Part shown: piece by piece, positions 1 through 64,000 of the stretch
How the letters are laid out: each line of letters begins with the position of its first letter
Position numbering within the stretch: position 1 is the first letter of the stretch
Translations under genes and position numbers: made by a program
Source of the DNA: Muribaculum sp.
Lineage (GTDB): Bacteria > Bacteroidota > Bacteroidia > Bacteroidales > Muribaculaceae
Assembly (NCBI RefSeq): GCF_029051885.1
Contig: NZ_JAIDKI010000037.1
Location: 2,456-66,455, forward strand
DNA length: 64,000 nucleotides
Direction of reading: 5' to 3'
Notes under the pieces: generated by a model
Database searches by the model: none
The model's input: the letters and a program-made list of their open reading frames with translations, nothing else
What the model was told of the DNA's origin: nothing

Positions 1-1908
1 AGGAAGCTCTATCGACGTACGGTCGCCGTCGTCAAATCCAGGCTCGCGCACCTTGGCCTGCTCGCGCTCGAATGCGGGAGATATCCCCCCGGCAAACACT
101 ACTATGTCGGCATCGCCGGCACGAGCCACCACCTCATCGACAGTAAGCTCCTTCTGGCGGCATATGTCGAAGTTGAGAGTGGCGGCATCAGCTACCTGCA
201 TATAGTCCACGCCGATATCATATCGCTCACCCTTCTTTACCGGAAGTTTGCGGCTACGGTGGTTAAGCGGCTCAGCCTTCCAGCGCTCATGCACAGTGTC
301 GCCATTGATGATGATGCGCAATCCGTCGTCATTGTTGTAGATTACATCAAGTTCCTCGTCGGCCTCGGCTACAAACGACCCGCGCAGGCGCAGAGTGAAA
401 TGCTCGAGCTCGACTCCGGGAGCAAACACAGTGTTGCCGCCATTGTCAAGATTTACCGGTGAGGTATACCGCGCTGTCGCAGCCGGCGCGCCGGCCATCT
501 CCGTATTGTTCCAGTAGGTTCCGGTCATACCCGGAGCGCCGTCTTCGCCGGTAATGCGGTCGAAGATGCTTACCTTCTCTGTCGACGATGTTATGCCGCA
601 GGCCTGCATGTACGGCAGCGACTCGCCCAGACGGCCACGCATACCCTGGAGTATAGTCACCGTATGGCTCGGCTGTCCGTAATATATGCCCCACTGCATT
701 GTCGAGTCAGCGGCATTGGGGCCCATCACCATTATCTTCCTGTCAGTATCCAGAGGGAGCACTCCGTTGTTTTTAAGCAACACCATCTGCTCGCGCGCCG
801 CCTGCAGAGCGAGGTCGCGGTGGGCCTTGCAGTCGACCACACTCATCGGTATCGACGTCCACTCCACAAGAGAGTCGGGATCGAAATTACCGAGACGGAA
901 ACGCTCGGCAAGCAGACGCTTTACACACACATCGACAGCCTCTTCGCTGAGATAGCCTCTCTTCACAGCCTCGGGCAGATGCTTGTATACCGAGCCACAC
1001 TCGACATCGGTACCGCTCATCACACCAAGTGCGGTAGCCGTACGGGCATCCTCGGCCACACCGTGGCGCTTAGGCAGATAGAAATCGTTGATGGCTCCGC
1101 AGTCGCTCACCACCATTCCGTCAAAGCCCCATTCGTCGCGGAGTATCTGCTGAAGCAGGCGGTTGCTGCCGCAGCATGCCTCACCCTCAAAGCGCTGGTA
1201 GGCACACATCACCTCTCTCACTCCGGCGTCCTGCACAAGATTACGGAATGCCGGGAGATAAGTCTCCCACAGGTCGCGCGCGGGCAGATTCTCTATATTG
1301 AAATTATGACGGGTCTTCTCGGGGCCGCTGTGTACTGCGAAATGTTTTGCGCAGGCAAGCAGTTTGATATACTTCCGGGAGGTGTCGCCCTGTAGCGCCT
1401 GCACCACACGCGTGCCCATGCGCCCGTTCATATATGGATCCTCGCCGTAGCTCTCCTGACCGCGGCCCCAGCGAGGGTCACGGAAGATATTTACTGTCGG
1501 TGTCCAGAAACTCAGACACTTGTACTTGCCTATCTGACCGCGGCGGCGTGCTTCGGTGTTTTTGGCACGGGCCTCGTCGCTCACTGCGGTAAACACACGG
1601 TCGATCATATCATCATCGAACGAGGCCGCCATACCGATACACGACGGAAACACAGTGGCAAGCCCGTTGCGTCCCACACCGTGCAAAGCCTCGCTCCACC
1701 AGTCGAACGCAGGGATACCAAGGCGCTCTATCGCCGGCGAACTGTTCATCATCAGCCTGGCCTTCTCGTCTATGGTAAGACGTCCGCAAAGATCGGCGGC
1801 ACGTTGCTCAGGACTGAGCGACGCGTCAAGATAAGGTACGCGCTGGGCATGTCCCGCTACTACTGAGCCGACAGCCACAAGCATGATTATAATTCGTGGT
1901 AGTCTCAT
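1..1908 (-). CDS. Glycoside hydrolase family 3 (beta-glucosidase/beta-xylosidase type) with PA14-like insertion; C-terminus lies beyond the window edge
   Basis: Absent from the ORF track because it is open at the window edge. Hand translation of the minus strand from ATG 1908..1906 gives the signal peptide MRLPRIIIMLVAVGSVVAGHAQ. GH3 motifs follow: LTIDEKARLMMNSSPAIERLGIPAFDWWSEALHGV, FRDPRWGRGQESYGEDPY, GFDGMVVSDCGA. The frame stays open for 636 codons down to base 1. A PA14-like stretch (GMTGTYWNNTEMAGAPA...) is present. Confidence 0.9.
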   Translation of the reverse strand, partial: MRLPRIIIMLVAVGSVVAGHAQRVPYLDASLSPEQRAADLCGRLTIDEKARLMMNSSPAIERLGIPAFDWWSEALHGVGRNGLATVFPSCIGMAASFDDDMIDRVFTAVSDEARAKNTEARRRGQIGKYKCLSFWTPTVNIFRDPRWGRGQESYGEDPYMNGRMGTRVVQALQGDTSRKYIKLLACAKHFAVHSGPEKTRHNFNIENLPARDLWETYLPAFRNLVQDAGVREVMCAYQRFEGEACCGSNRLLQQILRDEWGFDGMVVSDCGAINDFYLPKRHGVAEDARTATALGVMSGTDVECGSVYKHLPEAVKRGYLSEEAVDVCVKRLLAERFRLGNFDPDSLVEWTSIPMSVVDCKAHRDLALQAAREQMVLLKNNGVLPLDTDRKIMVMGPNAADSTMQWGIYYGQPSHTVTILQGMRGRLGESLPYMQACGITSSTEKVSIFDRITGEDGAPGMTGTYWNNTEMAGAPAATARYTSPVNLDNGGNTVFAPGVELEHFTLRLRGSFVAEADEELDVIYNNDDGLRIIINGDTVHERWKAEPLNHRSRKLPVKKGERYDIGVDYMQVADAATLNFDICRQKELTVDEVVARAGDADIVVFAGGISPAFEREQAKVREPGFDDGDRTSIELP

Positions 1909-2108
1909 AAGGTTAAGAACTTGTTAACAATATTTGCTTTCTATGTTTTTTTGCGAAGATAAATCGTATATCGCTCATTAAAGCGCACTTATTATCGCAA
2001 AAAGCCCCGGCGGGACAGCGATAGCACAAATTTGTCGGAAAGGGTGTAATTTTTGACTTTTCGACTGATTCGCGCGCCCGGAGTATTTCTCCGGTTCAAT
2101 CTTTGACA

Positions 2109-2116
2109 TAATTTTG
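2109..2116 (+). promoter_or_regulatory. Candidate Bacteroidota primary-sigma -7 box (TAATTTTG; consensus TAnnTTTG) upstream of the CE8 gene
   Basis: Exact match to TAnnTTTG about 120 nt upstream of ATG 2236. A GCCGGA/TCCGGC hairpin lies in the putative leader (about 2183-2208). Confidence 0.4.
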
Positions 2117-2235
2117 TCTACAAAGCCAATTGTGCAAATAGCCATAAACTGATTTTTATTTCTAATCCAATATCCGTTAAGGACGCCGGAGAGAGATTAA
2201 TCCGGCATCCATAACCTTAAAATCAACCATCATTC

Positions 2236-5200
2236 ATGTTTAAAAATCTTAATTCAGCCCTGACCCTGTCGGCCATAATGGCGATAGGAGGACTCTCGAC
2301 CGCCGCTGCTACGGGCGATCCCGTTGCAATCCCCACTCCGGCCGGAACATTCATCGACTGGAACAACTGCGACTTCAACGGCACATCAGGCAAAGTCGAA
2401 AACAACGGTGACAACATCGGCTCTACCGGTGAGAACACAAATGTCACCTTCAATCTCGTCAGCGAGGCAGAAGGCAGCTATCAGTTCACCATCGCTACCG
2501 GACACAAAGGCACTGCGTATATGGACATATCCATATCCACCGCAGAGTGCGACACTCTCTTCAAAGCCGTCCACAAGATGGAGAACACCGGTTCATGGTC
2601 TCCATCGACAACATCCAAATTCTACACTCCGGTACTCCCCGCCGGCAACTACATCCTCACCCTCAAGGCTCGCGACCTCGAAGGGAGCAACTATGCCGGC
2701 AACTGGGGCCGACTCGCTCTATATAGCGACGATGTCGACAATAGCGAACACATCCCCGGCACTGTCACCATCGCAAAATCGACTCTCATAGGAGGTGCAC
2801 GCAACGAAGGCCAGAATATCGGATACGTAAAGAACGGATGCGGTACTTCCAACGAAATCACTGTCGACCAGGCCGGTGTATACGCCATGACCCTTCCGGT
2901 GTCGCGCTATGGCGACGGAGTGCTCAATGTCACAGTCACCAACCAGAGCAATGTCGTCGAGGCTGAGACCAACTGGACCCTCCCCGCCGAATCGCCTAAC
3001 TACACAGAGCATGTAATAAACCTCGAGGGCGAACTGACCACAGGCCGCAAAGTGCTCAAACTCGTGTTCAATGCCAATCACGGCGGCTTCATCGCCAACT
3101 ACAAGGATATGGTGCTCGAGAAAATTGCCGACCACTGCGCCACATTCCGCGGCGTGGCAATCGACGGTCAGGATGTGACCGCCGGTGAGGGATACGACTG
3201 GAACTGCAACCTTCCGCTCGACTTCGCCGCCACAACCACCGTCAAGACCAACGCCAATGCCAACGCAATCATTACCGCGACAGCTGTCGACGGAGATGGC
3301 AATGCCGTGGCTGTGACCAACAACGGCGACGGCACATTCACCCTTCCCACTCCCGCAGGCAGCACACAGACCATCGTCACATTCAATGTAGCGGCCGAAG
3401 AGGGTGTGCTCGTGTTCAATGACACCTACACACTCCGCCTCTACCGCATAGGCGACATCATCGTCAACTCTCTCACCATCGACGAAGTAAATGCTCCCGC
3501 CGAACTGCTGGAAGCACTCAACGCATCGGGCACCGACATTACCGCGACTCTCAGCGACTGGATTTTCACCGCCGAGCCTACAATCGTGGCCACATTCTCC
3601 GACAACAGCAAAGTGACCGCTACCGGTACTGTCAACGGCGCCGAAGGCACATTCACCTTCAAGGGCGAAGCCGGCTCAAAGAGCAAGAACTATACAATCA
3701 ACGTAGCAGGCTTCCATATCTACAACGCAGCCGAGAACGACGAGATGGTAAAACTCGTCTACGACTCCTCGCTCAACCAGGCCGACGGCTCGTGGAGCAA
3801 CGGATCCTACTCACTCAATCCCGCCAACGACGGATGGGGTGGCACACAGTTCAAATTCAAGAACAACACCGAAATCACACTCTCCGTACCCACCAACGTG
3901 GTAATCAAGCAGATCAAGTTTACCAATCTCAAGGACAATTACACCCCCGGCACAATCGGATATGTGACTTCCGAAGGCGCGACAGTCTATCTCCCCACCG
4001 CCACATACTTCCGCAATGGCGACGGAGCGGAGAAAAACATCTTCGTCAACTTCGAGGGCCACAAAGCAGGCACTCCCGTAAAATTCCTCTTCACCCCCGG
4101 CAGCCAGCCCGTGGCATGGTTTGAAATCCTCATCAATAAGGAAGCACTCTCCACACCGCCCGCAGTCAACAGCGCTTCTGCAACACCGACATCCAATATC
4201 AACCACGCAGTGGCAACATTCAACTTCGACCGCGAGATGAAGAGCGTCACAGCATTTGTAGGCGAGCAGGCTGTCGAAGGCGAAGTAGCCGGAGCTACAG
4301 TACGCTTCAAGGTATGGGATCTCCCCTACAATGCCACATCCCAGCTCGTGATTCCCGCCGGAAAGGCCGAGGACACATTCGGCAATGTCAATGACAAGGA
4401 CATAGTCCTCTCAATGACCGTAGGCGCTCCTGCCACAGTCGAGGCCATCGAACCTATAGTTGTAGGCAATGTCGACGAATGGAAATCAGCGTTTGCCGCA
4501 GTGGCTGCCTCCAACAACACTGCCGACGCTCCGCGTGCTGTGATTTTCGTGAAAAACGGCGACTACGACTTCGGCTCGGAAGAGCAGACTCTCCGCGCAT
4601 ACAACGTGTCGATTATCGGTGAGAGCCGCGAAGGCGTAATCCTCCACGGCAACCGCACCGGTATCTCCAACCCCATCATCTCTACACGCAACGCTACCGC
4701 CACATACTTCCAGGATCTCACCATCCGCAACGACCTCGACTTCGGTGCTGACAAGCGCCAGGGCGTAGGTGCTGCATTCTACGGCGGCAACAAGGACATC
4801 ATGTCAAATGTAGCCCTCCAGTCGATTCAGGACACATATGTCACCGGCAACCAGAGCTATCTCGACCGCTGCTTCATCCACGGTTCTGTCGACTATATCT
4901 GCGGCGGAGGCGACCACTTCTTCGACCACTGCGACATCATCCATGAGATTGAAGGCGGCTACATCACAGCCCCCTCTACATCGGTCAACAACAAGTATGG
5001 CTACGTATTCGAGAGCAACACCATATCGGGCTACGGACCATATGCGCTCGGACGCCCCTGGCATAACGAACCCCGCGCATACTTCCTCAACACAATCATG
5101 ATTGCCGAGGCAAGCGCCGAAGGATGGGGCTCGATGGGTACTCTTCCGACCCACTTCTACGAGTACAACTCTATGGACAAGGACGGCAACCCCATCGACC

Positions 5201-5715
5201 TCAGCACCCGCAAGAACTCTCCGACATCTACCAACACATACACTCCCATACTCTCTGAGGAAGAGGCCGCACGCCTTACCGTACGCAACGTACTCTGCGG
5301 CAACGACTCCTGGGATCCCGCATCGGCCACACTGCAGTGTGCGGCTCCTGAAAGCGCAGCCATCTCCGGAACAACCCTCACATGGTCGGCTGTCGCCAAC
5401 GCATCGGGCTACGCCGTATTCCGCAACGGAGAATACCTCGCCCACACCTCAGCCACAAGCTATGACCTCAACGCCAACGACGGAGCCTCATACACCGTAC
5501 GCGCAGCCAACGCCCACGGCGGTCTGGGAGCTGCATCCGAGGCTGTGACAGGCGGCACATCAGGCATCGACGCTGTAATCGGCGAGAATCAGGCGGTATC
5601 TGCCGTATACTACAACCTCCAGGGTGTACAGGTCGACGCCGACACCAAAGGCACTGTGATACGCGTGGAAATCCTCCCCGACGGCACACGCCGCTCCGAG
5701 AAGATGATAAAATAA
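2236..5715 (+). CDS. Multidomain secreted pectin methylesterase (CE8) with CBM-like, Ig-like and FN3-like modules and a T9SS C-terminal sorting tail
   Basis: 1159-aa ORF with signal peptide MFKNLNSALTLSAIMAIGGLSTAAA. CE8 catalytic motifs: SIQDTYV (QDT), GSVDYICGGG (equivalent of GxxDFIFG) and ALGRPW. FN3-like segment TLTWSAVANASGYAVFRNGEY. The C-terminal tail SGIDAV...AVYYNLQGVQVDADTKGTVIRVEILPDGTRRSEKMIK resembles T9SS type A sorting domains. Confidence 0.9.
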   Translation: MFKNLNSALTLSAIMAIGGLSTAAATGDPVAIPTPAGTFIDWNNCDFNGTSGKVENNGDNIGSTGENTNVTFNLVSEAEGSYQFTIATGHKGTAYMDISISTAECDTLFKAVHKMENTGSWSPSTTSKFYTPVLPAGNYILTLKARDLEGSNYAGNWGRLALYSDDVDNSEHIPGTVTIAKSTLIGGARNEGQNIGYVKNGCGTSNEITVDQAGVYAMTLPVSRYGDGVLNVTVTNQSNVVEAETNWTLPAESPNYTEHVINLEGELTTGRKVLKLVFNANHGGFIANYKDMVLEKIADHCATFRGVAIDGQDVTAGEGYDWNCNLPLDFAATTTVKTNANANAIITATAVDGDGNAVAVTNNGDGTFTLPTPAGSTQTIVTFNVAAEEGVLVFNDTYTLRLYRIGDIIVNSLTIDEVNAPAELLEALNASGTDITATLSDWIFTAEPTIVATFSDNSKVTATGTVNGAEGTFTFKGEAGSKSKNYTINVAGFHIYNAAENDEMVKLVYDSSLNQADGSWSNGSYSLNPANDGWGGTQFKFKNNTEITLSVPTNVVIKQIKFTNLKDNYTPGTIGYVTSEGATVYLPTATYFRNGDGAEKNIFVNFEGHKAGTPVKFLFTPGSQPVAWFEILINKEALSTPPAVNSASATPTSNINHAVATFNFDREMKSVTAFVGEQAVEGEVAGATVRFKVWDLPYNATSQLVIPAGKAEDTFGNVNDKDIVLSMTVGAPATVEAIEPIVVGNVDEWKSAFAAVAASNNTADAPRAVIFVKNGDYDFGSEEQTLRAYNVSIIGESREGVILHGNRTGISNPIISTRNATATYFQDLTIRNDLDFGADKRQGVGAAFYGGNKDIMSNVALQSIQDTYVTGNQSYLDRCFIHGSVDYICGGGDHFFDHCDIIHEIEGGYITAPSTSVNNKYGYVFESNTISGYGPYALGRPWHNEPRAYFLNTIMIAEASAEGWGSMGTLPTHFYEYNSMDKDGNPIDLSTRKNSPTSTNTYTPILSEEEAARLTVRNVLCGNDSWDPASATLQCAAPESAAISGTTLTWSAVANASGYAVFRNGEYLAHTSATSYDLNANDGASYTVRAANAHGGLGAASEAVTGGTSGIDAVIGENQAVSAVYYNLQGVQVDADTKGTVIRVEILPDGTRRSEKMIK

Positions 5716-5743
5716 TCTTTCTATAATCTATACCCACCGACAC

Positions 5744-5780
5744 GGGGCACGCCACATCCGAGGCGTGCCCCGCTTGTTTA
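5744..5780 (+). terminator. Hairpin (GGGGCACGCC / GGCGTGCCCC) with a weak U-tract after the CE8 gene
   Basis: Perfect 10-bp GC-rich stem at 5744-5753 / 5762-5771 with an 8-nt loop, followed by GCTTGTTT. Confidence 0.5.
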
Positions 5781-5869
5781 CACCGACGTGTCGTAATTTC
5801 CACCTGCAATTTGCCCGAATCCACCATCTTTCGGCAAATTTTCACCCCCGCATGCTGTACATGTTGTCT

Positions 5870-5877
5870 AATTTTGC
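5870..5877 (+). promoter_or_regulatory. Candidate -7 box TAATTTTG upstream of the first PL1 gene
   Basis: Exact TAnnTTTG match 21 nt upstream of ATG 5898. This supports 5898 as the real start rather than the track start 5811. Confidence 0.5.
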
Positions 5878-5897
5878 ACCGACCAATCTACGATGTC

Positions 5898-7997
5898 ATG
5901 AAAACCAGACTCCTGATTACATACATGATGCTCATCATCGCTTCCGTAGCCGCCTCGGCACAGGAGCGCATAGAGCGCACGCCGGCATTCCCCGGAGCCG
6001 AGGGATGGGGGCGTTATGTGACAGGCGGACGTGGTGGAAAGGTACTGCACGTGACCAATCTGCGCGACTCCGGCTACGGGTCGCTGCGCTGGGCATGCGA
6101 ACAGACGGGGCCGCGCATCGTAGTTTTTGACGTCTCCGGCACAATATACCTCCAGAGCGACCTCAAGATTACCAACGGCAACCTCACACTCGCCGGACAG
6201 ACAGCGCCGGGCGACGGCATATGCGTGGCCGACTACCCGGTGACATTCGCCTGCTCCAACGTGATAGCCCGCTACATGCGTTTCAGGCCAGGCAACCGCA
6301 TGGCCGAAATCGAGGGCGACGGATTTGAGCCCGACGGGCTCGGTGCCGTCGACTCGCGCCTCATCATAGTCGACCACTGCTCTATATCATGGAGCGTCGA
6401 CGAATGCTGCTCCATCTACGGCAACCGCTTCACCACCGTACAATGGTGTATAATATCCCAGAGCCTGCGCTACGGAGGCCACTCGAAAAAAACTCACGGC
6501 TATGGAGCAATGATGGGCGGAGAGGGTGCATCGTACCACCACAATCTGCTCGTGCACCACGACTCGCGCTGTCCGCGACTGGGCGAACGACCCGCCACAG
6601 GAGCACGCGACACCACCGACTTCCGATGCAACGTGATGTACAACTGGAGCGGACAGGGTTGCTACGGAGCCGAGAACATGAACGCCAACATCGTCAACAA
6701 CTACTATAAGCCGGGACCCGGCACAATAGCGTCGCGCGCAGTCGGCTACCAGCGCCGCATATGCGGAGTGGCAGTCAACGAGCAGGAGGGACACGAGATG
6801 TACCACGTATGGGCCCGACTCTTTGTCGACGGCAACGTCAACTCACGCCACCCGGCGGTCGATGCCGACAACTGGGGCCTGGGCATATGGCAGCAGATTT
6901 CCGACACCTATCGCAACAATCCCGAAAAATACAACCTCGACGAGAGCCGCATGCGCCTCAAAGAGCCGATGAAATATTACCACGTGACAACCCACTCCGC
7001 GGCCGATGCCTACCAACGGGTGCTCGACCACGCCGGAGCGTCACTGTCGCGCGACTCACACGACGCACTGATGGTATCCGACGTGCGCAACGGCTATGCC
7101 ACCTACACCGGCTCAGGCGCCGGAAATGCAAAGGGAATCATCGACTCTCCCTACGACAACCGCCCTGCCGATGCTCCCGACAACTGGAATCCATGGCCGG
7201 TACTCAACTCCAAGGAAGCGCCCCTCGACACTGACCGCGACGGTATGCCCGACTCATGGGAACTCGCCCGCGGGCTCGACCCGGCCGACCCGGCAGATGC
7301 GCTGCTGACCGACGACGAAGGCTACACCATGGTAGAGGTATACATCAACTCGCTCGTCGACCATATCACCTCCACACAGAACGAGGGCGGAACCACCGAC
7401 GGCGACTGCGAATACCTGCCCGACATCCAACCCTCCTACACTGTAGCCACCTCCACCCGCATCCCCTCCACCTGGAGTTTCGGCAACGATATCACACTCT
7501 CCAACGACGCCGGAAAAAGCTACGGCACACGCGGCGACTACATACGCCTCACCCGCGACGTGCGCCATACCCTCACCCTCCCCTCGCGTGCCGAGGTCGA
7601 CCGCATACGCTTCGAGGGATTCACATACTACAATTCCGACAGCTACTCCGACGCCTCTCTCACCGAATTCAACGGCACCGTCTACCCGGAATCAACATTC
7701 GCCATCGCGAAAAATTCCGACATATCCACCGCTCCCTCATCCTTCGAAATAAAGCTGGCAGAGCCTGCGACCGACAAAATCACATTCGTATGGCAAGACA
7801 ACAACCCATGCCTGCGGATTACCCTCTTCACCTCCAATCCACCGGCCACAGCCGCCATCGGCGAGATTCGCCGCGACCAGCCCGAAGGCTCCTACGATAC
7901 CGCCTGGTACACCCTCCAGGGCCACAGGCTCCCCGCCGAGCCATCAGCCCCCGGACTCTACATCCACCGCGGACGCAAAATAATCATACGTAATTAA
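5898..7997 (+). CDS. Pectate lyase, polysaccharide lyase family 1 (PL1), with TSP3-like Ca-binding motif, an uncharacterised C-terminal module and a T9SS tail
   Basis: Start moved from track start 5811 to ATG 5898, giving signal peptide MKTRLLITYMMLIIASVAASAQ. PL1 motifs: AFPGAEGWGRYVTGGRGGKV, AGQTAPGDGI, IIVDHCSISWSVDE, HHNLLVHHDSRCPRL. TSP3-like motif DTDRDGMPDSWELARGLDPADPADA. Tail AWYTLQGHRLPAEPSAPGLYIHRGRKIIIRN. Confidence 0.9.
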   Translation: MKTRLLITYMMLIIASVAASAQERIERTPAFPGAEGWGRYVTGGRGGKVLHVTNLRDSGYGSLRWACEQTGPRIVVFDVSGTIYLQSDLKITNGNLTLAGQTAPGDGICVADYPVTFACSNVIARYMRFRPGNRMAEIEGDGFEPDGLGAVDSRLIIVDHCSISWSVDECCSIYGNRFTTVQWCIISQSLRYGGHSKKTHGYGAMMGGEGASYHHNLLVHHDSRCPRLGERPATGARDTTDFRCNVMYNWSGQGCYGAENMNANIVNNYYKPGPGTIASRAVGYQRRICGVAVNEQEGHEMYHVWARLFVDGNVNSRHPAVDADNWGLGIWQQISDTYRNNPEKYNLDESRMRLKEPMKYYHVTTHSAADAYQRVLDHAGASLSRDSHDALMVSDVRNGYATYTGSGAGNAKGIIDSPYDNRPADAPDNWNPWPVLNSKEAPLDTDRDGMPDSWELARGLDPADPADALLTDDEGYTMVEVYINSLVDHITSTQNEGGTTDGDCEYLPDIQPSYTVATSTRIPSTWSFGNDITLSNDAGKSYGTRGDYIRLTRDVRHTLTLPSRAEVDRIRFEGFTYYNSDSYSDASLTEFNGTVYPESTFAIAKNSDISTAPSSFEIKLAEPATDKITFVWQDNNPCLRITLFTSNPPATAAIGEIRRDQPEGSYDTAWYTLQGHRLPAEPSAPGLYIHRGRKIIIRN

Positions 7998-8008
7998 CCT
8001 GACGAATC

Positions 8009-10084
8009 ATGAAATATCTTCTCCCCATCATCGCATTGCCGCTGCTCGTATCGGCAGCCGAGACTCCGGAAAAGACTCCTGCGTTTCCCGGAGCCGAAGG
8101 TTTCGGACGCTACACCACAGGCGGACGCGGAGGCAATGTATACCACGTCACCAACCTTAAGGATGACGCCAAGCTGAAAGGTACCCTCCGCTGGGCACTC
8201 GCACAGTCGGGTCCGCGCACTATTGTATTCGACGTATCGGGCACAATACATCTATCCTCAGGCCTTACCATTTCATCCAACACCACCATAGCCGGACAGA
8301 CCGCGCCCGGCGACGGCATATGCATCGCCGACTATCCTGTAAACGTATCGGCCAACTGTATCGTACGCTACATGCGATTCCGCCTCGGCAACAAGAATGT
8401 GACCGCCAACGGAGCCGACGGATGGGACGGACTGTCGGTGATGGACACCCACGACGTAATCATCGACCACTGCTCGATTTCATGGAGTATCGACGAATGC
8501 TGCTCGATACTCGGCAACTCCAACACCACGCTGCAGTGGAGCATAATCGACCAGAGCCTCGTAAACGCCGGACACTCCAAGGGCGCCCACGGATACGGAG
8601 GCAACTGGGGTGGCTCAGGCGCTTCATTCCACCACAACCTGATAGCCCACCACGGATCGCGCACTCCCCGACTCGGTCCGCGTCCCACCACCCAGCTCGA
8701 CGAACGCATGGACATGCGCAACAATGTCATCTACAACTTCGGAGGCAACGGATGCTACGGCGGCGAGGGCATGAACGTGAACATCGTCAACAACTACTAC
8801 AAGCCCGGCCCCGCAACCCCCACCAACTACCGAGGCCGACGTATTGCAGGCGTAGGCGTACGCACCAACTCCTACTGCACCACATATCCCGCATATACCC
8901 CGGCCCTACACCTCTGGGGAAAATACTTCGTGGAAGGAAACGTCAACACGAAATATGCCGATGTGACCGCCGACAACTGGAAAAACGGATTCCTCAACCA
9001 GATTGACAAAAGCGACAGTGCAACCGACGGAACATATCCCGGCGACGACGCGCTCCGCCTCGACACTCCCATCGACTTTATCTCCACCACCACCCATTCG
9101 GCCGACGACGCCTACGCACGTGTGCTCGACTATGCCGGAGCATCGCTGTCGCGCGACTCCCACGACGACTTCATCATCTCCGACGCCAGAAAAGGCACAG
9201 CAACATACACCGGCAAAGGCAACAGCCGCGGCCTCATAAACAGCCAGGAGGACAACAAGCCTTCGGATGCACCCGCCAACTGGTCGGCATGGCCCGAACT
9301 GGAATCAATCACTGCTCCTGTCGACACCGACGGCGACGGAATACCCGACGAGTGGGAAACCGAACATGGTCTCAACCCCAACAACCCTGCCGACGCTCTG
9401 ACTCTCGACCAGGACCGCTACACCATGCTCGAGGTATACCTCAACTCGCTCGTCGACCACATAACCGAGGCACAGAACGAAGGCGGAACCACCGAAGGCT
9501 CCATAATATACTCCGACCCGGTGGCCGAAAGCTACACCATATGCACAGCCAACCGCGAAGGCTCTTCCTGGAGCTTCGGCAACGGAATATCCATATCAAA
9601 CACCGAAGGCAAAGGCTACGGTACAAAGGGCGACTTCATCCGATTCAACGAGGATGTCACCCACACTGTGACCCTCCCGACATATGCCGAAGTGAGCCGA
9701 ATGAAGTTTGAGGGATGCACATACTACACATCCGACAAATACTCCGATGCATCGCTCATCGCACTCAACGGAGCCGAGTTTGAAGCCGGCGACTATGTCA
9801 TAGCCAAGACCGCCTCGACCGACAATCCCGACTCATTTGAAGTCACACTCTCCCAACCCGCAAAAGAGTCGCTTACATTCAGCTTCACAGGCAACCGCCC
9901 ATGCGTGCGCATCACTCTCTACACCGCCAACTCATCCACATCGGGCATTGAAGAGATTGAGGGCGATACCCGCGAAGACGCCGACGACGCATGGTATACA
10001 CTACAGGGTATACGTCTCGACCGACAGCCGTCGACACCCGGACTGTATATACACAACGGACGAAAAATATTCATACGCAGATAG
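8009..10084 (+). CDS. Pectate lyase PL1, tandem paralogue of the preceding gene, with the same architecture and a T9SS tail
   Basis: 691 aa with signal peptide MKYLLPIIALPLLVSAA. Motifs AFPGAEGFGRYTTGGRGGNV, AGQTAPGDGI, VIIDHCSISWSIDE, HHNLIAHHGSRTPRL. TSP3-like motif DTDGDGIPDEWETEHGLNPNNPADA. Tail AWYTLQGIRLDRQPSTPGLYIHNGRKIFIRR. Only 11 nt separate it from the upstream stop, so the two are probably co-transcribed. Confidence 0.9.
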   Translation: MKYLLPIIALPLLVSAAETPEKTPAFPGAEGFGRYTTGGRGGNVYHVTNLKDDAKLKGTLRWALAQSGPRTIVFDVSGTIHLSSGLTISSNTTIAGQTAPGDGICIADYPVNVSANCIVRYMRFRLGNKNVTANGADGWDGLSVMDTHDVIIDHCSISWSIDECCSILGNSNTTLQWSIIDQSLVNAGHSKGAHGYGGNWGGSGASFHHNLIAHHGSRTPRLGPRPTTQLDERMDMRNNVIYNFGGNGCYGGEGMNVNIVNNYYKPGPATPTNYRGRRIAGVGVRTNSYCTTYPAYTPALHLWGKYFVEGNVNTKYADVTADNWKNGFLNQIDKSDSATDGTYPGDDALRLDTPIDFISTTTHSADDAYARVLDYAGASLSRDSHDDFIISDARKGTATYTGKGNSRGLINSQEDNKPSDAPANWSAWPELESITAPVDTDGDGIPDEWETEHGLNPNNPADALTLDQDRYTMLEVYLNSLVDHITEAQNEGGTTEGSIIYSDPVAESYTICTANREGSSWSFGNGISISNTEGKGYGTKGDFIRFNEDVTHTVTLPTYAEVSRMKFEGCTYYTSDKYSDASLIALNGAEFEAGDYVIAKTASTDNPDSFEVTLSQPAKESLTFSFTGNRPCVRITLYTANSSTSGIEEIEGDTREDADDAWYTLQGIRLDRQPSTPGLYIHNGRKIFIRR

Positions 10085-10255
10085 ACGATATTCAACGGTC
10101 AGGCTCCCGACCGTACCAACATACAGTCAAGAGCCTGACCATCTAAGGATTAAAAAGATTGGGTTAAGTAAACACGTATAGGCTGCATTTTTAGATTTAA
10201 TCACATATTTTTTCACAGACATTTTCAAATATCCATAAACAACGCAACCTATTCG

Positions 10256-10294
10256 GCTCCGCTTCTGTGTGACACAGAGGCGGAGCTTTTTTTT
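10256..10294 (+). terminator. Rho-independent terminator after the PL1 pair
   Basis: GCTCCGCTTCTGTGT / ACACAGAGGCGGAGC stem with one mismatch, followed by T8 (10287-10294). Confidence 0.85.
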
Positions 10295-10393
10295 GCCGCA
10301 CGATATTGTCGGGTGAAACGCACAACACAAATAAGCACATGTTTACACACATGCTTAAACATGAGCTTATTTTGTACTAACAGCTATTTTCCG

Positions 10394-10401
10394 TAACTTT
10401 G
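10394..10401 (+). promoter_or_regulatory. Candidate -7 box TAACTTTG upstream of the 1444-aa gene
   Basis: Exact TAnnTTTG match 64 nt upstream of ATG 10465. Confidence 0.5.
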
Positions 10402-10464
10402 CACCTTTAAAATTGTGTATATCATCGCAATATACTTCCAATCATTATTCACTTAAATTATTTA

Positions 10465-13400
10465 ATGAAAAAACTTGTTACTATGTTGGCGGCTCTCTAT
10501 GCCGCAGGAATCTCTATTCCATCGCTTGCTGCCGACACATCCACTACCGTGCCACAGATGAAAGGCATGGTAATCTCGTCGCAGGATGAAACCCTGACCG
10601 GACTGTGGACGCTTCCCGTCACAGACGGCGGAACATGGCAGATGGATATCGCCATGGATCCCGGATACGCATCGTTCTACAACGGAATAATGTACGGCGA
10701 CGTATATTATGCCACCCGATGCAATGCCCAGTATGGCACAATCGTTTATGTCGATGCATATTCGATGACCGACGGCAGCAAACTCTGGACCAATTATCCC
10801 AAACTGACAGCCCTCCCCTACGACCTGACACTGAATCCCTACGATGACAAAATCTACGGATTCTTCTCCAACGAGAAAAATACAGGCATGGTGCTCGCTA
10901 CCATCACCTACGACAAGGCCGGAGAGACCGTAACCCCCATCCGCGAAATGGATGGTAACTGGATTGCAATCGCAGCAGCCCCATCGGGACAGCTCTACGG
11001 CATATCCTCTGACGTGGAGATATACGGCACATCGGTAAAAGTCAACTCCTCGTCGCTGCACAAAATCGACCGCCTCACCGGAGAGACTACCCTCGTCGGA
11101 GAGACCGGTCAGCTCCCGCTCATCACCGGCTCGGCCACAATCGACCCGCGCTCCGGACGCATGTTCTGGACTGTAGGTCCCGGCGGTGCCCAGACATATC
11201 TCTGCGAAGTCGACCTCAACACCGGAAAGGCCACAAAACTCATGGACTTCGCCGCAGGGCGCCAGGTGGTGGGCCTCTACGTACCCACTCCTCCCGCCGA
11301 GGATGACGCTCCGGCCGCAGTGACCGGCGCCGAAACCTCATTCGACGGAGGCTCGCTCACCGGTTATGTCAGCTTCACCGCCCCGTCATCGCTCTACGAC
11401 GGCACTGAGGCCTCCGGAGAGATTTCATATACAATCCTCTGCAACGGCAGCGAGGCTGCAAAGGGCACCACATCATTCGGAGCCGACACAAAGGCCGAGA
11501 TAACCGTTGCCGAGCGCGGAAAATACACCTTCACCATCTTCGTGGCCAACGACAAAGGCTCATCGCCCAAGGTGACTGTCGACAAGTTTGTGGGCTTCGG
11601 CACACCGAAAGCACCCGAAGGTGTGGCTGCTGAAAACTCCGACGGCACAATTTCCGTGTCATGGAATCCCGTAACAGAGTCAGCCGACGGCGGATACATC
11701 GACGCTGCCTCACTTACCTACACCGTGACACGCATCCCCGGCGATGTAGTGATAGCACGTAACGTCACCGCCACATCCGTGACCGACACCCCCGACGCCG
11801 CTGCCGGAATGCAGGCCTACAGCTATACAGTCATCGCCGACAACCACTCATACGTATCGGCTTCCACCGAATCCAACAAAGTGGTATGCGGCAATCCCGT
11901 GCTCCCCTGGACCGAGGAGTTCGGCTCGCCCGAATCTATCGGATTCTTCACTGTAGTCGATGCCAACGGCGACGGCAAGACATGGGAATATGCATCCGGT
12001 CTCGTACGCGTGAAGTACGGCACAGTCACCATGGACGACTGGCTGATATCGCCCCCGCTCATGCTTGAGGCCGGCAAGCTGTATCGCGCCACCTTCAAGG
12101 CTCGCAGCTCCAACTCGCGCTACCCTGAAAAAATCGAAGCAAAATGGGGTGCCGGCGCTACTCCCGCCGACATGACATCGACACTCGTCGAGCCTGTGAC
12201 ACTCTCAGGCGACTTCGAGACATTCGGCGACTTCATAGCACCTGCCACTTCAGGCACATACCACATCGGTCTGCACGGTATATCCGATGCCGACATGTAC
12301 AACCTCGAGGTGTGCATGATATCGGTGGAGACCGGCATAAACGCCGGTGCACCCTCACGCCCCACCGAGCTTACCGTAACTTCCGACGCCGGCGGTGATT
12401 ACAAGGCCACCGTGTCATTGAAGGCACCCACTACCGACATGAGCGGAAGCGCCATCTCGGCAATCGACCGCATTGAGCTGAGCCGCGGCGAGACCCTCGT
12501 GCATACATTCACCTCTCCGGCTCCCGGCGCCATCCTCACCTACGATGATATCCTCGAGCAGGGTGGCGACTATACCTATCGCGCCGTTGCCTTCAAGGGC
12601 GAGGATGCCGGACCCGAAGCCACTCTGACTGCCTTCATCGGCACTCCGCTGGCAGCCGATCCCGCATCGGTAGCCATATCCGAGGCCTCCGACGGCGAGA
12701 TTACACTGTCGTGGGACGAGGTATCCGTCTCTGCCGACGGCAATGCCATCAATCCCGCCCGAGTGCGCTACAACATTTACGACGTCAACGCTTACGGAGA
12801 GCTGGTGGCTGAAAACGTGTCAGGCACTTCATTCACATTCACAGGTGTGGAGGCCGGCACCCAGAAGTTTGTACAGTACTCCGTTTCGGCTGTGACCGAC
12901 CGCGGCGAGAGCGGAAAGACTATGACCAAGAGCATCCCCGCCGGTACTCCCTACAAGGAGCTCCATGAATCATACCCCGGAGGCCGCGCGTCGACAATCT
13001 ACCTTACCGAGCGCATCAACTACGGCAACTGGGCGCCCCAGGCCGATGACAGCGACGTTACCTCACAGGACGGCGACGGAGGTCTGATGACCATGAACGG
13101 ATATTTCGCCGGATACTGCGGAGCGATGATGACCGGCAAGATTAGCCTGGCCGACATGAAAGCCCCCATCCTGCGATTCTACAGCTATACTCCCGACAAC
13201 GACCAGGCCGACCTCAATCCTCTGGCTGTAGCCGTGAGCGCCGACGGCGGCGAATGGACCGAGATTTTCAACAAGACTGTAGTTGAAATCGGCCAGACAC
13301 GCGGATGGCATGAGGTAATCGTGTCGCTCGCCGAATATGCCGGACGCAACATAAGCCTGAAGTTTACCGCAACCACCCACGACCGCCCCTACATAGCCAC

Positions 13401-14799
13401 ATATATCGACAATATCAATGTAGAGTCGATGGCCGGTATCGACCTTGAGGTTAAGGCTATCAGCGCGCCTGCCCATGTAAGAGGCGGCGAGCAATTCAAG
13501 ATTGCTGTCGACATCGCCAACAACGGCGCTGAAAATGCCGCCGACTACATCGTAGAGCTTTATGCCGACGGCGACCTTTATGACATTGTCGACGGAGATG
13601 CCATACCCTCTCTCGGAAGCGGCTCTGTGGAATTCACCGCCACCATGAGCCCGCTTGCCGATAAGGCTATCGCCTTCAAGGCTATCGTGTCGCACACCGA
13701 CGACACCACCAACGACAACGATGCGTCGGAGACTCTGACCGTGACTCCTATGGTGTCGCCCCTCCCTGCCCCGACAGCCCTGGCCGCCATCAAGTCGACC
13801 GACGGCAGCGTGGCCCTCACCTGGAAAGCTCCCGAAGTAGCGACAACCCCCGCATCGCCCGTCACCGACGACTTCGAGTCGACCGAGGCGTGGAGCCACT
13901 ATGCCGAAGGATGGGCCATGAGAGACCTTGACGCATCGGCCATATGCGGTTTCGGCGAAGTCGACCTCCCAGGCATCGACGCCGGAAAGACCCTCGCATC
14001 ATTCTTCATGTTCAGCGCTACCGGCATGTTTGAAGGCAACAAATACCTGAGCCCCCACTCAGGCAAGCAGTATCTCGCCGCATTCGCCCGCTACGACAAC
14101 GGCACTACCGACGACTGGGCCATTTCGCCCGAGCTCAGCGGCGACGCTCAGACCGTATCGTTCTACGCCCGCAGCTACAGCGCCGACTATCCCGAGCGTA
14201 TCGAGGTACTCTACTCCACCGGCTCGCTCAATCCTGCCGACTTCACCGCCACCGGCTTCTCAGTCGACAAAGTGCCCGGTTCATGGACACTCTACCAGGC
14301 CGACGTGCCCCAGGGAGCCCGCTACTTCGCCATCCGCTCTTGCGCTACCAACTCGTTCATGCTGATGCTCGACGACGTCACCTTCACTCCCCTTTCGTCA
14401 TACGGAATGGAAGTGACAGGCTACAATGTGTACCGCGACGGCCGGCTTGTCAACGACACACCTGTCGCCTCCACATCCTATACCGACAATGTCGACAGCC
14501 CCGACTCACACCTCTGGACTGTGACAGCACTCTACGGTGAGCGAGAGTCGAAAGGCTCCGAAACAGTCGGTGCAGGCACCTCGGCGATAGATACACCCTC
14601 GGCCGATGACATCGTAATCCGTGCCGAGGCCGGACGCATCGTAATCACCGGATGCGAAGGCCTCCCCGTCATGGTATCGGCTGCCGATGGCCGTGTCATA
14701 TACAACGGCCGTGGCGAGGCTGTGACTGAAATCAGCGTAGGCGCCGGAGTCTATGTCGTGAAAGCATCATCCGAAGTGGCCAAGCTCGTAGTACGATAA
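10465..14799 (+). CDS. Large T9SS-sorted surface/adhesin-like protein (propeller-like N-domain, FN3/Ig repeats, two choice-of-anchor-J/cleaved-adhesin-like domains, CARDB-like domain); function unknown
   Basis: 1444 aa with signal peptide MKKLVTMLAALYAAGISIPSLAA. Two segments carry the DDWLISP/DDWAISP...YPE(K/R)IE signature (GKTWEYASG...DDWLISPPLMLEAGKLYRATFKARSSNSRYPEKIEAKWG and TTDDWAISPELSGDAQTVSFYARSYSADYPERIEVLYS). CARDB-like segment IDLEVKAISAPAHVRGGEQFKIAVDIANNG. FN3-like segments include YNVYRDGRLV. The long C-terminal sorting domain ends in GVYVVKASSEVAKLVVR. Confidence 0.8.
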   Translation: MKKLVTMLAALYAAGISIPSLAADTSTTVPQMKGMVISSQDETLTGLWTLPVTDGGTWQMDIAMDPGYASFYNGIMYGDVYYATRCNAQYGTIVYVDAYSMTDGSKLWTNYPKLTALPYDLTLNPYDDKIYGFFSNEKNTGMVLATITYDKAGETVTPIREMDGNWIAIAAAPSGQLYGISSDVEIYGTSVKVNSSSLHKIDRLTGETTLVGETGQLPLITGSATIDPRSGRMFWTVGPGGAQTYLCEVDLNTGKATKLMDFAAGRQVVGLYVPTPPAEDDAPAAVTGAETSFDGGSLTGYVSFTAPSSLYDGTEASGEISYTILCNGSEAAKGTTSFGADTKAEITVAERGKYTFTIFVANDKGSSPKVTVDKFVGFGTPKAPEGVAAENSDGTISVSWNPVTESADGGYIDAASLTYTVTRIPGDVVIARNVTATSVTDTPDAAAGMQAYSYTVIADNHSYVSASTESNKVVCGNPVLPWTEEFGSPESIGFFTVVDANGDGKTWEYASGLVRVKYGTVTMDDWLISPPLMLEAGKLYRATFKARSSNSRYPEKIEAKWGAGATPADMTSTLVEPVTLSGDFETFGDFIAPATSGTYHIGLHGISDADMYNLEVCMISVETGINAGAPSRPTELTVTSDAGGDYKATVSLKAPTTDMSGSAISAIDRIELSRGETLVHTFTSPAPGAILTYDDILEQGGDYTYRAVAFKGEDAGPEATLTAFIGTPLAADPASVAISEASDGEITLSWDEVSVSADGNAINPARVRYNIYDVNAYGELVAENVSGTSFTFTGVEAGTQKFVQYSVSAVTDRGESGKTMTKSIPAGTPYKELHESYPGGRASTIYLTERINYGNWAPQADDSDVTSQDGDGGLMTMNGYFAGYCGAMMTGKISLADMKAPILRFYSYTPDNDQADLNPLAVAVSADGGEWTEIFNKTVVEIGQTRGWHEVIVSLAEYAGRNISLKFTATTHDRPYIATYIDNINVESMAGIDLEVKAISAPAHVRGGEQFKIAVDIANNGAENAADYIVELYADGDLYDIVDGDAIPSLGSGSVEFTATMSPLADKAIAFKAIVSHTDDTTNDNDASETLTVTPMVSPLPAPTALAAIKSTDGSVALTWKAPEVATTPASPVTDDFESTEAWSHYAEGWAMRDLDASAICGFGEVDLPGIDAGKTLASFFMFSATGMFEGNKYLSPHSGKQYLAAFARYDNGTTDDWAISPELSGDAQTVSFYARSYSADYPERIEVLYSTGSLNPADFTATGFSVDKVPGSWTLYQADVPQGARYFAIRSCATNSFMLMLDDVTFTPLSSYGMEVTGYNVYRDGRLVNDTPVASTSYTDNVDSPDSHLWTVTALYGERESKGSETVGAGTSAIDTPSADDIVIRAEAGRIVITGCEGLPVMVSAADGRVIYNGRGEAVTEISVGAGVYVVKASSEVAKLVVR

Positions 14800-14830
14800 G
14801 CTACAGTTACCGCTACAACAACCTCATTCC

Positions 14831-14872
14831 GCATCCCCGGAGCGTACCCTGCGCCCCGGGGATGCTCTTTTT
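14831..14872 (+). terminator. Rho-independent terminator after the 1444-aa gene
   Basis: GCATCCCCGG (14831-14840) pairs with CCGGGGATGC (14856-14865), followed by TCTTTTT. Confidence 0.85.
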
Positions 14873-15080
14873 ATCAATATGAGTTTTTTATGTTATAAAG
14901 CACTAAAATAAACTTTTACACCTCTTGCGATAAAATTTCACCCCTTTAAGGGTCACTCTGCTACTAACTTAGCGGTCGGAAAACCTATCCGAAATATCCG
15001 TCATTCCCCTATGCTTTTTCCGACGGAATACCAGTAACCACAGCAATCCAAATTAAAAGATTAACCACAGATAAGTTATC

Positions 15081-16496
15081 ATGAAGAAAACTTTACTTCT
15101 TTCAGCAGCCCTTCTCGCAATGGGCTTCGCTTCTGCCCAGACAGTGCAGGACATCAACACTAATCCTCTGAAGCTCGGCGGCGAATACAGCAAATGTGTC
15201 GCTGTATATCCCCGTGTGCCCGCTACAGCCGATGAGAAACTTCCCGATCCCTCTATCGACAAAAACCGCTATGCATGGGAACAGCAGCAGGAAGTTGTTG
15301 AGCAGACCGCTGATTTCTGGGAAGGAGACTACATGGATCTCAAAATCAACAACACAAAGGAATCGCAGTACATCCTCCACTTCCAGTATGCTGTAAAGAC
15401 CGACGGTGCAAACATCGTGTTTGAGCTTTACAACGGCGAAGACCTCGAGCGTGCACTCGACCCCATCTACCTGGCTAACGAGAAGAGCAACTGGAACGCT
15501 CTCTACGACGCAATGGCATTCTTCGACGAGGAAATCCCCGAAGGCGAATACACCCTCCGCGTCACCTTCCACCACGACAACACCAAGGAGACCGCCAACC
15601 TCGCCAACTTCTGGTTTGAGGCCAAGGACCAGATTAAATACTTCTCTCTGTTCACCGGTGTATATCCCGAACAGGCAGGTACAATAAAGGTATCTCCCGC
15701 CGCCAACAACTATCTTGAAGGCACAACCATCAGCATCACTGCCACTCCCAGCGCAGGTGACGACGACACAACCTACAAGTTTGTCAACTTCACCAACGAT
15801 GACAACGGCGACGAATACACCACCAACCCCTACTCCTTCGAAATCTTCGAAAGCATGTCGATTACAGCCATGTTCGAGGCAGTAAGCTCTGTCAACAACA
15901 TCCCCGGCACTATCGACCTCAACACCAAGAAAATCGGTGGCGTGAAGGAAGAGAGCAAGGCTGTGTCGCTCGACGGTGAGTCATATCTCGATGGCGAAGT
16001 GGTATCCTACCTCTGCAACTACACCGCCAACAAGTCGGAGCAGTTCATCCTCAATGTAACAAAAGCCGGCAACTACACCCTCGTATGCCCCACTGCTACC
16101 AAGCAGGAGGCCGCCAACATCGAATTCAACATCTTCGACAAGGCTGCTTACGACGCCGACCCCACCGTTGCTCCTGAAGCTACATTCAACATCGCCGCTG
16201 AAAAGACCGGCAATTGGCAGAAATTCGTCACCAACAAGATTGACAACATCAACCTCACCGAGGGCAAGAAACTCATGACCCTCAAGTTTACCGAAACTGT
16301 AGCCAACAAGTACACAGCCAACGTACTCTACATGAGCTTCGGCATCGGCGACGACTTCGGCACCAACGCCATCGAGGATATCGAGATTGAGGACGCTGAC
16401 GCTCCCGTCAAGGCTTACAACCTCCAGGGTATCCCCGTAAATCCCGAGGTTGCCAAGGGCCTCCTCATCATCAACGGCAAGAAAGTTGTCAAGTAA
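15081..16496 (+). CDS. Secreted non-catalytic carbohydrate-binding-like protein (two CBM6/35-like beta-sandwich segments plus a Listeria/Bacteroides-type repeat) with a T9SS tail
   Basis: 471 aa with signal peptide MKKTLLLSAALLAMGFASAQ. CBM-like segment with TGNWQKFVTNKIDNINLTEGKKLMTLKF. Repeat-like segment GTIKVSPAANNYLEGTTISITATPSAGDD. Tail VKAYNLQGIPVNPEVAKGLLIINGKKVVK. No catalytic motif recognised. Confidence 0.7.
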   Translation: MKKTLLLSAALLAMGFASAQTVQDINTNPLKLGGEYSKCVAVYPRVPATADEKLPDPSIDKNRYAWEQQQEVVEQTADFWEGDYMDLKINNTKESQYILHFQYAVKTDGANIVFELYNGEDLERALDPIYLANEKSNWNALYDAMAFFDEEIPEGEYTLRVTFHHDNTKETANLANFWFEAKDQIKYFSLFTGVYPEQAGTIKVSPAANNYLEGTTISITATPSAGDDDTTYKFVNFTNDDNGDEYTTNPYSFEIFESMSITAMFEAVSSVNNIPGTIDLNTKKIGGVKEESKAVSLDGESYLDGEVVSYLCNYTANKSEQFILNVTKAGNYTLVCPTATKQEAANIEFNIFDKAAYDADPTVAPEATFNIAAEKTGNWQKFVTNKIDNINLTEGKKLMTLKFTETVANKYTANVLYMSFGIGDDFGTNAIEDIEIEDADAPVKAYNLQGIPVNPEVAKGLLIINGKKVVK

Positions 16497-16544
16497 TCAG
16501 AAATCCCAAATAGCTGCGTGAGCAGCCTTGCAATTCGTAATCCT

Positions 16545-16578
16545 GAGCGCGGATCCCCATACGGTCCGCGCTCTTTTC
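16545..16578 (+). terminator. Rho-independent terminator after the 471-aa gene
   Basis: GAGCGCGGA (16545-16553) pairs with TCCGCGCTC (16565-16573), followed by TTTTC. Confidence 0.85.
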
Positions 16579-16748
16579 ATATACCGATATGCTGATTATC
16601 GTGTGTCTGCTGCAAGTTAGCAAAGTTATTATGTTATCTTTACAGCGTTAAGCCAATGGACAATGGAAAAGGGCGCGGAACTTATCCGCATTGCATTAAC
16701 CGGCGTTAGAACAACTTAACCGTAAATAATATCGCCAAACTCTAAAAA

Positions 16749-16756
16749 TAAGTTTG
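16749..16756 (+). promoter_or_regulatory. Candidate -7 box TAAGTTTG with no ORF downstream (possible small-RNA promoter)
   Basis: Exact TAnnTTTG match. A terminator-like hairpin follows about 60 nt downstream (16813-16844). Confidence 0.3.
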
Positions 16757-16812
16757 CAGTTTATTTTTGAAATAGTTTGTTGGCTTAACTTTTACAACAA
16801 CAGCACCTCCGC

Positions 16813-16844
16813 CACTCGCAAACATTGCGAGTGTATTTTATTTT
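16813..16844 (+). terminator. Terminator-like hairpin plus U-tract in noncoding DNA
   Basis: CACTCGCAA (16813-16821) pairs with TTGCGAGTG (16825-16833), followed by TATTTTATTTT. No CDS ends upstream of it. Confidence 0.55.
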
Positions 16845-16942
16845 AGGATATATCGAAAGGTGTTCCGTCACTCGATTCCACAAAAATGCATATGGCATGC
16901 TAAAAAATCATGTCCAAATTTGCATATTACAACGTTTAGTTA

Positions 16943-16950
16943 TATCTTTG
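16943..16950 (+). promoter_or_regulatory. Candidate -7 box TATCTTTG upstream of the M15 peptidase gene
   Basis: Exact TAnnTTTG match 34 nt upstream of ATG 16984. Confidence 0.5.
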
Positions 16951-16983
16951 CATCGAAAACACAACACATATCATTTTATTACT

Positions 16984-17415
16984 ATGAATAAAAACACGAT
17001 TATCGCCCTATCGGTAGCAGCTACCGAGGCAGCAGTGCCGCTCGACGCCAAAGAGGCGGCATCCCACTTCACAATCCGCGAACTGACACAATCGGCCACG
17101 GCCACACGGCTCGGCATCAACAACACCCCGCCTCCACAGGCCGTAGAAGCCATGCACAGGCTTATCAACGACGTACTTGAGCCGGCACGCGCCCTGCTGG
17201 GCTCTCCAATATACGTAAACAGCGGCTACCGCTGCAAGGCACTCAACACAGCTGTCGGTGGCGCCGAACGCTCCTACCATCTCGCAGGGCGTGCAGCCGA
17301 CCTCACTACAGGAACCATCGAAGGCAACCGACGTCTCTACGCAATATTGCGCACACTGCCCCACCGCGAGCTCATATTCGAGCGCGGAGGCATATGGATA
17401 CATGTTGCCTGGTAA
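16984..17415 (+). CDS. Peptidase M15 family metallohydrolase (D-Ala-D-Ala carboxypeptidase / endolysin-like fold)
   Basis: Start moved from track start 16825 to ATG 16984 (MNKNTIIAL...). SGYRCKALNTAVGGAERSYHLAGRAADL contains the H-x6-D zinc-ligand pattern, and the terminal GIWIHVAW supplies the second His. 143 aa. Confidence 0.8.
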   Translation: MNKNTIIALSVAATEAAVPLDAKEAASHFTIRELTQSATATRLGINNTPPPQAVEAMHRLINDVLEPARALLGSPIYVNSGYRCKALNTAVGGAERSYHLAGRAADLTTGTIEGNRRLYAILRTLPHRELIFERGGIWIHVAW

Positions 17416-17595
17416 GTAACTGGTCGAAATTATTTTAATGTTTATTCGAGTGAAATTTTTAGAAGATTTTACTCGATGAAGAAGGAGTGTAGCGAGCTAC
17501 ACGACTGATGAAGAGAGGAAAAGATTCAAAAATTTTGCCGAAGAAACATCGAAATAATCAGGCCGGTTAATATAAAATAATTTAGAACAGTTACT
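17415..17595 (+). repeat. MITE-like palindromic element, long copy (181 bp), flanked by TA/TA
   Basis: Terminal inverted repeats AGTAACTGGTCGAAATTATTTTA ... TAAAATAATTTAGAACAGTTACT match at 21 of 23 positions. Flanking TA sits at 17413-17414 and 17596-17597. The first 53 nt (counted from the A at 17414) are identical to the reverse complement of 43962-44014. The element is AT-rich and overall forms a long imperfect hairpin. The upstream TAA stop (17413-17415) is built from the TA flank plus the first element base. Confidence 0.85.
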
Positions 17596-17724
17596 TAGAT
17601 ATTCCCCCTATCGCAGGCGTCAATGCCTGCAATCTTATACAAAAACACAAACTATACTATAATGAACACACAATCACAGGCGCGATATATGCGCCGTCAC
17701 CCCGGCAGACCACTGCCCGGCGGA

Positions 17725-26673: not shown

Positions 26674-27616
26674 CAACAATACACGCCGATTGTCGGCCCG
26701 TAAGTGGGACGAACTGCTCGACCGGTACTTCTCGAGCGTGATTCTCCCCAAGGTCGACACCGAAAGGGTGATGACGCTGACGCGCCTGAAGATACTTCAT
26801 GAGCGCATGTCGCGCTCACGGCGTATGTGGCGCATCATATCGCTGTGCTCCGTGGCTGCATGCCTCGCTGTCGTGGTCGCCATGACCATGGTATACAGGC
26901 ATGACACCGGCGCCGCCACCTCATCGGCCCTACTCGCCGGGGGCGCCTCGGCCGACGGCGCAACCACCAACGGGTACAACGAAATATCCGTGCCGGCCGG
27001 ACAGCGCATGACACTGATGCTTGCCGACGGGACCAGACTGACGGCCAACTCACGCTCACAGGTGAAATATCCGTCGCGGTTTGACGGCGACACACGCCAC
27101 ATATGGGCCTCCGGCGAGGTATACCTCGAAGTTGCCAAGGATGCCGACCGCCCGTTTGTAATGTCGGGCGACGGATTTGAAGTGACAGTACTCGGCACCA
27201 CCTTCTGCATCAGCAGCTACCACCCCGGGCAAGCGAGCATAGTGCTTGTAGATGGCAGCGTGGCCGTGACCACCGACACCGACGAGTGCATACGCATGCG
27301 CCCCAATCAGAAAGTGGATATATCAGAAGGCACCATAGAGGGAATATCGTATGTCGACACATCATTCTACACATGCTGGACCAAGGGCGCCATAATGCTC
27401 AAGGACCAGACACTCGGCCAGGTGGCCGAGCGGCTAAGCATGTACTATGACGTGGATATCGAGACCGATCCCGCCCTTTACAACCGCCGGCTGTACGGCT
27501 ACCTCGACCTCAAGGAGGATATCGGGGAGGTGCTGTCGGTACTCTGCTCCACCATATCGATGGATGCCGACACGACGAGCGACAACAGCCGCCACTACCG
27601 CCTTATTCCCAGATAG
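26657..27616 (+). CDS. FecR-family anti-sigma factor (transmembrane sensor)
   Basis: 319 aa with a single TM helix WRIISLCSVAACLAVVVAMTMVY. FecR domain (AGQRMTLMLADGTRLTANSRSQVKYP...FEVTVLGTTFCIS). Confidence 0.9.
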   Translation: MNSKDDNNTRRLSARKWDELLDRYFSSVILPKVDTERVMTLTRLKILHERMSRSRRMWRIISLCSVAACLAVVVAMTMVYRHDTGAATSSALLAGGASADGATTNGYNEISVPAGQRMTLMLADGTRLTANSRSQVKYPSRFDGDTRHIWASGEVYLEVAKDADRPFVMSGDGFEVTVLGTTFCISSYHPGQASIVLVDGSVAVTTDTDECIRMRPNQKVDISEGTIEGISYVDTSFYTCWTKGAIMLKDQTLGQVAERLSMYYDVDIETDPALYNRRLYGYLDLKEDIGEVLSVLCSTISMDADTTSDNSRHYRLIPR

Positions 27617-27679
27617 CCACTCTCCCTCCCTGCTACAGACAACTTTAACCATAATAATAATTAACCAATCAAACTAATC

Positions 27680-30600
27680 ATGAGACATAACTTCCAAAGA
27701 GCAATGTGCACAGGCATGCTGTGGCTCTGCGGGGCGATGGTAGCTCCCACGCTTGCCGTGGCAGCCGACGCATCCGCCACACAGGCTCAGGCAGGTACAT
27801 CCTCTGTGAAGCAGAACAACAAGTCAGTAAGCGACGTGCTCAAGTATATCGAGAAGCACAGCGACTACATGTTTGTGTATGCCGAAGGCGCCAACCGCCA
27901 GCTTGACAAGCGTATCAGCATCGACCTTTCAGGCAAGAACGTCGACGCCATTCTGGCCGATATGTGTGCCAAGGCAAAACTTGATTATCGCATTTTCGGA
28001 CGCCAGGTGACACTCTTCCCCAAGGGAAAGATGCCAAAAAACCTGGAGGCCACCACCATGGTCAGAGGTACGGTAGTAGATAACTCGGGCGAACCGCTCG
28101 TAGGTGCTGCCGTAGTGGTAAAGGGCGCCGGCGAAGGCACAATGACCGACCTTGACGGAAATTTCATGCTCCCTGCAAGCAAAGGCCAGCAGCTGGAGAT
28201 ATCTTATGTAGGATTCGCCACCAAGGATGTGACCGTAGGCGACGGACCTATGGAAATCAAGATGTCGGAGAGCACCAACAATCTCGACGAAGTGGTGGTA
28301 GTAGGCTACGGCACCATGAAGAAGAAGGACCTCACCGGCGGCCTCACGGTAGTCGGAGAGGAGACTCTCAAAATGTCGGGCTCTGCCAACCTTATGGACC
28401 GTCTCGTAGGCCAGGTGGCCGGCTTCTCAATCACCTCGAGCGAGGCAAAACCGGGCAGCGACCAGGGCCTTCTCATCCGCGGTACCAACTCTCTGTCGGG
28501 CGGCAACTCACCTCTCGTCATACTTGACGGCATACCCTATGAAGGCTCACTCGGCGATATCGACCCCAATCTTGTAGAGTCGCTTACCGTACTTAAGGAC
28601 GCCTCATCGGTGGCCATCTACGGTTCGCGTGGCTCCAACGGTGTAATCCTCATACAGACCAAAAAAGGCTCGAAGAGCAATGCGAAAGTAGTCTACAAAG
28701 GCACGTTCGCAGTGGCATCGGAGATGCAGCGCATCGAGACCATGGGCCCCAACGAATACATCCAGTTCAAGCAGGATATGGGACGCCTTGGTACCAAGAA
28801 ACTCACAGGCATAGACCTCGATCCGCTCTATGGTCAGGTAATCAGCGCCAGCGAACGTATCAACTACGCCCAGGGAATCACCCGCGACTGGCAGGACGAC
28901 GTGTTCCGCACCTCCTTCCAGCACGACCATCAGCTCTCCATTTCGGGCGGCACCGACGCCACCTCCTACATGGCCGCAGTATCATACCTCGACCAGCCCG
29001 GCGTAGTAGTCAACTCCAACTACGAGCGTATCAACGTATACACCTCAATCCAGCAGGTGCTCAACAAGTGGCTCACCATCGGACTCACCGGCCAGTTTGT
29101 CAACCGCGAGACCGGCGGCATAACTCCCAACCTCGAGCACGCCATCAAGCAGGCTCCTTACGGTATATTCATGGCCGACGACGGCAACTACTACGACGAG
29201 CCGATGGACTACTCCAACCTCCCCCACCCCATGCGCAACGTAAGGGCCGACAACAAGAACACCAGCCGCAACGTGCTCTACAACGGATTCATCGAAATCG
29301 CGCCTGTAAAGGGTCTGACACTCAAATCGCAGTATGGCTACAACTACCGCGATAACTATACCGGCACATACTATGGCCGCAACACTGCCGAAGGTCAGAA
29401 AGCCGAAGGCAAAGGCTCGGTAAGCACCTCGCGCACCGTCGACTGGACCTGGGAAAACATCGTCAAGTATGACAACACATTCGGCAAACACCACATCGAC
29501 CTCACTGCCCTCTACTCCATGCAGGAGAAAAATAACAAAGGAACATCGGGCAGCGCCGAAAGTTTCATCAACGACGACATGAGTTTCTACTCTCTCGGCA
29601 ACGGCGAGAAGAACATCAAGACCGGCTCAAGTTTCTGGAAAGAAACAATGATGTCGATGATGGGACGTATCAACTACATGTTCGACAACAAGTATATGGT
29701 TACCCTCACCGGTCGTCGCGACGGTGCATCGGTATTCGGACGCAACAACAAATATGCATTCTTCCCCTCGGCCGCCCTTGCATGGCATATCGGCAACGAA
29801 TCGTTCCTGCGCGACAATGCCCACTGGCTCGACATGCTAAAGCTCCGCGTATCATACGGTGCCAATGGTAACAACGCTATATCGCGCTACACCACTCTCG
29901 ACCGTCTCTATACCGACGCCGGTATAAAATACATCTGGGGTGACGGCTCTTCGGCTGTCAACGCCACCTTCCTACCTACCTCCGACGGCGTGGGCAACCC
30001 CAACCTTAAGTGGGAGACCACCTATACCGCCAACATCGGTATCGACTACTCATTCTTCAACGGCCGCATCAACGGTAGCATCGACGTATACCACTCTCGC
30101 ACCAAGGACCTTCTGATGAAGCGCACCGTGCCCATCATGAACGGCTACAAAAACATCATGGACAACATCGGCAAGACCGAAAACCGTGGTATCGAGGCAA
30201 CCCTCAACACCATCAACATCCAGAACCGTGATTTCCAGTGGCGTACAAGCGTCAGCTTCTTCCTCAACCGCGACAAGATTGTAGAGCTGCGCGGCGATGG
30301 CAAGGACGACATCAACAACAAATGGTTTATCGGCAAGCCCCTTTCGGTATTCTACGACTTCAATGTAATCGGCATATGGCAGGAGGGTGACGAATTCACC
30401 TACACCGACGCCGCAGGCAACACAGTGACCCGCCAGAAAGGCGCACAGCCCGGCGACGCCAAGCTCGAGGATGTCAACGGCGACGGCGTAATCACCGACG
30501 ACGACAAGAAGGTAATCGGCAGCAAGCGTCCGTCATTCACTCTGTCGATGTCCAACCAGTTTAACTACAAGCAGTTCTACGCATCATTCATGCTCTACGG

Positions 30601-30985
30601 TTCATTCGGCCGCTGGATGTCGGACAACATTCCCGATATCGCACAGTATACTTTCGGTACAGCCAACTATATCCACGGCGTGAAGTACTGGACTCCCGAG
30701 CATCCCGAAAACACCGACGCTCCATCGCCCGGCTATGTGAAGACCTTCAGCCACGGCTACTACAAGAAGCAGAACTACGTGCAAATCAAAAACATCACCA
30801 TCGGCTACTCGTTCCTCAAGGAAGATGTGAAGAAATTCGGTCTTTCGGGCCTCGACATCAACGTTGGCGTAGACAACCTCCATGTCTTCTCCAACATGCG
30901 CCAGCTGCTGAACTACGACAACACCTGGTTTGCCTCCTACCCGATGCAGCGCGCATGGCGCCTCGGACTTACCGTAACATTCTAA
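27680..30985 (+). CDS. SusC/RagA-family TonB-dependent transporter with N-terminal STN signalling domain
   Basis: 1101 aa. STN-like segment (SVSDVLKYIEKHSDYMFVYAEG...RISIDLSGKNVDAILADM). CarboxypepD_reg-like segment (VRGTVVDNSGEPLVGAAVVVKGAGEGTMTDLDGNF). TonB box/plug (DEVVVVGYGTMKKKDLTG). C-terminal aromatic residue (LTVTF). Confidence 0.95.
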   Translation: MRHNFQRAMCTGMLWLCGAMVAPTLAVAADASATQAQAGTSSVKQNNKSVSDVLKYIEKHSDYMFVYAEGANRQLDKRISIDLSGKNVDAILADMCAKAKLDYRIFGRQVTLFPKGKMPKNLEATTMVRGTVVDNSGEPLVGAAVVVKGAGEGTMTDLDGNFMLPASKGQQLEISYVGFATKDVTVGDGPMEIKMSESTNNLDEVVVVGYGTMKKKDLTGGLTVVGEETLKMSGSANLMDRLVGQVAGFSITSSEAKPGSDQGLLIRGTNSLSGGNSPLVILDGIPYEGSLGDIDPNLVESLTVLKDASSVAIYGSRGSNGVILIQTKKGSKSNAKVVYKGTFAVASEMQRIETMGPNEYIQFKQDMGRLGTKKLTGIDLDPLYGQVISASERINYAQGITRDWQDDVFRTSFQHDHQLSISGGTDATSYMAAVSYLDQPGVVVNSNYERINVYTSIQQVLNKWLTIGLTGQFVNRETGGITPNLEHAIKQAPYGIFMADDGNYYDEPMDYSNLPHPMRNVRADNKNTSRNVLYNGFIEIAPVKGLTLKSQYGYNYRDNYTGTYYGRNTAEGQKAEGKGSVSTSRTVDWTWENIVKYDNTFGKHHIDLTALYSMQEKNNKGTSGSAESFINDDMSFYSLGNGEKNIKTGSSFWKETMMSMMGRINYMFDNKYMVTLTGRRDGASVFGRNNKYAFFPSAALAWHIGNESFLRDNAHWLDMLKLRVSYGANGNNAISRYTTLDRLYTDAGIKYIWGDGSSAVNATFLPTSDGVGNPNLKWETTYTANIGIDYSFFNGRINGSIDVYHSRTKDLLMKRTVPIMNGYKNIMDNIGKTENRGIEATLNTINIQNRDFQWRTSVSFFLNRDKIVELRGDGKDDINNKWFIGKPLSVFYDFNVIGIWQEGDEFTYTDAAGNTVTRQKGAQPGDAKLEDVNGDGVITDDDKKVIGSKRPSFTLSMSNQFNYKQFYASFMLYGSFGRWMSDNIPDIAQYTFGTANYIHGVKYWTPEHPENTDAPSPGYVKTFSHGYYKKQNYVQIKNITIGYSFLKEDVKKFGLSGLDINVGVDNLHVFSNMRQLLNYDNTWFASYPMQRAWRLGLTVTF

Positions 30986-30998
30986 ACCGAATACCATC

Positions 30999-32642
30999 AT
31001 GAACAATATACTTAAATATACATCAGTCATAGCCCTTGCAATGGCTGCTACAAGCTGCTCAGACTTCCTTGACGAAGAGCTCAAGAGCCAGCTCTCTCCC
31101 GACAACACCTATACCAGCACGCTCGGTTTTGAGGCAGGCAGTGCAGGTCTCTACTCACTTGCCCGCTCGGAGTACAACACCTGGGGCGAAAAGGGTGCCT
31201 TCATGCACAACGGTGCATGCGCATATGCCGTGCAGCAGATTGCTACCGACATCGTGTTCCAGAGCGGCGCCAAGGACGGTTCGCTGACCCACTACGCCAA
31301 CCTTACGATGACTCCCTCGACTCTGTTTATAGAGTCGTACTGGAACTGGTCGTACTCGATTATCAATGCGGCTAATGAAATTCTCATCTACGCCAATAAA
31401 AATACCAACTGGTCGTATCCGACCGACAAGGCCCATTATCAGGCCGAGGCCCGATTCTTCCGCGCTTATGGCTACCGCTCGCTCCAGTATCTCTACGGCG
31501 ATGCTCCATGGGTAGAGACTATCCAGCAGCCTTTCGTGCTCAACTTCACCCGTACTCCGAGAGCAGAGCTTCTGTCGCATATGGTCGACGACCTCAAATT
31601 TGCCGCTGAAAATCTGCCTTCAAATCCCGACGCCGTAAAGCCCGGCAAACTCACAAAGTGGGCAGCACTCCATCTGCTCGCCGAGGTATACCTCTGCCAG
31701 AAGGATTACGAGAATGCCCGCAAGGCAGCCCAGCAGGTAATCGACAGCGGCTACTTCTCGCTGATGAAAGAGCGATTCGGTGCCGAAAAGGCTAAAGCCG
31801 GCGACTATTTCCACGACCTCTTTGTAGAAAACAACCAGAACCGCACCAGCGGCAACCTGGAGAGTATCTGGGTAATGCAGTTTGAGTACAAGACCATCGG
31901 CGGCGGCACTCCCTCCGACGACTGGACCCGCCGCGAATGGCTGCCACAGTACCACCAGCTCGGCTCATTCTTCAAAATCTGCTCTGAATACGGAGGCCGC
32001 GGCCTGGCACAGATTGCCCCGTTCAAGTGGTGGATCGGCACTAAGAACACAAACGCCACTCCCGAGGCCGGCAATGTGCCCGACGGCATATTCGAGGATA
32101 CCGACATCCGCAACTCTGAGTACAACTTCAAGCGCGAATGGATTGCCAACCAAGAGTCAACAAAGGGTCAGCGAGTACATATCACCGACAAGTACTGGCA
32201 GGACGGCTGGCTGTTCCCCGCGCCTACCAAGTTCTTCTTCGCTCACGACGATGACCTGACCCACACCGGCAGCTACCGCGACCGCATGAAGTTCCGCCTG
32301 TCGGAAACCTATCTGCTGCTTGCCGAAGCCTACCTCGGCCTCAACGACGCAGATAATGCCGCCAAGGCCGTCAATGTAGTGCGCAACCGCGCCAAGGCAT
32401 CGTCGGTAAGCGCCGCACAGATGGATATGGACTTCCTGCTCGACGAGCGCATCCGCGAGCTCGTAGGCGAGGAGAGCCGCCGCTTCACTCTGGTGCGCAC
32501 AGGCAAGTATGTAGACCGTGTGCGCAAGTACAACGAAGTGCTGCGCAACACCGTCGATGAACATCATGCTCTGTGGCCCGTGCCCAAGACCATCATCGAC
32601 GCCAACCGCGACATCGAGTTCCCGCAGAACCCCGGCTATTAA
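30999..32642 (+). CDS. SusD/RagB-family nutrient-binding outer-membrane lipoprotein
   Basis: 547 aa with lipoprotein box LAMAATSCSDF. Starts 13 nt after SusC. SusD-like features include RFFRAYGYRSLQYLYG and the C-terminal FPQNPGY. Confidence 0.9.
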   Translation: MNNILKYTSVIALAMAATSCSDFLDEELKSQLSPDNTYTSTLGFEAGSAGLYSLARSEYNTWGEKGAFMHNGACAYAVQQIATDIVFQSGAKDGSLTHYANLTMTPSTLFIESYWNWSYSIINAANEILIYANKNTNWSYPTDKAHYQAEARFFRAYGYRSLQYLYGDAPWVETIQQPFVLNFTRTPRAELLSHMVDDLKFAAENLPSNPDAVKPGKLTKWAALHLLAEVYLCQKDYENARKAAQQVIDSGYFSLMKERFGAEKAKAGDYFHDLFVENNQNRTSGNLESIWVMQFEYKTIGGGTPSDDWTRREWLPQYHQLGSFFKICSEYGGRGLAQIAPFKWWIGTKNTNATPEAGNVPDGIFEDTDIRNSEYNFKREWIANQESTKGQRVHITDKYWQDGWLFPAPTKFFFAHDDDLTHTGSYRDRMKFRLSETYLLLAEAYLGLNDADNAAKAVNVVRNRAKASSVSAAQMDMDFLLDERIRELVGEESRRFTLVRTGKYVDRVRKYNEVLRNTVDEHHALWPVPKTIIDANRDIEFPQNPGY

Positions 32643-32686
32643 TCCACGCGAAAAACCAAAACAACCAACACAATAACGGATAAAAC

Positions 32687-33973
32687 ATGAAACCGATATA
32701 TTATATCAAAGCGGCCGTAATGGGCGCAGCCGTGCTCGCGGCAGCCTCGTGTACCTACGACCCGTATGACACGGACATCGACCCCACAGTGGAAACGATG
32801 ACCCTCAAATGCGAGAATCCGATGGTAGAGATTGACGAGAACAATCTTAACGCACCGGCACTCACATTCACCTGGACCGGCGCCCGCCATCTGCCCGAGG
32901 AGTATGTGCTTACCTACAAGGCCGAACTCGACGTGCTCGGCAACAGCTTCGGCTCAAAGACAGTAATCACCTCGGGCGTAGGCTTCGACTACACCTACGA
33001 CGACGCTACCGGCCTATACTCGGCCACATTCACCAACGAGCAGCTCAACAACTGGTACAAGGACCGCTGGGCTCTCCCCGCCAACAAGAACTTCACACTG
33101 GAATTCCGTGTGATGGCCCAATGGAACGGCGGCTCTGAATTTGAGGCACCCGAGGTGCGCAAGGTCAGCGCAGAGATAAAGCCCATACAGGTAATAATAT
33201 TTGACTGCGACAGGATGATGCTCGGAGGCAATGCCATAGCCGAAAGCACAGATATCAACAAGACTCTCGAAAACGAGAATATCTACGCCTGGAAGGGTGC
33301 CCTCACCGCCGGCGAGCTCCAGATACCTATCGAATTTGACGGCGTGACCTACTATCTGCGCAACACCGACGGCTCGACCGACATCACCGACGGCACCGCC
33401 ATGGCCGTGGAGATGACCGAGACCAAGAGCGCATGGAATATCCCCGCAGCCGGCGAATACCGCATCGTCATCAACATGACCGAAAAGACCGCCACCATCT
33501 ACTCGGAAGCCACCGACCTCAAGCCGCTCGTAGTGACATTCCACCCAAGCGGCGCCGAGGCCAATCCTGAAGTAAGCATCGAGGTGAGCGACCTCTATGC
33601 ATATGGAGGCGGCACAGGCTGGGGCGTGAAGACCCTCAACCTCGTGCAGTCGCTCGCCGACCCGCAGGTGTTTATCTTCGACGGCGCCAACAATGAGCTC
33701 AAGACTCTGGGCGGACAGATGAAATTCTGTATCTCCAAGAGCTTTACCGACTCCAACGGCGGCACCTGGAATCAGAACAACTCGTTCTGCTACACCTGCC
33801 CGCTGACCGCAGAAGGTAAGCGCCAGAACATCAATGCCGAACTCAACAAGGTGTTTGACCTCAACGGCGCAGCCGACGGCGAGACCCGCAACTCCTACAT
33901 GGGAGTACCTGCCGGCAGCAACTTTATCGTGTTTGACCTGCGTCACAACACATTCCTTGCATCAAAAAGATAA
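32687..33973 (+). CDS. SusE/SusF-like surface glycan-binding lipoprotein
   Basis: 428 aa with lipoprotein box AAASCTYD. N-terminal Ig-like segment (LNAPALTFTWTGARHLPEEYVLTYKAELD). Sits directly after SusD. No catalytic motifs recognised. Confidence 0.55.
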   Translation: MKPIYYIKAAVMGAAVLAAASCTYDPYDTDIDPTVETMTLKCENPMVEIDENNLNAPALTFTWTGARHLPEEYVLTYKAELDVLGNSFGSKTVITSGVGFDYTYDDATGLYSATFTNEQLNNWYKDRWALPANKNFTLEFRVMAQWNGGSEFEAPEVRKVSAEIKPIQVIIFDCDRMMLGGNAIAESTDINKTLENENIYAWKGALTAGELQIPIEFDGVTYYLRNTDGSTDITDGTAMAVEMTETKSAWNIPAAGEYRIVINMTEKTATIYSEATDLKPLVVTFHPSGAEANPEVSIEVSDLYAYGGGTGWGVKTLNLVQSLADPQVFIFDGANNELKTLGGQMKFCISKSFTDSNGGTWNQNNSFCYTCPLTAEGKRQNINAELNKVFDLNGAADGETRNSYMGVPAGSNFIVFDLRHNTFLASKR

Positions 33974-34040
33974 CAAAACTGTATACCGGCCGGATCAGTC
34001 ATGACCGACATAATCCGGCCGGTCATCACACAAATTTCTT

Positions 34041-35624
34041 ATGCAAATCAACAGAATGATATCAGCCACAATAGTAGGGGCGGCTCTGACGCTCTGCTCA
34101 TGCGGAGGCGGAGATGACGCCCAGGGCGCCGACAACTCCGGTCAGGGTGGAGGAAGCATAGCCGGCAACACCGAGCTGTCGTTTACAGCCAACACGACCG
34201 ACCTGCTGCGCAACCCTATGAACGGATGGGTGATGTATGTATCTGGCTCGGCCGACCCCTCATATTTCGACCGACAGATCTACCTGTCGGAGCTCGGCAA
34301 GAATGTCTATGTACGCGACTATGCGTCGGCCTGCTACATCCGCACCGGATGGAAATCGCTCAATCCCGCCGACGGAAAGTATGCCTGGGAGGACCCCTCG
34401 ACCCCAATCTACAAGCTCGTGGCCCGCGCCGAAGAGCTCGGACTGCCGATTGCCTTCCGTGTGGTAGTCGACGGACGTGACCAGCGGGAGAACACTCCTC
34501 AGTTTGTGTTTGACGCAGGCGCGGAGTACTGGCTCGAAAACGACCGTTATCCCGACCGCAAGACTCCGCTGGCAATGGATCCGATATGGCGCCAGTACTA
34601 TGAGAAATTCGTGCGCGCGTTTGCCCAGCGCTTCAACAACGCAGAGACCACGGCATTTATCGACGCCTATGGCCTGGGCAAGTGGGGCGAGGGCCACAAC
34701 GTGTGCTACGAACAGGACAATGCCATCACCGACAAGACCGTTGAGTACAAGGCCAATACAATGGAGTGGATCACACGCCTGTATGCCGACAACTTTACCG
34801 AGGTGCCTCTGGTAATCAACTACCACCGTCAGCTCGGCCATCCCGTGAGCTCGGGCAAGAACGCACAGCCCGACAGCGAGGCTCTGCTGGCTATAGCTAT
34901 ACGCAACGGATACTGCCTGCGCTCCGACGCCATTGGCATGAACAACGCCGAGTGGGGCTACAACTCATGGGAGAAGGCATTTGCCCGCACCTGGAACTAC
35001 AAGCTCCCCATACTGATGGAAGGCGGATGGATTGTAGGTCAGCACAGCTACTGGAACGATGACAAGAAGTACCGTAAAGACCATCCGGAGGATGTGCGCC
35101 AGGGCGAATTTGACGACTCGAAGGAGGCACGTGTCAACATGATGGACTTCCGCGTAGGCGACGAGACCGAATCATGGTTCAAGACCAGCTTCAACCTGGT
35201 GAAGCGCTTCATCGCCGAGGGTGGCTACCGCCTGTATCCCGACAAGGTGTCGCTTCCGTCGGCTATCAAAGGTGGCCAGACAGCTACTATCGGACACCGC
35301 TGGCGCAATATCGGCTGGGGCTATCTGCCCAACAATCTGCAACAGTGGAACTACAAGTACAAGGTGGCTTTCGCTCTGCTCGACAGCAACGGCGAGCCGG
35401 TACAAGTATTCGTAGACAAAGAGTGCGAGCCATCCCAATGGCAGGAGGGCAATCCGTATGACTACCGCCTCAATGTATCTCCCTCGGTAAGCGCCGGCGA
35501 ATACACCTGGGGTGTGGCCATCGTCAATACCAAAAACGACAACAAGCCGGGCATAAAACTGGCTCTGTCGAGCAAACCCGCACAGTCGGGCTGGATCGCT
35601 CTGTCGAAAGTAAGAGTAGACTAA
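34041..35624 (+). CDS. Lipoprotein with DUF4874/DUF4832-like (clan GH-A TIM-barrel-like) architecture; candidate glycosidase of unknown specificity
   Basis: 527 aa with lipoprotein box LTLCSCGG. Early NPMNGWVMY motif, then ...GLGKWGEGHN... and LMEGGW segments reminiscent of GH42/GH-A-like barrels. C-terminal beta-sandwich-like region (GGYRLYPDKVSLP...HRWRNIGWGYLPNN). The family call rests on memory of motifs only. Confidence 0.5.
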   Translation: MQINRMISATIVGAALTLCSCGGGDDAQGADNSGQGGGSIAGNTELSFTANTTDLLRNPMNGWVMYVSGSADPSYFDRQIYLSELGKNVYVRDYASACYIRTGWKSLNPADGKYAWEDPSTPIYKLVARAEELGLPIAFRVVVDGRDQRENTPQFVFDAGAEYWLENDRYPDRKTPLAMDPIWRQYYEKFVRAFAQRFNNAETTAFIDAYGLGKWGEGHNVCYEQDNAITDKTVEYKANTMEWITRLYADNFTEVPLVINYHRQLGHPVSSGKNAQPDSEALLAIAIRNGYCLRSDAIGMNNAEWGYNSWEKAFARTWNYKLPILMEGGWIVGQHSYWNDDKKYRKDHPEDVRQGEFDDSKEARVNMMDFRVGDETESWFKTSFNLVKRFIAEGGYRLYPDKVSLPSAIKGGQTATIGHRWRNIGWGYLPNNLQQWNYKYKVAFALLDSNGEPVQVFVDKECEPSQWQEGNPYDYRLNVSPSVSAGEYTWGVAIVNTKNDNKPGIKLALSSKPAQSGWIALSKVRVD

Positions 35625-35663
35625 CATACACTAACAGGCAATCTATCCATATAACCTTGATGA

Positions 35664-35699
35664 ATCTGCGTCCGGACTTTTTCGGGCGCAGATTTTTTT
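35664..35699 (+). terminator. Rho-independent terminator after the DUF4832-like gene
   Basis: ATCTGCG(T)CC / GGGCGCAGAT stem followed by T7. Confidence 0.85.
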
Positions 35700-35967
35700 G
35701 TGAGACTAACTACTTGCTCAGGTCTGATTCATGACCATATCAACAGCGACGGATTGACACAAAACAAGCAGTAAAAACCACTAAATATCATTAACAAAGG
35801 TGAATTAACCAAATAAACCATAACGAAAACGGGATAATTTTACGGCATTTCATACCAAAAAGCAGCTTAACTGCGTGAGCAACAAAGTTTTTGCCAAAAA
35901 GTTCACCTAACCTATTGATTTTAGGATTATTTGGATTTTGAATTCATTACAATCGCCAAAAAGGCCG

Positions 35968-35975
35968 TAACTTTG
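35968..35975 (+). promoter_or_regulatory. Candidate -7 box TAACTTTG inside the AT-rich gap (no credible CDS downstream)
   Basis: Exact TAnnTTTG match. A terminator lies about 200 nt downstream (36166-36201). Confidence 0.35.
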
Positions 35976-36165
35976 CATCAGCTTGTTGAAAGTGACCAGG
36001 GAATTCGGATAACACAGCTGTATAATGAAAGATTCCACACTCTTCATTCTCATATCTGCCTGACGGCTGCCGTTCCGCAGTTTCCACCTATACTTCTAAT
36101 TGTTGACAGTTGGCAACATTTTGTTAGACTACAGAGAATATATACTTGAATTTTGGTTATGAGGG

Positions 36166-36201
36166 AGTGCGCATCTGTGAAGATGTGCACTTTCATTTTT
36201 T
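36166..36201 (+). terminator. Terminator-like hairpin plus U-tract inside the AT-rich gap
   Basis: AGTGCGCATCT (36166-36176) pairs with AGATGTGCACT (36181-36191), an 11-bp stem with one G-U pair and loop GTGA, followed by TTCATTTTTT. Confidence 0.7.
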
Positions 36202-36262
36202 ATAAATACATCTATTGGCATGCCGGCATAATATCGCCGGAGAGAGCCAATCAGGCAGGTAT

Positions 36263-36294
36263 AAAAAAAAATTACTCGTCGTCACGACGAATAA
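36263..36294 (-). terminator. Minus-strand terminator-like hairpin plus U9 tract inside the AT-rich gap
   Basis: The plus strand reads A9 (36263-36271) then TTACTCGTCG-TCA-CGACGAATAA. On the minus strand this is a hairpin followed by nine U. Confidence 0.65.
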
Positions 36295-36334
36295 TCTTCT
36301 TAACCTTAAATCTAATACCATGAAAAACACGTTG

Positions 36335-36342
36335 CAAAGGTA
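36335..36342 (-). promoter_or_regulatory. Candidate minus-strand -7 box (TACCTTTG) about 40 nt upstream of the minus-strand terminator hairpin
   Basis: Plus-strand CAAAGGTA is the reverse complement of TACCTTTG and matches TAnnTTTG. It would give a transcript of about 65 nt ending at 36263. Confidence 0.3.
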
Positions 36343-36504
36343 ATGGATTTTATGTTATACAACATAGTTTTTGGTCATAAAAATGCATTCTATTAACCTA
36401 ATTTAACAATTTACACCCTATTTTAAGCCATATTAGACCAAAATATAGCCTTACAGCCCGATTCAACATACCGATGGCAGTATGATAATATGCGATAAAA
36501 TTCG

Positions 36505-36512
36505 TATTTTTG
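36505..36512 (+). promoter_or_regulatory. Candidate -7 box TATTTTTG for the GH2/GH28 genes
   Basis: Exact TAnnTTTG match 65 nt upstream of ATG 36577. Confidence 0.5.
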
Positions 36513-36558
36513 TAATTAATTCTATATACCGTGTGCCAATCATACGTATTTACCATAA

Positions 36559-39681
<3,123 letters not shown>

Positions 39682-39719
39682 TAAAGTGTATCCCCGGACA
39701 TACACAGCCGATAACAACC

Positions 39720-39755
39720 GCAAGGGCGCCGATACTCAATGGTCGGCGCCCTTGC
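39720..39755 (+). terminator. Strong GC hairpin after lacZ without a U-tract (possible terminator or RNA-processing/stability element)
   Basis: GCAAGGGCGCCGA (39720-39732) pairs perfectly with TCGGCGCCCTTGC (39743-39755). The downstream sequence TGCATCATGC is not U-rich. Confidence 0.4.
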
Positions 39756-39917
39756 TGCATCATGCATGCAATGTCACAAGAGGGCATGACGGTCTACATT
39801 CTGTCGGAAAGGGGGTAAGATTCCGGCACTAATACACAGCAGGATTGCGTATTAACAAGCTATGACGTATATTCGCATCGAAAGTAAAAGTACACAATAC
39901 ATCATTATATCCACGCA

Positions 39918-41399
39918 ATGAAATTTGTATCAACGACCCTATGTCGAATCTTAGCAGTCGTAGCCGCCGTGTGTGCCACCGCCCCGGTCCACGGGTCAGA
40001 CTATGGTCAACTACCGTTTGAGATGCAGGAGGTAGCAACCCCGTCGATACCTGCATATACCGTGTCGCTCACCGACTTCGGCGCCACCGGCGACGGACAC
40101 CACGACAATACCGAGGCATTCCGCAAGGCTTTCGACCATCTGAAGGAGAATGGTGGCGGACATCTGAACGTGCCCGCCGGCATATGGCTCACCGGCCCGA
40201 TTGCGCTGGAAAGCAACACCGACCTCCATCTCGAACATGGCTCCATACTGCTGTTTTCCGACAACCGCGCCGATTATCCTCTGTTTCGCTGGGATGTGAT
40301 TGACAATCCGGCGAGGGAATGCGTGTCGCCAATCAGCGCTTTCGACAAGCACGACATATCGATTACCGGCCACGGCACCATCAACGGGCGCGGAGAGATA
40401 TGGCGTCCGGTAAAGAAAATGAAACTCACCGATAACCAGTGGAAAAAACTGTGCCGCGAGGGCTCCCTGTCGGACGACGGCCGCATATGGTATCCGTCGG
40501 AGAGCATAAAGGAGTGCAGCCACGAAAAAATCGGAGCTGCCGCCCCCGACGACGATACGGCATGGGAGAGCGTCAGGGAATTTCTACGTCCGGTAATGGT
40601 GCTCCCGGTGAGATGCGAGCGTGTACTGTTTGAGGGTGTGACATTCGAGAACTCTCCGCGCTGGAATGTGCGTCCGCTGCTCTGCCGCGACGTGACGCTG
40701 CGCAACGTAAGCATCCGCAATCCGGCATACGCCCAGAACGGCGACGGCCTTGATATAGAATCGTGCAGCAACGTGCATGTCACCGGATGTACTTTCGACG
40801 TCGGCGACGATGCCATATGCCTCAAGTCGGGCAAGGATGAGGCCGGACGCAGGAGAGGTGTGCCGACATCAAATGTACTGATAGAAGACTGTAAGGTATA
40901 CAGCGGCCATGGCGGATTTGTCGTCGGGTCGGAGATGTCGGGAGGCGTATATGACGTGGCCGTGCGCAACTGTCTGTTTATCGGCACCGACACGGGTATA
41001 AAATTCAAGTCGACACGCGGTCGCGGAGGCGCCGTAAGGGATATCCATATCTCGGGAATAAAAATGGTCGACATAGCAGGCGACGCTATCACAGCCGACA
41101 TGTACTACGCCCAGAAGTCGCCGGGGAAGCATGCCGAGCCCGTCGGCGAGTCGACTCCGGTAATCGACGGTATATCAATATCCGGAATATCGTGTACAGG
41201 CGCTGCAAGAGCCTTATGGCTCAACGGGCTGCCGGAGATGCCGATACGCAATGTCGTACTGTCCAACTCGATAATATCGTCAGAATCAGGCGCTATAATC
41301 AACAATGCCGACTCTGTCACGCTCAACAACGTGACCATAAACCACTCTACCGGCTCGCGCGTGACCGCTACCAACACCGTCAACCTTACGGAGCTCTGA
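39918..41399 (+). CDS. Glycoside hydrolase family 28 (polygalacturonase / rhamnogalacturonase-type)
   Basis: 493 aa with signal peptide. GH28 motifs NSPRWNV, NGDGLDIE, DVGDDAICLKSG, GHGGFVVGSE, IKFKSTRGRGG. N-terminal DFGATGDGHHDNTEAF. Confidence 0.95.
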   Translation: MKFVSTTLCRILAVVAAVCATAPVHGSDYGQLPFEMQEVATPSIPAYTVSLTDFGATGDGHHDNTEAFRKAFDHLKENGGGHLNVPAGIWLTGPIALESNTDLHLEHGSILLFSDNRADYPLFRWDVIDNPARECVSPISAFDKHDISITGHGTINGRGEIWRPVKKMKLTDNQWKKLCREGSLSDDGRIWYPSESIKECSHEKIGAAAPDDDTAWESVREFLRPVMVLPVRCERVLFEGVTFENSPRWNVRPLLCRDVTLRNVSIRNPAYAQNGDGLDIESCSNVHVTGCTFDVGDDAICLKSGKDEAGRRRGVPTSNVLIEDCKVYSGHGGFVVGSEMSGGVYDVAVRNCLFIGTDTGIKFKSTRGRGGAVRDIHISGIKMVDIAGDAITADMYYAQKSPGKHAEPVGESTPVIDGISISGISCTGAARALWLNGLPEMPIRNVVLSNSIISSESGAIINNADSVTLNNVTINHSTGSRVTATNTVNLTEL

Positions 41400-41444
41400 C
41401 CGGCTCCGTAGCCAACCGGCATTGTCAAGAACAAAGACAACAAC

Positions 41445-41483
41445 AAAAACCACCATTCCGTTAACTCCGGAATGGTGGTTTTT
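41445..41483. terminator. Bidirectional rho-independent terminator between the convergent GH28 and MFS genes
   Basis: A5-CCACCATTCCG (41450-41460) / CGGAATGGTGG (41468-41478)-T5. Perfect 11-bp stem flanked by an A-run and a T-run. Confidence 0.9.
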
Positions 41484-41533
41484 GCAAACCTGACAATCTG
41501 AAATTGCAGAATGTGGGGTATGTGGGTGTGGCA

Positions 41534-42925
41534 TCAGGCGTCGTCGTCGCGACGGGCGTTCCACACGAGGAGGGTGAGGAGAACCGATATTGCTGCGGCT
41601 CCAATCCAGAACCAGTTGACGTAGGTGAAGTCGTAGATGTCGGCGCCAGTAGCGGCATCGACGGTCTTGTGTCCTTCAATCAGTATGCCATTCATCACAT
41701 CCTGGAGTCCGGCACCTATGTAGCTGGCGATACCTACCACACCCAGGGCCGCGCCGGCAGCTGCCCGTGGGGCGATATCAACGGCCATAAGGCCTCCGAG
41801 AAAGCAGATGAGCACACCGATACCGAGGCCGAAGAGCACCATCGCTGTCGCATCAAGCCAGAAATGTTCGCCAGGCACAAGAAGGAAGAGACAAAGGGCC
41901 GTAACGTTCATAAGTCCGAACACAAGCGCGGGCACATTGCGGGAACCGTTGAAGAGGCGGTCGGAGATAAGGCCCGAGGCTACGGTTCCGACAATGCCGC
42001 ATACGGAGCTTATCGAGATAATCAGCGATGCGTCAAGAGTGCTGTAACCCTTCTGTGCCTCAAGATAGAACACTCCCCAGGAGTTGACAGCATAGCGCGA
42101 GATGTACATGAACGCCGAGGCAAGAGCAAGACACCATATGGCAGGATTGCGCAGAACGGCCTTTTGGGCGCGGTTGAAGTCGGGATTGGCTTCATCTCCT
42201 TTATCTTTTGCCGATGCTTTCACGGGTTCAGGGCTCGGGAATCCAAGGCTCTGAGGAGTGTCGCGCATGAAGATGAGCACGACTGCAAGGCCGCACAGAC
42301 CGATTACACCCGCGCCAAGCATTCCATAGCGCCAGCCGGCCCAGCTGACGAGCATGGCTATGGTGATAAAGGTGATGGCCTCGCCAAGGTTGTGCGATGC
42401 CGACCAGAAGCCGTAGTAGGTGCCTCGGTCCTTTGATGTGTACCATCGGTTGAGCGACACCACACATGCCGGGGCCCCCATCGACTGGAACCATCCGTTC
42501 ATGCCCCAGAGCAGGGCGAACACCCAGAACATCTCGGTCATGCCGAGAACGAGGTTGACGATGGCAGTGAGCAGCAGGCCTGTGGCAAGAAACCGTCTGG
42601 CATTGCATCGGTCGGCAAGGAATCCGTTGGCCATCTTGCCTACGGCGTAGACAAAGAAGAGGCATGAGCCGATGATGCCGAGCTGAGTCTCGGAAAACAC
42701 GCCATCGTCGACAATCGGCTTGCGCACGATATTCATAGACAACCGGCACACATAGTAAATCGCGTAGCCAAGCGTCGCAGAGATAAACGTGGCCATGCGC
42801 ACGCGACGGAATCTCTCGCGGTCATTATCGACCTCACCGGCCGGAGCCGATATACGGTAGAAACCGGCCAAACGGCTCCACAGCGAACGACCGGCAAACG
42901 AAGTCATTGAATCTGTAACTTCCAT
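41534..42925 (-). CDS. MFS transporter, organophosphate:phosphate antiporter family (UhpC/GlpT-like; candidate glycerol-3-phosphate importer)
   Basis: 463 aa with about 12 TM helices. OPA-family-like N-terminal region CRLSMNIVRKPIVDDGVFSETQLGIIGSCLFFVYAVGKMANGFLADRCNARRF. Starts 9 nt downstream of the GDPD gene on the same strand. Confidence 0.8.
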   Translation of the reverse strand: MEVTDSMTSFAGRSLWSRLAGFYRISAPAGEVDNDRERFRRVRMATFISATLGYAIYYVCRLSMNIVRKPIVDDGVFSETQLGIIGSCLFFVYAVGKMANGFLADRCNARRFLATGLLLTAIVNLVLGMTEMFWVFALLWGMNGWFQSMGAPACVVSLNRWYTSKDRGTYYGFWSASHNLGEAITFITIAMLVSWAGWRYGMLGAGVIGLCGLAVVLIFMRDTPQSLGFPSPEPVKASAKDKGDEANPDFNRAQKAVLRNPAIWCLALASAFMYISRYAVNSWGVFYLEAQKGYSTLDASLIISISSVCGIVGTVASGLISDRLFNGSRNVPALVFGLMNVTALCLFLLVPGEHFWLDATAMVLFGLGIGVLICFLGGLMAVDIAPRAAAGAALGVVGIASYIGAGLQDVMNGILIEGHKTVDAATGADIYDFTYVNWFWIGAAAISVLLTLLVWNARRDDDA

Positions 42926-42934
42926 ATTCTTATA

Positions 42935-43882
42935 TTAATCGTGGCGGCCGATTGACTTGAGGTAACTGATAAGCAAATCAGGACGGTCAGTCTGTATAAT
43001 GGATGCTCCGAGGTCAAGTACCTTTTTATAGCATTCGGCGCCGTTGTCATATGCGTAGTCGTCGTACATTCCTTCTTCGACGCCGCCACAGAGCGAAGGC
43101 CAGAGAGTATTAACCCAAATTTTTGAATTTTGTTTTTTGATATCAGCAAGACACGAGTCGAGTTCAGCTCCGGGTTTCTGCCAGCATACCTCATAGGCAA
43201 GAGGCACAGTGCCGCTCTCTATGTATTCGGCAAACAAAGCCTGCCCTTTGGGTTTATTGATATCGATTATAGGCATGTACATCATCTTTTCAGGATATGC
43301 ACCCATTATGCTGTCGACATACGCCATAGGTTTCTTACCCTTTATAAGCATCTGATCTGTCACACCAAGCGAATCGGTAATTTTCATCACGAGATCATAA
43401 TACTGGAATCCCTGGTCGATATTGACCACGATACGATCCTTGCATACCTCGAGAGCTTCGCGAAGAGTCGGCATACGATGGGTAGATGTGGCTACATTAT
43501 GGGCAGTTTTCAGAAAACATGACGCAATGGAATCACCGGTGATTTCCGACACACGGCCCTTGCCGGTTGTGGTACGGTCAATCGTATGGTCGTGGCAAAG
43601 CACAAGCACGCTGTCGGAAGTGAGCTTGAGGTCGAGTTCCATCACATCCACACCCATGCGTATCACCGACTCTATGGCAGCAATTGAATTCTCGGGATAA
43701 TTGCGCCAGTCACCACGATGTGACACTACGACAACATAATCTGTCGATGGATCATTGAGAGCCGCAATCACACGTTCTGCCCGGTTGGCATATTCCTTAA
43801 CCGGGTCATTGGATTTGCCGGCCGAACATGAGGCCATCAAGAAGGCCATAAGTCCGGCGAAAATAAAATTATAAAGTTTCAT
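42935..43882 (-). CDS. Glycerophosphodiester phosphodiesterase (GDPD family) lipoprotein
   Basis: Track start 43888 is TTG, so the start was moved to ATG 43882 (MKLYNFIFAGLMAFLMASCSAG, a lipoprotein box). GDPD motifs VVVSHRGDWRNYPENSIAAIES and MELDLKLTSDSVLVLCHDHTIDRTTTGKG. Confidence 0.9.
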   Translation of the reverse strand: MKLYNFIFAGLMAFLMASCSAGKSNDPVKEYANRAERVIAALNDPSTDYVVVVSHRGDWRNYPENSIAAIESVIRMGVDVMELDLKLTSDSVLVLCHDHTIDRTTTGKGRVSEITGDSIASCFLKTAHNVATSTHRMPTLREALEVCKDRIVVNIDQGFQYYDLVMKITDSLGVTDQMLIKGKKPMAYVDSIMGAYPEKMMYMPIIDINKPKGQALFAEYIESGTVPLAYEVCWQKPGAELDSCLADIKKQNSKIWVNTLWPSLCGGVEEGMYDDYAYDNGAECYKKVLDLGASIIQTDRPDLLISYLKSIGRHD

Positions 43883-43910
43883 AATCAAGTAGTTGAAGCT
43901 ATTTGTTTTA

Positions 43911-44013
43911 AGTAACTATTCTAAATTATTTTACATCAACCGGTCTTATTATTTAGATGTTTCTTCTAAAAATTTCACTCGAATAAACATTAAAATAATT
44001 TCGACCAGTTACT
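43911..44013 (-). repeat. MITE-like palindromic element, short copy (103 bp), inverted relative to the copy at 17415-17595, flanked by TA/TA
   Basis: The reverse complement aligns to 17414-17596. 53/53 nt are identical in one arm and 46/52 in the other. The central 78 nt of the long copy are missing, with the deletion bounded by GAAGA direct repeats. TA flanks at 43909-43910 and 44014-44015. The stop codon of the upstream GDPD gene (44013-44015, minus strand TAA) is formed by the last element base plus the TA flank. Confidence 0.85.
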
Positions 44014-44900
44014 TATTGTAAATTACTTTTCAGATAATTTATAAGCAGAGACGGATGATCAGTAAAAATCATATCTGCACCCATATCTATCAGCCATCCG
44101 TAGGCCTCCGAAGGATTTTCATATGCACGCTCGTCATCATGACCGCCATTAAACGTATCCCACAATGAGTTGAGCCATACATGGTATCCCTTATCGCGAG
44201 TCTCCTTAATACGTCGTAACACAGGATAATCGGTGTGACGGAACGAAAAACTGATGACCGGAGTATCAAAATTTTCAAGGAAATCATCAAGGCGCTCATC
44301 ATCGCCATCTCCTTTGCATACCAATACCGGTATATAAATCACATCCTCAGGCAATGCTCCGATGTCTCTATTAATTTTACTGCTGCTCCATGAGCTGCGC
44401 AATATAATATGGTCGAGACATCCGGCCTCAGAAGCCTCCTTAAGCAGAATATCCTTAAGCGACGGCCATTTGTCGACCTGAACGAGCAAACGCCCTCTAC
44501 AAAGAGCCAAAGCCTCCTTAAAAGTAGGGATCTTCTGGCGCGTAACCACGCCAATGGGAGAAAGAAGGTTAAACTCTTTCAACTGTGCAAGCGTATAGTC
44601 CGACACGCGGCCGCTACCGGTTGTAGTGCGGTCGATTGTATCATCGTGCATGAGCACAAGGACACTGTCGCGAGTCATGGCGATGTCCAGCTCGACAATA
44701 TCCACACCCATGTCGATACAGCTCCTTATAGCACGCAGGGAATTCTCGGTACCACTACGCCAGTCTCCCCTGTGGGCTATTACAACAGGCCTGTTAAACG
44801 GCGACTGCGAATAAATAGCCTCCCGCAGAGAATCGACACGTGTAGCAGCACAAACAGAGACCGCCACAAGCAGCATACCAATTACAGAAAGTAATCTCAT
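44013..44900 (-). CDS. Glycerophosphodiester phosphodiesterase (GDPD family), secreted/periplasmic paralogue
   Basis: 295 aa with signal peptide MRLLSVIGMLLVAVSVCAA. Motifs VVIAHRGDWRSGTENSLRAIRS and VELDIAMTRDSVLVLMHDDTIDRTTTGSG. Its start overlaps the stop of the EEP gene (ATGA at 44897-44900). Confidence 0.9.
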   Translation of the reverse strand: MRLLSVIGMLLVAVSVCAATRVDSLREAIYSQSPFNRPVVIAHRGDWRSGTENSLRAIRSCIDMGVDIVELDIAMTRDSVLVLMHDDTIDRTTTGSGRVSDYTLAQLKEFNLLSPIGVVTRQKIPTFKEALALCRGRLLVQVDKWPSLKDILLKEASEAGCLDHIILRSSWSSSKINRDIGALPEDVIYIPVLVCKGDGDDERLDDFLENFDTPVISFSFRHTDYPVLRRIKETRDKGYHVWLNSLWDTFNGGHDDERAYENPSEAYGWLIDMGADMIFTDHPSLLINYLKSNLQ

Positions 44901-45904
44901 TTTTGCTGAATATTAAAGTCAATAAGTATGGGGTAATGGTCGGAGGGATGGAAAAAACGAGATACTGCCGCATCACGCACAGGTGTCGTATAACTATCAC
45001 GTATCACTTTTACGTCAGAAATACAGTTGTACATCGCAGGCGTACAATAAACGTAGTCGATGCGTGCATCACGCCATATAGTGGGCACGAGTTCCATCGG
45101 ATATTTCTTGGATACGACGTCGATATACGGAGTATACTCCAGCACATAATCATGGCATAAAAATGCAGAAGTATCAGCCGGCATGCCATAAAAGCGATTG
45201 TCAAGACGCGACAGGGAATTGAAATCACCCATCATCATCCATAACTGACGATCAGCACCAGCAACACTCTCTATAGTATTGCGACAGATATACTCTATCT
45301 CCTTACGTCGATACCTGTCGCCACCATTAGCAACGGCATCATCTTTCTGTTGAGACTTATCGACGCCAAATCCATACTTCTGAGGCCAAGTATGCACCGT
45401 TACAATATTTATTGTATCGTCTCCAACAACTATCCTTGCCCAACCGGCACCATGGCTCACAATGCTGTCAGGCTCCGTTCCGACAATCCTCTTTACATTT
45501 TCAATAGGATAGCGCGAAGTCACCACCTGTGGAAAACGGTCATGATGTCCTCCTTTATACCAATAAGTGTGTCCATATTTCCGTGCAAAATCCGCCCATG
45601 CGTCAGGGAAATAACGCTCAGCATCATCGGCATATTTCTCAGAAGAAGCGGTAAGATAGTTGGACTGCGCCTCAGCCCATACACATACATCGGGATGCTG
45701 CCCGGCAACAAATTCAACGAACTCCCTGTAATCGTTCTCCTGTCCCGACCACATACCATTTTGAATATTCCAGTAAAGCAAGCGCAAATTGTTGTCAGAT
45801 GCGCCGTTACTATCGACATCACCACCTTCCGCAGAAGAGGCTATGCATACCGCCGGGACAAGGTATATCCCGGCGGCAAGCAGAACACAATTTAGTTTGT
45901 CCAT
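44897..45904 (-). CDS. Endonuclease/exonuclease/phosphatase (EEP) family hydrolase, secreted
   Basis: Track start 45916 is TTG, so the start was moved to ATG 45904 (MDKLNCVLLAAGIYLVPAVCIASS). EEP motifs LLYWNIQNG, MMGDFNS, RIDYVY, HPSDHYPILIDF. Confidence 0.85.
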   Translation of the reverse strand: MDKLNCVLLAAGIYLVPAVCIASSAEGGDVDSNGASDNNLRLLYWNIQNGMWSGQENDYREFVEFVAGQHPDVCVWAEAQSNYLTASSEKYADDAERYFPDAWADFARKYGHTYWYKGGHHDRFPQVVTSRYPIENVKRIVGTEPDSIVSHGAGWARIVVGDDTINIVTVHTWPQKYGFGVDKSQQKDDAVANGGDRYRRKEIEYICRNTIESVAGADRQLWMMMGDFNSLSRLDNRFYGMPADTSAFLCHDYVLEYTPYIDVVSKKYPMELVPTIWRDARIDYVYCTPAMYNCISDVKVIRDSYTTPVRDAAVSRFFHPSDHYPILIDFNIQQK

Positions 45905-45912
45905 AACCGAAA

Positions 45913-47637
45913 TCAATCAAAATTGGTAGTGTCGGTCCAACCCGGATTTTGGGAAAGGGCACCTCCGGAGAGCACACGCTCGCTGGCCGGAATCGGCCAC
46001 AGATAGTCGCGCTCCTCATTCCATTCAATGGTAAGATTGGGTAAAGCATGAATCATGCCTACAGAACCGTCCGTAAGAGTTATATCTTTGCCAATCTGCT
46101 TGTAATTGCCTTTCCATGAGGTCGGTTTAGCTGACGATGATACAAGAAGGTCTGCATTACCGTCACCATCCATGTCGTACTCTCCTTCACCCGGGAAATA
46201 TACCCCATAGAACGGACGTGTAAGCTGGGCACCTTCCTTCCAGCGAAGGATATCCCAAATACGGAATCCTTCAAGACAGAGCTCAATCGTTCGCTCCCTA
46301 CGGATTTCGAGAATCACGCCCGTATTGGCGCTTTGGGTCACATTGGGATAATAGTCAACCATCAGAGGATCAATATTGGAATTGGCATCTGCCATTGACA
46401 GATGTGGCATACCTACGCGGTCGCGCAGTTTATTGACAGAACGGTCGAGGTCGGCTTGTGTAAGTGAGCCAAGCTCAGCTTTTGCTTCCGCGAAATTAAG
46501 ATAAACCTCAGCCGCACGGAAAAGAGGCAAATCAGAGAACGCTTTCTTCGATCCATCATAATTTGCATTACCGACATACTTAATAGGCTGATAACCGGTA
46601 AGAGATGTCAAGTCGTTGGCTGTAACCTTGGATGCACCGACCTGAATATATCCGGGACAAAGTACAGTCTGCGAAAGACGCGGGTCACGTCCGGCAACCT
46701 CATCAGCAAACAACTTGCGGTCATAATCAGCGACAGATGAATAGAATGAGCCATCGGCCATAAGATAATGGTTCATGAAGCGACGTGTGAATCCCTGTCT
46801 GTCATTCTTTATATTAAAAGGTATGGAATGCATCACATTGGCTTTATTGCCATATTTTCTGGCAAGCACTACCTCGGTAGTCGTAGCGTCGATTGCATTG
46901 AAAAGATTACGATATGGTTCCGAACCGGTGTTCTGGATAGTGTAGCCACTCTTTGATATAAATTCATCGGCGGCATCAACGGCAGCCTTAAGATACTTCT
47001 CTGCCTCGGGTAGCCCGCGATACTTGCGCCAAGTACCTTCAAACAGCGCTACACGGCTTTTAAATGCCAGAGCCGTCCACTTGGTCACTTTAACGAGGTC
47101 ACGGTTTTTGCTACCGAGACGATATGCCTCATCAAGGTCCTCAAGCACACGGTCGATGACATAGCCGCGGTCGTCGCGCTTCTTGCGAAGCAACTCAGTA
47201 TCATTATCATTAAGAACCTTGTCATAATACGGCACATCACCAAATCGGCGTACTTTCGCAAAATAGAAGTAAGCTCTGAAGAAATAGCTTTCGGCATCGT
47301 AAGGCGCGCTGACACTTTCATCACATGCTTTGTGCTCAAAATAGTAGTTGATTCTACGCAGATCGCCCCAGCTCCATCCTGATGAAGAGGCGGCTGTACG
47401 CTGGCCCATCATAAGCTCACCCAATGCGTTGTCAACATTGTCATCGGCATTAGTGGCAACAATACCGTCGCCGTCAAGCATATCATAGTAGCCCTGCGTC
47501 CATAGTCCGAGCTGTGTGGCAGTCTTAAAGTATGTATCCGGACTCATGGTATCCTCCGGCTCCTGAGTGAGATCGCATGACACAAACATCAACGCCGCGG
47601 CACATACCGACATAATATTATATCTGGAAAATTTCAT
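45913..47637 (-). CDS. SusD/RagB-family outer-membrane lipoprotein
   Basis: 574 aa with lipoprotein box LMFVSCDL. Starts 23 nt downstream of SusC. SusD-like segments FFRAYFYFAKVRRFGDVPY and RRERTIELCLEGFRIWDILRW. Confidence 0.9.
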   Translation of the reverse strand: MKFSRYNIMSVCAAALMFVSCDLTQEPEDTMSPDTYFKTATQLGLWTQGYYDMLDGDGIVATNADDNVDNALGELMMGQRTAASSSGWSWGDLRRINYYFEHKACDESVSAPYDAESYFFRAYFYFAKVRRFGDVPYYDKVLNDNDTELLRKKRDDRGYVIDRVLEDLDEAYRLGSKNRDLVKVTKWTALAFKSRVALFEGTWRKYRGLPEAEKYLKAAVDAADEFISKSGYTIQNTGSEPYRNLFNAIDATTTEVVLARKYGNKANVMHSIPFNIKNDRQGFTRRFMNHYLMADGSFYSSVADYDRKLFADEVAGRDPRLSQTVLCPGYIQVGASKVTANDLTSLTGYQPIKYVGNANYDGSKKAFSDLPLFRAAEVYLNFAEAKAELGSLTQADLDRSVNKLRDRVGMPHLSMADANSNIDPLMVDYYPNVTQSANTGVILEIRRERTIELCLEGFRIWDILRWKEGAQLTRPFYGVYFPGEGEYDMDGDGNADLLVSSSAKPTSWKGNYKQIGKDITLTDGSVGMIHALPNLTIEWNEERDYLWPIPASERVLSGGALSQNPGWTDTTNFD

Positions 47638-47660
47638 TGCTCTATAATGTGTGATAATGA

Positions 47661-50600
47661 TTAAAATTTAACATCGACTCCAAATGAGAACGATTTTGAG
47701 AAACCATAACCGGTGCCTGAGTTTGACTTATAAGTCCCGGTAGATGTCGCCATTTCAGGATCAACAGTCTTTGTATGTTTCTTAAGGGGAGACCAGTAGG
47801 CCAGATTCTCACCGGTAAAGTATACCCTCACGGAATTAATCCAGCTATTCTTCTTTATCGGCAATGTATATCCTACGGTAAGATTTTTAAGACGCAGATA
47901 AGCTGCATTCTGGAGATAACGGTCAGTCGCTACAGAAAGCGAGCCTCCATCATAGGTCTGGTATCCGCGCTGGCGAGGGAAGTAACCGTCGGGATTGTCC
48001 TCACTCCAGCACATTGACAGAAAGTCTTTATGTATAAATGACAACGACGGAAAGTCATACGGTCCCCAGAAATCATACGAATTCTGCACCGGCATCCAGT
48101 CGCATTTTCCTACTCCCTGGAAGAAAGCCGACACATCAAATCCGACATAATTCACGTCAAGGCGGAAAGAATAATTGTATCGCGGAATGCTATTGCCTAT
48201 TATACGTTTATCGCCCGAGTTTCCGACAACGCCTGAACCTTCATCGATTTTACCGTTACCATCCAAATCAATGAATTTTACATCACCGGCACGAAGTTTA
48301 TTGTCGCCCGCAGTCTTGGCATTGTATACTCGCTGATTCACAGCCTTGTCATTGATTCTCGCCTGATATTCAGCAGCTTCTTCATCGGAAGCAAACAGAC
48401 CATCTACTTTGTATCCCCATATCTCGCCGAGAGTCATCCCTTCATAGTAATCGGATATGAGCTTGTCAGGATTGTTGAATTTTGTAATCTTCGACTTATA
48501 ATCGCCGAACGTAGCAGATATACTGTAATTGAGTCTATGTCCAAAAAGGCGTAAATTGTCATTCCACCTCAGATATAATTCCCATCCGCGTGTGCGTAAA
48601 TCAGCACAGTTCTGTTTTGGTGTGGTAGCGCCGAATACCGACGGCAGAGTCACCGAGTGGGTAAGCATATCCTTGGTGTCACGTACAAAGATGTCGGCAG
48701 TTGCAGTAAGTCGATTGTTCAGAAATCCGAAATCAAGACCAAGATTGTAGGTGATAACCTTTTCCCAAGTCAGATTTGATGACAACGGAGATGAAACTGT
48801 AGCGTATGTGGCACGTTGTTCGCCGTCGAAAGTATAGTCTGTAAGAATCTTGTCGGTATAGATTTTATCAAAATAAGCATAGTTGCTTACCTGCTGGTTT
48901 CCGAGAGAACCATATGACACGCGGAGCTTGGAGTTGTTCCACCATCCTTGCATACCGTCCCAGAATTTCTCCTGACTCATACGCCAGCCTGCTGAGGCAG
49001 ACGGGAAAAATCCCCATCGGCTGCCGGGAGCAAAGCGAGAAGAACCGTCATAACGGCCGCTGACTTCCAGCAGATACTTTCCATCGTAGTCATAATTAAG
49101 GCGTGCAAAATAACCCAAAGTCTTGTAAGCAGAGATTTCCTCGGTAACGGTAGCCACGCCGTTGGCCACACTCATTGAACTGAGATCATCGGATAGAAGG
49201 TCAGTCTTTTTAACGCTAAGCTCTGTGTTGCGCTGGTGTTCATACTGCATACCGGCCACGGCCTTGAAGTTGTGCATGCGCTCCCATGTATGGGAATATG
49301 TACCGAACAGATTGAAAGAGTGGCGGTTGATGTCTGACTTTATTTCCTGATAGAAATCTTCCACTGTTCCGGATGTGAATTTTTTCACACTGCCGCTCTT
49401 GTCAAGATAATTAAAAGGTACGCCCCTGCGCTCGATACCGCGGTTGCGATAGCGGTAGGCATATGATGCCGTGATGACAAGATCCTTATATATGTCGATA
49501 TCAAACTGATTGGTAAGTACAAAATCCTTGTTTCCACGAGAATTGCGCGACCGATTATCCGTAAGATAACCTGCATGACCGGCTCCAAGTGGAGAGTTGG
49601 CGCCTGTCATTGTATTTACATACTGTATTGTCTGTCCGTCGGGAGACAGAGGCATTACCGCAGAGTTTATATTGCTCTGGAGAGCATGTATGGTCTGCTG
49701 TTCGTTCCAGTAGCCGGCATATTTGTAGTTGGTATAATTGAAGTTGGCACCACCAGAATAGCGAAGGAAGGGGAAAATCTCGGCATTCAGCTTCATTCGG
49801 AAGGAGTAGTTGGTATACTTGTCGTTGTATATCTTGAATATACCGTCCTGCTGAAGAAAGCGGCCCGATACGTAATAGTTGGTCTTGGCATTACCTCCGG
49901 TAATTGACACGTTGTGCTCCTGTTCAGGACGTGTATCACGATAGAAATAGTCGTACCAATCGTGGTTGGCATAGAAATAGAGTTTGCCATCACGCTCTAC
50001 AGTCCAGGGACGATCGGGATTCTCGGTCTTGTCGTAGCGACGTGCCTCGAGCATCTCAAGATCTTCACCTGTATAACCCCACATATCCTTGCCCTGAGCT
50101 ATGCGATAGAACTTATTGACGATAGTCACATGGTCGTAGCCGGTGGTAATGAAGTCAGTGGATGTAGTATTCTTGCGCCATCCAAATCGGCCATTATAAC
50201 TGACATTTACCCTTCCGTCGGAATCCCTGCCAGACTTTGTAGTTATAAGAATCACGCCGGAAGATGCTTTTGCACCGTAGATCGCAGCGGCTGAGGCGTC
50301 CTTAAGCACTGAAATCGATTCTATATCGTTTGGGTTGATTTGGCCGAGACTTACCTCCATACCATCGCAAAGCACAAGAGGAGAGCCACCGTTGATAGAT
50401 GCGGCACCACGTATATCAATAGAATATCCGGCATCCATCGACCCGGAGTTAAATGTCAGATTGACCGATGGATCAGCACCCTGAAGGGCATTGGCAGCAC
50501 TTGCAACAGGGCGGTTGTTTATGTCATCCGCACTGATTGTAGCGACAGCACCCGTAAGATTGGCACGCTTCTGAGTGCCGTAACCCACGACAACCACCTC

Positions 50601-51200
50601 ATCAAGCACCTCGGCATTTTCTTTCATCTCGACCGATGCAAGAGCATCGACGTCGGATGCTGCAATCTCACGTGGCACACAGCCAATCATTGAGAAAACA
50701 ATTGTAGCATCAGCCGGTACATTGCCAAGGGTGTATCTACCGTCAATATCGGTAGAACATCCGTTATTTGTGCCCTTTACCATAACAGTAGCACCGATAG
50801 CAGGGTCACCTAAATTATCAAGCACCAATCCGGAGATGGTTTTTCTGCCTTCTTGTGCGGACGAGGGAGATGTCGAGCCACTTTTCTTAGTAATTACAAT
50901 CGAATTGGGCGATACAATCTCATAAGAGAGGTCTCTTCCACGAAACGCCGCATCAAGCACTTTGCTGACAGGCGTATCTTTCATTTTTACCGTGACCCCC
51001 TTCTGCCCATCAATAATAGCCATCCGATAAGAGAAGCGGTAGGTTGTCTGCGACTCAATAGCCTTAAACAGGCTCTTCAGAGTAGAATTCTCGATATTGA
51101 CTGTGACATTCTGGCCGGAAGGAGCTGCGGCACATACGCCTGCGACCATGAAGCACATCAACAAGAGCGAGAATAATCTCGTACGAATAAATTTGTACAT
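47661..51200 (-). CDS. SusC/RagA-family TonB-dependent transporter with N-terminal STN signalling domain
   Basis: 1179 aa. STN-like segment (TLKSLFKAIESQTTYRFSYRMAII...VSKVLDAAFRGRDLSYEI). CarboxypepD_reg-like segment (ISGLVLDNLGDPAIGATVMVKGTNNGCSTDIDGRY). TonB box DEVVVVGYGTQKRANLTG. C-terminal FGVDVKF. Confidence 0.95.
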   Translation of the reverse strand: MYKFIRTRLFSLLLMCFMVAGVCAAAPSGQNVTVNIENSTLKSLFKAIESQTTYRFSYRMAIIDGQKGVTVKMKDTPVSKVLDAAFRGRDLSYEIVSPNSIVITKKSGSTSPSSAQEGRKTISGLVLDNLGDPAIGATVMVKGTNNGCSTDIDGRYTLGNVPADATIVFSMIGCVPREIAASDVDALASVEMKENAEVLDEVVVVGYGTQKRANLTGAVATISADDINNRPVASAANALQGADPSVNLTFNSGSMDAGYSIDIRGAASINGGSPLVLCDGMEVSLGQINPNDIESISVLKDASAAAIYGAKASSGVILITTKSGRDSDGRVNVSYNGRFGWRKNTTSTDFITTGYDHVTIVNKFYRIAQGKDMWGYTGEDLEMLEARRYDKTENPDRPWTVERDGKLYFYANHDWYDYFYRDTRPEQEHNVSITGGNAKTNYYVSGRFLQQDGIFKIYNDKYTNYSFRMKLNAEIFPFLRYSGGANFNYTNYKYAGYWNEQQTIHALQSNINSAVMPLSPDGQTIQYVNTMTGANSPLGAGHAGYLTDNRSRNSRGNKDFVLTNQFDIDIYKDLVITASYAYRYRNRGIERRGVPFNYLDKSGSVKKFTSGTVEDFYQEIKSDINRHSFNLFGTYSHTWERMHNFKAVAGMQYEHQRNTELSVKKTDLLSDDLSSMSVANGVATVTEEISAYKTLGYFARLNYDYDGKYLLEVSGRYDGSSRFAPGSRWGFFPSASAGWRMSQEKFWDGMQGWWNNSKLRVSYGSLGNQQVSNYAYFDKIYTDKILTDYTFDGEQRATYATVSSPLSSNLTWEKVITYNLGLDFGFLNNRLTATADIFVRDTKDMLTHSVTLPSVFGATTPKQNCADLRTRGWELYLRWNDNLRLFGHRLNYSISATFGDYKSKITKFNNPDKLISDYYEGMTLGEIWGYKVDGLFASDEEAAEYQARINDKAVNQRVYNAKTAGDNKLRAGDVKFIDLDGNGKIDEGSGVVGNSGDKRIIGNSIPRYNYSFRLDVNYVGFDVSAFFQGVGKCDWMPVQNSYDFWGPYDFPSLSFIHKDFLSMCWSEDNPDGYFPRQRGYQTYDGGSLSVATDRYLQNAAYLRLKNLTVGYTLPIKKNSWINSVRVYFTGENLAYWSPLKKHTKTVDPEMATSTGTYKSNSGTGYGFSKSFSFGVDVKF

Positions 51201-51376
51201 GTTGTGGTATTAAAGGTTATATAATCAGTTGGATTTCTAATGTCTGTCGACTCCGGAACATATCCGCGCCATTAGATATTTCGTATCAATTTTATGATTG
51301 TCCCTCCGAATTTTTATGTTTAAAAACATATTGCAACTTTTATTAAAAAGCGCTTTGAACCCCACATGCAAACGCT

Positions 51377-51384
51377 TACCTTTG
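51377..51384 (+). promoter_or_regulatory. Candidate -7 box TACCTTTG for the second ECF sigma gene
   Basis: Exact TAnnTTTG match 61 nt upstream of ATG 51445, in the 244-bp divergent intergenic region. Confidence 0.5.
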
Positions 51385-51444
51385 CCAAAAATTATAATGT
51401 AGAAAACAAGCAATATCACACCTATTTCCATAACCATCAACCTC

Positions 51445-52020
51445 ATGCATCATTCTAAAGATGAACAATCACTGGCAGCCGCACTAAGGACAGGGTCGGT
51501 AAAGGCATTCGAGGCCATATATAGGCTCTATGTCGATCGACTGTATGCCTACTGCTTTGATGCAATAAGAATGAAGCAAGAGACCGAAGAGGTTGTACAC
51601 GATGTATTCCTGTCACTATGGAACAATCGCGACAGGATAGATCCGGAAAAAGGCATTGGACCACTAATGTTTTCAATTGCCCGCAAACGTCGTATCGACG
51701 CTTTCCGCAAACTTGTCAACAGTCCCATATACGAAGATTACATCGAACATCAGAATTCTCTCCCGTCATTGGAGCATTCGCCGATGGAGTATGAAGAGTT
51801 TGCCCGAATATTCCGCAAAACACTAAGCAAGATGCCGACAAGAATGCGCTCTATGATAATATGGTCGAAACTCGAAGGAATCAACAATGATGAAATCGCC
51901 TCACGACTCGGAATCTCTGAAAAGACAGTACGCAACCAGCTGTCACTCGCACTCAAAGAACTACACAATCGTTTAAGCCCATATATCGACAACAGCCGAC
52001 GCATTCCGCCCGATATATAG
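51445..52020 (+). CDS. ECF-type RNA polymerase sigma-70 factor
   Basis: 191 aa. Region 2 (LYAYCFDAIRMKQETEEVVHDVFLSLW) and region 4 HTH (NNDEIASRLGISEKTVRNQLSLALKELHNRL). Divergent from SusC at 51200. Confidence 0.9.
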   Translation: MHHSKDEQSLAAALRTGSVKAFEAIYRLYVDRLYAYCFDAIRMKQETEEVVHDVFLSLWNNRDRIDPEKGIGPLMFSIARKRRIDAFRKLVNSPIYEDYIEHQNSLPSLEHSPMEYEEFARIFRKTLSKMPTRMRSMIIWSKLEGINNDEIASRLGISEKTVRNQLSLALKELHNRLSPYIDNSRRIPPDI

Positions 52021-52088
52021 GACCCAAGAAGCACATCCCATAACCATTCAATACATCCCCTCTAATCCCCACCGAACAATATAAATAT

Positions 52089-53081
52089 ATGAAGCAGGCC
52101 AACGATCTCTTCAATAAATTCTACTCAGGCAGAATGTCGCCAAATGAGTTGCAGCGTCTGCGCGAAGAGGTAAATCAAATGAGCGATGACGAAATTGACG
52201 GATATCTCTCTGACTCCATGCCTGACAATATGGAATCAGATTACAGGATAACGTCAGAAAATTCAGAGACACTACTTCGACGACTTACTGCTGAAATAAA
52301 TTTCAAAAACCGCCGCCACCGTATATACATGTGTATTGCTGCCGTTGCCGCAGTAATGCTGCCAATCTTCATCACACTCACAATCGTGCTCGGAATACGG
52401 GTGGCCCAGCTTGACGGCTATCAAAAAGTAATCGCCGATGAACATATCATACGTAGTGGCAACGGTGAAGAATTACTTACCGTATTGCCCGACGGCTCAA
52501 GGGTAAGGATGGCTCCGGAATCGGAAATATGCTATTCATTATCATCGTTCAACGACAAAATTCGAAATGTCGACTGGAAAGGCGAAGGTGAGTTTGAGGT
52601 TGTGCACAATCGACAAAGTCCGTTCGTGGTACATACGGGATACTTCGACATAAAGGTACTTGGCACAATATTCTCGGTAGATGTCCGTCGTGACAACGGC
52701 GATGCAACCGTGTATCTAAAAGAAGGTTCGGTAGAACTGTCAACATCCCAATCCGACTATAGTTGTCGTCTTTCCCCCGGATATCTTGCTACAATCAGCA
52801 GGGTTACAGGTGAAATATCGGTAAAGCGCATCGACGATTTCAACAGCGACATTGGAAGCAGCACACTGACATTTTATGATATTGAGCTGGCCGGGGTGCT
52901 TTCGCGGCTTGAACTGTATTATCCCGAACATTTCGATGCTCCGACCGAAATGGCCTCCCAAAGATTTACCGGCGCTCTTCCAAAAAATAATCTAAACGAA
53001 GCTCTGACTATACTTGCCAAGGCGTATGGTCTGGAGGTGGAGGAGAGCGCGGAGAGGGTGAAACTCGTCAGGAGTGAGTGA
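52089..53081 (+). CDS. FecR-family anti-sigma factor
   Basis: 330 aa with TM helix IYMCIAAVAAVMLPIFITLTIVLGI. FecR domain (LPDGSRVRMAPESEICY...GEGEFEVVHNRQSPFVVHTGYFDIKVLGTIFSV). Confidence 0.9.
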   Translation: MKQANDLFNKFYSGRMSPNELQRLREEVNQMSDDEIDGYLSDSMPDNMESDYRITSENSETLLRRLTAEINFKNRRHRIYMCIAAVAAVMLPIFITLTIVLGIRVAQLDGYQKVIADEHIIRSGNGEELLTVLPDGSRVRMAPESEICYSLSSFNDKIRNVDWKGEGEFEVVHNRQSPFVVHTGYFDIKVLGTIFSVDVRRDNGDATVYLKEGSVELSTSQSDYSCRLSPGYLATISRVTGEISVKRIDDFNSDIGSSTLTFYDIELAGVLSRLELYYPEHFDAPTEMASQRFTGALPKNNLNEALTILAKAYGLEVEESAERVKLVRSE

Positions 53082-53099
53082 TTTCTGACAAATTTTGCG

Positions 53100-53107
53100 T
53101 AACTTTG
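53100..53107 (+). promoter_or_regulatory. Candidate -7 box TAACTTTG for argS
   Basis: Exact TAnnTTTG match 54 nt upstream of ATG 53161. Confidence 0.5.
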
Positions 53108-53160
53108 CGTCCTTAAAATATTTATAAACCAAGAAACATAAACCGCAAAGGATAAAGCAT

Positions 53161-54945
53161 ATGTCGATTGATAGCATCATACAGGAGGCGGTAGCGAGAG
53201 CGGTAGCCTCACTCTATGGCATCGAGGCCGATGCAGCGAGCATCGTGCCCCAGGCAACTCGTAAGGAATTCGAGGGCAACCTCACTATCGTGGTATTCCC
53301 CTGGGTGAAAGCTGCCCGCAAGGCTCCCGAGGCTGTGGGCAAGGAGATTGGCGAGTGGCTCACTGCCAATGAGCCCGCCGTGAAGGGCTACAATGTGGTG
53401 AAGGGTTTTCTCAACATCGTAATCGAGCCTACCTACTTCACCGCCATGCTGCGCCATATGGCTGCCGACAGCGACTTCGGTTTCAAGAAAGCCGACGCCG
53501 ACAGTCCTCTGGCAATGGTCGAGTATTCGTCGCCCAACACCAACAAGCCCCTCCACCTGGGCCATATGCGCAACAATCTGCTCGGCTACAGCCTGTCGCG
53601 CATACTCAGCGCATGCGGCAACCGTGTGGTAAAGACCAACATAGTCAACGACCGAGGCATACACATCTGCAAGTCGATGCTGGCATGGCAGAAGTGGGGC
53701 GAGGGCGTGACTCCCGAGAAGGCCGGAAAGAAGGGCGACCATCTGATCGGCGACTTCTACGTGCTGTTTGACAAGCATTATAAAGAAGAGGTGAAGGCTC
53801 TTGTGGCCGGCGGAATGGGCGAAGAGGAGGCCAAGAATGCCGCGCCCCTGATGCAGGAGGCCCGCGAGATGCTGCGCCGCTGGGAACAGAAGGACCCCGA
53901 GGTGCGCGCGCTGTGGGCGATGATGAACGAGTGGGTATACGCCGGATTCGACGAGACATACAAGCGTCTGGGTGTCGACTTCGACAAGATATATTATGAG
54001 AGCGAAACTTACCTCGAGGGTAAGGACAAGGTGCTCGAAGGTCTGGAGAAGGGTATCATGTATCGCAAGGATGACGGCTCGGTATGGGCCGACCTTACCG
54101 ATGCGGGACTCGACCATAAGCTCCTGCTCCGCTCCGACGGCACATCGGTATACATGACCCAGGATATCGGTACCGCCAAACTGCGCTACCAGGACTTCCC
54201 TATCGACAAGATGATTTACGTCGTGGGCAACGAACAGAACTACCATTTCCAGGTACTGTCGCTGCTGCTCGACCGTCTGGGCTTCAAGTGGGGCAAGGAC
54301 CTTGTGCATTTCTCCTACGGCATGGTCGAGCTCCCCGAGGGCAAGATGAAGAGCCGCGAGGGCACTGTGGTCGACGCCGACGACCTCATGGACGAGATGA
54401 TACAGGGAGCCCGCGAGGTGAGCAACGAGCGTGGCCGCGGCGACATGTCGCCCGAAGAGGCCGAGGAAGTGGCCCGCATCGTGGGCATGGGTGCGCTCAA
54501 ATACTTCCTGCTGAAGGTTGACCCGCGCAAGAATATGACCTTCAACCCCAAGGAGTCGATTGACTTCAACGGCAACACCGGCCCCTTCATACAGTATACC
54601 TACGCGCGCATCCGCTCGGTGCTCCGCAAGGCCGCCGAGGCCGGCATCGCCATCGAGGGATACGACACCGTCGAGCCCAACGAGAAGGAAACTTCGCTCA
54701 TACAGCATCTGGCCGATTTCCCGGCGCTCGTGGCCGAAGCCGGACGCAGCTACTCGCCCGCGCTCGTGGCCAACTATGTCTACGATCTGGTGAAGGAGTA
54801 CAATCAGTTCTACCACGACTGCACCATACTCAACGAGCCCGATACCGCCGTACGTGCCATGCGCCTCGCGCTCAGCGCCCTCACTGCCGACGTGGTGCGC
54901 CGCGGCATGTGGCTCCTCGGCATAGAGGTGCCCGAACGCATGTGA
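53161..54945 (+). CDS. argS: Arginine--tRNA ligase
   Basis: 594 aa. Class I HIGH-type motif in SSPNTNKPLHLGHMRNNLLG. Arg-tRNA synthetase N-domain, then the DALR anticodon-binding C-terminal region ending ...GIEVPERM. The 535-aa ORF opposite is antisense noise. Confidence 0.95.
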   Translation: MSIDSIIQEAVARAVASLYGIEADAASIVPQATRKEFEGNLTIVVFPWVKAARKAPEAVGKEIGEWLTANEPAVKGYNVVKGFLNIVIEPTYFTAMLRHMAADSDFGFKKADADSPLAMVEYSSPNTNKPLHLGHMRNNLLGYSLSRILSACGNRVVKTNIVNDRGIHICKSMLAWQKWGEGVTPEKAGKKGDHLIGDFYVLFDKHYKEEVKALVAGGMGEEEAKNAAPLMQEAREMLRRWEQKDPEVRALWAMMNEWVYAGFDETYKRLGVDFDKIYYESETYLEGKDKVLEGLEKGIMYRKDDGSVWADLTDAGLDHKLLLRSDGTSVYMTQDIGTAKLRYQDFPIDKMIYVVGNEQNYHFQVLSLLLDRLGFKWGKDLVHFSYGMVELPEGKMKSREGTVVDADDLMDEMIQGAREVSNERGRGDMSPEEAEEVARIVGMGALKYFLLKVDPRKNMTFNPKESIDFNGNTGPFIQYTYARIRSVLRKAAEAGIAIEGYDTVEPNEKETSLIQHLADFPALVAEAGRSYSPALVANYVYDLVKEYNQFYHDCTILNEPDTAVRAMRLALSALTADVVRRGMWLLGIEVPERM

Positions 54946-55078
54946 TGCGTTAACATCTTTTAATATTAATCCCTCCTTTATTATTTCAGTCTAAGCGTTA
55001 TAGTGTAATGGGCGCGGCTGATGCCGCCCCGTTACACTGAATCACAAAAACCAAGACTGAATCAACACATTATCTATT

Positions 55079-55783
55079 ATGTATCCTCAGAACTACAACA
55101 ACTACAACCCCAGCCAGGACGCACTCGACATGCGCGTGTCCCACGTGATGCGCAACGTCTACCTCAAGATGTTCCTTGCCCTGCTCGTGACCACAGCCGC
55201 ATCGTTTGCTGTCGGAGCCATCCCCGGGCTCACTTATTTCCTCGCCACACACACCTGGGTATACTGGGGCCTGCTCATCGTTGAGCTGGTGATGGTCTAC
55301 TCCATCTCGGGAGGCGTGAAGCGCATGTCGGGAGGTGTGGCCACCGGCCTGTTCTATCTCTACGCGGTGCTCAACGGCGTGGTGTTCTCGCTGATATTCT
55401 GCGCCTATAGCTTCGACTCCATCTTCAAGACATTCCTTATCACGGCCGGAGTGTTCGGCGCGATGAGCGTCTACGGCTACTTCACGTCCAACGACCTTAC
55501 CAAAATCGGCTCGTTCCTCTACATGGCCCTGTTTGGCATGATTATCTGCATCATAGTCAACATCTTCTGGTCAAACGGCGTGCTCGACTGGATTATATCG
55601 GCCGCAGGCGTGCTGATATTCATCGGCCTTACAGCCTACGACACTCAGAAGGTAAAGGAGTGGGCCCAGTCGGGCGCTATGGCCGACAGCCGCCTCGCCA
55701 CGATAGGAGCCCTGTCGCTATATCTCGACTTCGTCAACCTCTTCCTCTATCTGCTCCGCTTCTTCGGCAGCAGCCGCGACTGA
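55079..55783 (+). CDS. Bax inhibitor-1 / YccA family membrane protein
   Basis: 234 aa. Asn/Tyr-rich cytoplasmic N-terminus, then about 7 TM helices (VYLKMFLALLVTTAASFAV ... ALSLYLDFVNLFLYLLRFF), typical of BI-1/YccA proteins. Confidence 0.85.
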   Translation: MYPQNYNNYNPSQDALDMRVSHVMRNVYLKMFLALLVTTAASFAVGAIPGLTYFLATHTWVYWGLLIVELVMVYSISGGVKRMSGGVATGLFYLYAVLNGVVFSLIFCAYSFDSIFKTFLITAGVFGAMSVYGYFTSNDLTKIGSFLYMALFGMIICIIVNIFWSNGVLDWIISAAGVLIFIGLTAYDTQKVKEWAQSGAMADSRLATIGALSLYLDFVNLFLYLLRFFGSSRD

Positions 55784-55806
55784 TAATACCGCCGCACGGC
55801 ATACAA

Positions 55807-55844
55807 AGTCCCTCCGATTTCCCGGAGGGACTTTCTTTTTGTTT
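55807..55844 (+). terminator. Rho-independent terminator after the BI-1 gene
   Basis: AGTCCCTCCG (55807-55816) pairs with CGGAGGGACT (55823-55832), followed by TTCTTTTTGTTT. Confidence 0.9.
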
Positions 55845-56163
55845 CAATTTGTTACCGAATATTATCATGCTACGGAAAATCACAACATTATAACATATTT
55901 TTAACCCTCGGAAAACACGCTGATTACATCTTTATCTACATTATTTAAACAATTTTAAAATAAGCCCATATCATATACTACTCGCTATATATCAGCCAAT
56001 TACATATTGCATGGCTGTTGCCATGCAATGCCGGAGTCTCCGGCAGAGACTGTCATCTGCATTAATTCTTACAAAATGACACACAAGTAGCGCTCATAAT
56101 GGCACAATGACTTTTTAACTTTAAATTTAACGCACAATGTTTTGATTTATAAAACAAATCGCA

Positions 56164-56171
56164 TACCTTTG
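56164..56171 (+). promoter_or_regulatory. Candidate -7 box TACCTTTG for the third SusC/SusD operon (about 195-nt leader)
   Basis: Exact TAnnTTTG match 201 nt upstream of ATG 56372. A CAATCAG/CTGATTG hairpin lies at 56178-56206 at the start of the leader. Confidence 0.45.
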
Positions 56172-56371
56172 TAAGTCCAATCAGCAAAATACAATCTTTC
56201 TGATTGCCTTAGACCATGATTCAGCGCATGTCGTTTTGCTATGTCGGCGGCGCATGAGAAAGTCTATCAACGCACATCGCCGGGTTATTATTTAGTGCGA
56301 CCGCCCGGAGAATCGTGCTATATGTTAATTGTGAGTCGCGCCTAAAGATTATTATTATTACATTCAATTCT

Positions 56372-59300
56372 ATGGAGAAAAGAATTATGCTGTTATTGGT
56401 GACACTGTGCGCATGCATCGGCATGTGGGCCCAGGTCCGTGTAACAGGTGTTGTTTATTCCGCAGAAGATGATGAGCCTCTGATTGGCGCCACGGTAGCG
56501 GTTAAAGGCAAGGCTGCCATCGCCACTTCTACCGACCTCGACGGAAACTTCACGCTCAGCGTGCCGTCGGCCGGCTCCACGCTCGTGGTGACATACGTGG
56601 GTATGAAGCCTACCGAGGTTAAGGCATCATCTTCACCCCTCAAAATCAAGCTCGAAAGCAATGCGCAGCAGCTCGGTGAGGTAGTGGTTACAGGTATGTC
56701 TAAGATGGACAAACGATTATTCACCGGCGCGACTACCAAAATTGACGCAGAGGATGCCCGCCTCTCCGGTGTTAGCGATATTTCCCGTTCTCTCGAAGGC
56801 CGTGCAGCCGGTGTGTCGGTGCAGAACGTATCAGGCACATTCGGTACCGCTCCCAAAATCCGTGTGCGCGGTGCCACATCAATCTACGGTAACTCCAAGC
56901 CACTCTGGGTGGTCGACGGTGTCGTACTCGAAGATGCCGTAGAGGTATCGGCCGACGACCTCTCGTCGGGCGACGCAACAACCCTTATTTCATCAGCTAT
57001 CGCAGGCCTCAACGCCGACGACATCGAGTCGTTCCAGATTCTCAAGGACGGTTCCGCCACATCTATATATGGTGCGCGCGCGATGGCAGGTGTGATTGTC
57101 GTTACCACAAAGAAAGGTAAAGCCGGCACAACTACCCTCAACTACACCGGCGAGTTCACATACCGCATGAAGCCCCGCTACGGCGACTTCAACATCATGA
57201 ACTCGCAGGAGCAGATGGGCGTATACAAGGAAATGCTCGAAAAGGGATGGCTCGAACTCTCGTCGCTCACCAAGGCATCAGAGTCCGGTGTGTTCGGCAA
57301 GATGTACCAGCTCATCAACAAATACGACCCCGCTACAGGCTCGTTCGGCCTGCCCAACACCCAGGAGGCTCAGTACAACTACCTCCGTCAGGCCGAGTTC
57401 CGCAACACCGACTGGTTCGACGAACTGTTCCAGAACAACATCATGCAGAACCACGCCGTAAGCATGTCGGGCGGTACCGACAAAGGTCGCTTCTACTCTT
57501 CTATCTCGGTAATGAACGACCCGGGATGGACCATCTCGTCGAAAGTACAGCGCTACACATTCAACGGTAACGCATCCTACGACCTCTCACCCACCGTACG
57601 CGTAAGCCTCCTCACCTCCGACAGCTACCGTAAGCAGACCGCTCCCGGTACACTCTCGCAGGAGACCGACGTTGTGTCCGGACAGGTAAAGCGCGGATTC
57701 GACATCAACCCCTACAGCTACGCCCTCAACACTTCCCGTACGCTTGACGCCGACGAATACTACACCCGCAACTATGCATCCTTCAACATCAAGGACGAGC
57801 TCGAAAACAACTACATCGAGCTGGGCGTGACCGACCTCAAGTTCCAGGGCGAGCTCAACTGGCGTCCCTTCCAGGGCCTCGACCTCACTGCCCTCGGTTC
57901 ATACCGTTACCAGCGCTCAACTTCCGAGCACTTCGTAAAGGACAACTCCAACCAGGCCAACGCATACCGCGCAGGTATCATCCCCGAGGATGCCACCATC
58001 CGCGACGCCAACAAGTACCTCTATACCAACCCCGACGATCCCAACGCACTCCCCGAGACAATCCTCCCCCAGGGTGGTATATACTTCAACAACGCTTACT
58101 CTATCTCGCAGCTCGACTTCCGATTCAACGCTCAGTACAACACTACCATCAACCGCGACCACATCATCAACGCCATGGTAGGTACCGAAGTAGCCAAGAC
58201 CGACCGCAACGCCGTGTCGTTCCAGGGATGGGGATTCTGCTACGAAAACGGTAACATCCCCTTCGTCGACTACAACCTCTTCAAGCAGCAGGTAGAGGAA
58301 GGCTCCACCTACTACTCCAACCAGTGGACCTACCGCCGCAGCGCCGCTTTCTTCGGCACAGCCACATACTCCTACGCCGCACGCTACATCATCACCGGTA
58401 CAGCCCGCTACGAAGGCACCAACAAGCTCGGTAAGGCCCGCAAATCACGCTGGCTCCCCACCTGGAACGTGTCAGGCGCATGGAACGCCCACGAAGAGCC
58501 CTTCTGGGAAGCTCTCATGCCTACTATCAGCCACGCCACTCTCAAGGGCTCCTACTCGCTGACAGCCGATTCAGGCCCCGACTACGTGTCCAACGCCACC
58601 GCCATCTTCAACCCCTACAACCCCTGGCGCCCGAGCAGCTCCGTAAAGGAACTCGGTATCGAGCTTGAGTCTATCGCCAACGGCGAGCTCACCTACGAGA
58701 AGAAGCACGAGCTCAACATCGGTGTAGACCTCGGATTCTTCAACAACCGCGTCAACTTCGTCTTCGACTGGTACCGCCGTAACAACTACGACCTCATCGG
58801 CACCATCTTCACCCAGGGTGTCGGCGGTGAGAACCAGAAGTATGGCAACGTTGCCGAAATGGCATCTCACGGCGTCGAGTTCACCGTATCGACACGCAAC
58901 TTCCAGGGCCGCGACTTCTCCTGGTCGACCGACCTCACATTCGCCTACGCCAAAAACAAGATTACCAACCTCGACGCTCAGTCGCGTGTAATCGACCTCA
59001 TCACCGGCAACGGCTACCCGATGGAAGGCTACCCCGTGCGTGCCCTCTTCTCCATCCCCTTCATGGGTCTTAACGACGAGGGTCTCCCCACCTTCATCAA
59101 CGAAAACGGCGAGCTCACCACCTCCGACTTCAACTTCCAGGAGTTCGAGAAGATGGACCACCTCGTATACGAAGGTCCCACCGACCCCACAATCACCGGC
59201 GGTTTCGGCAACGTGTTCCGCTGGCGCAACTGGCATGCCAACGTGTTTATCACCTACTCGTTCGGCAACAAGATTCGCCTCGACCCCGTATTCGCCGAAT

Positions 59301-59701
59301 CCTACAACGACCTTACAGCCATGCCGCGTGAGTTCAAAAACCGTTGGGTAAACCCCGGCGACGAGAAATTCACCGACATTCCCGTAATCGCATCAAAGGT
59401 CCAGACCCACAACGACCCCTACCTCAACTATGCGTTCAACGCCTACAACTACTCGACCGCACGCATAGCCAAAGGCGACTTCATCCGCATGAAGGACATC
59501 TCAATCAGCTACGACGTCCCCACTTCGTTCATGCAGAAACTCCGCATGCGCTCGGCATCGTTCAAGCTCGCAGCCACCAACCTCTTCCTCATCTACTCCG
59601 ACAAGAAGCTCAACGGACAGGACCCCGAGTTCTTCAACTCCGGAGGTGTGGCTACCCCGACTCCCAAGCAGTTCACATTCACCGTGCGTCTCGGATTCTA
59701 A
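56372..59701 (+). CDS. SusC/RagA-family TonB-dependent transporter (no STN domain)
   Basis: Start moved from track start 56315 to ATG 56372 (MEKRIMLLLVTLCACIGMWAQ). CarboxypepD_reg-like segment VRVTGVVYSAEDDEPLIGATVAVKGKAAIATSTDLDGNF. TonB box/plug GEVVVTGMSKMDKRLFTG. C-terminal TVRLGF. Confidence 0.95.
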   Translation: MEKRIMLLLVTLCACIGMWAQVRVTGVVYSAEDDEPLIGATVAVKGKAAIATSTDLDGNFTLSVPSAGSTLVVTYVGMKPTEVKASSSPLKIKLESNAQQLGEVVVTGMSKMDKRLFTGATTKIDAEDARLSGVSDISRSLEGRAAGVSVQNVSGTFGTAPKIRVRGATSIYGNSKPLWVVDGVVLEDAVEVSADDLSSGDATTLISSAIAGLNADDIESFQILKDGSATSIYGARAMAGVIVVTTKKGKAGTTTLNYTGEFTYRMKPRYGDFNIMNSQEQMGVYKEMLEKGWLELSSLTKASESGVFGKMYQLINKYDPATGSFGLPNTQEAQYNYLRQAEFRNTDWFDELFQNNIMQNHAVSMSGGTDKGRFYSSISVMNDPGWTISSKVQRYTFNGNASYDLSPTVRVSLLTSDSYRKQTAPGTLSQETDVVSGQVKRGFDINPYSYALNTSRTLDADEYYTRNYASFNIKDELENNYIELGVTDLKFQGELNWRPFQGLDLTALGSYRYQRSTSEHFVKDNSNQANAYRAGIIPEDATIRDANKYLYTNPDDPNALPETILPQGGIYFNNAYSISQLDFRFNAQYNTTINRDHIINAMVGTEVAKTDRNAVSFQGWGFCYENGNIPFVDYNLFKQQVEEGSTYYSNQWTYRRSAAFFGTATYSYAARYIITGTARYEGTNKLGKARKSRWLPTWNVSGAWNAHEEPFWEALMPTISHATLKGSYSLTADSGPDYVSNATAIFNPYNPWRPSSSVKELGIELESIANGELTYEKKHELNIGVDLGFFNNRVNFVFDWYRRNNYDLIGTIFTQGVGGENQKYGNVAEMASHGVEFTVSTRNFQGRDFSWSTDLTFAYAKNKITNLDAQSRVIDLITGNGYPMEGYPVRALFSIPFMGLNDEGLPTFINENGELTTSDFNFQEFEKMDHLVYEGPTDPTITGGFGNVFRWRNWHANVFITYSFGNKIRLDPVFAESYNDLTAMPREFKNRWVNPGDEKFTDIPVIASKVQTHNDPYLNYAFNAYNYSTARIAKGDFIRMKDISISYDVPTSFMQKLRMRSASFKLAATNLFLIYSDKKLNGQDPEFFNSGGVATPTPKQFTFTVRLGF

Positions 59702-59722
59702 TCCATCAAAATTCTTAAGACA

Positions 59723-61435
59723 ATGCAACTCAAGAATCTAAAATATATACCCCTGGCAGGAATCCTCGTGGCCCTCACCGGTTGCGACGACTTCCTCGAC
59801 CACACGCCCGACAACCGCGTGACCATATCCACACCCACGCAGGTCACCCAGCTGCTGGTCAACGCCTACTCCGACGGCAACCACGCCACCATCTGCGAGC
59901 TCTCATCCGACAACATCGTCGACAACACCTCGCCCGATGAAAACGGTGTGCGCTACAACCTCAGCGGAAACTCCAACTACGCTCCCGCCGACGACGAGGC
60001 TTTCGCATGGGAAGAAATCAAGAGCGGTATCCAGCAGGACACCCCCTCCCATATATGGGCCGGCGCCTACCACGCAATCGCTGTCTGCAACTACGCCCTC
60101 CAGGCCATCGAGCAGCTCGAGGCAGAGGGCCGTGGCTCTGAAGTGGAAGCTCAGAAGGGAGAGGCTCTCGTAAGCCGCGCTTACCACCACTTCCTCCTCG
60201 CCAACCTCTTCTGTCTCCCCTATGCGGGAGCAGAGGCTTCAAAGTCAATCCCCGGCATCCCCTACATGATTGATGTCGAGAAAGAACTCAAGCCCGAGTA
60301 CGACCGCGGAAACCTCGCCGACGTATACGACCGCATCGAGCAGGACCTCGTTGAAGGACTCCCCCTCGTCAACGACAACCTCCATCCCCTCGCTCCCAAA
60401 TACCACTTTACAATAGCATCCGCCCACGCTTTCGCCGCACGCTTCTACCTCTTCGCACGCAAGTACGACCTCGCCGAGAAGCATGCCACAATAGCCCTCG
60501 GCGATGCAGGAGCACCCTCCTCGATGCGCAATTTCTGGACTAAGACCTTCACCACAGCCGATGCGCTTACCCAGGCATATATCGACCCCTCCGACCCCGG
60601 CAACCTCATGCTCATGGCCACTTCATCGATATACTACCGCGTTGTTGGACTTAAATACGCCCACAACCGCGAGGCCAAGAATGCCACCACCCACTCAGTG
60701 GGCCCGACTTGGACAAAGTACAACTTCCACCCCTGCATGAGCGGTAAGCTCTACTACCGCGGACAGAGTGAATACGGCTCTCTCTACGCGCCGATGTTCG
60801 AATTCTTCGAATACACCGACAAAATCGCAGGTATCGGCTACGTACACCACATCCGCCCCGAGTTTACCAAGGAAGAAGTGCTCCTCACCCGCGCCGAGGC
60901 CCGCATCTATATGCGCAAGATTACCGAGGCCGTGGCCGACCTCAGCGCATGGGACGCCAACCGCTGGAATAACCTTCCCGTAAGCGACAAGCCCGACTGC
61001 AAGCTCACACTCGAGGTAATCAACAAATTCTATGCCGATGAAGGCGACTCCAACGAGCTCCGCAAGAACGGAATCGTAAGCCCCGTAAACATCGACCAGG
61101 TGTGCACCCCCGCCAACGCCTCATGGAACTACGGCGCCGACATCCAGCACCTCGTTGAGTGCGTGCTCCACTTCCGCCGCCTCGAGCGTCTCGACATGGG
61201 CGACCGCTGGTTCGACATCCGCCGCAACGGTATCGAGATTACCCACAAGATCGGACGCTCGCGCGTAGAGCATCTCACACTCGGAGATCCCCGCCGCGCG
61301 TTCCAGATTCCCGCCGACGTGCTCTCTGCCGGATTCCCCGAAAACAACCGTCTGCCCATCTCCTCAGGAGGCTCCGACGCCGACGCCACTCTCTCTACCG
61401 AGAGCTACAAGAAGCCGATCTCCACACGTCCTTAA
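59723..61435 (+). CDS. SusD/RagB-family outer-membrane lipoprotein
   Basis: 570 aa with lipoprotein box LVALTGCDDF. Starts 21 nt after SusC. SusD-like segments (ALVSRAYHHFLLANLF and ERLDMGDRWFDIRRNG). Confidence 0.9.
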   Translation: MQLKNLKYIPLAGILVALTGCDDFLDHTPDNRVTISTPTQVTQLLVNAYSDGNHATICELSSDNIVDNTSPDENGVRYNLSGNSNYAPADDEAFAWEEIKSGIQQDTPSHIWAGAYHAIAVCNYALQAIEQLEAEGRGSEVEAQKGEALVSRAYHHFLLANLFCLPYAGAEASKSIPGIPYMIDVEKELKPEYDRGNLADVYDRIEQDLVEGLPLVNDNLHPLAPKYHFTIASAHAFAARFYLFARKYDLAEKHATIALGDAGAPSSMRNFWTKTFTTADALTQAYIDPSDPGNLMLMATSSIYYRVVGLKYAHNREAKNATTHSVGPTWTKYNFHPCMSGKLYYRGQSEYGSLYAPMFEFFEYTDKIAGIGYVHHIRPEFTKEEVLLTRAEARIYMRKITEAVADLSAWDANRWNNLPVSDKPDCKLTLEVINKFYADEGDSNELRKNGIVSPVNIDQVCTPANASWNYGADIQHLVECVLHFRRLERLDMGDRWFDIRRNGIEITHKIGRSRVEHLTLGDPRRAFQIPADVLSAGFPENNRLPISSGGSDADATLSTESYKKPISTRP

Positions 61436-61462
61436 TAACGACTATTTCAATCTGACATCACG

Positions 61463-62824
61463 ATGAAAAAATATATCATAGGTTCAGCCGTCTGCCTCGC
61501 CCTTGCCGGAGCGTTCACCTCCTGCAGCAGCGACGATGATCTCGACCCGGTGTCCATATTCCAGCCGGATCCCGATGTGCTCGACCCCACATCGCCTACC
61601 TACAAGTTCGACAAGTGGGTGAAGAAGAACTACCTCGACGAGTACAACATGACATTCACCTATCGCATGAAGTCACTCGCCACCGACCCCGACTACAATC
61701 TCGTACCCGCATCGCTCGACAAGTCAATGCAGCTCGCCGTGCTCACCAAATACCTCTGGTACGACGTATACGACCAGATTACCGGCAGCTCCGACTTCCT
61801 CCGCCAGTACGGGCCCAAGATGCTCCACATCATCGGCTCGTCGGCAGTCAACCCCTCTACCGGCACCGAAATCCTCGGTCTCGCCGAGGGTGGTCTGAAA
61901 GTCTCGCTCTTCGTGGTCAACAACCTCGACCCTGAGAATCCCAAGAAGCTCAATGCACTCTACTTCAAGACCATGCACCACGAGTTCTCCCACATCCTCC
62001 ACCAGACTAAGACCTACCCCAAAAGTTTCGACGAAATCAACGCCGCCAACTACGAGCCCAACACCTGGCAGGAACGTCTCTGCGGCCCCACATGTTCGCT
62101 CGGATTCACATCCCCCTACGCCTCTGGACAGGCTCGCGAGGACTTCGCCGAGACTTGCGCCAACTACATCGTGCGCACCCCCGACGAATGGGAGCTTACC
62201 CTCTGGCTCGCCGATCGCGGATGGGTAGAGATTGAAGACGGCATCGTCAGCAACGCCCTCTATAAGATGTGGGGCAACGGCGTGCACAAAGGCCTTGATG
62301 CCACAGGCACCGAAGATGCCGCAATGGGAAAATACGGATTCTGCTACTACTACTATCGTCCGGGCGACGAAGAGGCCGGACGAAAGACATATGTCGGTCA
62401 GGTTGCCGAGCGCGACGAAGTGTACTACCTCACCAATCTCGAGCTTACCATCGACGCTACAGGCTCATGCAACAACCCCGACTACGAGTATGTCAACGAC
62501 TACTTCTACCATATCGCCGGAGGCGGCAAGAAGTTCAATACTGTAGCTGAGTTTGAAAGCTGGCTCAAGACCAACTATACCGACAAAGGTATCAAACTGC
62601 ACCCCGCAGCAGCATCGGTCGATACCAACGATGGCGGCGACAATCTCGACGGCCGGGCCATCATCCTCGAAAAGGTGTCAATCGCCCGCCAGTGGTTTGC
62701 CTCCGCATGGGGCATCGACATGGACGCCCTCCGCGCCCTCGTTCAGGAGCGTCAGAGCGACATCGATATCGATGAGCTACTCCAGCAGATTGAAGATATC
62801 GACAAAGTCGAGGATGCAGAGTAA
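61463..62824 (+). CDS. Substrate-import-associated putative zinc metallohydrolase lipoprotein (HExxH; Peptidase_Mx1-like)
   Basis: 453 aa with lipoprotein box AGAFTSCSSDD. HExxH in FKTMHHEFSHILHQTKTYP. Its position directly after a SusC/SusD pair matches the known genomic context of this family. Confidence 0.75.
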   Translation: MKKYIIGSAVCLALAGAFTSCSSDDDLDPVSIFQPDPDVLDPTSPTYKFDKWVKKNYLDEYNMTFTYRMKSLATDPDYNLVPASLDKSMQLAVLTKYLWYDVYDQITGSSDFLRQYGPKMLHIIGSSAVNPSTGTEILGLAEGGLKVSLFVVNNLDPENPKKLNALYFKTMHHEFSHILHQTKTYPKSFDEINAANYEPNTWQERLCGPTCSLGFTSPYASGQAREDFAETCANYIVRTPDEWELTLWLADRGWVEIEDGIVSNALYKMWGNGVHKGLDATGTEDAAMGKYGFCYYYYRPGDEEAGRKTYVGQVAERDEVYYLTNLELTIDATGSCNNPDYEYVNDYFYHIAGGGKKFNTVAEFESWLKTNYTDKGIKLHPAAASVDTNDGGDNLDGRAIILEKVSIARQWFASAWGIDMDALRALVQERQSDIDIDELLQQIEDIDKVEDAE

Positions 62825-62880
62825 TCCACCTGCGCAATCCATATTAAGCAATCAACATCACAGATACTGATTACACTAAA

Positions 62881-64000
62881 ATGAAACTATACAGCAGATT
62901 CCTTACAGCCTCAGCACTGCTCGCAATAGCCGGACTTGCCGCCACTTCCTGCTCCAACAAGGAAGAAGACATATTCGACGACGCTGCAGCCGTACGTATG
63001 GACGCAGCTAAGACCGAGACAAAGGCGCTCCTCATAAGCGCGCCCAACGGCTGGGAACTATCATACTTCGCCGACAACGAGTGGGAACCCGGCTACGTGA
63101 TTCTCATGAAGTTCCACAACGACGAGTCGGTCGAAATGGCAGGCTCCAACGCTTGGGTGGCCAACGCATTCATGTCGCAGGACCGCTACGCCGTGCAGCA
63201 TGAGACATCGCTCTACAAGATGATCTCCGACGACGGACCCGTGCTTACCTTCGACACATTCAACCGCATGCTCCACATCTTCTCGGAGCCCTACAACCTC
63301 CCATCGCCCACATACAACCCCGACAACGTCCCCTTCCCCATCGGCCCGCAGGAAAAAAGCGCCGTCAGCGGAAAAGACTATGACGTAAACGAGTCGGGCT
63401 ACGGCCACAACGGCGACTACGAGTTTGTAGTGCTCTCAAAGTCGGAAAACGAGATAATACTCCGTGGCAAAAAGACCCGTATCACCATGCGTATGCGCCG
63501 CCTTGCCGACGATACCGACTGGGACACTTATTTCGCTACTGTCCACCGTCTCGCCGAGAATACTTTCTCCAACCGATTCGGCGACCTTAAGATAACTGTA
63601 GGCGGACATGAGCTCCACCTCAGCAACCTTACTTCAGGCGTAATGAGCATCCTTGCCGACGACGACGACCCCATCATGGAGACAGTAAAGGTACCTTTCA
63701 TCTACACTCCCGACGGAATCCGCCTCCGCGAGCCTTACAAAGGCTTCGAGGACCGTCTCCCCGACATCGCCATCCAGAACTTCGCATTCAACCCCGACGG
63801 CACACTCCGCTGCACCGACCGCGACGTAGAGTTCGCCCTCAACAGCTCATTTGCCGAAATATTCGGTATGCAATCGTTCTCCTGGAACATAGATTTCGAT
63901 GCCGCCGCCGGCACTGTAAAGACTCTTATCGACCAGACTGTAGCAGACTTTGCCGCAATATCGACATACCAGGGTCTACAGGCTCTGTATTTCAACTACA
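62881..64000 (+). CDS. DUF4302-family lipoprotein (partial; continues beyond the window)
   Basis: Absent from the ORF track because it is open at the window edge. Hand translation from ATG 62881 gives MKLYSRFLTASALLAIAGLAATSCSNKEEDIFDDAAAVRMDAAKTETKALLISAPNGWELSYF..., with no stop through base 64000 (373 codons). The lipoprotein box and N-terminal pattern resemble DUF4302 proteins that follow SusCD/metallohydrolase genes. Confidence 0.7.
   Translation, partial: MKLYSRFLTASALLAIAGLAATSCSNKEEDIFDDAAAVRMDAAKTETKALLISAPNGWELSYFADNEWEPGYVILMKFHNDESVEMAGSNAWVANAFMSQDRYAVQHETSLYKMISDDGPVLTFDTFNRMLHIFSEPYNLPSPTYNPDNVPFPIGPQEKSAVSGKDYDVNESGYGHNGDYEFVVLSKSENEIILRGKKTRITMRMRRLADDTDWDTYFATVHRLAENTFSNRFGDLKITVGGHELHLSNLTSGVMSILADDDDPIMETVKVPFIYTPDGIRLREPYKGFEDRLPDIAIQNFAFNPDGTLRCTDRDVEFALNSSFAEIFGMQSFSWNIDFDAAAGTVKTLIDQTVADFAAISTYQGLQALYFNY

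Follow-up and report, generated by a model that had tools for sequence, protein, structure and literature searches.

A compact operon in the window (the 64,000-nt stretch of DNA analyzed here, from a Muribaculum that is closely related to M. intestinale) probably encodes a substrate-sensing, SusCD-based system for organophosphate utilization, a counterpart of the Pus systems of Flavobacterium. We infer its transport, signaling, and catalysis steps, as well as its substrate, from protein families, conserved residues, operon structure, conservation, and co-inheritance.

Organization of the operon

The order and strands of the eight genes and the recomputed spacers confirmed what a sequence-only reading of this DNA had described. 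The minus strand carries, head to tail, genes for an STN-SusC of the SusC/RagA TonB-dependent transporter family (47661–51200, 1179 aa), a SusD-family surface lipoprotein (45913–47637, 574 aa), a secreted EEP-superfamily phosphodiesterase (44897–45904, 335 aa counted from the ATG), the predicted periplasmic GDPD + DUF4996 phosphodiesterase GDPD_a (44013–44900, 295 aa, SPI signal), the GDPD + DUF4996 lipoprotein GDPD_b (42935–43882, 315 aa, ATG start), and MFS, which resembles organophosphate:phosphate antiporters and is a relative of GlpT, UhpC, and PgtP (41534–42925, 463 aa). The spacers of 23 nt, 8 nt, a 4-nt ATGA overlap, 130 nt, and 9 nt were reproduced exactly. For the EEP gene, a TTG at 45916 would give a longer open reading frame; the ATG was taken as the start because a 335-aa database twin (P0001) agrees. 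Genes for an ECF-type sigma factor (51445–52020, 191 aa) and a FecR-type anti-sigma factor (52089–53081, 330 aa) are transcribed divergently on the plus strand, and the region between susC and the sigma factor gene (51201–51444) is read as a putative divergent control region.

The operon is closed after its last gene, MFS, by a terminator-like hairpin with an 18-bp stem and a T-rich tail (41443–41485, minus strand), which separates it from a convergent GH28 gene (39918–41399, plus strand) of a neighboring PUL. This gene ends 134 nt past the MFS stop, and the earlier statement that the locus lacks glycoside hydrolases is true for the transcription unit. A phosphomonoesterase gene is also absent from the locus.

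The element previously read as a MITE between GDPD_a and GDPD_b is real: it is 107 nt long (43909–44015), has 25-nt terminal inverted repeats, folds as a hairpin (z = -2.8), and shares its ends with a longer relative at 17413–17597 in the window. The outer end of the element shares bases with the GDPD_a stop codon, and the element could be polar on GDPD_b and MFS in this strain. It is missing from the orthologous M. intestinale locus, in which the gap is 16 nt, and every M. intestinale contig has GDPD_a intact.

Family assignments and conserved residues

Pfam matches were judged against curated cut-offs, and NCBIfam models were used likewise. All of the family calls made earlier (GDPD, Exo_endo_phos, MFS_1, STN, and SusD) passed the Pfam cut-offs, that for EEP marginally. 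For SusC, TIGR04056 (NCBIfam) scored 839.9 bits against a cut-off of 368 and the STN domain (Pfam) 33.2 bits against 28.4, and plug, barrel, and CarboxypepD_reg domains are also present. SusD scored 142.6 bits with SusD_RagB (Pfam cut-off, 23.1) and clusters at 90% identity or more with M. intestinale RagB/SusD proteins. The anti-sigma factor matched FecR (55.5 bits; cut-off, 24) and FecR_C (25.1 bits) in Pfam. The sigma factor matched Sigma70_r2 (34.9 bits; 24) and Sigma70_r4_2 (48.5; 25.7) in Pfam as well as TIGR02937 (82.5; 42.9), and scored 125, just under the cut-off of 126.4, with the Bacteroides-type model TIGR02985.

For the two GDPDs, which share 34% identity, the Pfam GDPD model scored 94.6 bits (GDPD_a) and 85.4 bits (GDPD_b) against a cut-off of 23.6, and DUF4996 scored 92.9 and 87.6 against 33.7. 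In both proteins the GDPD match covers no more than the N-terminal ~100 of 244 positions, and the C-terminal halves match DUF4996. Both retain the catalytic/metal-binding motifs HRG...ENS...ELD...HD, with one metal-ligand Glu replaced by Asp; the motifs of GDPD_b align to PDB entries 2pz0 and 3i10, the latter being the best PDB match of GDPD_a (6e-54). More than 5600 homologues were found for GDPD_b. The signal calls hold, GDPD_b being a lipoprotein (lipobox LMASC) and GDPD_a carrying an SPI-type signal, the Cys of which is Gly in the M. intestinale orthologues. A GlpQ-type identity was not borne out: the enzymes fall far under the NCBIfam equivalog cut-offs for GlpQ and UgpQ, have DUF4996 C-termini, and are not GlpQ orthologues. 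The second-best NCBIfam match of both is the staphylococcal lysophosphatidylglycerol phospholipase D, and both have weak AvrBs2 matches.

For the EEP protein, Exo_endo_phos (PF03372) scored only 27.7 bits against a cut-off of 24.5, and a sequence search of the PDB gave no match. This weak profile call is backed by a predicted structure (AlphaFold (AF2), pLDDT 84.9) and by the catalytic residues N50, E82, D231, N233, D287, D326, and H327, which are invariant among 28 homologues. In Foldseek the model matched the AP-endonuclease (APE1), ExoIII, TDP2, and LINE-1 endonuclease folds (E ~1e-13), with TM-scores of 0.5–0.75 and sequence identities of 12–17% that are generic for the superfamily.

For MFS, MFS_1 (Pfam) scored 173.7 bits against 33.4, whereas TIGR00881 (266 bits), UhpC (252 bits), and GlpT (220 bits) each remained under the curated cut-off. 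The best PDB match is GlpT (1pw4, 1e-49), and the GlpT substrate-binding residues R45, K80, H165, and R269 are retained. Since the protein lies below every curated OPA cut-off, its substrate could be another organophosphate.

Conservation and related loci

The same arrangement is present in M. intestinale contigs from hundreds of samples, and this recurrence of an identical order indicates that it is not due to chance. The adjacency is conserved and hence not specific to one strain. SusC shares 96% identity with its M. intestinale orthologue, 74% with that of locus L087, and 51% with that of the Petrimonas locus L092, and SusD is 76% and 52% identical to those of L087 and L092, respectively; these orthologous pairs (74–76% in Muribaculaceae and 51–52% in Petrimonas) are thereby set apart from unrelated SusC proteins (25–28%). 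In other Muribaculaceae and in Petrimonas, the orthologous pairs accompany the GDPD-DUF4996 gene GDPD_b; the identity of its product is 86% for L004 and L087, 66% for Petrimonas, and 53% for the rumen loci. Judging from this co-occurrence, GDPD_b is the predicted core enzyme co-traveling with the SusCD pair.

The accessory genes vary. An NAGPA phosphodiester glycosidase joins the orthologous SusCD loci, and a CocE/NonD hydrolase joins them in Muribaculaceae only: the loci with 74–76% SusC/SusD carry a CocE/NonD-family hydrolase and NAGPA between SusD and EEP, and in Petrimonas a 1110-aa NAGPA protein accompanies GDPD_b and the orthologous SusCD. These sister loci encode accessory enzymes of glycan type as well as large surface proteins (NAGPA, DUF4988, BACON, TIG). 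In rumen Bacteroidales, EEP, GDPD-DUF4996, and OPA-MFS occur together again, but with an unrelated SusC and an EEP of a distant clade, and these loci also carry GH3 and an SGNH esterase. None of NAGPA, CocE/NonD, GH3, and SGNH esterase is present in this Muribaculum locus. Human gut contigs contain a third architecture, STN-SusC / SusD / GDPD / GDPD / NAD-dependent glycerol-3-phosphate dehydrogenase / EEP, and an Alistipes GDPD-DUF4996 gene adjoins one for a protein with paired DAO and DAO_C FAD-oxidoreductase domains, read as a putative GlpD-like enzyme.

The possibility that the EEP family is dedicated to such loci was rejected, as its Alistipes member lies within a purE-purK-purL-EEP-purC-purF-purM-purN-purH operon. 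A purine-biosynthesis operon hosts EEP in ~20 of 80 species-level relatives, and a GDPD-DUF4996 gene lies within 10 kb of EEP in only 3 of the 80. The EEP family is promiscuous in genomic context.

Proposed function and candidate substrates

The sequence of import, cleavage, and uptake proposed earlier is well supported by homology and context, namely the GlpT residues of MFS, the GDPD motifs, and the glycerol-3-phosphate dehydrogenase neighbors. SusD would bind a phosphodiester-containing nutrient on the cell surface, and STN-SusC would bring it across. Through its STN domain, SusC would report its occupancy to the FecR anti-sigma factor, freeing the ECF sigma factor and raising operon transcription. 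EEP and the two GDPD-DUF4996 enzymes would split the phosphodiester bonds in the periplasm, perhaps partly at the surface, to yield glycerol-3-phosphate, or an alcohol phosphate closely related to it, along with a free alcohol. The GlpT-like antiporter would then bring the organophosphate into the cytoplasm by exchanging it for phosphate, and the cell would obtain carbon and phosphorus. Glycerol-phosphate diesters are the most likely substrate class, with oligomeric or polymeric glycerol-phosphate of Gram-positive origin (teichoic/lipoteichoic fragments) very slightly favored over deacylated phospholipid head groups.

A strict teichoic-acid utilization system, in which wall or lipoteichoic acid shed by Gram-positive neighbors would be cut to glycerol-phosphate either outside the cell, on its surface, or in the periplasm, is a tentative possibility. 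Teichoic acids are decorated with D-alanyl esters and glycosyl substituents and linked to peptidoglycan via a GlcNAc-1-phosphate diester, and the CocE/NonD hydrolases include alpha-amino-acid ester hydrolases; the accessory set of the sister loci therefore fits teichoic debranching. The teichoic-acid substrate put forward in the sequence-only reading thus gains circumstantial support from the NAGPA and CocE/NonD of the sister loci and the GH3 and SGNH esterase of the rumen loci, but all of these enzymes are missing here and would equally suit other phosphodiester-linked glycoconjugates. As a speculation, the two GDPD paralogues could serve the two glycerol-phosphate enantiomers. Poly-GroP wall teichoic acid is broken down by GlpQ-type GDPDs when it is unsubstituted (PMC7086022), but the present enzymes are not orthologous to GlpQ, and a literature search gave no paper on teichoic-acid use by Bacteroidales.

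A similarly tentative possibility is the scavenging of small glycerophosphodiesters (GPC, GPE, GPG, GPI) or lyso-/sphingophospholipids from bile, diet, shed epithelium, or dead bacteria, as by Flavobacterium Pus1; phospholipid head-group diesters are about as likely as teichoic-type substrates because PusCD1 imports glycerophosphoinositol. PusCD1, which binds inositol-1-phosphate and acts with periplasmic phosphodiesterases under ECF control, is the only experimentally proven precedent. The minimal enzyme set, devoid of esterase and glycosidase, the phospholipase D match of both GDPDs, and the membership of sphingomyelinases in the EEP superfamily (PMC10704324) are consistent with such cargo, whereas the NAGPA, DUF4988, BACON, and TIG proteins of the sister loci suggest a bigger, decorated substrate, and three phosphodiesterases seem too many for a single small diester.

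Another phosphodiester-linked glycoconjugate (glycerol-phosphate-decorated capsules or exopolysaccharides, fungal phosphomannan, plant GIPC, GPI-anchor glycans, or sugar phosphodiesters) is improbable. The NAGPA association hints at sugar-1-phosphate diesters, some EEP enzymes are specific for sugar phosphodiesters such as GlcNAc-6-phosphocholine, the GDPDs have their weak AvrBs2 matches, and a galactose phosphodiester is reported as the target of a GDPD-derived enzyme (PMC12807533). However, the glycerol-3-phosphate dehydrogenase genes that adjoin GDPD genes at related loci and the GlpT-like binding residues favor glycerol-phosphate, and the operon has no glycoside hydrolase.

Extracellular nucleic-acid scavenging, with EEP as a nuclease and DNA or RNA fragments taken in, is very improbable: the nuclease folds closest to the EEP model, the Alistipes pur operon, which hints at nucleotide supply, and the occurrence of GDPD and EEP genes in variants of Bacteroidetes ribose-utilization loci point that way, but the fold matches are generic, the locus encodes no nucleotidase, nucleoside hydrolase, ribokinase, or nucleoside transporter, and nucleotide handling is not known for GDPD enzymes or OPA antiporters.

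The favored reading, an organophosphate operon acting on glycerol-phosphate diesters, is testable in the related M. intestinale, a cultured species. In F. johnsoniae, glycerophosphoinositol is taken up by PusCD1 and PusCD2, which also support growth with phosphatidylinositol (2026 preprint; Lidbury 2020), and pus1 and pus2 each include an ECF sigma/anti-sigma pair and periplasmic phosphodiesterases. Control by such a pair, earlier said to look unusual, is therefore not unusual for this class. In addition, pusCD-like pairs beside glpQ-like genes were already noted in gut Bacteroidota in the same preprint. The Muribaculum operon would be a gut-anaerobe counterpart of the Flavobacterium Pus systems, sharing the SusCD-type transporter, the ECF/anti-sigma pair, and the phosphodiesterases; PusCD1, the sole experimental precedent, takes up a small head-group diester.

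Gene content of the phosphodiesterase operon

A recheck of the genes, coordinates and strands at 41534-53081 indicated that the finding of the sequence-only reading, a SusCD pair associated with phosphodiesterases, is real and was correctly described. Six genes are packed on the minus strand at 41534-51200, and a seventh and an eighth are transcribed divergently. The STN-SusC gene (47661-51200, minus strand) scored 839.9 bits against TIGR04056 (cut-off 368), 60.2 bits against the SusC signature TIGR04057 (cut-off 46.2) and 33.2 bits against STN (cut-off 28.4), and the SusD gene (45913-47637, minus strand) scored 142.6 bits against SusD_RagB (cut-off 23.1). These scores, all above cut-off, identify the pair as a Sus-like TonB-dependent import locus. 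The remaining minus-strand genes are the hydrolase gene EEP (44897-45904), the two phosphodiesterase genes GDPD_a (44013-44900) and GDPD_b (42935-43882), and the GlpT-like transporter gene MFS (41534-42925; MFS_1, 173.7 bits). With ATG starts, SusC and SusD are separated by 23 nt, and the following junctions are a spacer of 8 nt, a 4-nt overlap, and spacers of 130 and 9 nt, in agreement with the spacing read from the sequence at first. On the plus strand lie an ECF sigma gene (51445-52020; TIGR02937, 82.5 bits, cut-off 42.9) and a FecR anti-sigma gene (52089-53081), which matched both FecR and FecR_C. The FecIRA-type trans-envelope signalling set is thus complete, with STN on the transporter, the FecR anti-sigma and the ECF sigma.

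Pfam searches of the operon found no glycoside hydrolase or lyase, as had been claimed, and no esterase; the enzymes are an EEP and two GDPD proteins. Under the strict definition of a PUL, which asks for CAZymes co-transcribed with SusCD, the window operon does not qualify. An 18-bp terminator-like hairpin (41443-41485) lies 3' of the last gene, MFS. The GH28 gene near this end was rejected as part of the locus, since it is convergent, lies past the hairpin and belongs to the neighbouring PUL; it is also missing at that position in some contigs of Muribaculum intestinale (L095-L097). This neighbouring PUL (26657-41399, plus strand), which converges on the phosphodiesterase operon, is of ordinary ECF type and comprises FecR, SusC, SusD, a SusE-like protein, an unknown 527-aa protein, a GH2 beta-galactosidase and GH28. 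Elsewhere on the plus strand, at 56315-62824, another SusC/SusD pair (the third) precedes a putative zinc metallopeptidase (Peptidase_Mx1), and this locus may be directed at peptides or glycoproteins.

For the two GDPD proteins, the scores against the GDPD superfamily model PF03009 (cut-off 23.6) were 94.6 bits for GDPD_a and 85.4 bits for GDPD_b, with matches confined to the N-terminal part of the 244-position profile (positions 1 to about 100-115), and the C-terminal halves of both matched DUF4996 (92.9 and 87.6 bits, respectively). Alignment to 2pz0 showed the HRG, ENS, ELD and HD motifs in both proteins, and the NIE motif reads NID, with Asp in the place of one metal-ligand Glu. Both proteins have a full-length homologue in 3i10 (E 6e-54 and 1e-55), a structural-genomics "putative glycerophosphoryl diester phosphodiesterase" from which no more than the fold, a complete GDPD-type barrel, can be read. 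The scores against the UgpQ model PRK09454 (74 and 70 bits) and the GlpQ model PRK11143 (31 and 38 bits) were far below the equivalog cut-offs of 264 and 254, respectively. By these profile and motif matches, GDPD_a and GDPD_b are assigned as GDPD-superfamily phosphodiesterases and not as GlpQ orthologues. GDPD_b carries a lipoprotein signal and GDPD_a an SPI signal.

For EEP, the Pfam match that places it in the EEP superfamily is marginal (PF03372, 27.7 bits, cut-off 24.5), no NCBIfam model matched, and a PDB sequence search with the protein gave no match. The assignment is nevertheless secured by three observations: all 28 homologues compared share the catalytic Asn/Glu/Asp/His residues without variation, AlphaFold gave a confident model (pLDDT 84.9), and Foldseek matched this model to AP endonucleases, ExoIII, TDP2 and the LINE-1 endonuclease with E of about 1e-13 (probability 1.0, E 2e-13), consistent with the four-layer alpha/beta sandwich of the superfamily. 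These fold matches, at 12-17% identity, are generic for the superfamily and point to no one substrate or subfamily among those weighed (nuclease, sphingomyelinase, inositol phosphatase and GlcNAc-PDase). In many EEP homologues, acidic residues come after a clear lipobox, a pattern that suggests surface exposure of these homologues; the signal peptide of the window EEP itself is ambiguous.

The MFS protein aligned to E. coli GlpT (1pw4, E 1e-49) with R45, K80, H165 and R269, the substrate-binding residues of GlpT, all conserved. Of the NCBIfam models, those for PgtP/UhpC/GlpT come closest, and the protein remained under the curated cut-off of every OPA model, with 266 bits for TIGR00881 (cut-off 407.75) and 220 bits for the GlpT model (cut-off 632.55). 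Because the residues are conserved and the scores are below the OPA cut-offs, MFS is best described as an OPA-like transporter with a GlpT-like site, and not as a proven glycerol-3-phosphate carrier.

The 130-nt gap between GDPD_a and GDPD_b contains a 107-nt MITE (43909-44015) with terminal inverted repeats of 25 nt. A longer relative of 185 nt lies at 17413-17597, the first ~55 nt of which are shared exactly with the copy in the operon, and the family ends common to both copies are TAAGTAACT... and ...AGTTACTTA. The 107-nt element and the GDPD_a stop codon overlap at the outer end of the element. The orthologous locus of M. intestinale has no counterpart of it, and the GDPD_a C-terminus reads ...LKSNLQ* in the window and ...LTNDLKQNN* in M. 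intestinale. From this comparison, the insertion appears to have reshaped the GDPD_a C-terminus and to have supplied its stop, and a polar effect on GDPD_b and MFS is possible.

Conservation of the locus and its variants

The window ArgS and SusD cluster at 90% identity or more with M. intestinale proteins, which indicates that the host is a Muribaculum close to M. intestinale. In M. intestinale-type contigs from hundreds of sample blocks, the same locus lies between argS and the neighbouring PUL, with identities to the window of 96% for SusC, 92-93% for SusD, 86% for EEP, 86-87% for GDPD_a, 94% for GDPD_b and 88-89% for MFS. Inconsistent gene calls in some of these contigs raised the possibility that GDPD_a is a pseudogene there, which was rejected because the ORF is intact in all. 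The G+C content of the phosphodiesterase operon (42000-52000) is 46-50%, compared with ~53-57% over most of the window; since M. intestinale has the same locus at the same site, any transfer was not recent. A contig from an uncultured Muribaculum shows argS, FecR and ECF sigma, then SusC, SusD and EEP up to the contig end.

More distant loci were compared by six-frame ORF clustering, family HMMs and Pfam neighbourhoods, as tblastn and single-sequence phmmer against 80 related loci were too insensitive for SusD and GDPD. For three sister loci of other Muribaculaceae (L087, L088 and L004, the last from a Bacteroidales MAG), SusC is 74%, SusD 76%, GDPD_b 86% and MFS 86-91% identical to the window proteins. 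GDPD_a is missing from all three, and a CocE/NonD-family hydrolase and NAGPA (PF09992, phosphodiester glycosidase) are present between SusD and EEP. Conservation between L004 and the window is mosaic, as GDPD_b (86%) and MFS (91%) adjoin an EEP only 64% identical to that of the window; this pattern of identities suggests module exchange between loci.

For Petrimonas mucosa, SusC, SusD and GDPD_b are 51%, 52% and 66% identical, respectively, and are accompanied by FecR, an ECF sigma, a NAGPA protein of 1110 aa and surface proteins of the DUF4988 type, with neither EEP nor MFS nearby. Unrelated SusC proteins show 25-28% identity only, so that the SusCD pair and GDPD-DUF4996 form a co-inherited core. 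NAGPA genes recur beside EEP and/or GDPD-DUF4996 in several Bacteroidales lineages (L087 6660-9847, L004 487-3782, Petrimonas L092 3322-6654 and a further related locus, L089, 10001-13662); the CocE/NonD hydrolase joins them in Muribaculaceae, and one such cluster is a stand-alone EEP-EEP-NAGPA trio.

Rumen Bacteroidales loci again combine EEP, GDPD-DUF4996 (53%) and MFS (48-58%), beside a SusC unrelated to that of the window and with an EEP from a distant clade. Also encoded there are surface proteins of the BACON, DUF5689 and TIG types, another large EEP protein, GH3 and an SGNH esterase. Rumen variant loci (L071 10924-13632 and 13794-15788) carry a protein of 902 aa with an EEP domain at its C-terminus and, between EEP and the SGNH esterase, a 664-aa protein without a Pfam or NCBIfam match. 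A common human-gut contig carries, in this order, STN-SusC, SusD, Fib_succ_major, two GDPDs, an NAD-dependent glycerol-3-phosphate dehydrogenase, EEP and transketolase. In Alistipes, a GDPD-DUF4996 gene adjoins a gene with the FAD-oxidoreductase domain pair DAO/DAO_C, which is read from its domains as a putative GlpD-like glycerol-3-phosphate dehydrogenase.

The adjacency is therefore not unique to one strain, whereas uniqueness to the strain had been named as a result that would refute the proposal, and a strain-specific accident is rejected by its conservation in M. intestinale, sister Muribaculaceae and Petrimonas.

The EEP family itself is large (>1000 database relatives and >520 genome hits) and is not tied to SusCD-phosphodiesterase loci: among the 80 best species-level relatives, SusC lies within 10 kb of EEP in 23 and GDPD-DUF4996 in only 3. 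In the Muribaculaceae clade that includes the window EEP, all members with enough flanking sequence sit in a SusCD locus. About 20 of the same 80 form an Alistipes/Rikenellaceae clade, in which a secreted EEP orthologue (53-60% identical) lies inside a purine-biosynthesis operon of the order purE-purK-purL-EEP-purC-purF-purM-purN-purH-purD-folD (L090, L005, L007-L010, L013-L015, L022, L026, L027, L031, L036, L046, L049 and L070). An exported phosphodiesterase is oddly placed in a pur operon, which may hint at nucleotide scavenging.

Proposed mechanism and candidate substrates

On the basis of homology and context at every step, the operon probably encodes a system of import, cleavage and uptake. 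A phosphodiester-containing nutrient would be captured by SusD and imported by STN-SusC, and signalling from STN through FecR to the ECF sigma would raise operon transcription in a ligand-dependent manner. EEP and the two GDPDs would cut the diester bonds. The organophosphate so released, which is most likely glycerol-3-phosphate, would then enter through the GlpT-like antiporter in exchange for phosphate. Glycerol-phosphate is suggested as the product by the glycerol-3-phosphate dehydrogenase neighbours in related loci together with the GlpT-like site.

Teichoic acid, the substrate favoured at first sight of the sequence, is put forward here as a hypothesis. Teichoic acids carry D-alanyl esters and sugar substituents and are attached by a GlcNAc-1-phosphate linkage unit, and the accessory NAGPA, CocE/NonD, GH3 and SGNH proteins of loci with orthologous SusCD fit such decorations. 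Fragments of teichoic or lipoteichoic acid, or other polymers of glycerol-phosphate, are accordingly a tentative candidate for the imported material. Phospholipid head-group diesters are nearly as likely and equally tentative. The minimal enzyme set of the window locus favours them, as does the only experimental precedent, that of Flavobacterium johnsoniae, in which PusCD1, the SusCD-like pair of the organophosphate system Pus1, imports glycerophosphoinositol. Other phosphodiester glycoconjugates are improbable, and nucleic acids, an alternative first raised on account of EEP, are very improbable.

If the polymer assignment is extended to the related loci, gut and rumen Bacteroidales might hold dedicated teichoic-acid utilisation loci directed against Gram-positive wall glycopolymers, a generalisation that we regard as speculative. 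Its core could conceivably be the orthologous SusC/SusD pair and GDPD-DUF4996 under ECF control, and NAGPA, CocE/NonD or SGNH esterases, GH3, EEP and the GlpT-like antiporter are equally tentative as variable additions. Under the same extension, the Muribaculum locus might be a stripped-down form for unsubstituted poly(glycerol-phosphate), a suggestion made with similar reserve.

The gut is rich in lipid head groups and in polymers linked by phosphodiester bonds, and teichoic acids can be a large share of Gram-positive walls; to our knowledge, almost nothing is known of the gut organisms that recycle such compounds. Teichoic-acid loci, if they exist, would connect gut Firmicutes to Bacteroidota through cross-feeding, or feeding on necromass, in a way that had gone unrecognised, and with teichoic or lipoteichoic acid as the substrate a major immunostimulatory molecule would also be removed from the lumen. 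The proposal is directly testable, because M. intestinale is cultured; it is also used in defined mouse consortia.

Comparison with known systems

Among the papers covered by full-text searches, none dealt with PULs for teichoic acid or glycerophosphodiesters in gut Bacteroidales, with the window gene set, with DUF4996 or with Bacteroidales teichoic-acid use. Apart from the papers on Pus, the only relevant one concerned ribose PULs, for which it names GDPD and EEP genes among those of variant loci.

Classical ECF-regulated PULs of gut Bacteroides, in which the STN domain of SusC signals across the envelope, resemble the window operon in STN-SusC, SusD, the divergent ECF sigma and FecR, and the tight operon. 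They differ in that the window operon is devoid of GH, lyase and esterase genes, and all three of its enzymes are phosphodiesterases.

The GlpQ/UgpQ-GlpT pathway, the GlpQ of which has teichoicase activity in B. subtilis and S. aureus (PMC7086022), shares with the window operon the GDPD catalytic motifs, the would-be product glycerol-3-phosphate and a GlpT-like transporter with its binding residues. In contrast, the window GDPDs are far under the equivalog cut-offs, with DUF4996 C-terminal halves and the one Glu to Asp change, and SusCD import and ECF control are linked to the pathway in the window, in place of the Pho or glp regulon.

The closest likeness is to Pus1 and Pus2 of F. johnsoniae. 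SusCD-like "PusCD" pairs, induced by low phosphate and located beside phosphodiesterases or phosphatases, were described by Lidbury et al. 2020 (PMC8115612). According to a later preprint (Connolly et al. 2026, bioRxiv 10.64898/2026.09.03.749221), PusCD1 and PusCD2 are needed for growth on phosphatidylinositol and glycerophosphoinositol, Pus1 and Pus2 both carry an ECF sigma/anti-sigma pair, and pusCD-like pairs adjoin glpQ-like genes in plant- or gut-associated Bacteroidota. Such gut gene pairs had thus already been noticed by Connolly et al., though not analysed. Since both Pus systems have these regulatory pairs, the view that trans-envelope control by ECF, anti-sigma and STN is unusual is not supported.

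Pus and the window operon both combine a SusCD-like pair with periplasmic phosphodiesterases, not CAZymes, and organophosphorus compounds, the substrates of Pus, are the probable substrates here too; by gene content, two marks of Pus are present here, namely phosphodiesterases in place of CAZymes and the ECF/anti-sigma pair. PusD1 has a phosphate-binding Arg/Thr/Tyr set and a stacking Trp; no PusCD entry was among the PDB matches of the window SusC and SusD. The enzymes differ: Pus has PI-PLC, a calcineurin-like phosphatase and PhoA, with a GDPD-like domain on PhoA1 of Pus2, compared with EEP and two GDPD-DUF4996 proteins in the window. No inner-membrane transporter is reported for Pus1 or Pus2 in the accessible text, whereas the GlpT-like antiporter ends the window operon, which implies that the organophosphate enters intact and supplies carbon in addition to phosphorus. 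Moreover, the Pus host is an aerobic soil flavobacterium with Pho control, whereas the window host is a strictly anaerobic gut Muribaculum, and the window system, unlike Pus, is one of a family in which variants contain NAGPA and esterases. A SusCD pair with a GlpT-like exit would carry the Pus concept over from Flavobacterium, an aerobe of soil, to Bacteroidales that live as anaerobes in the gut, and organophosphate carbon, not phosphorus alone, would join the list of SusCD cargos. Overall, the window system is conserved and varies on a type of system that was established recently; it is not categorically new.
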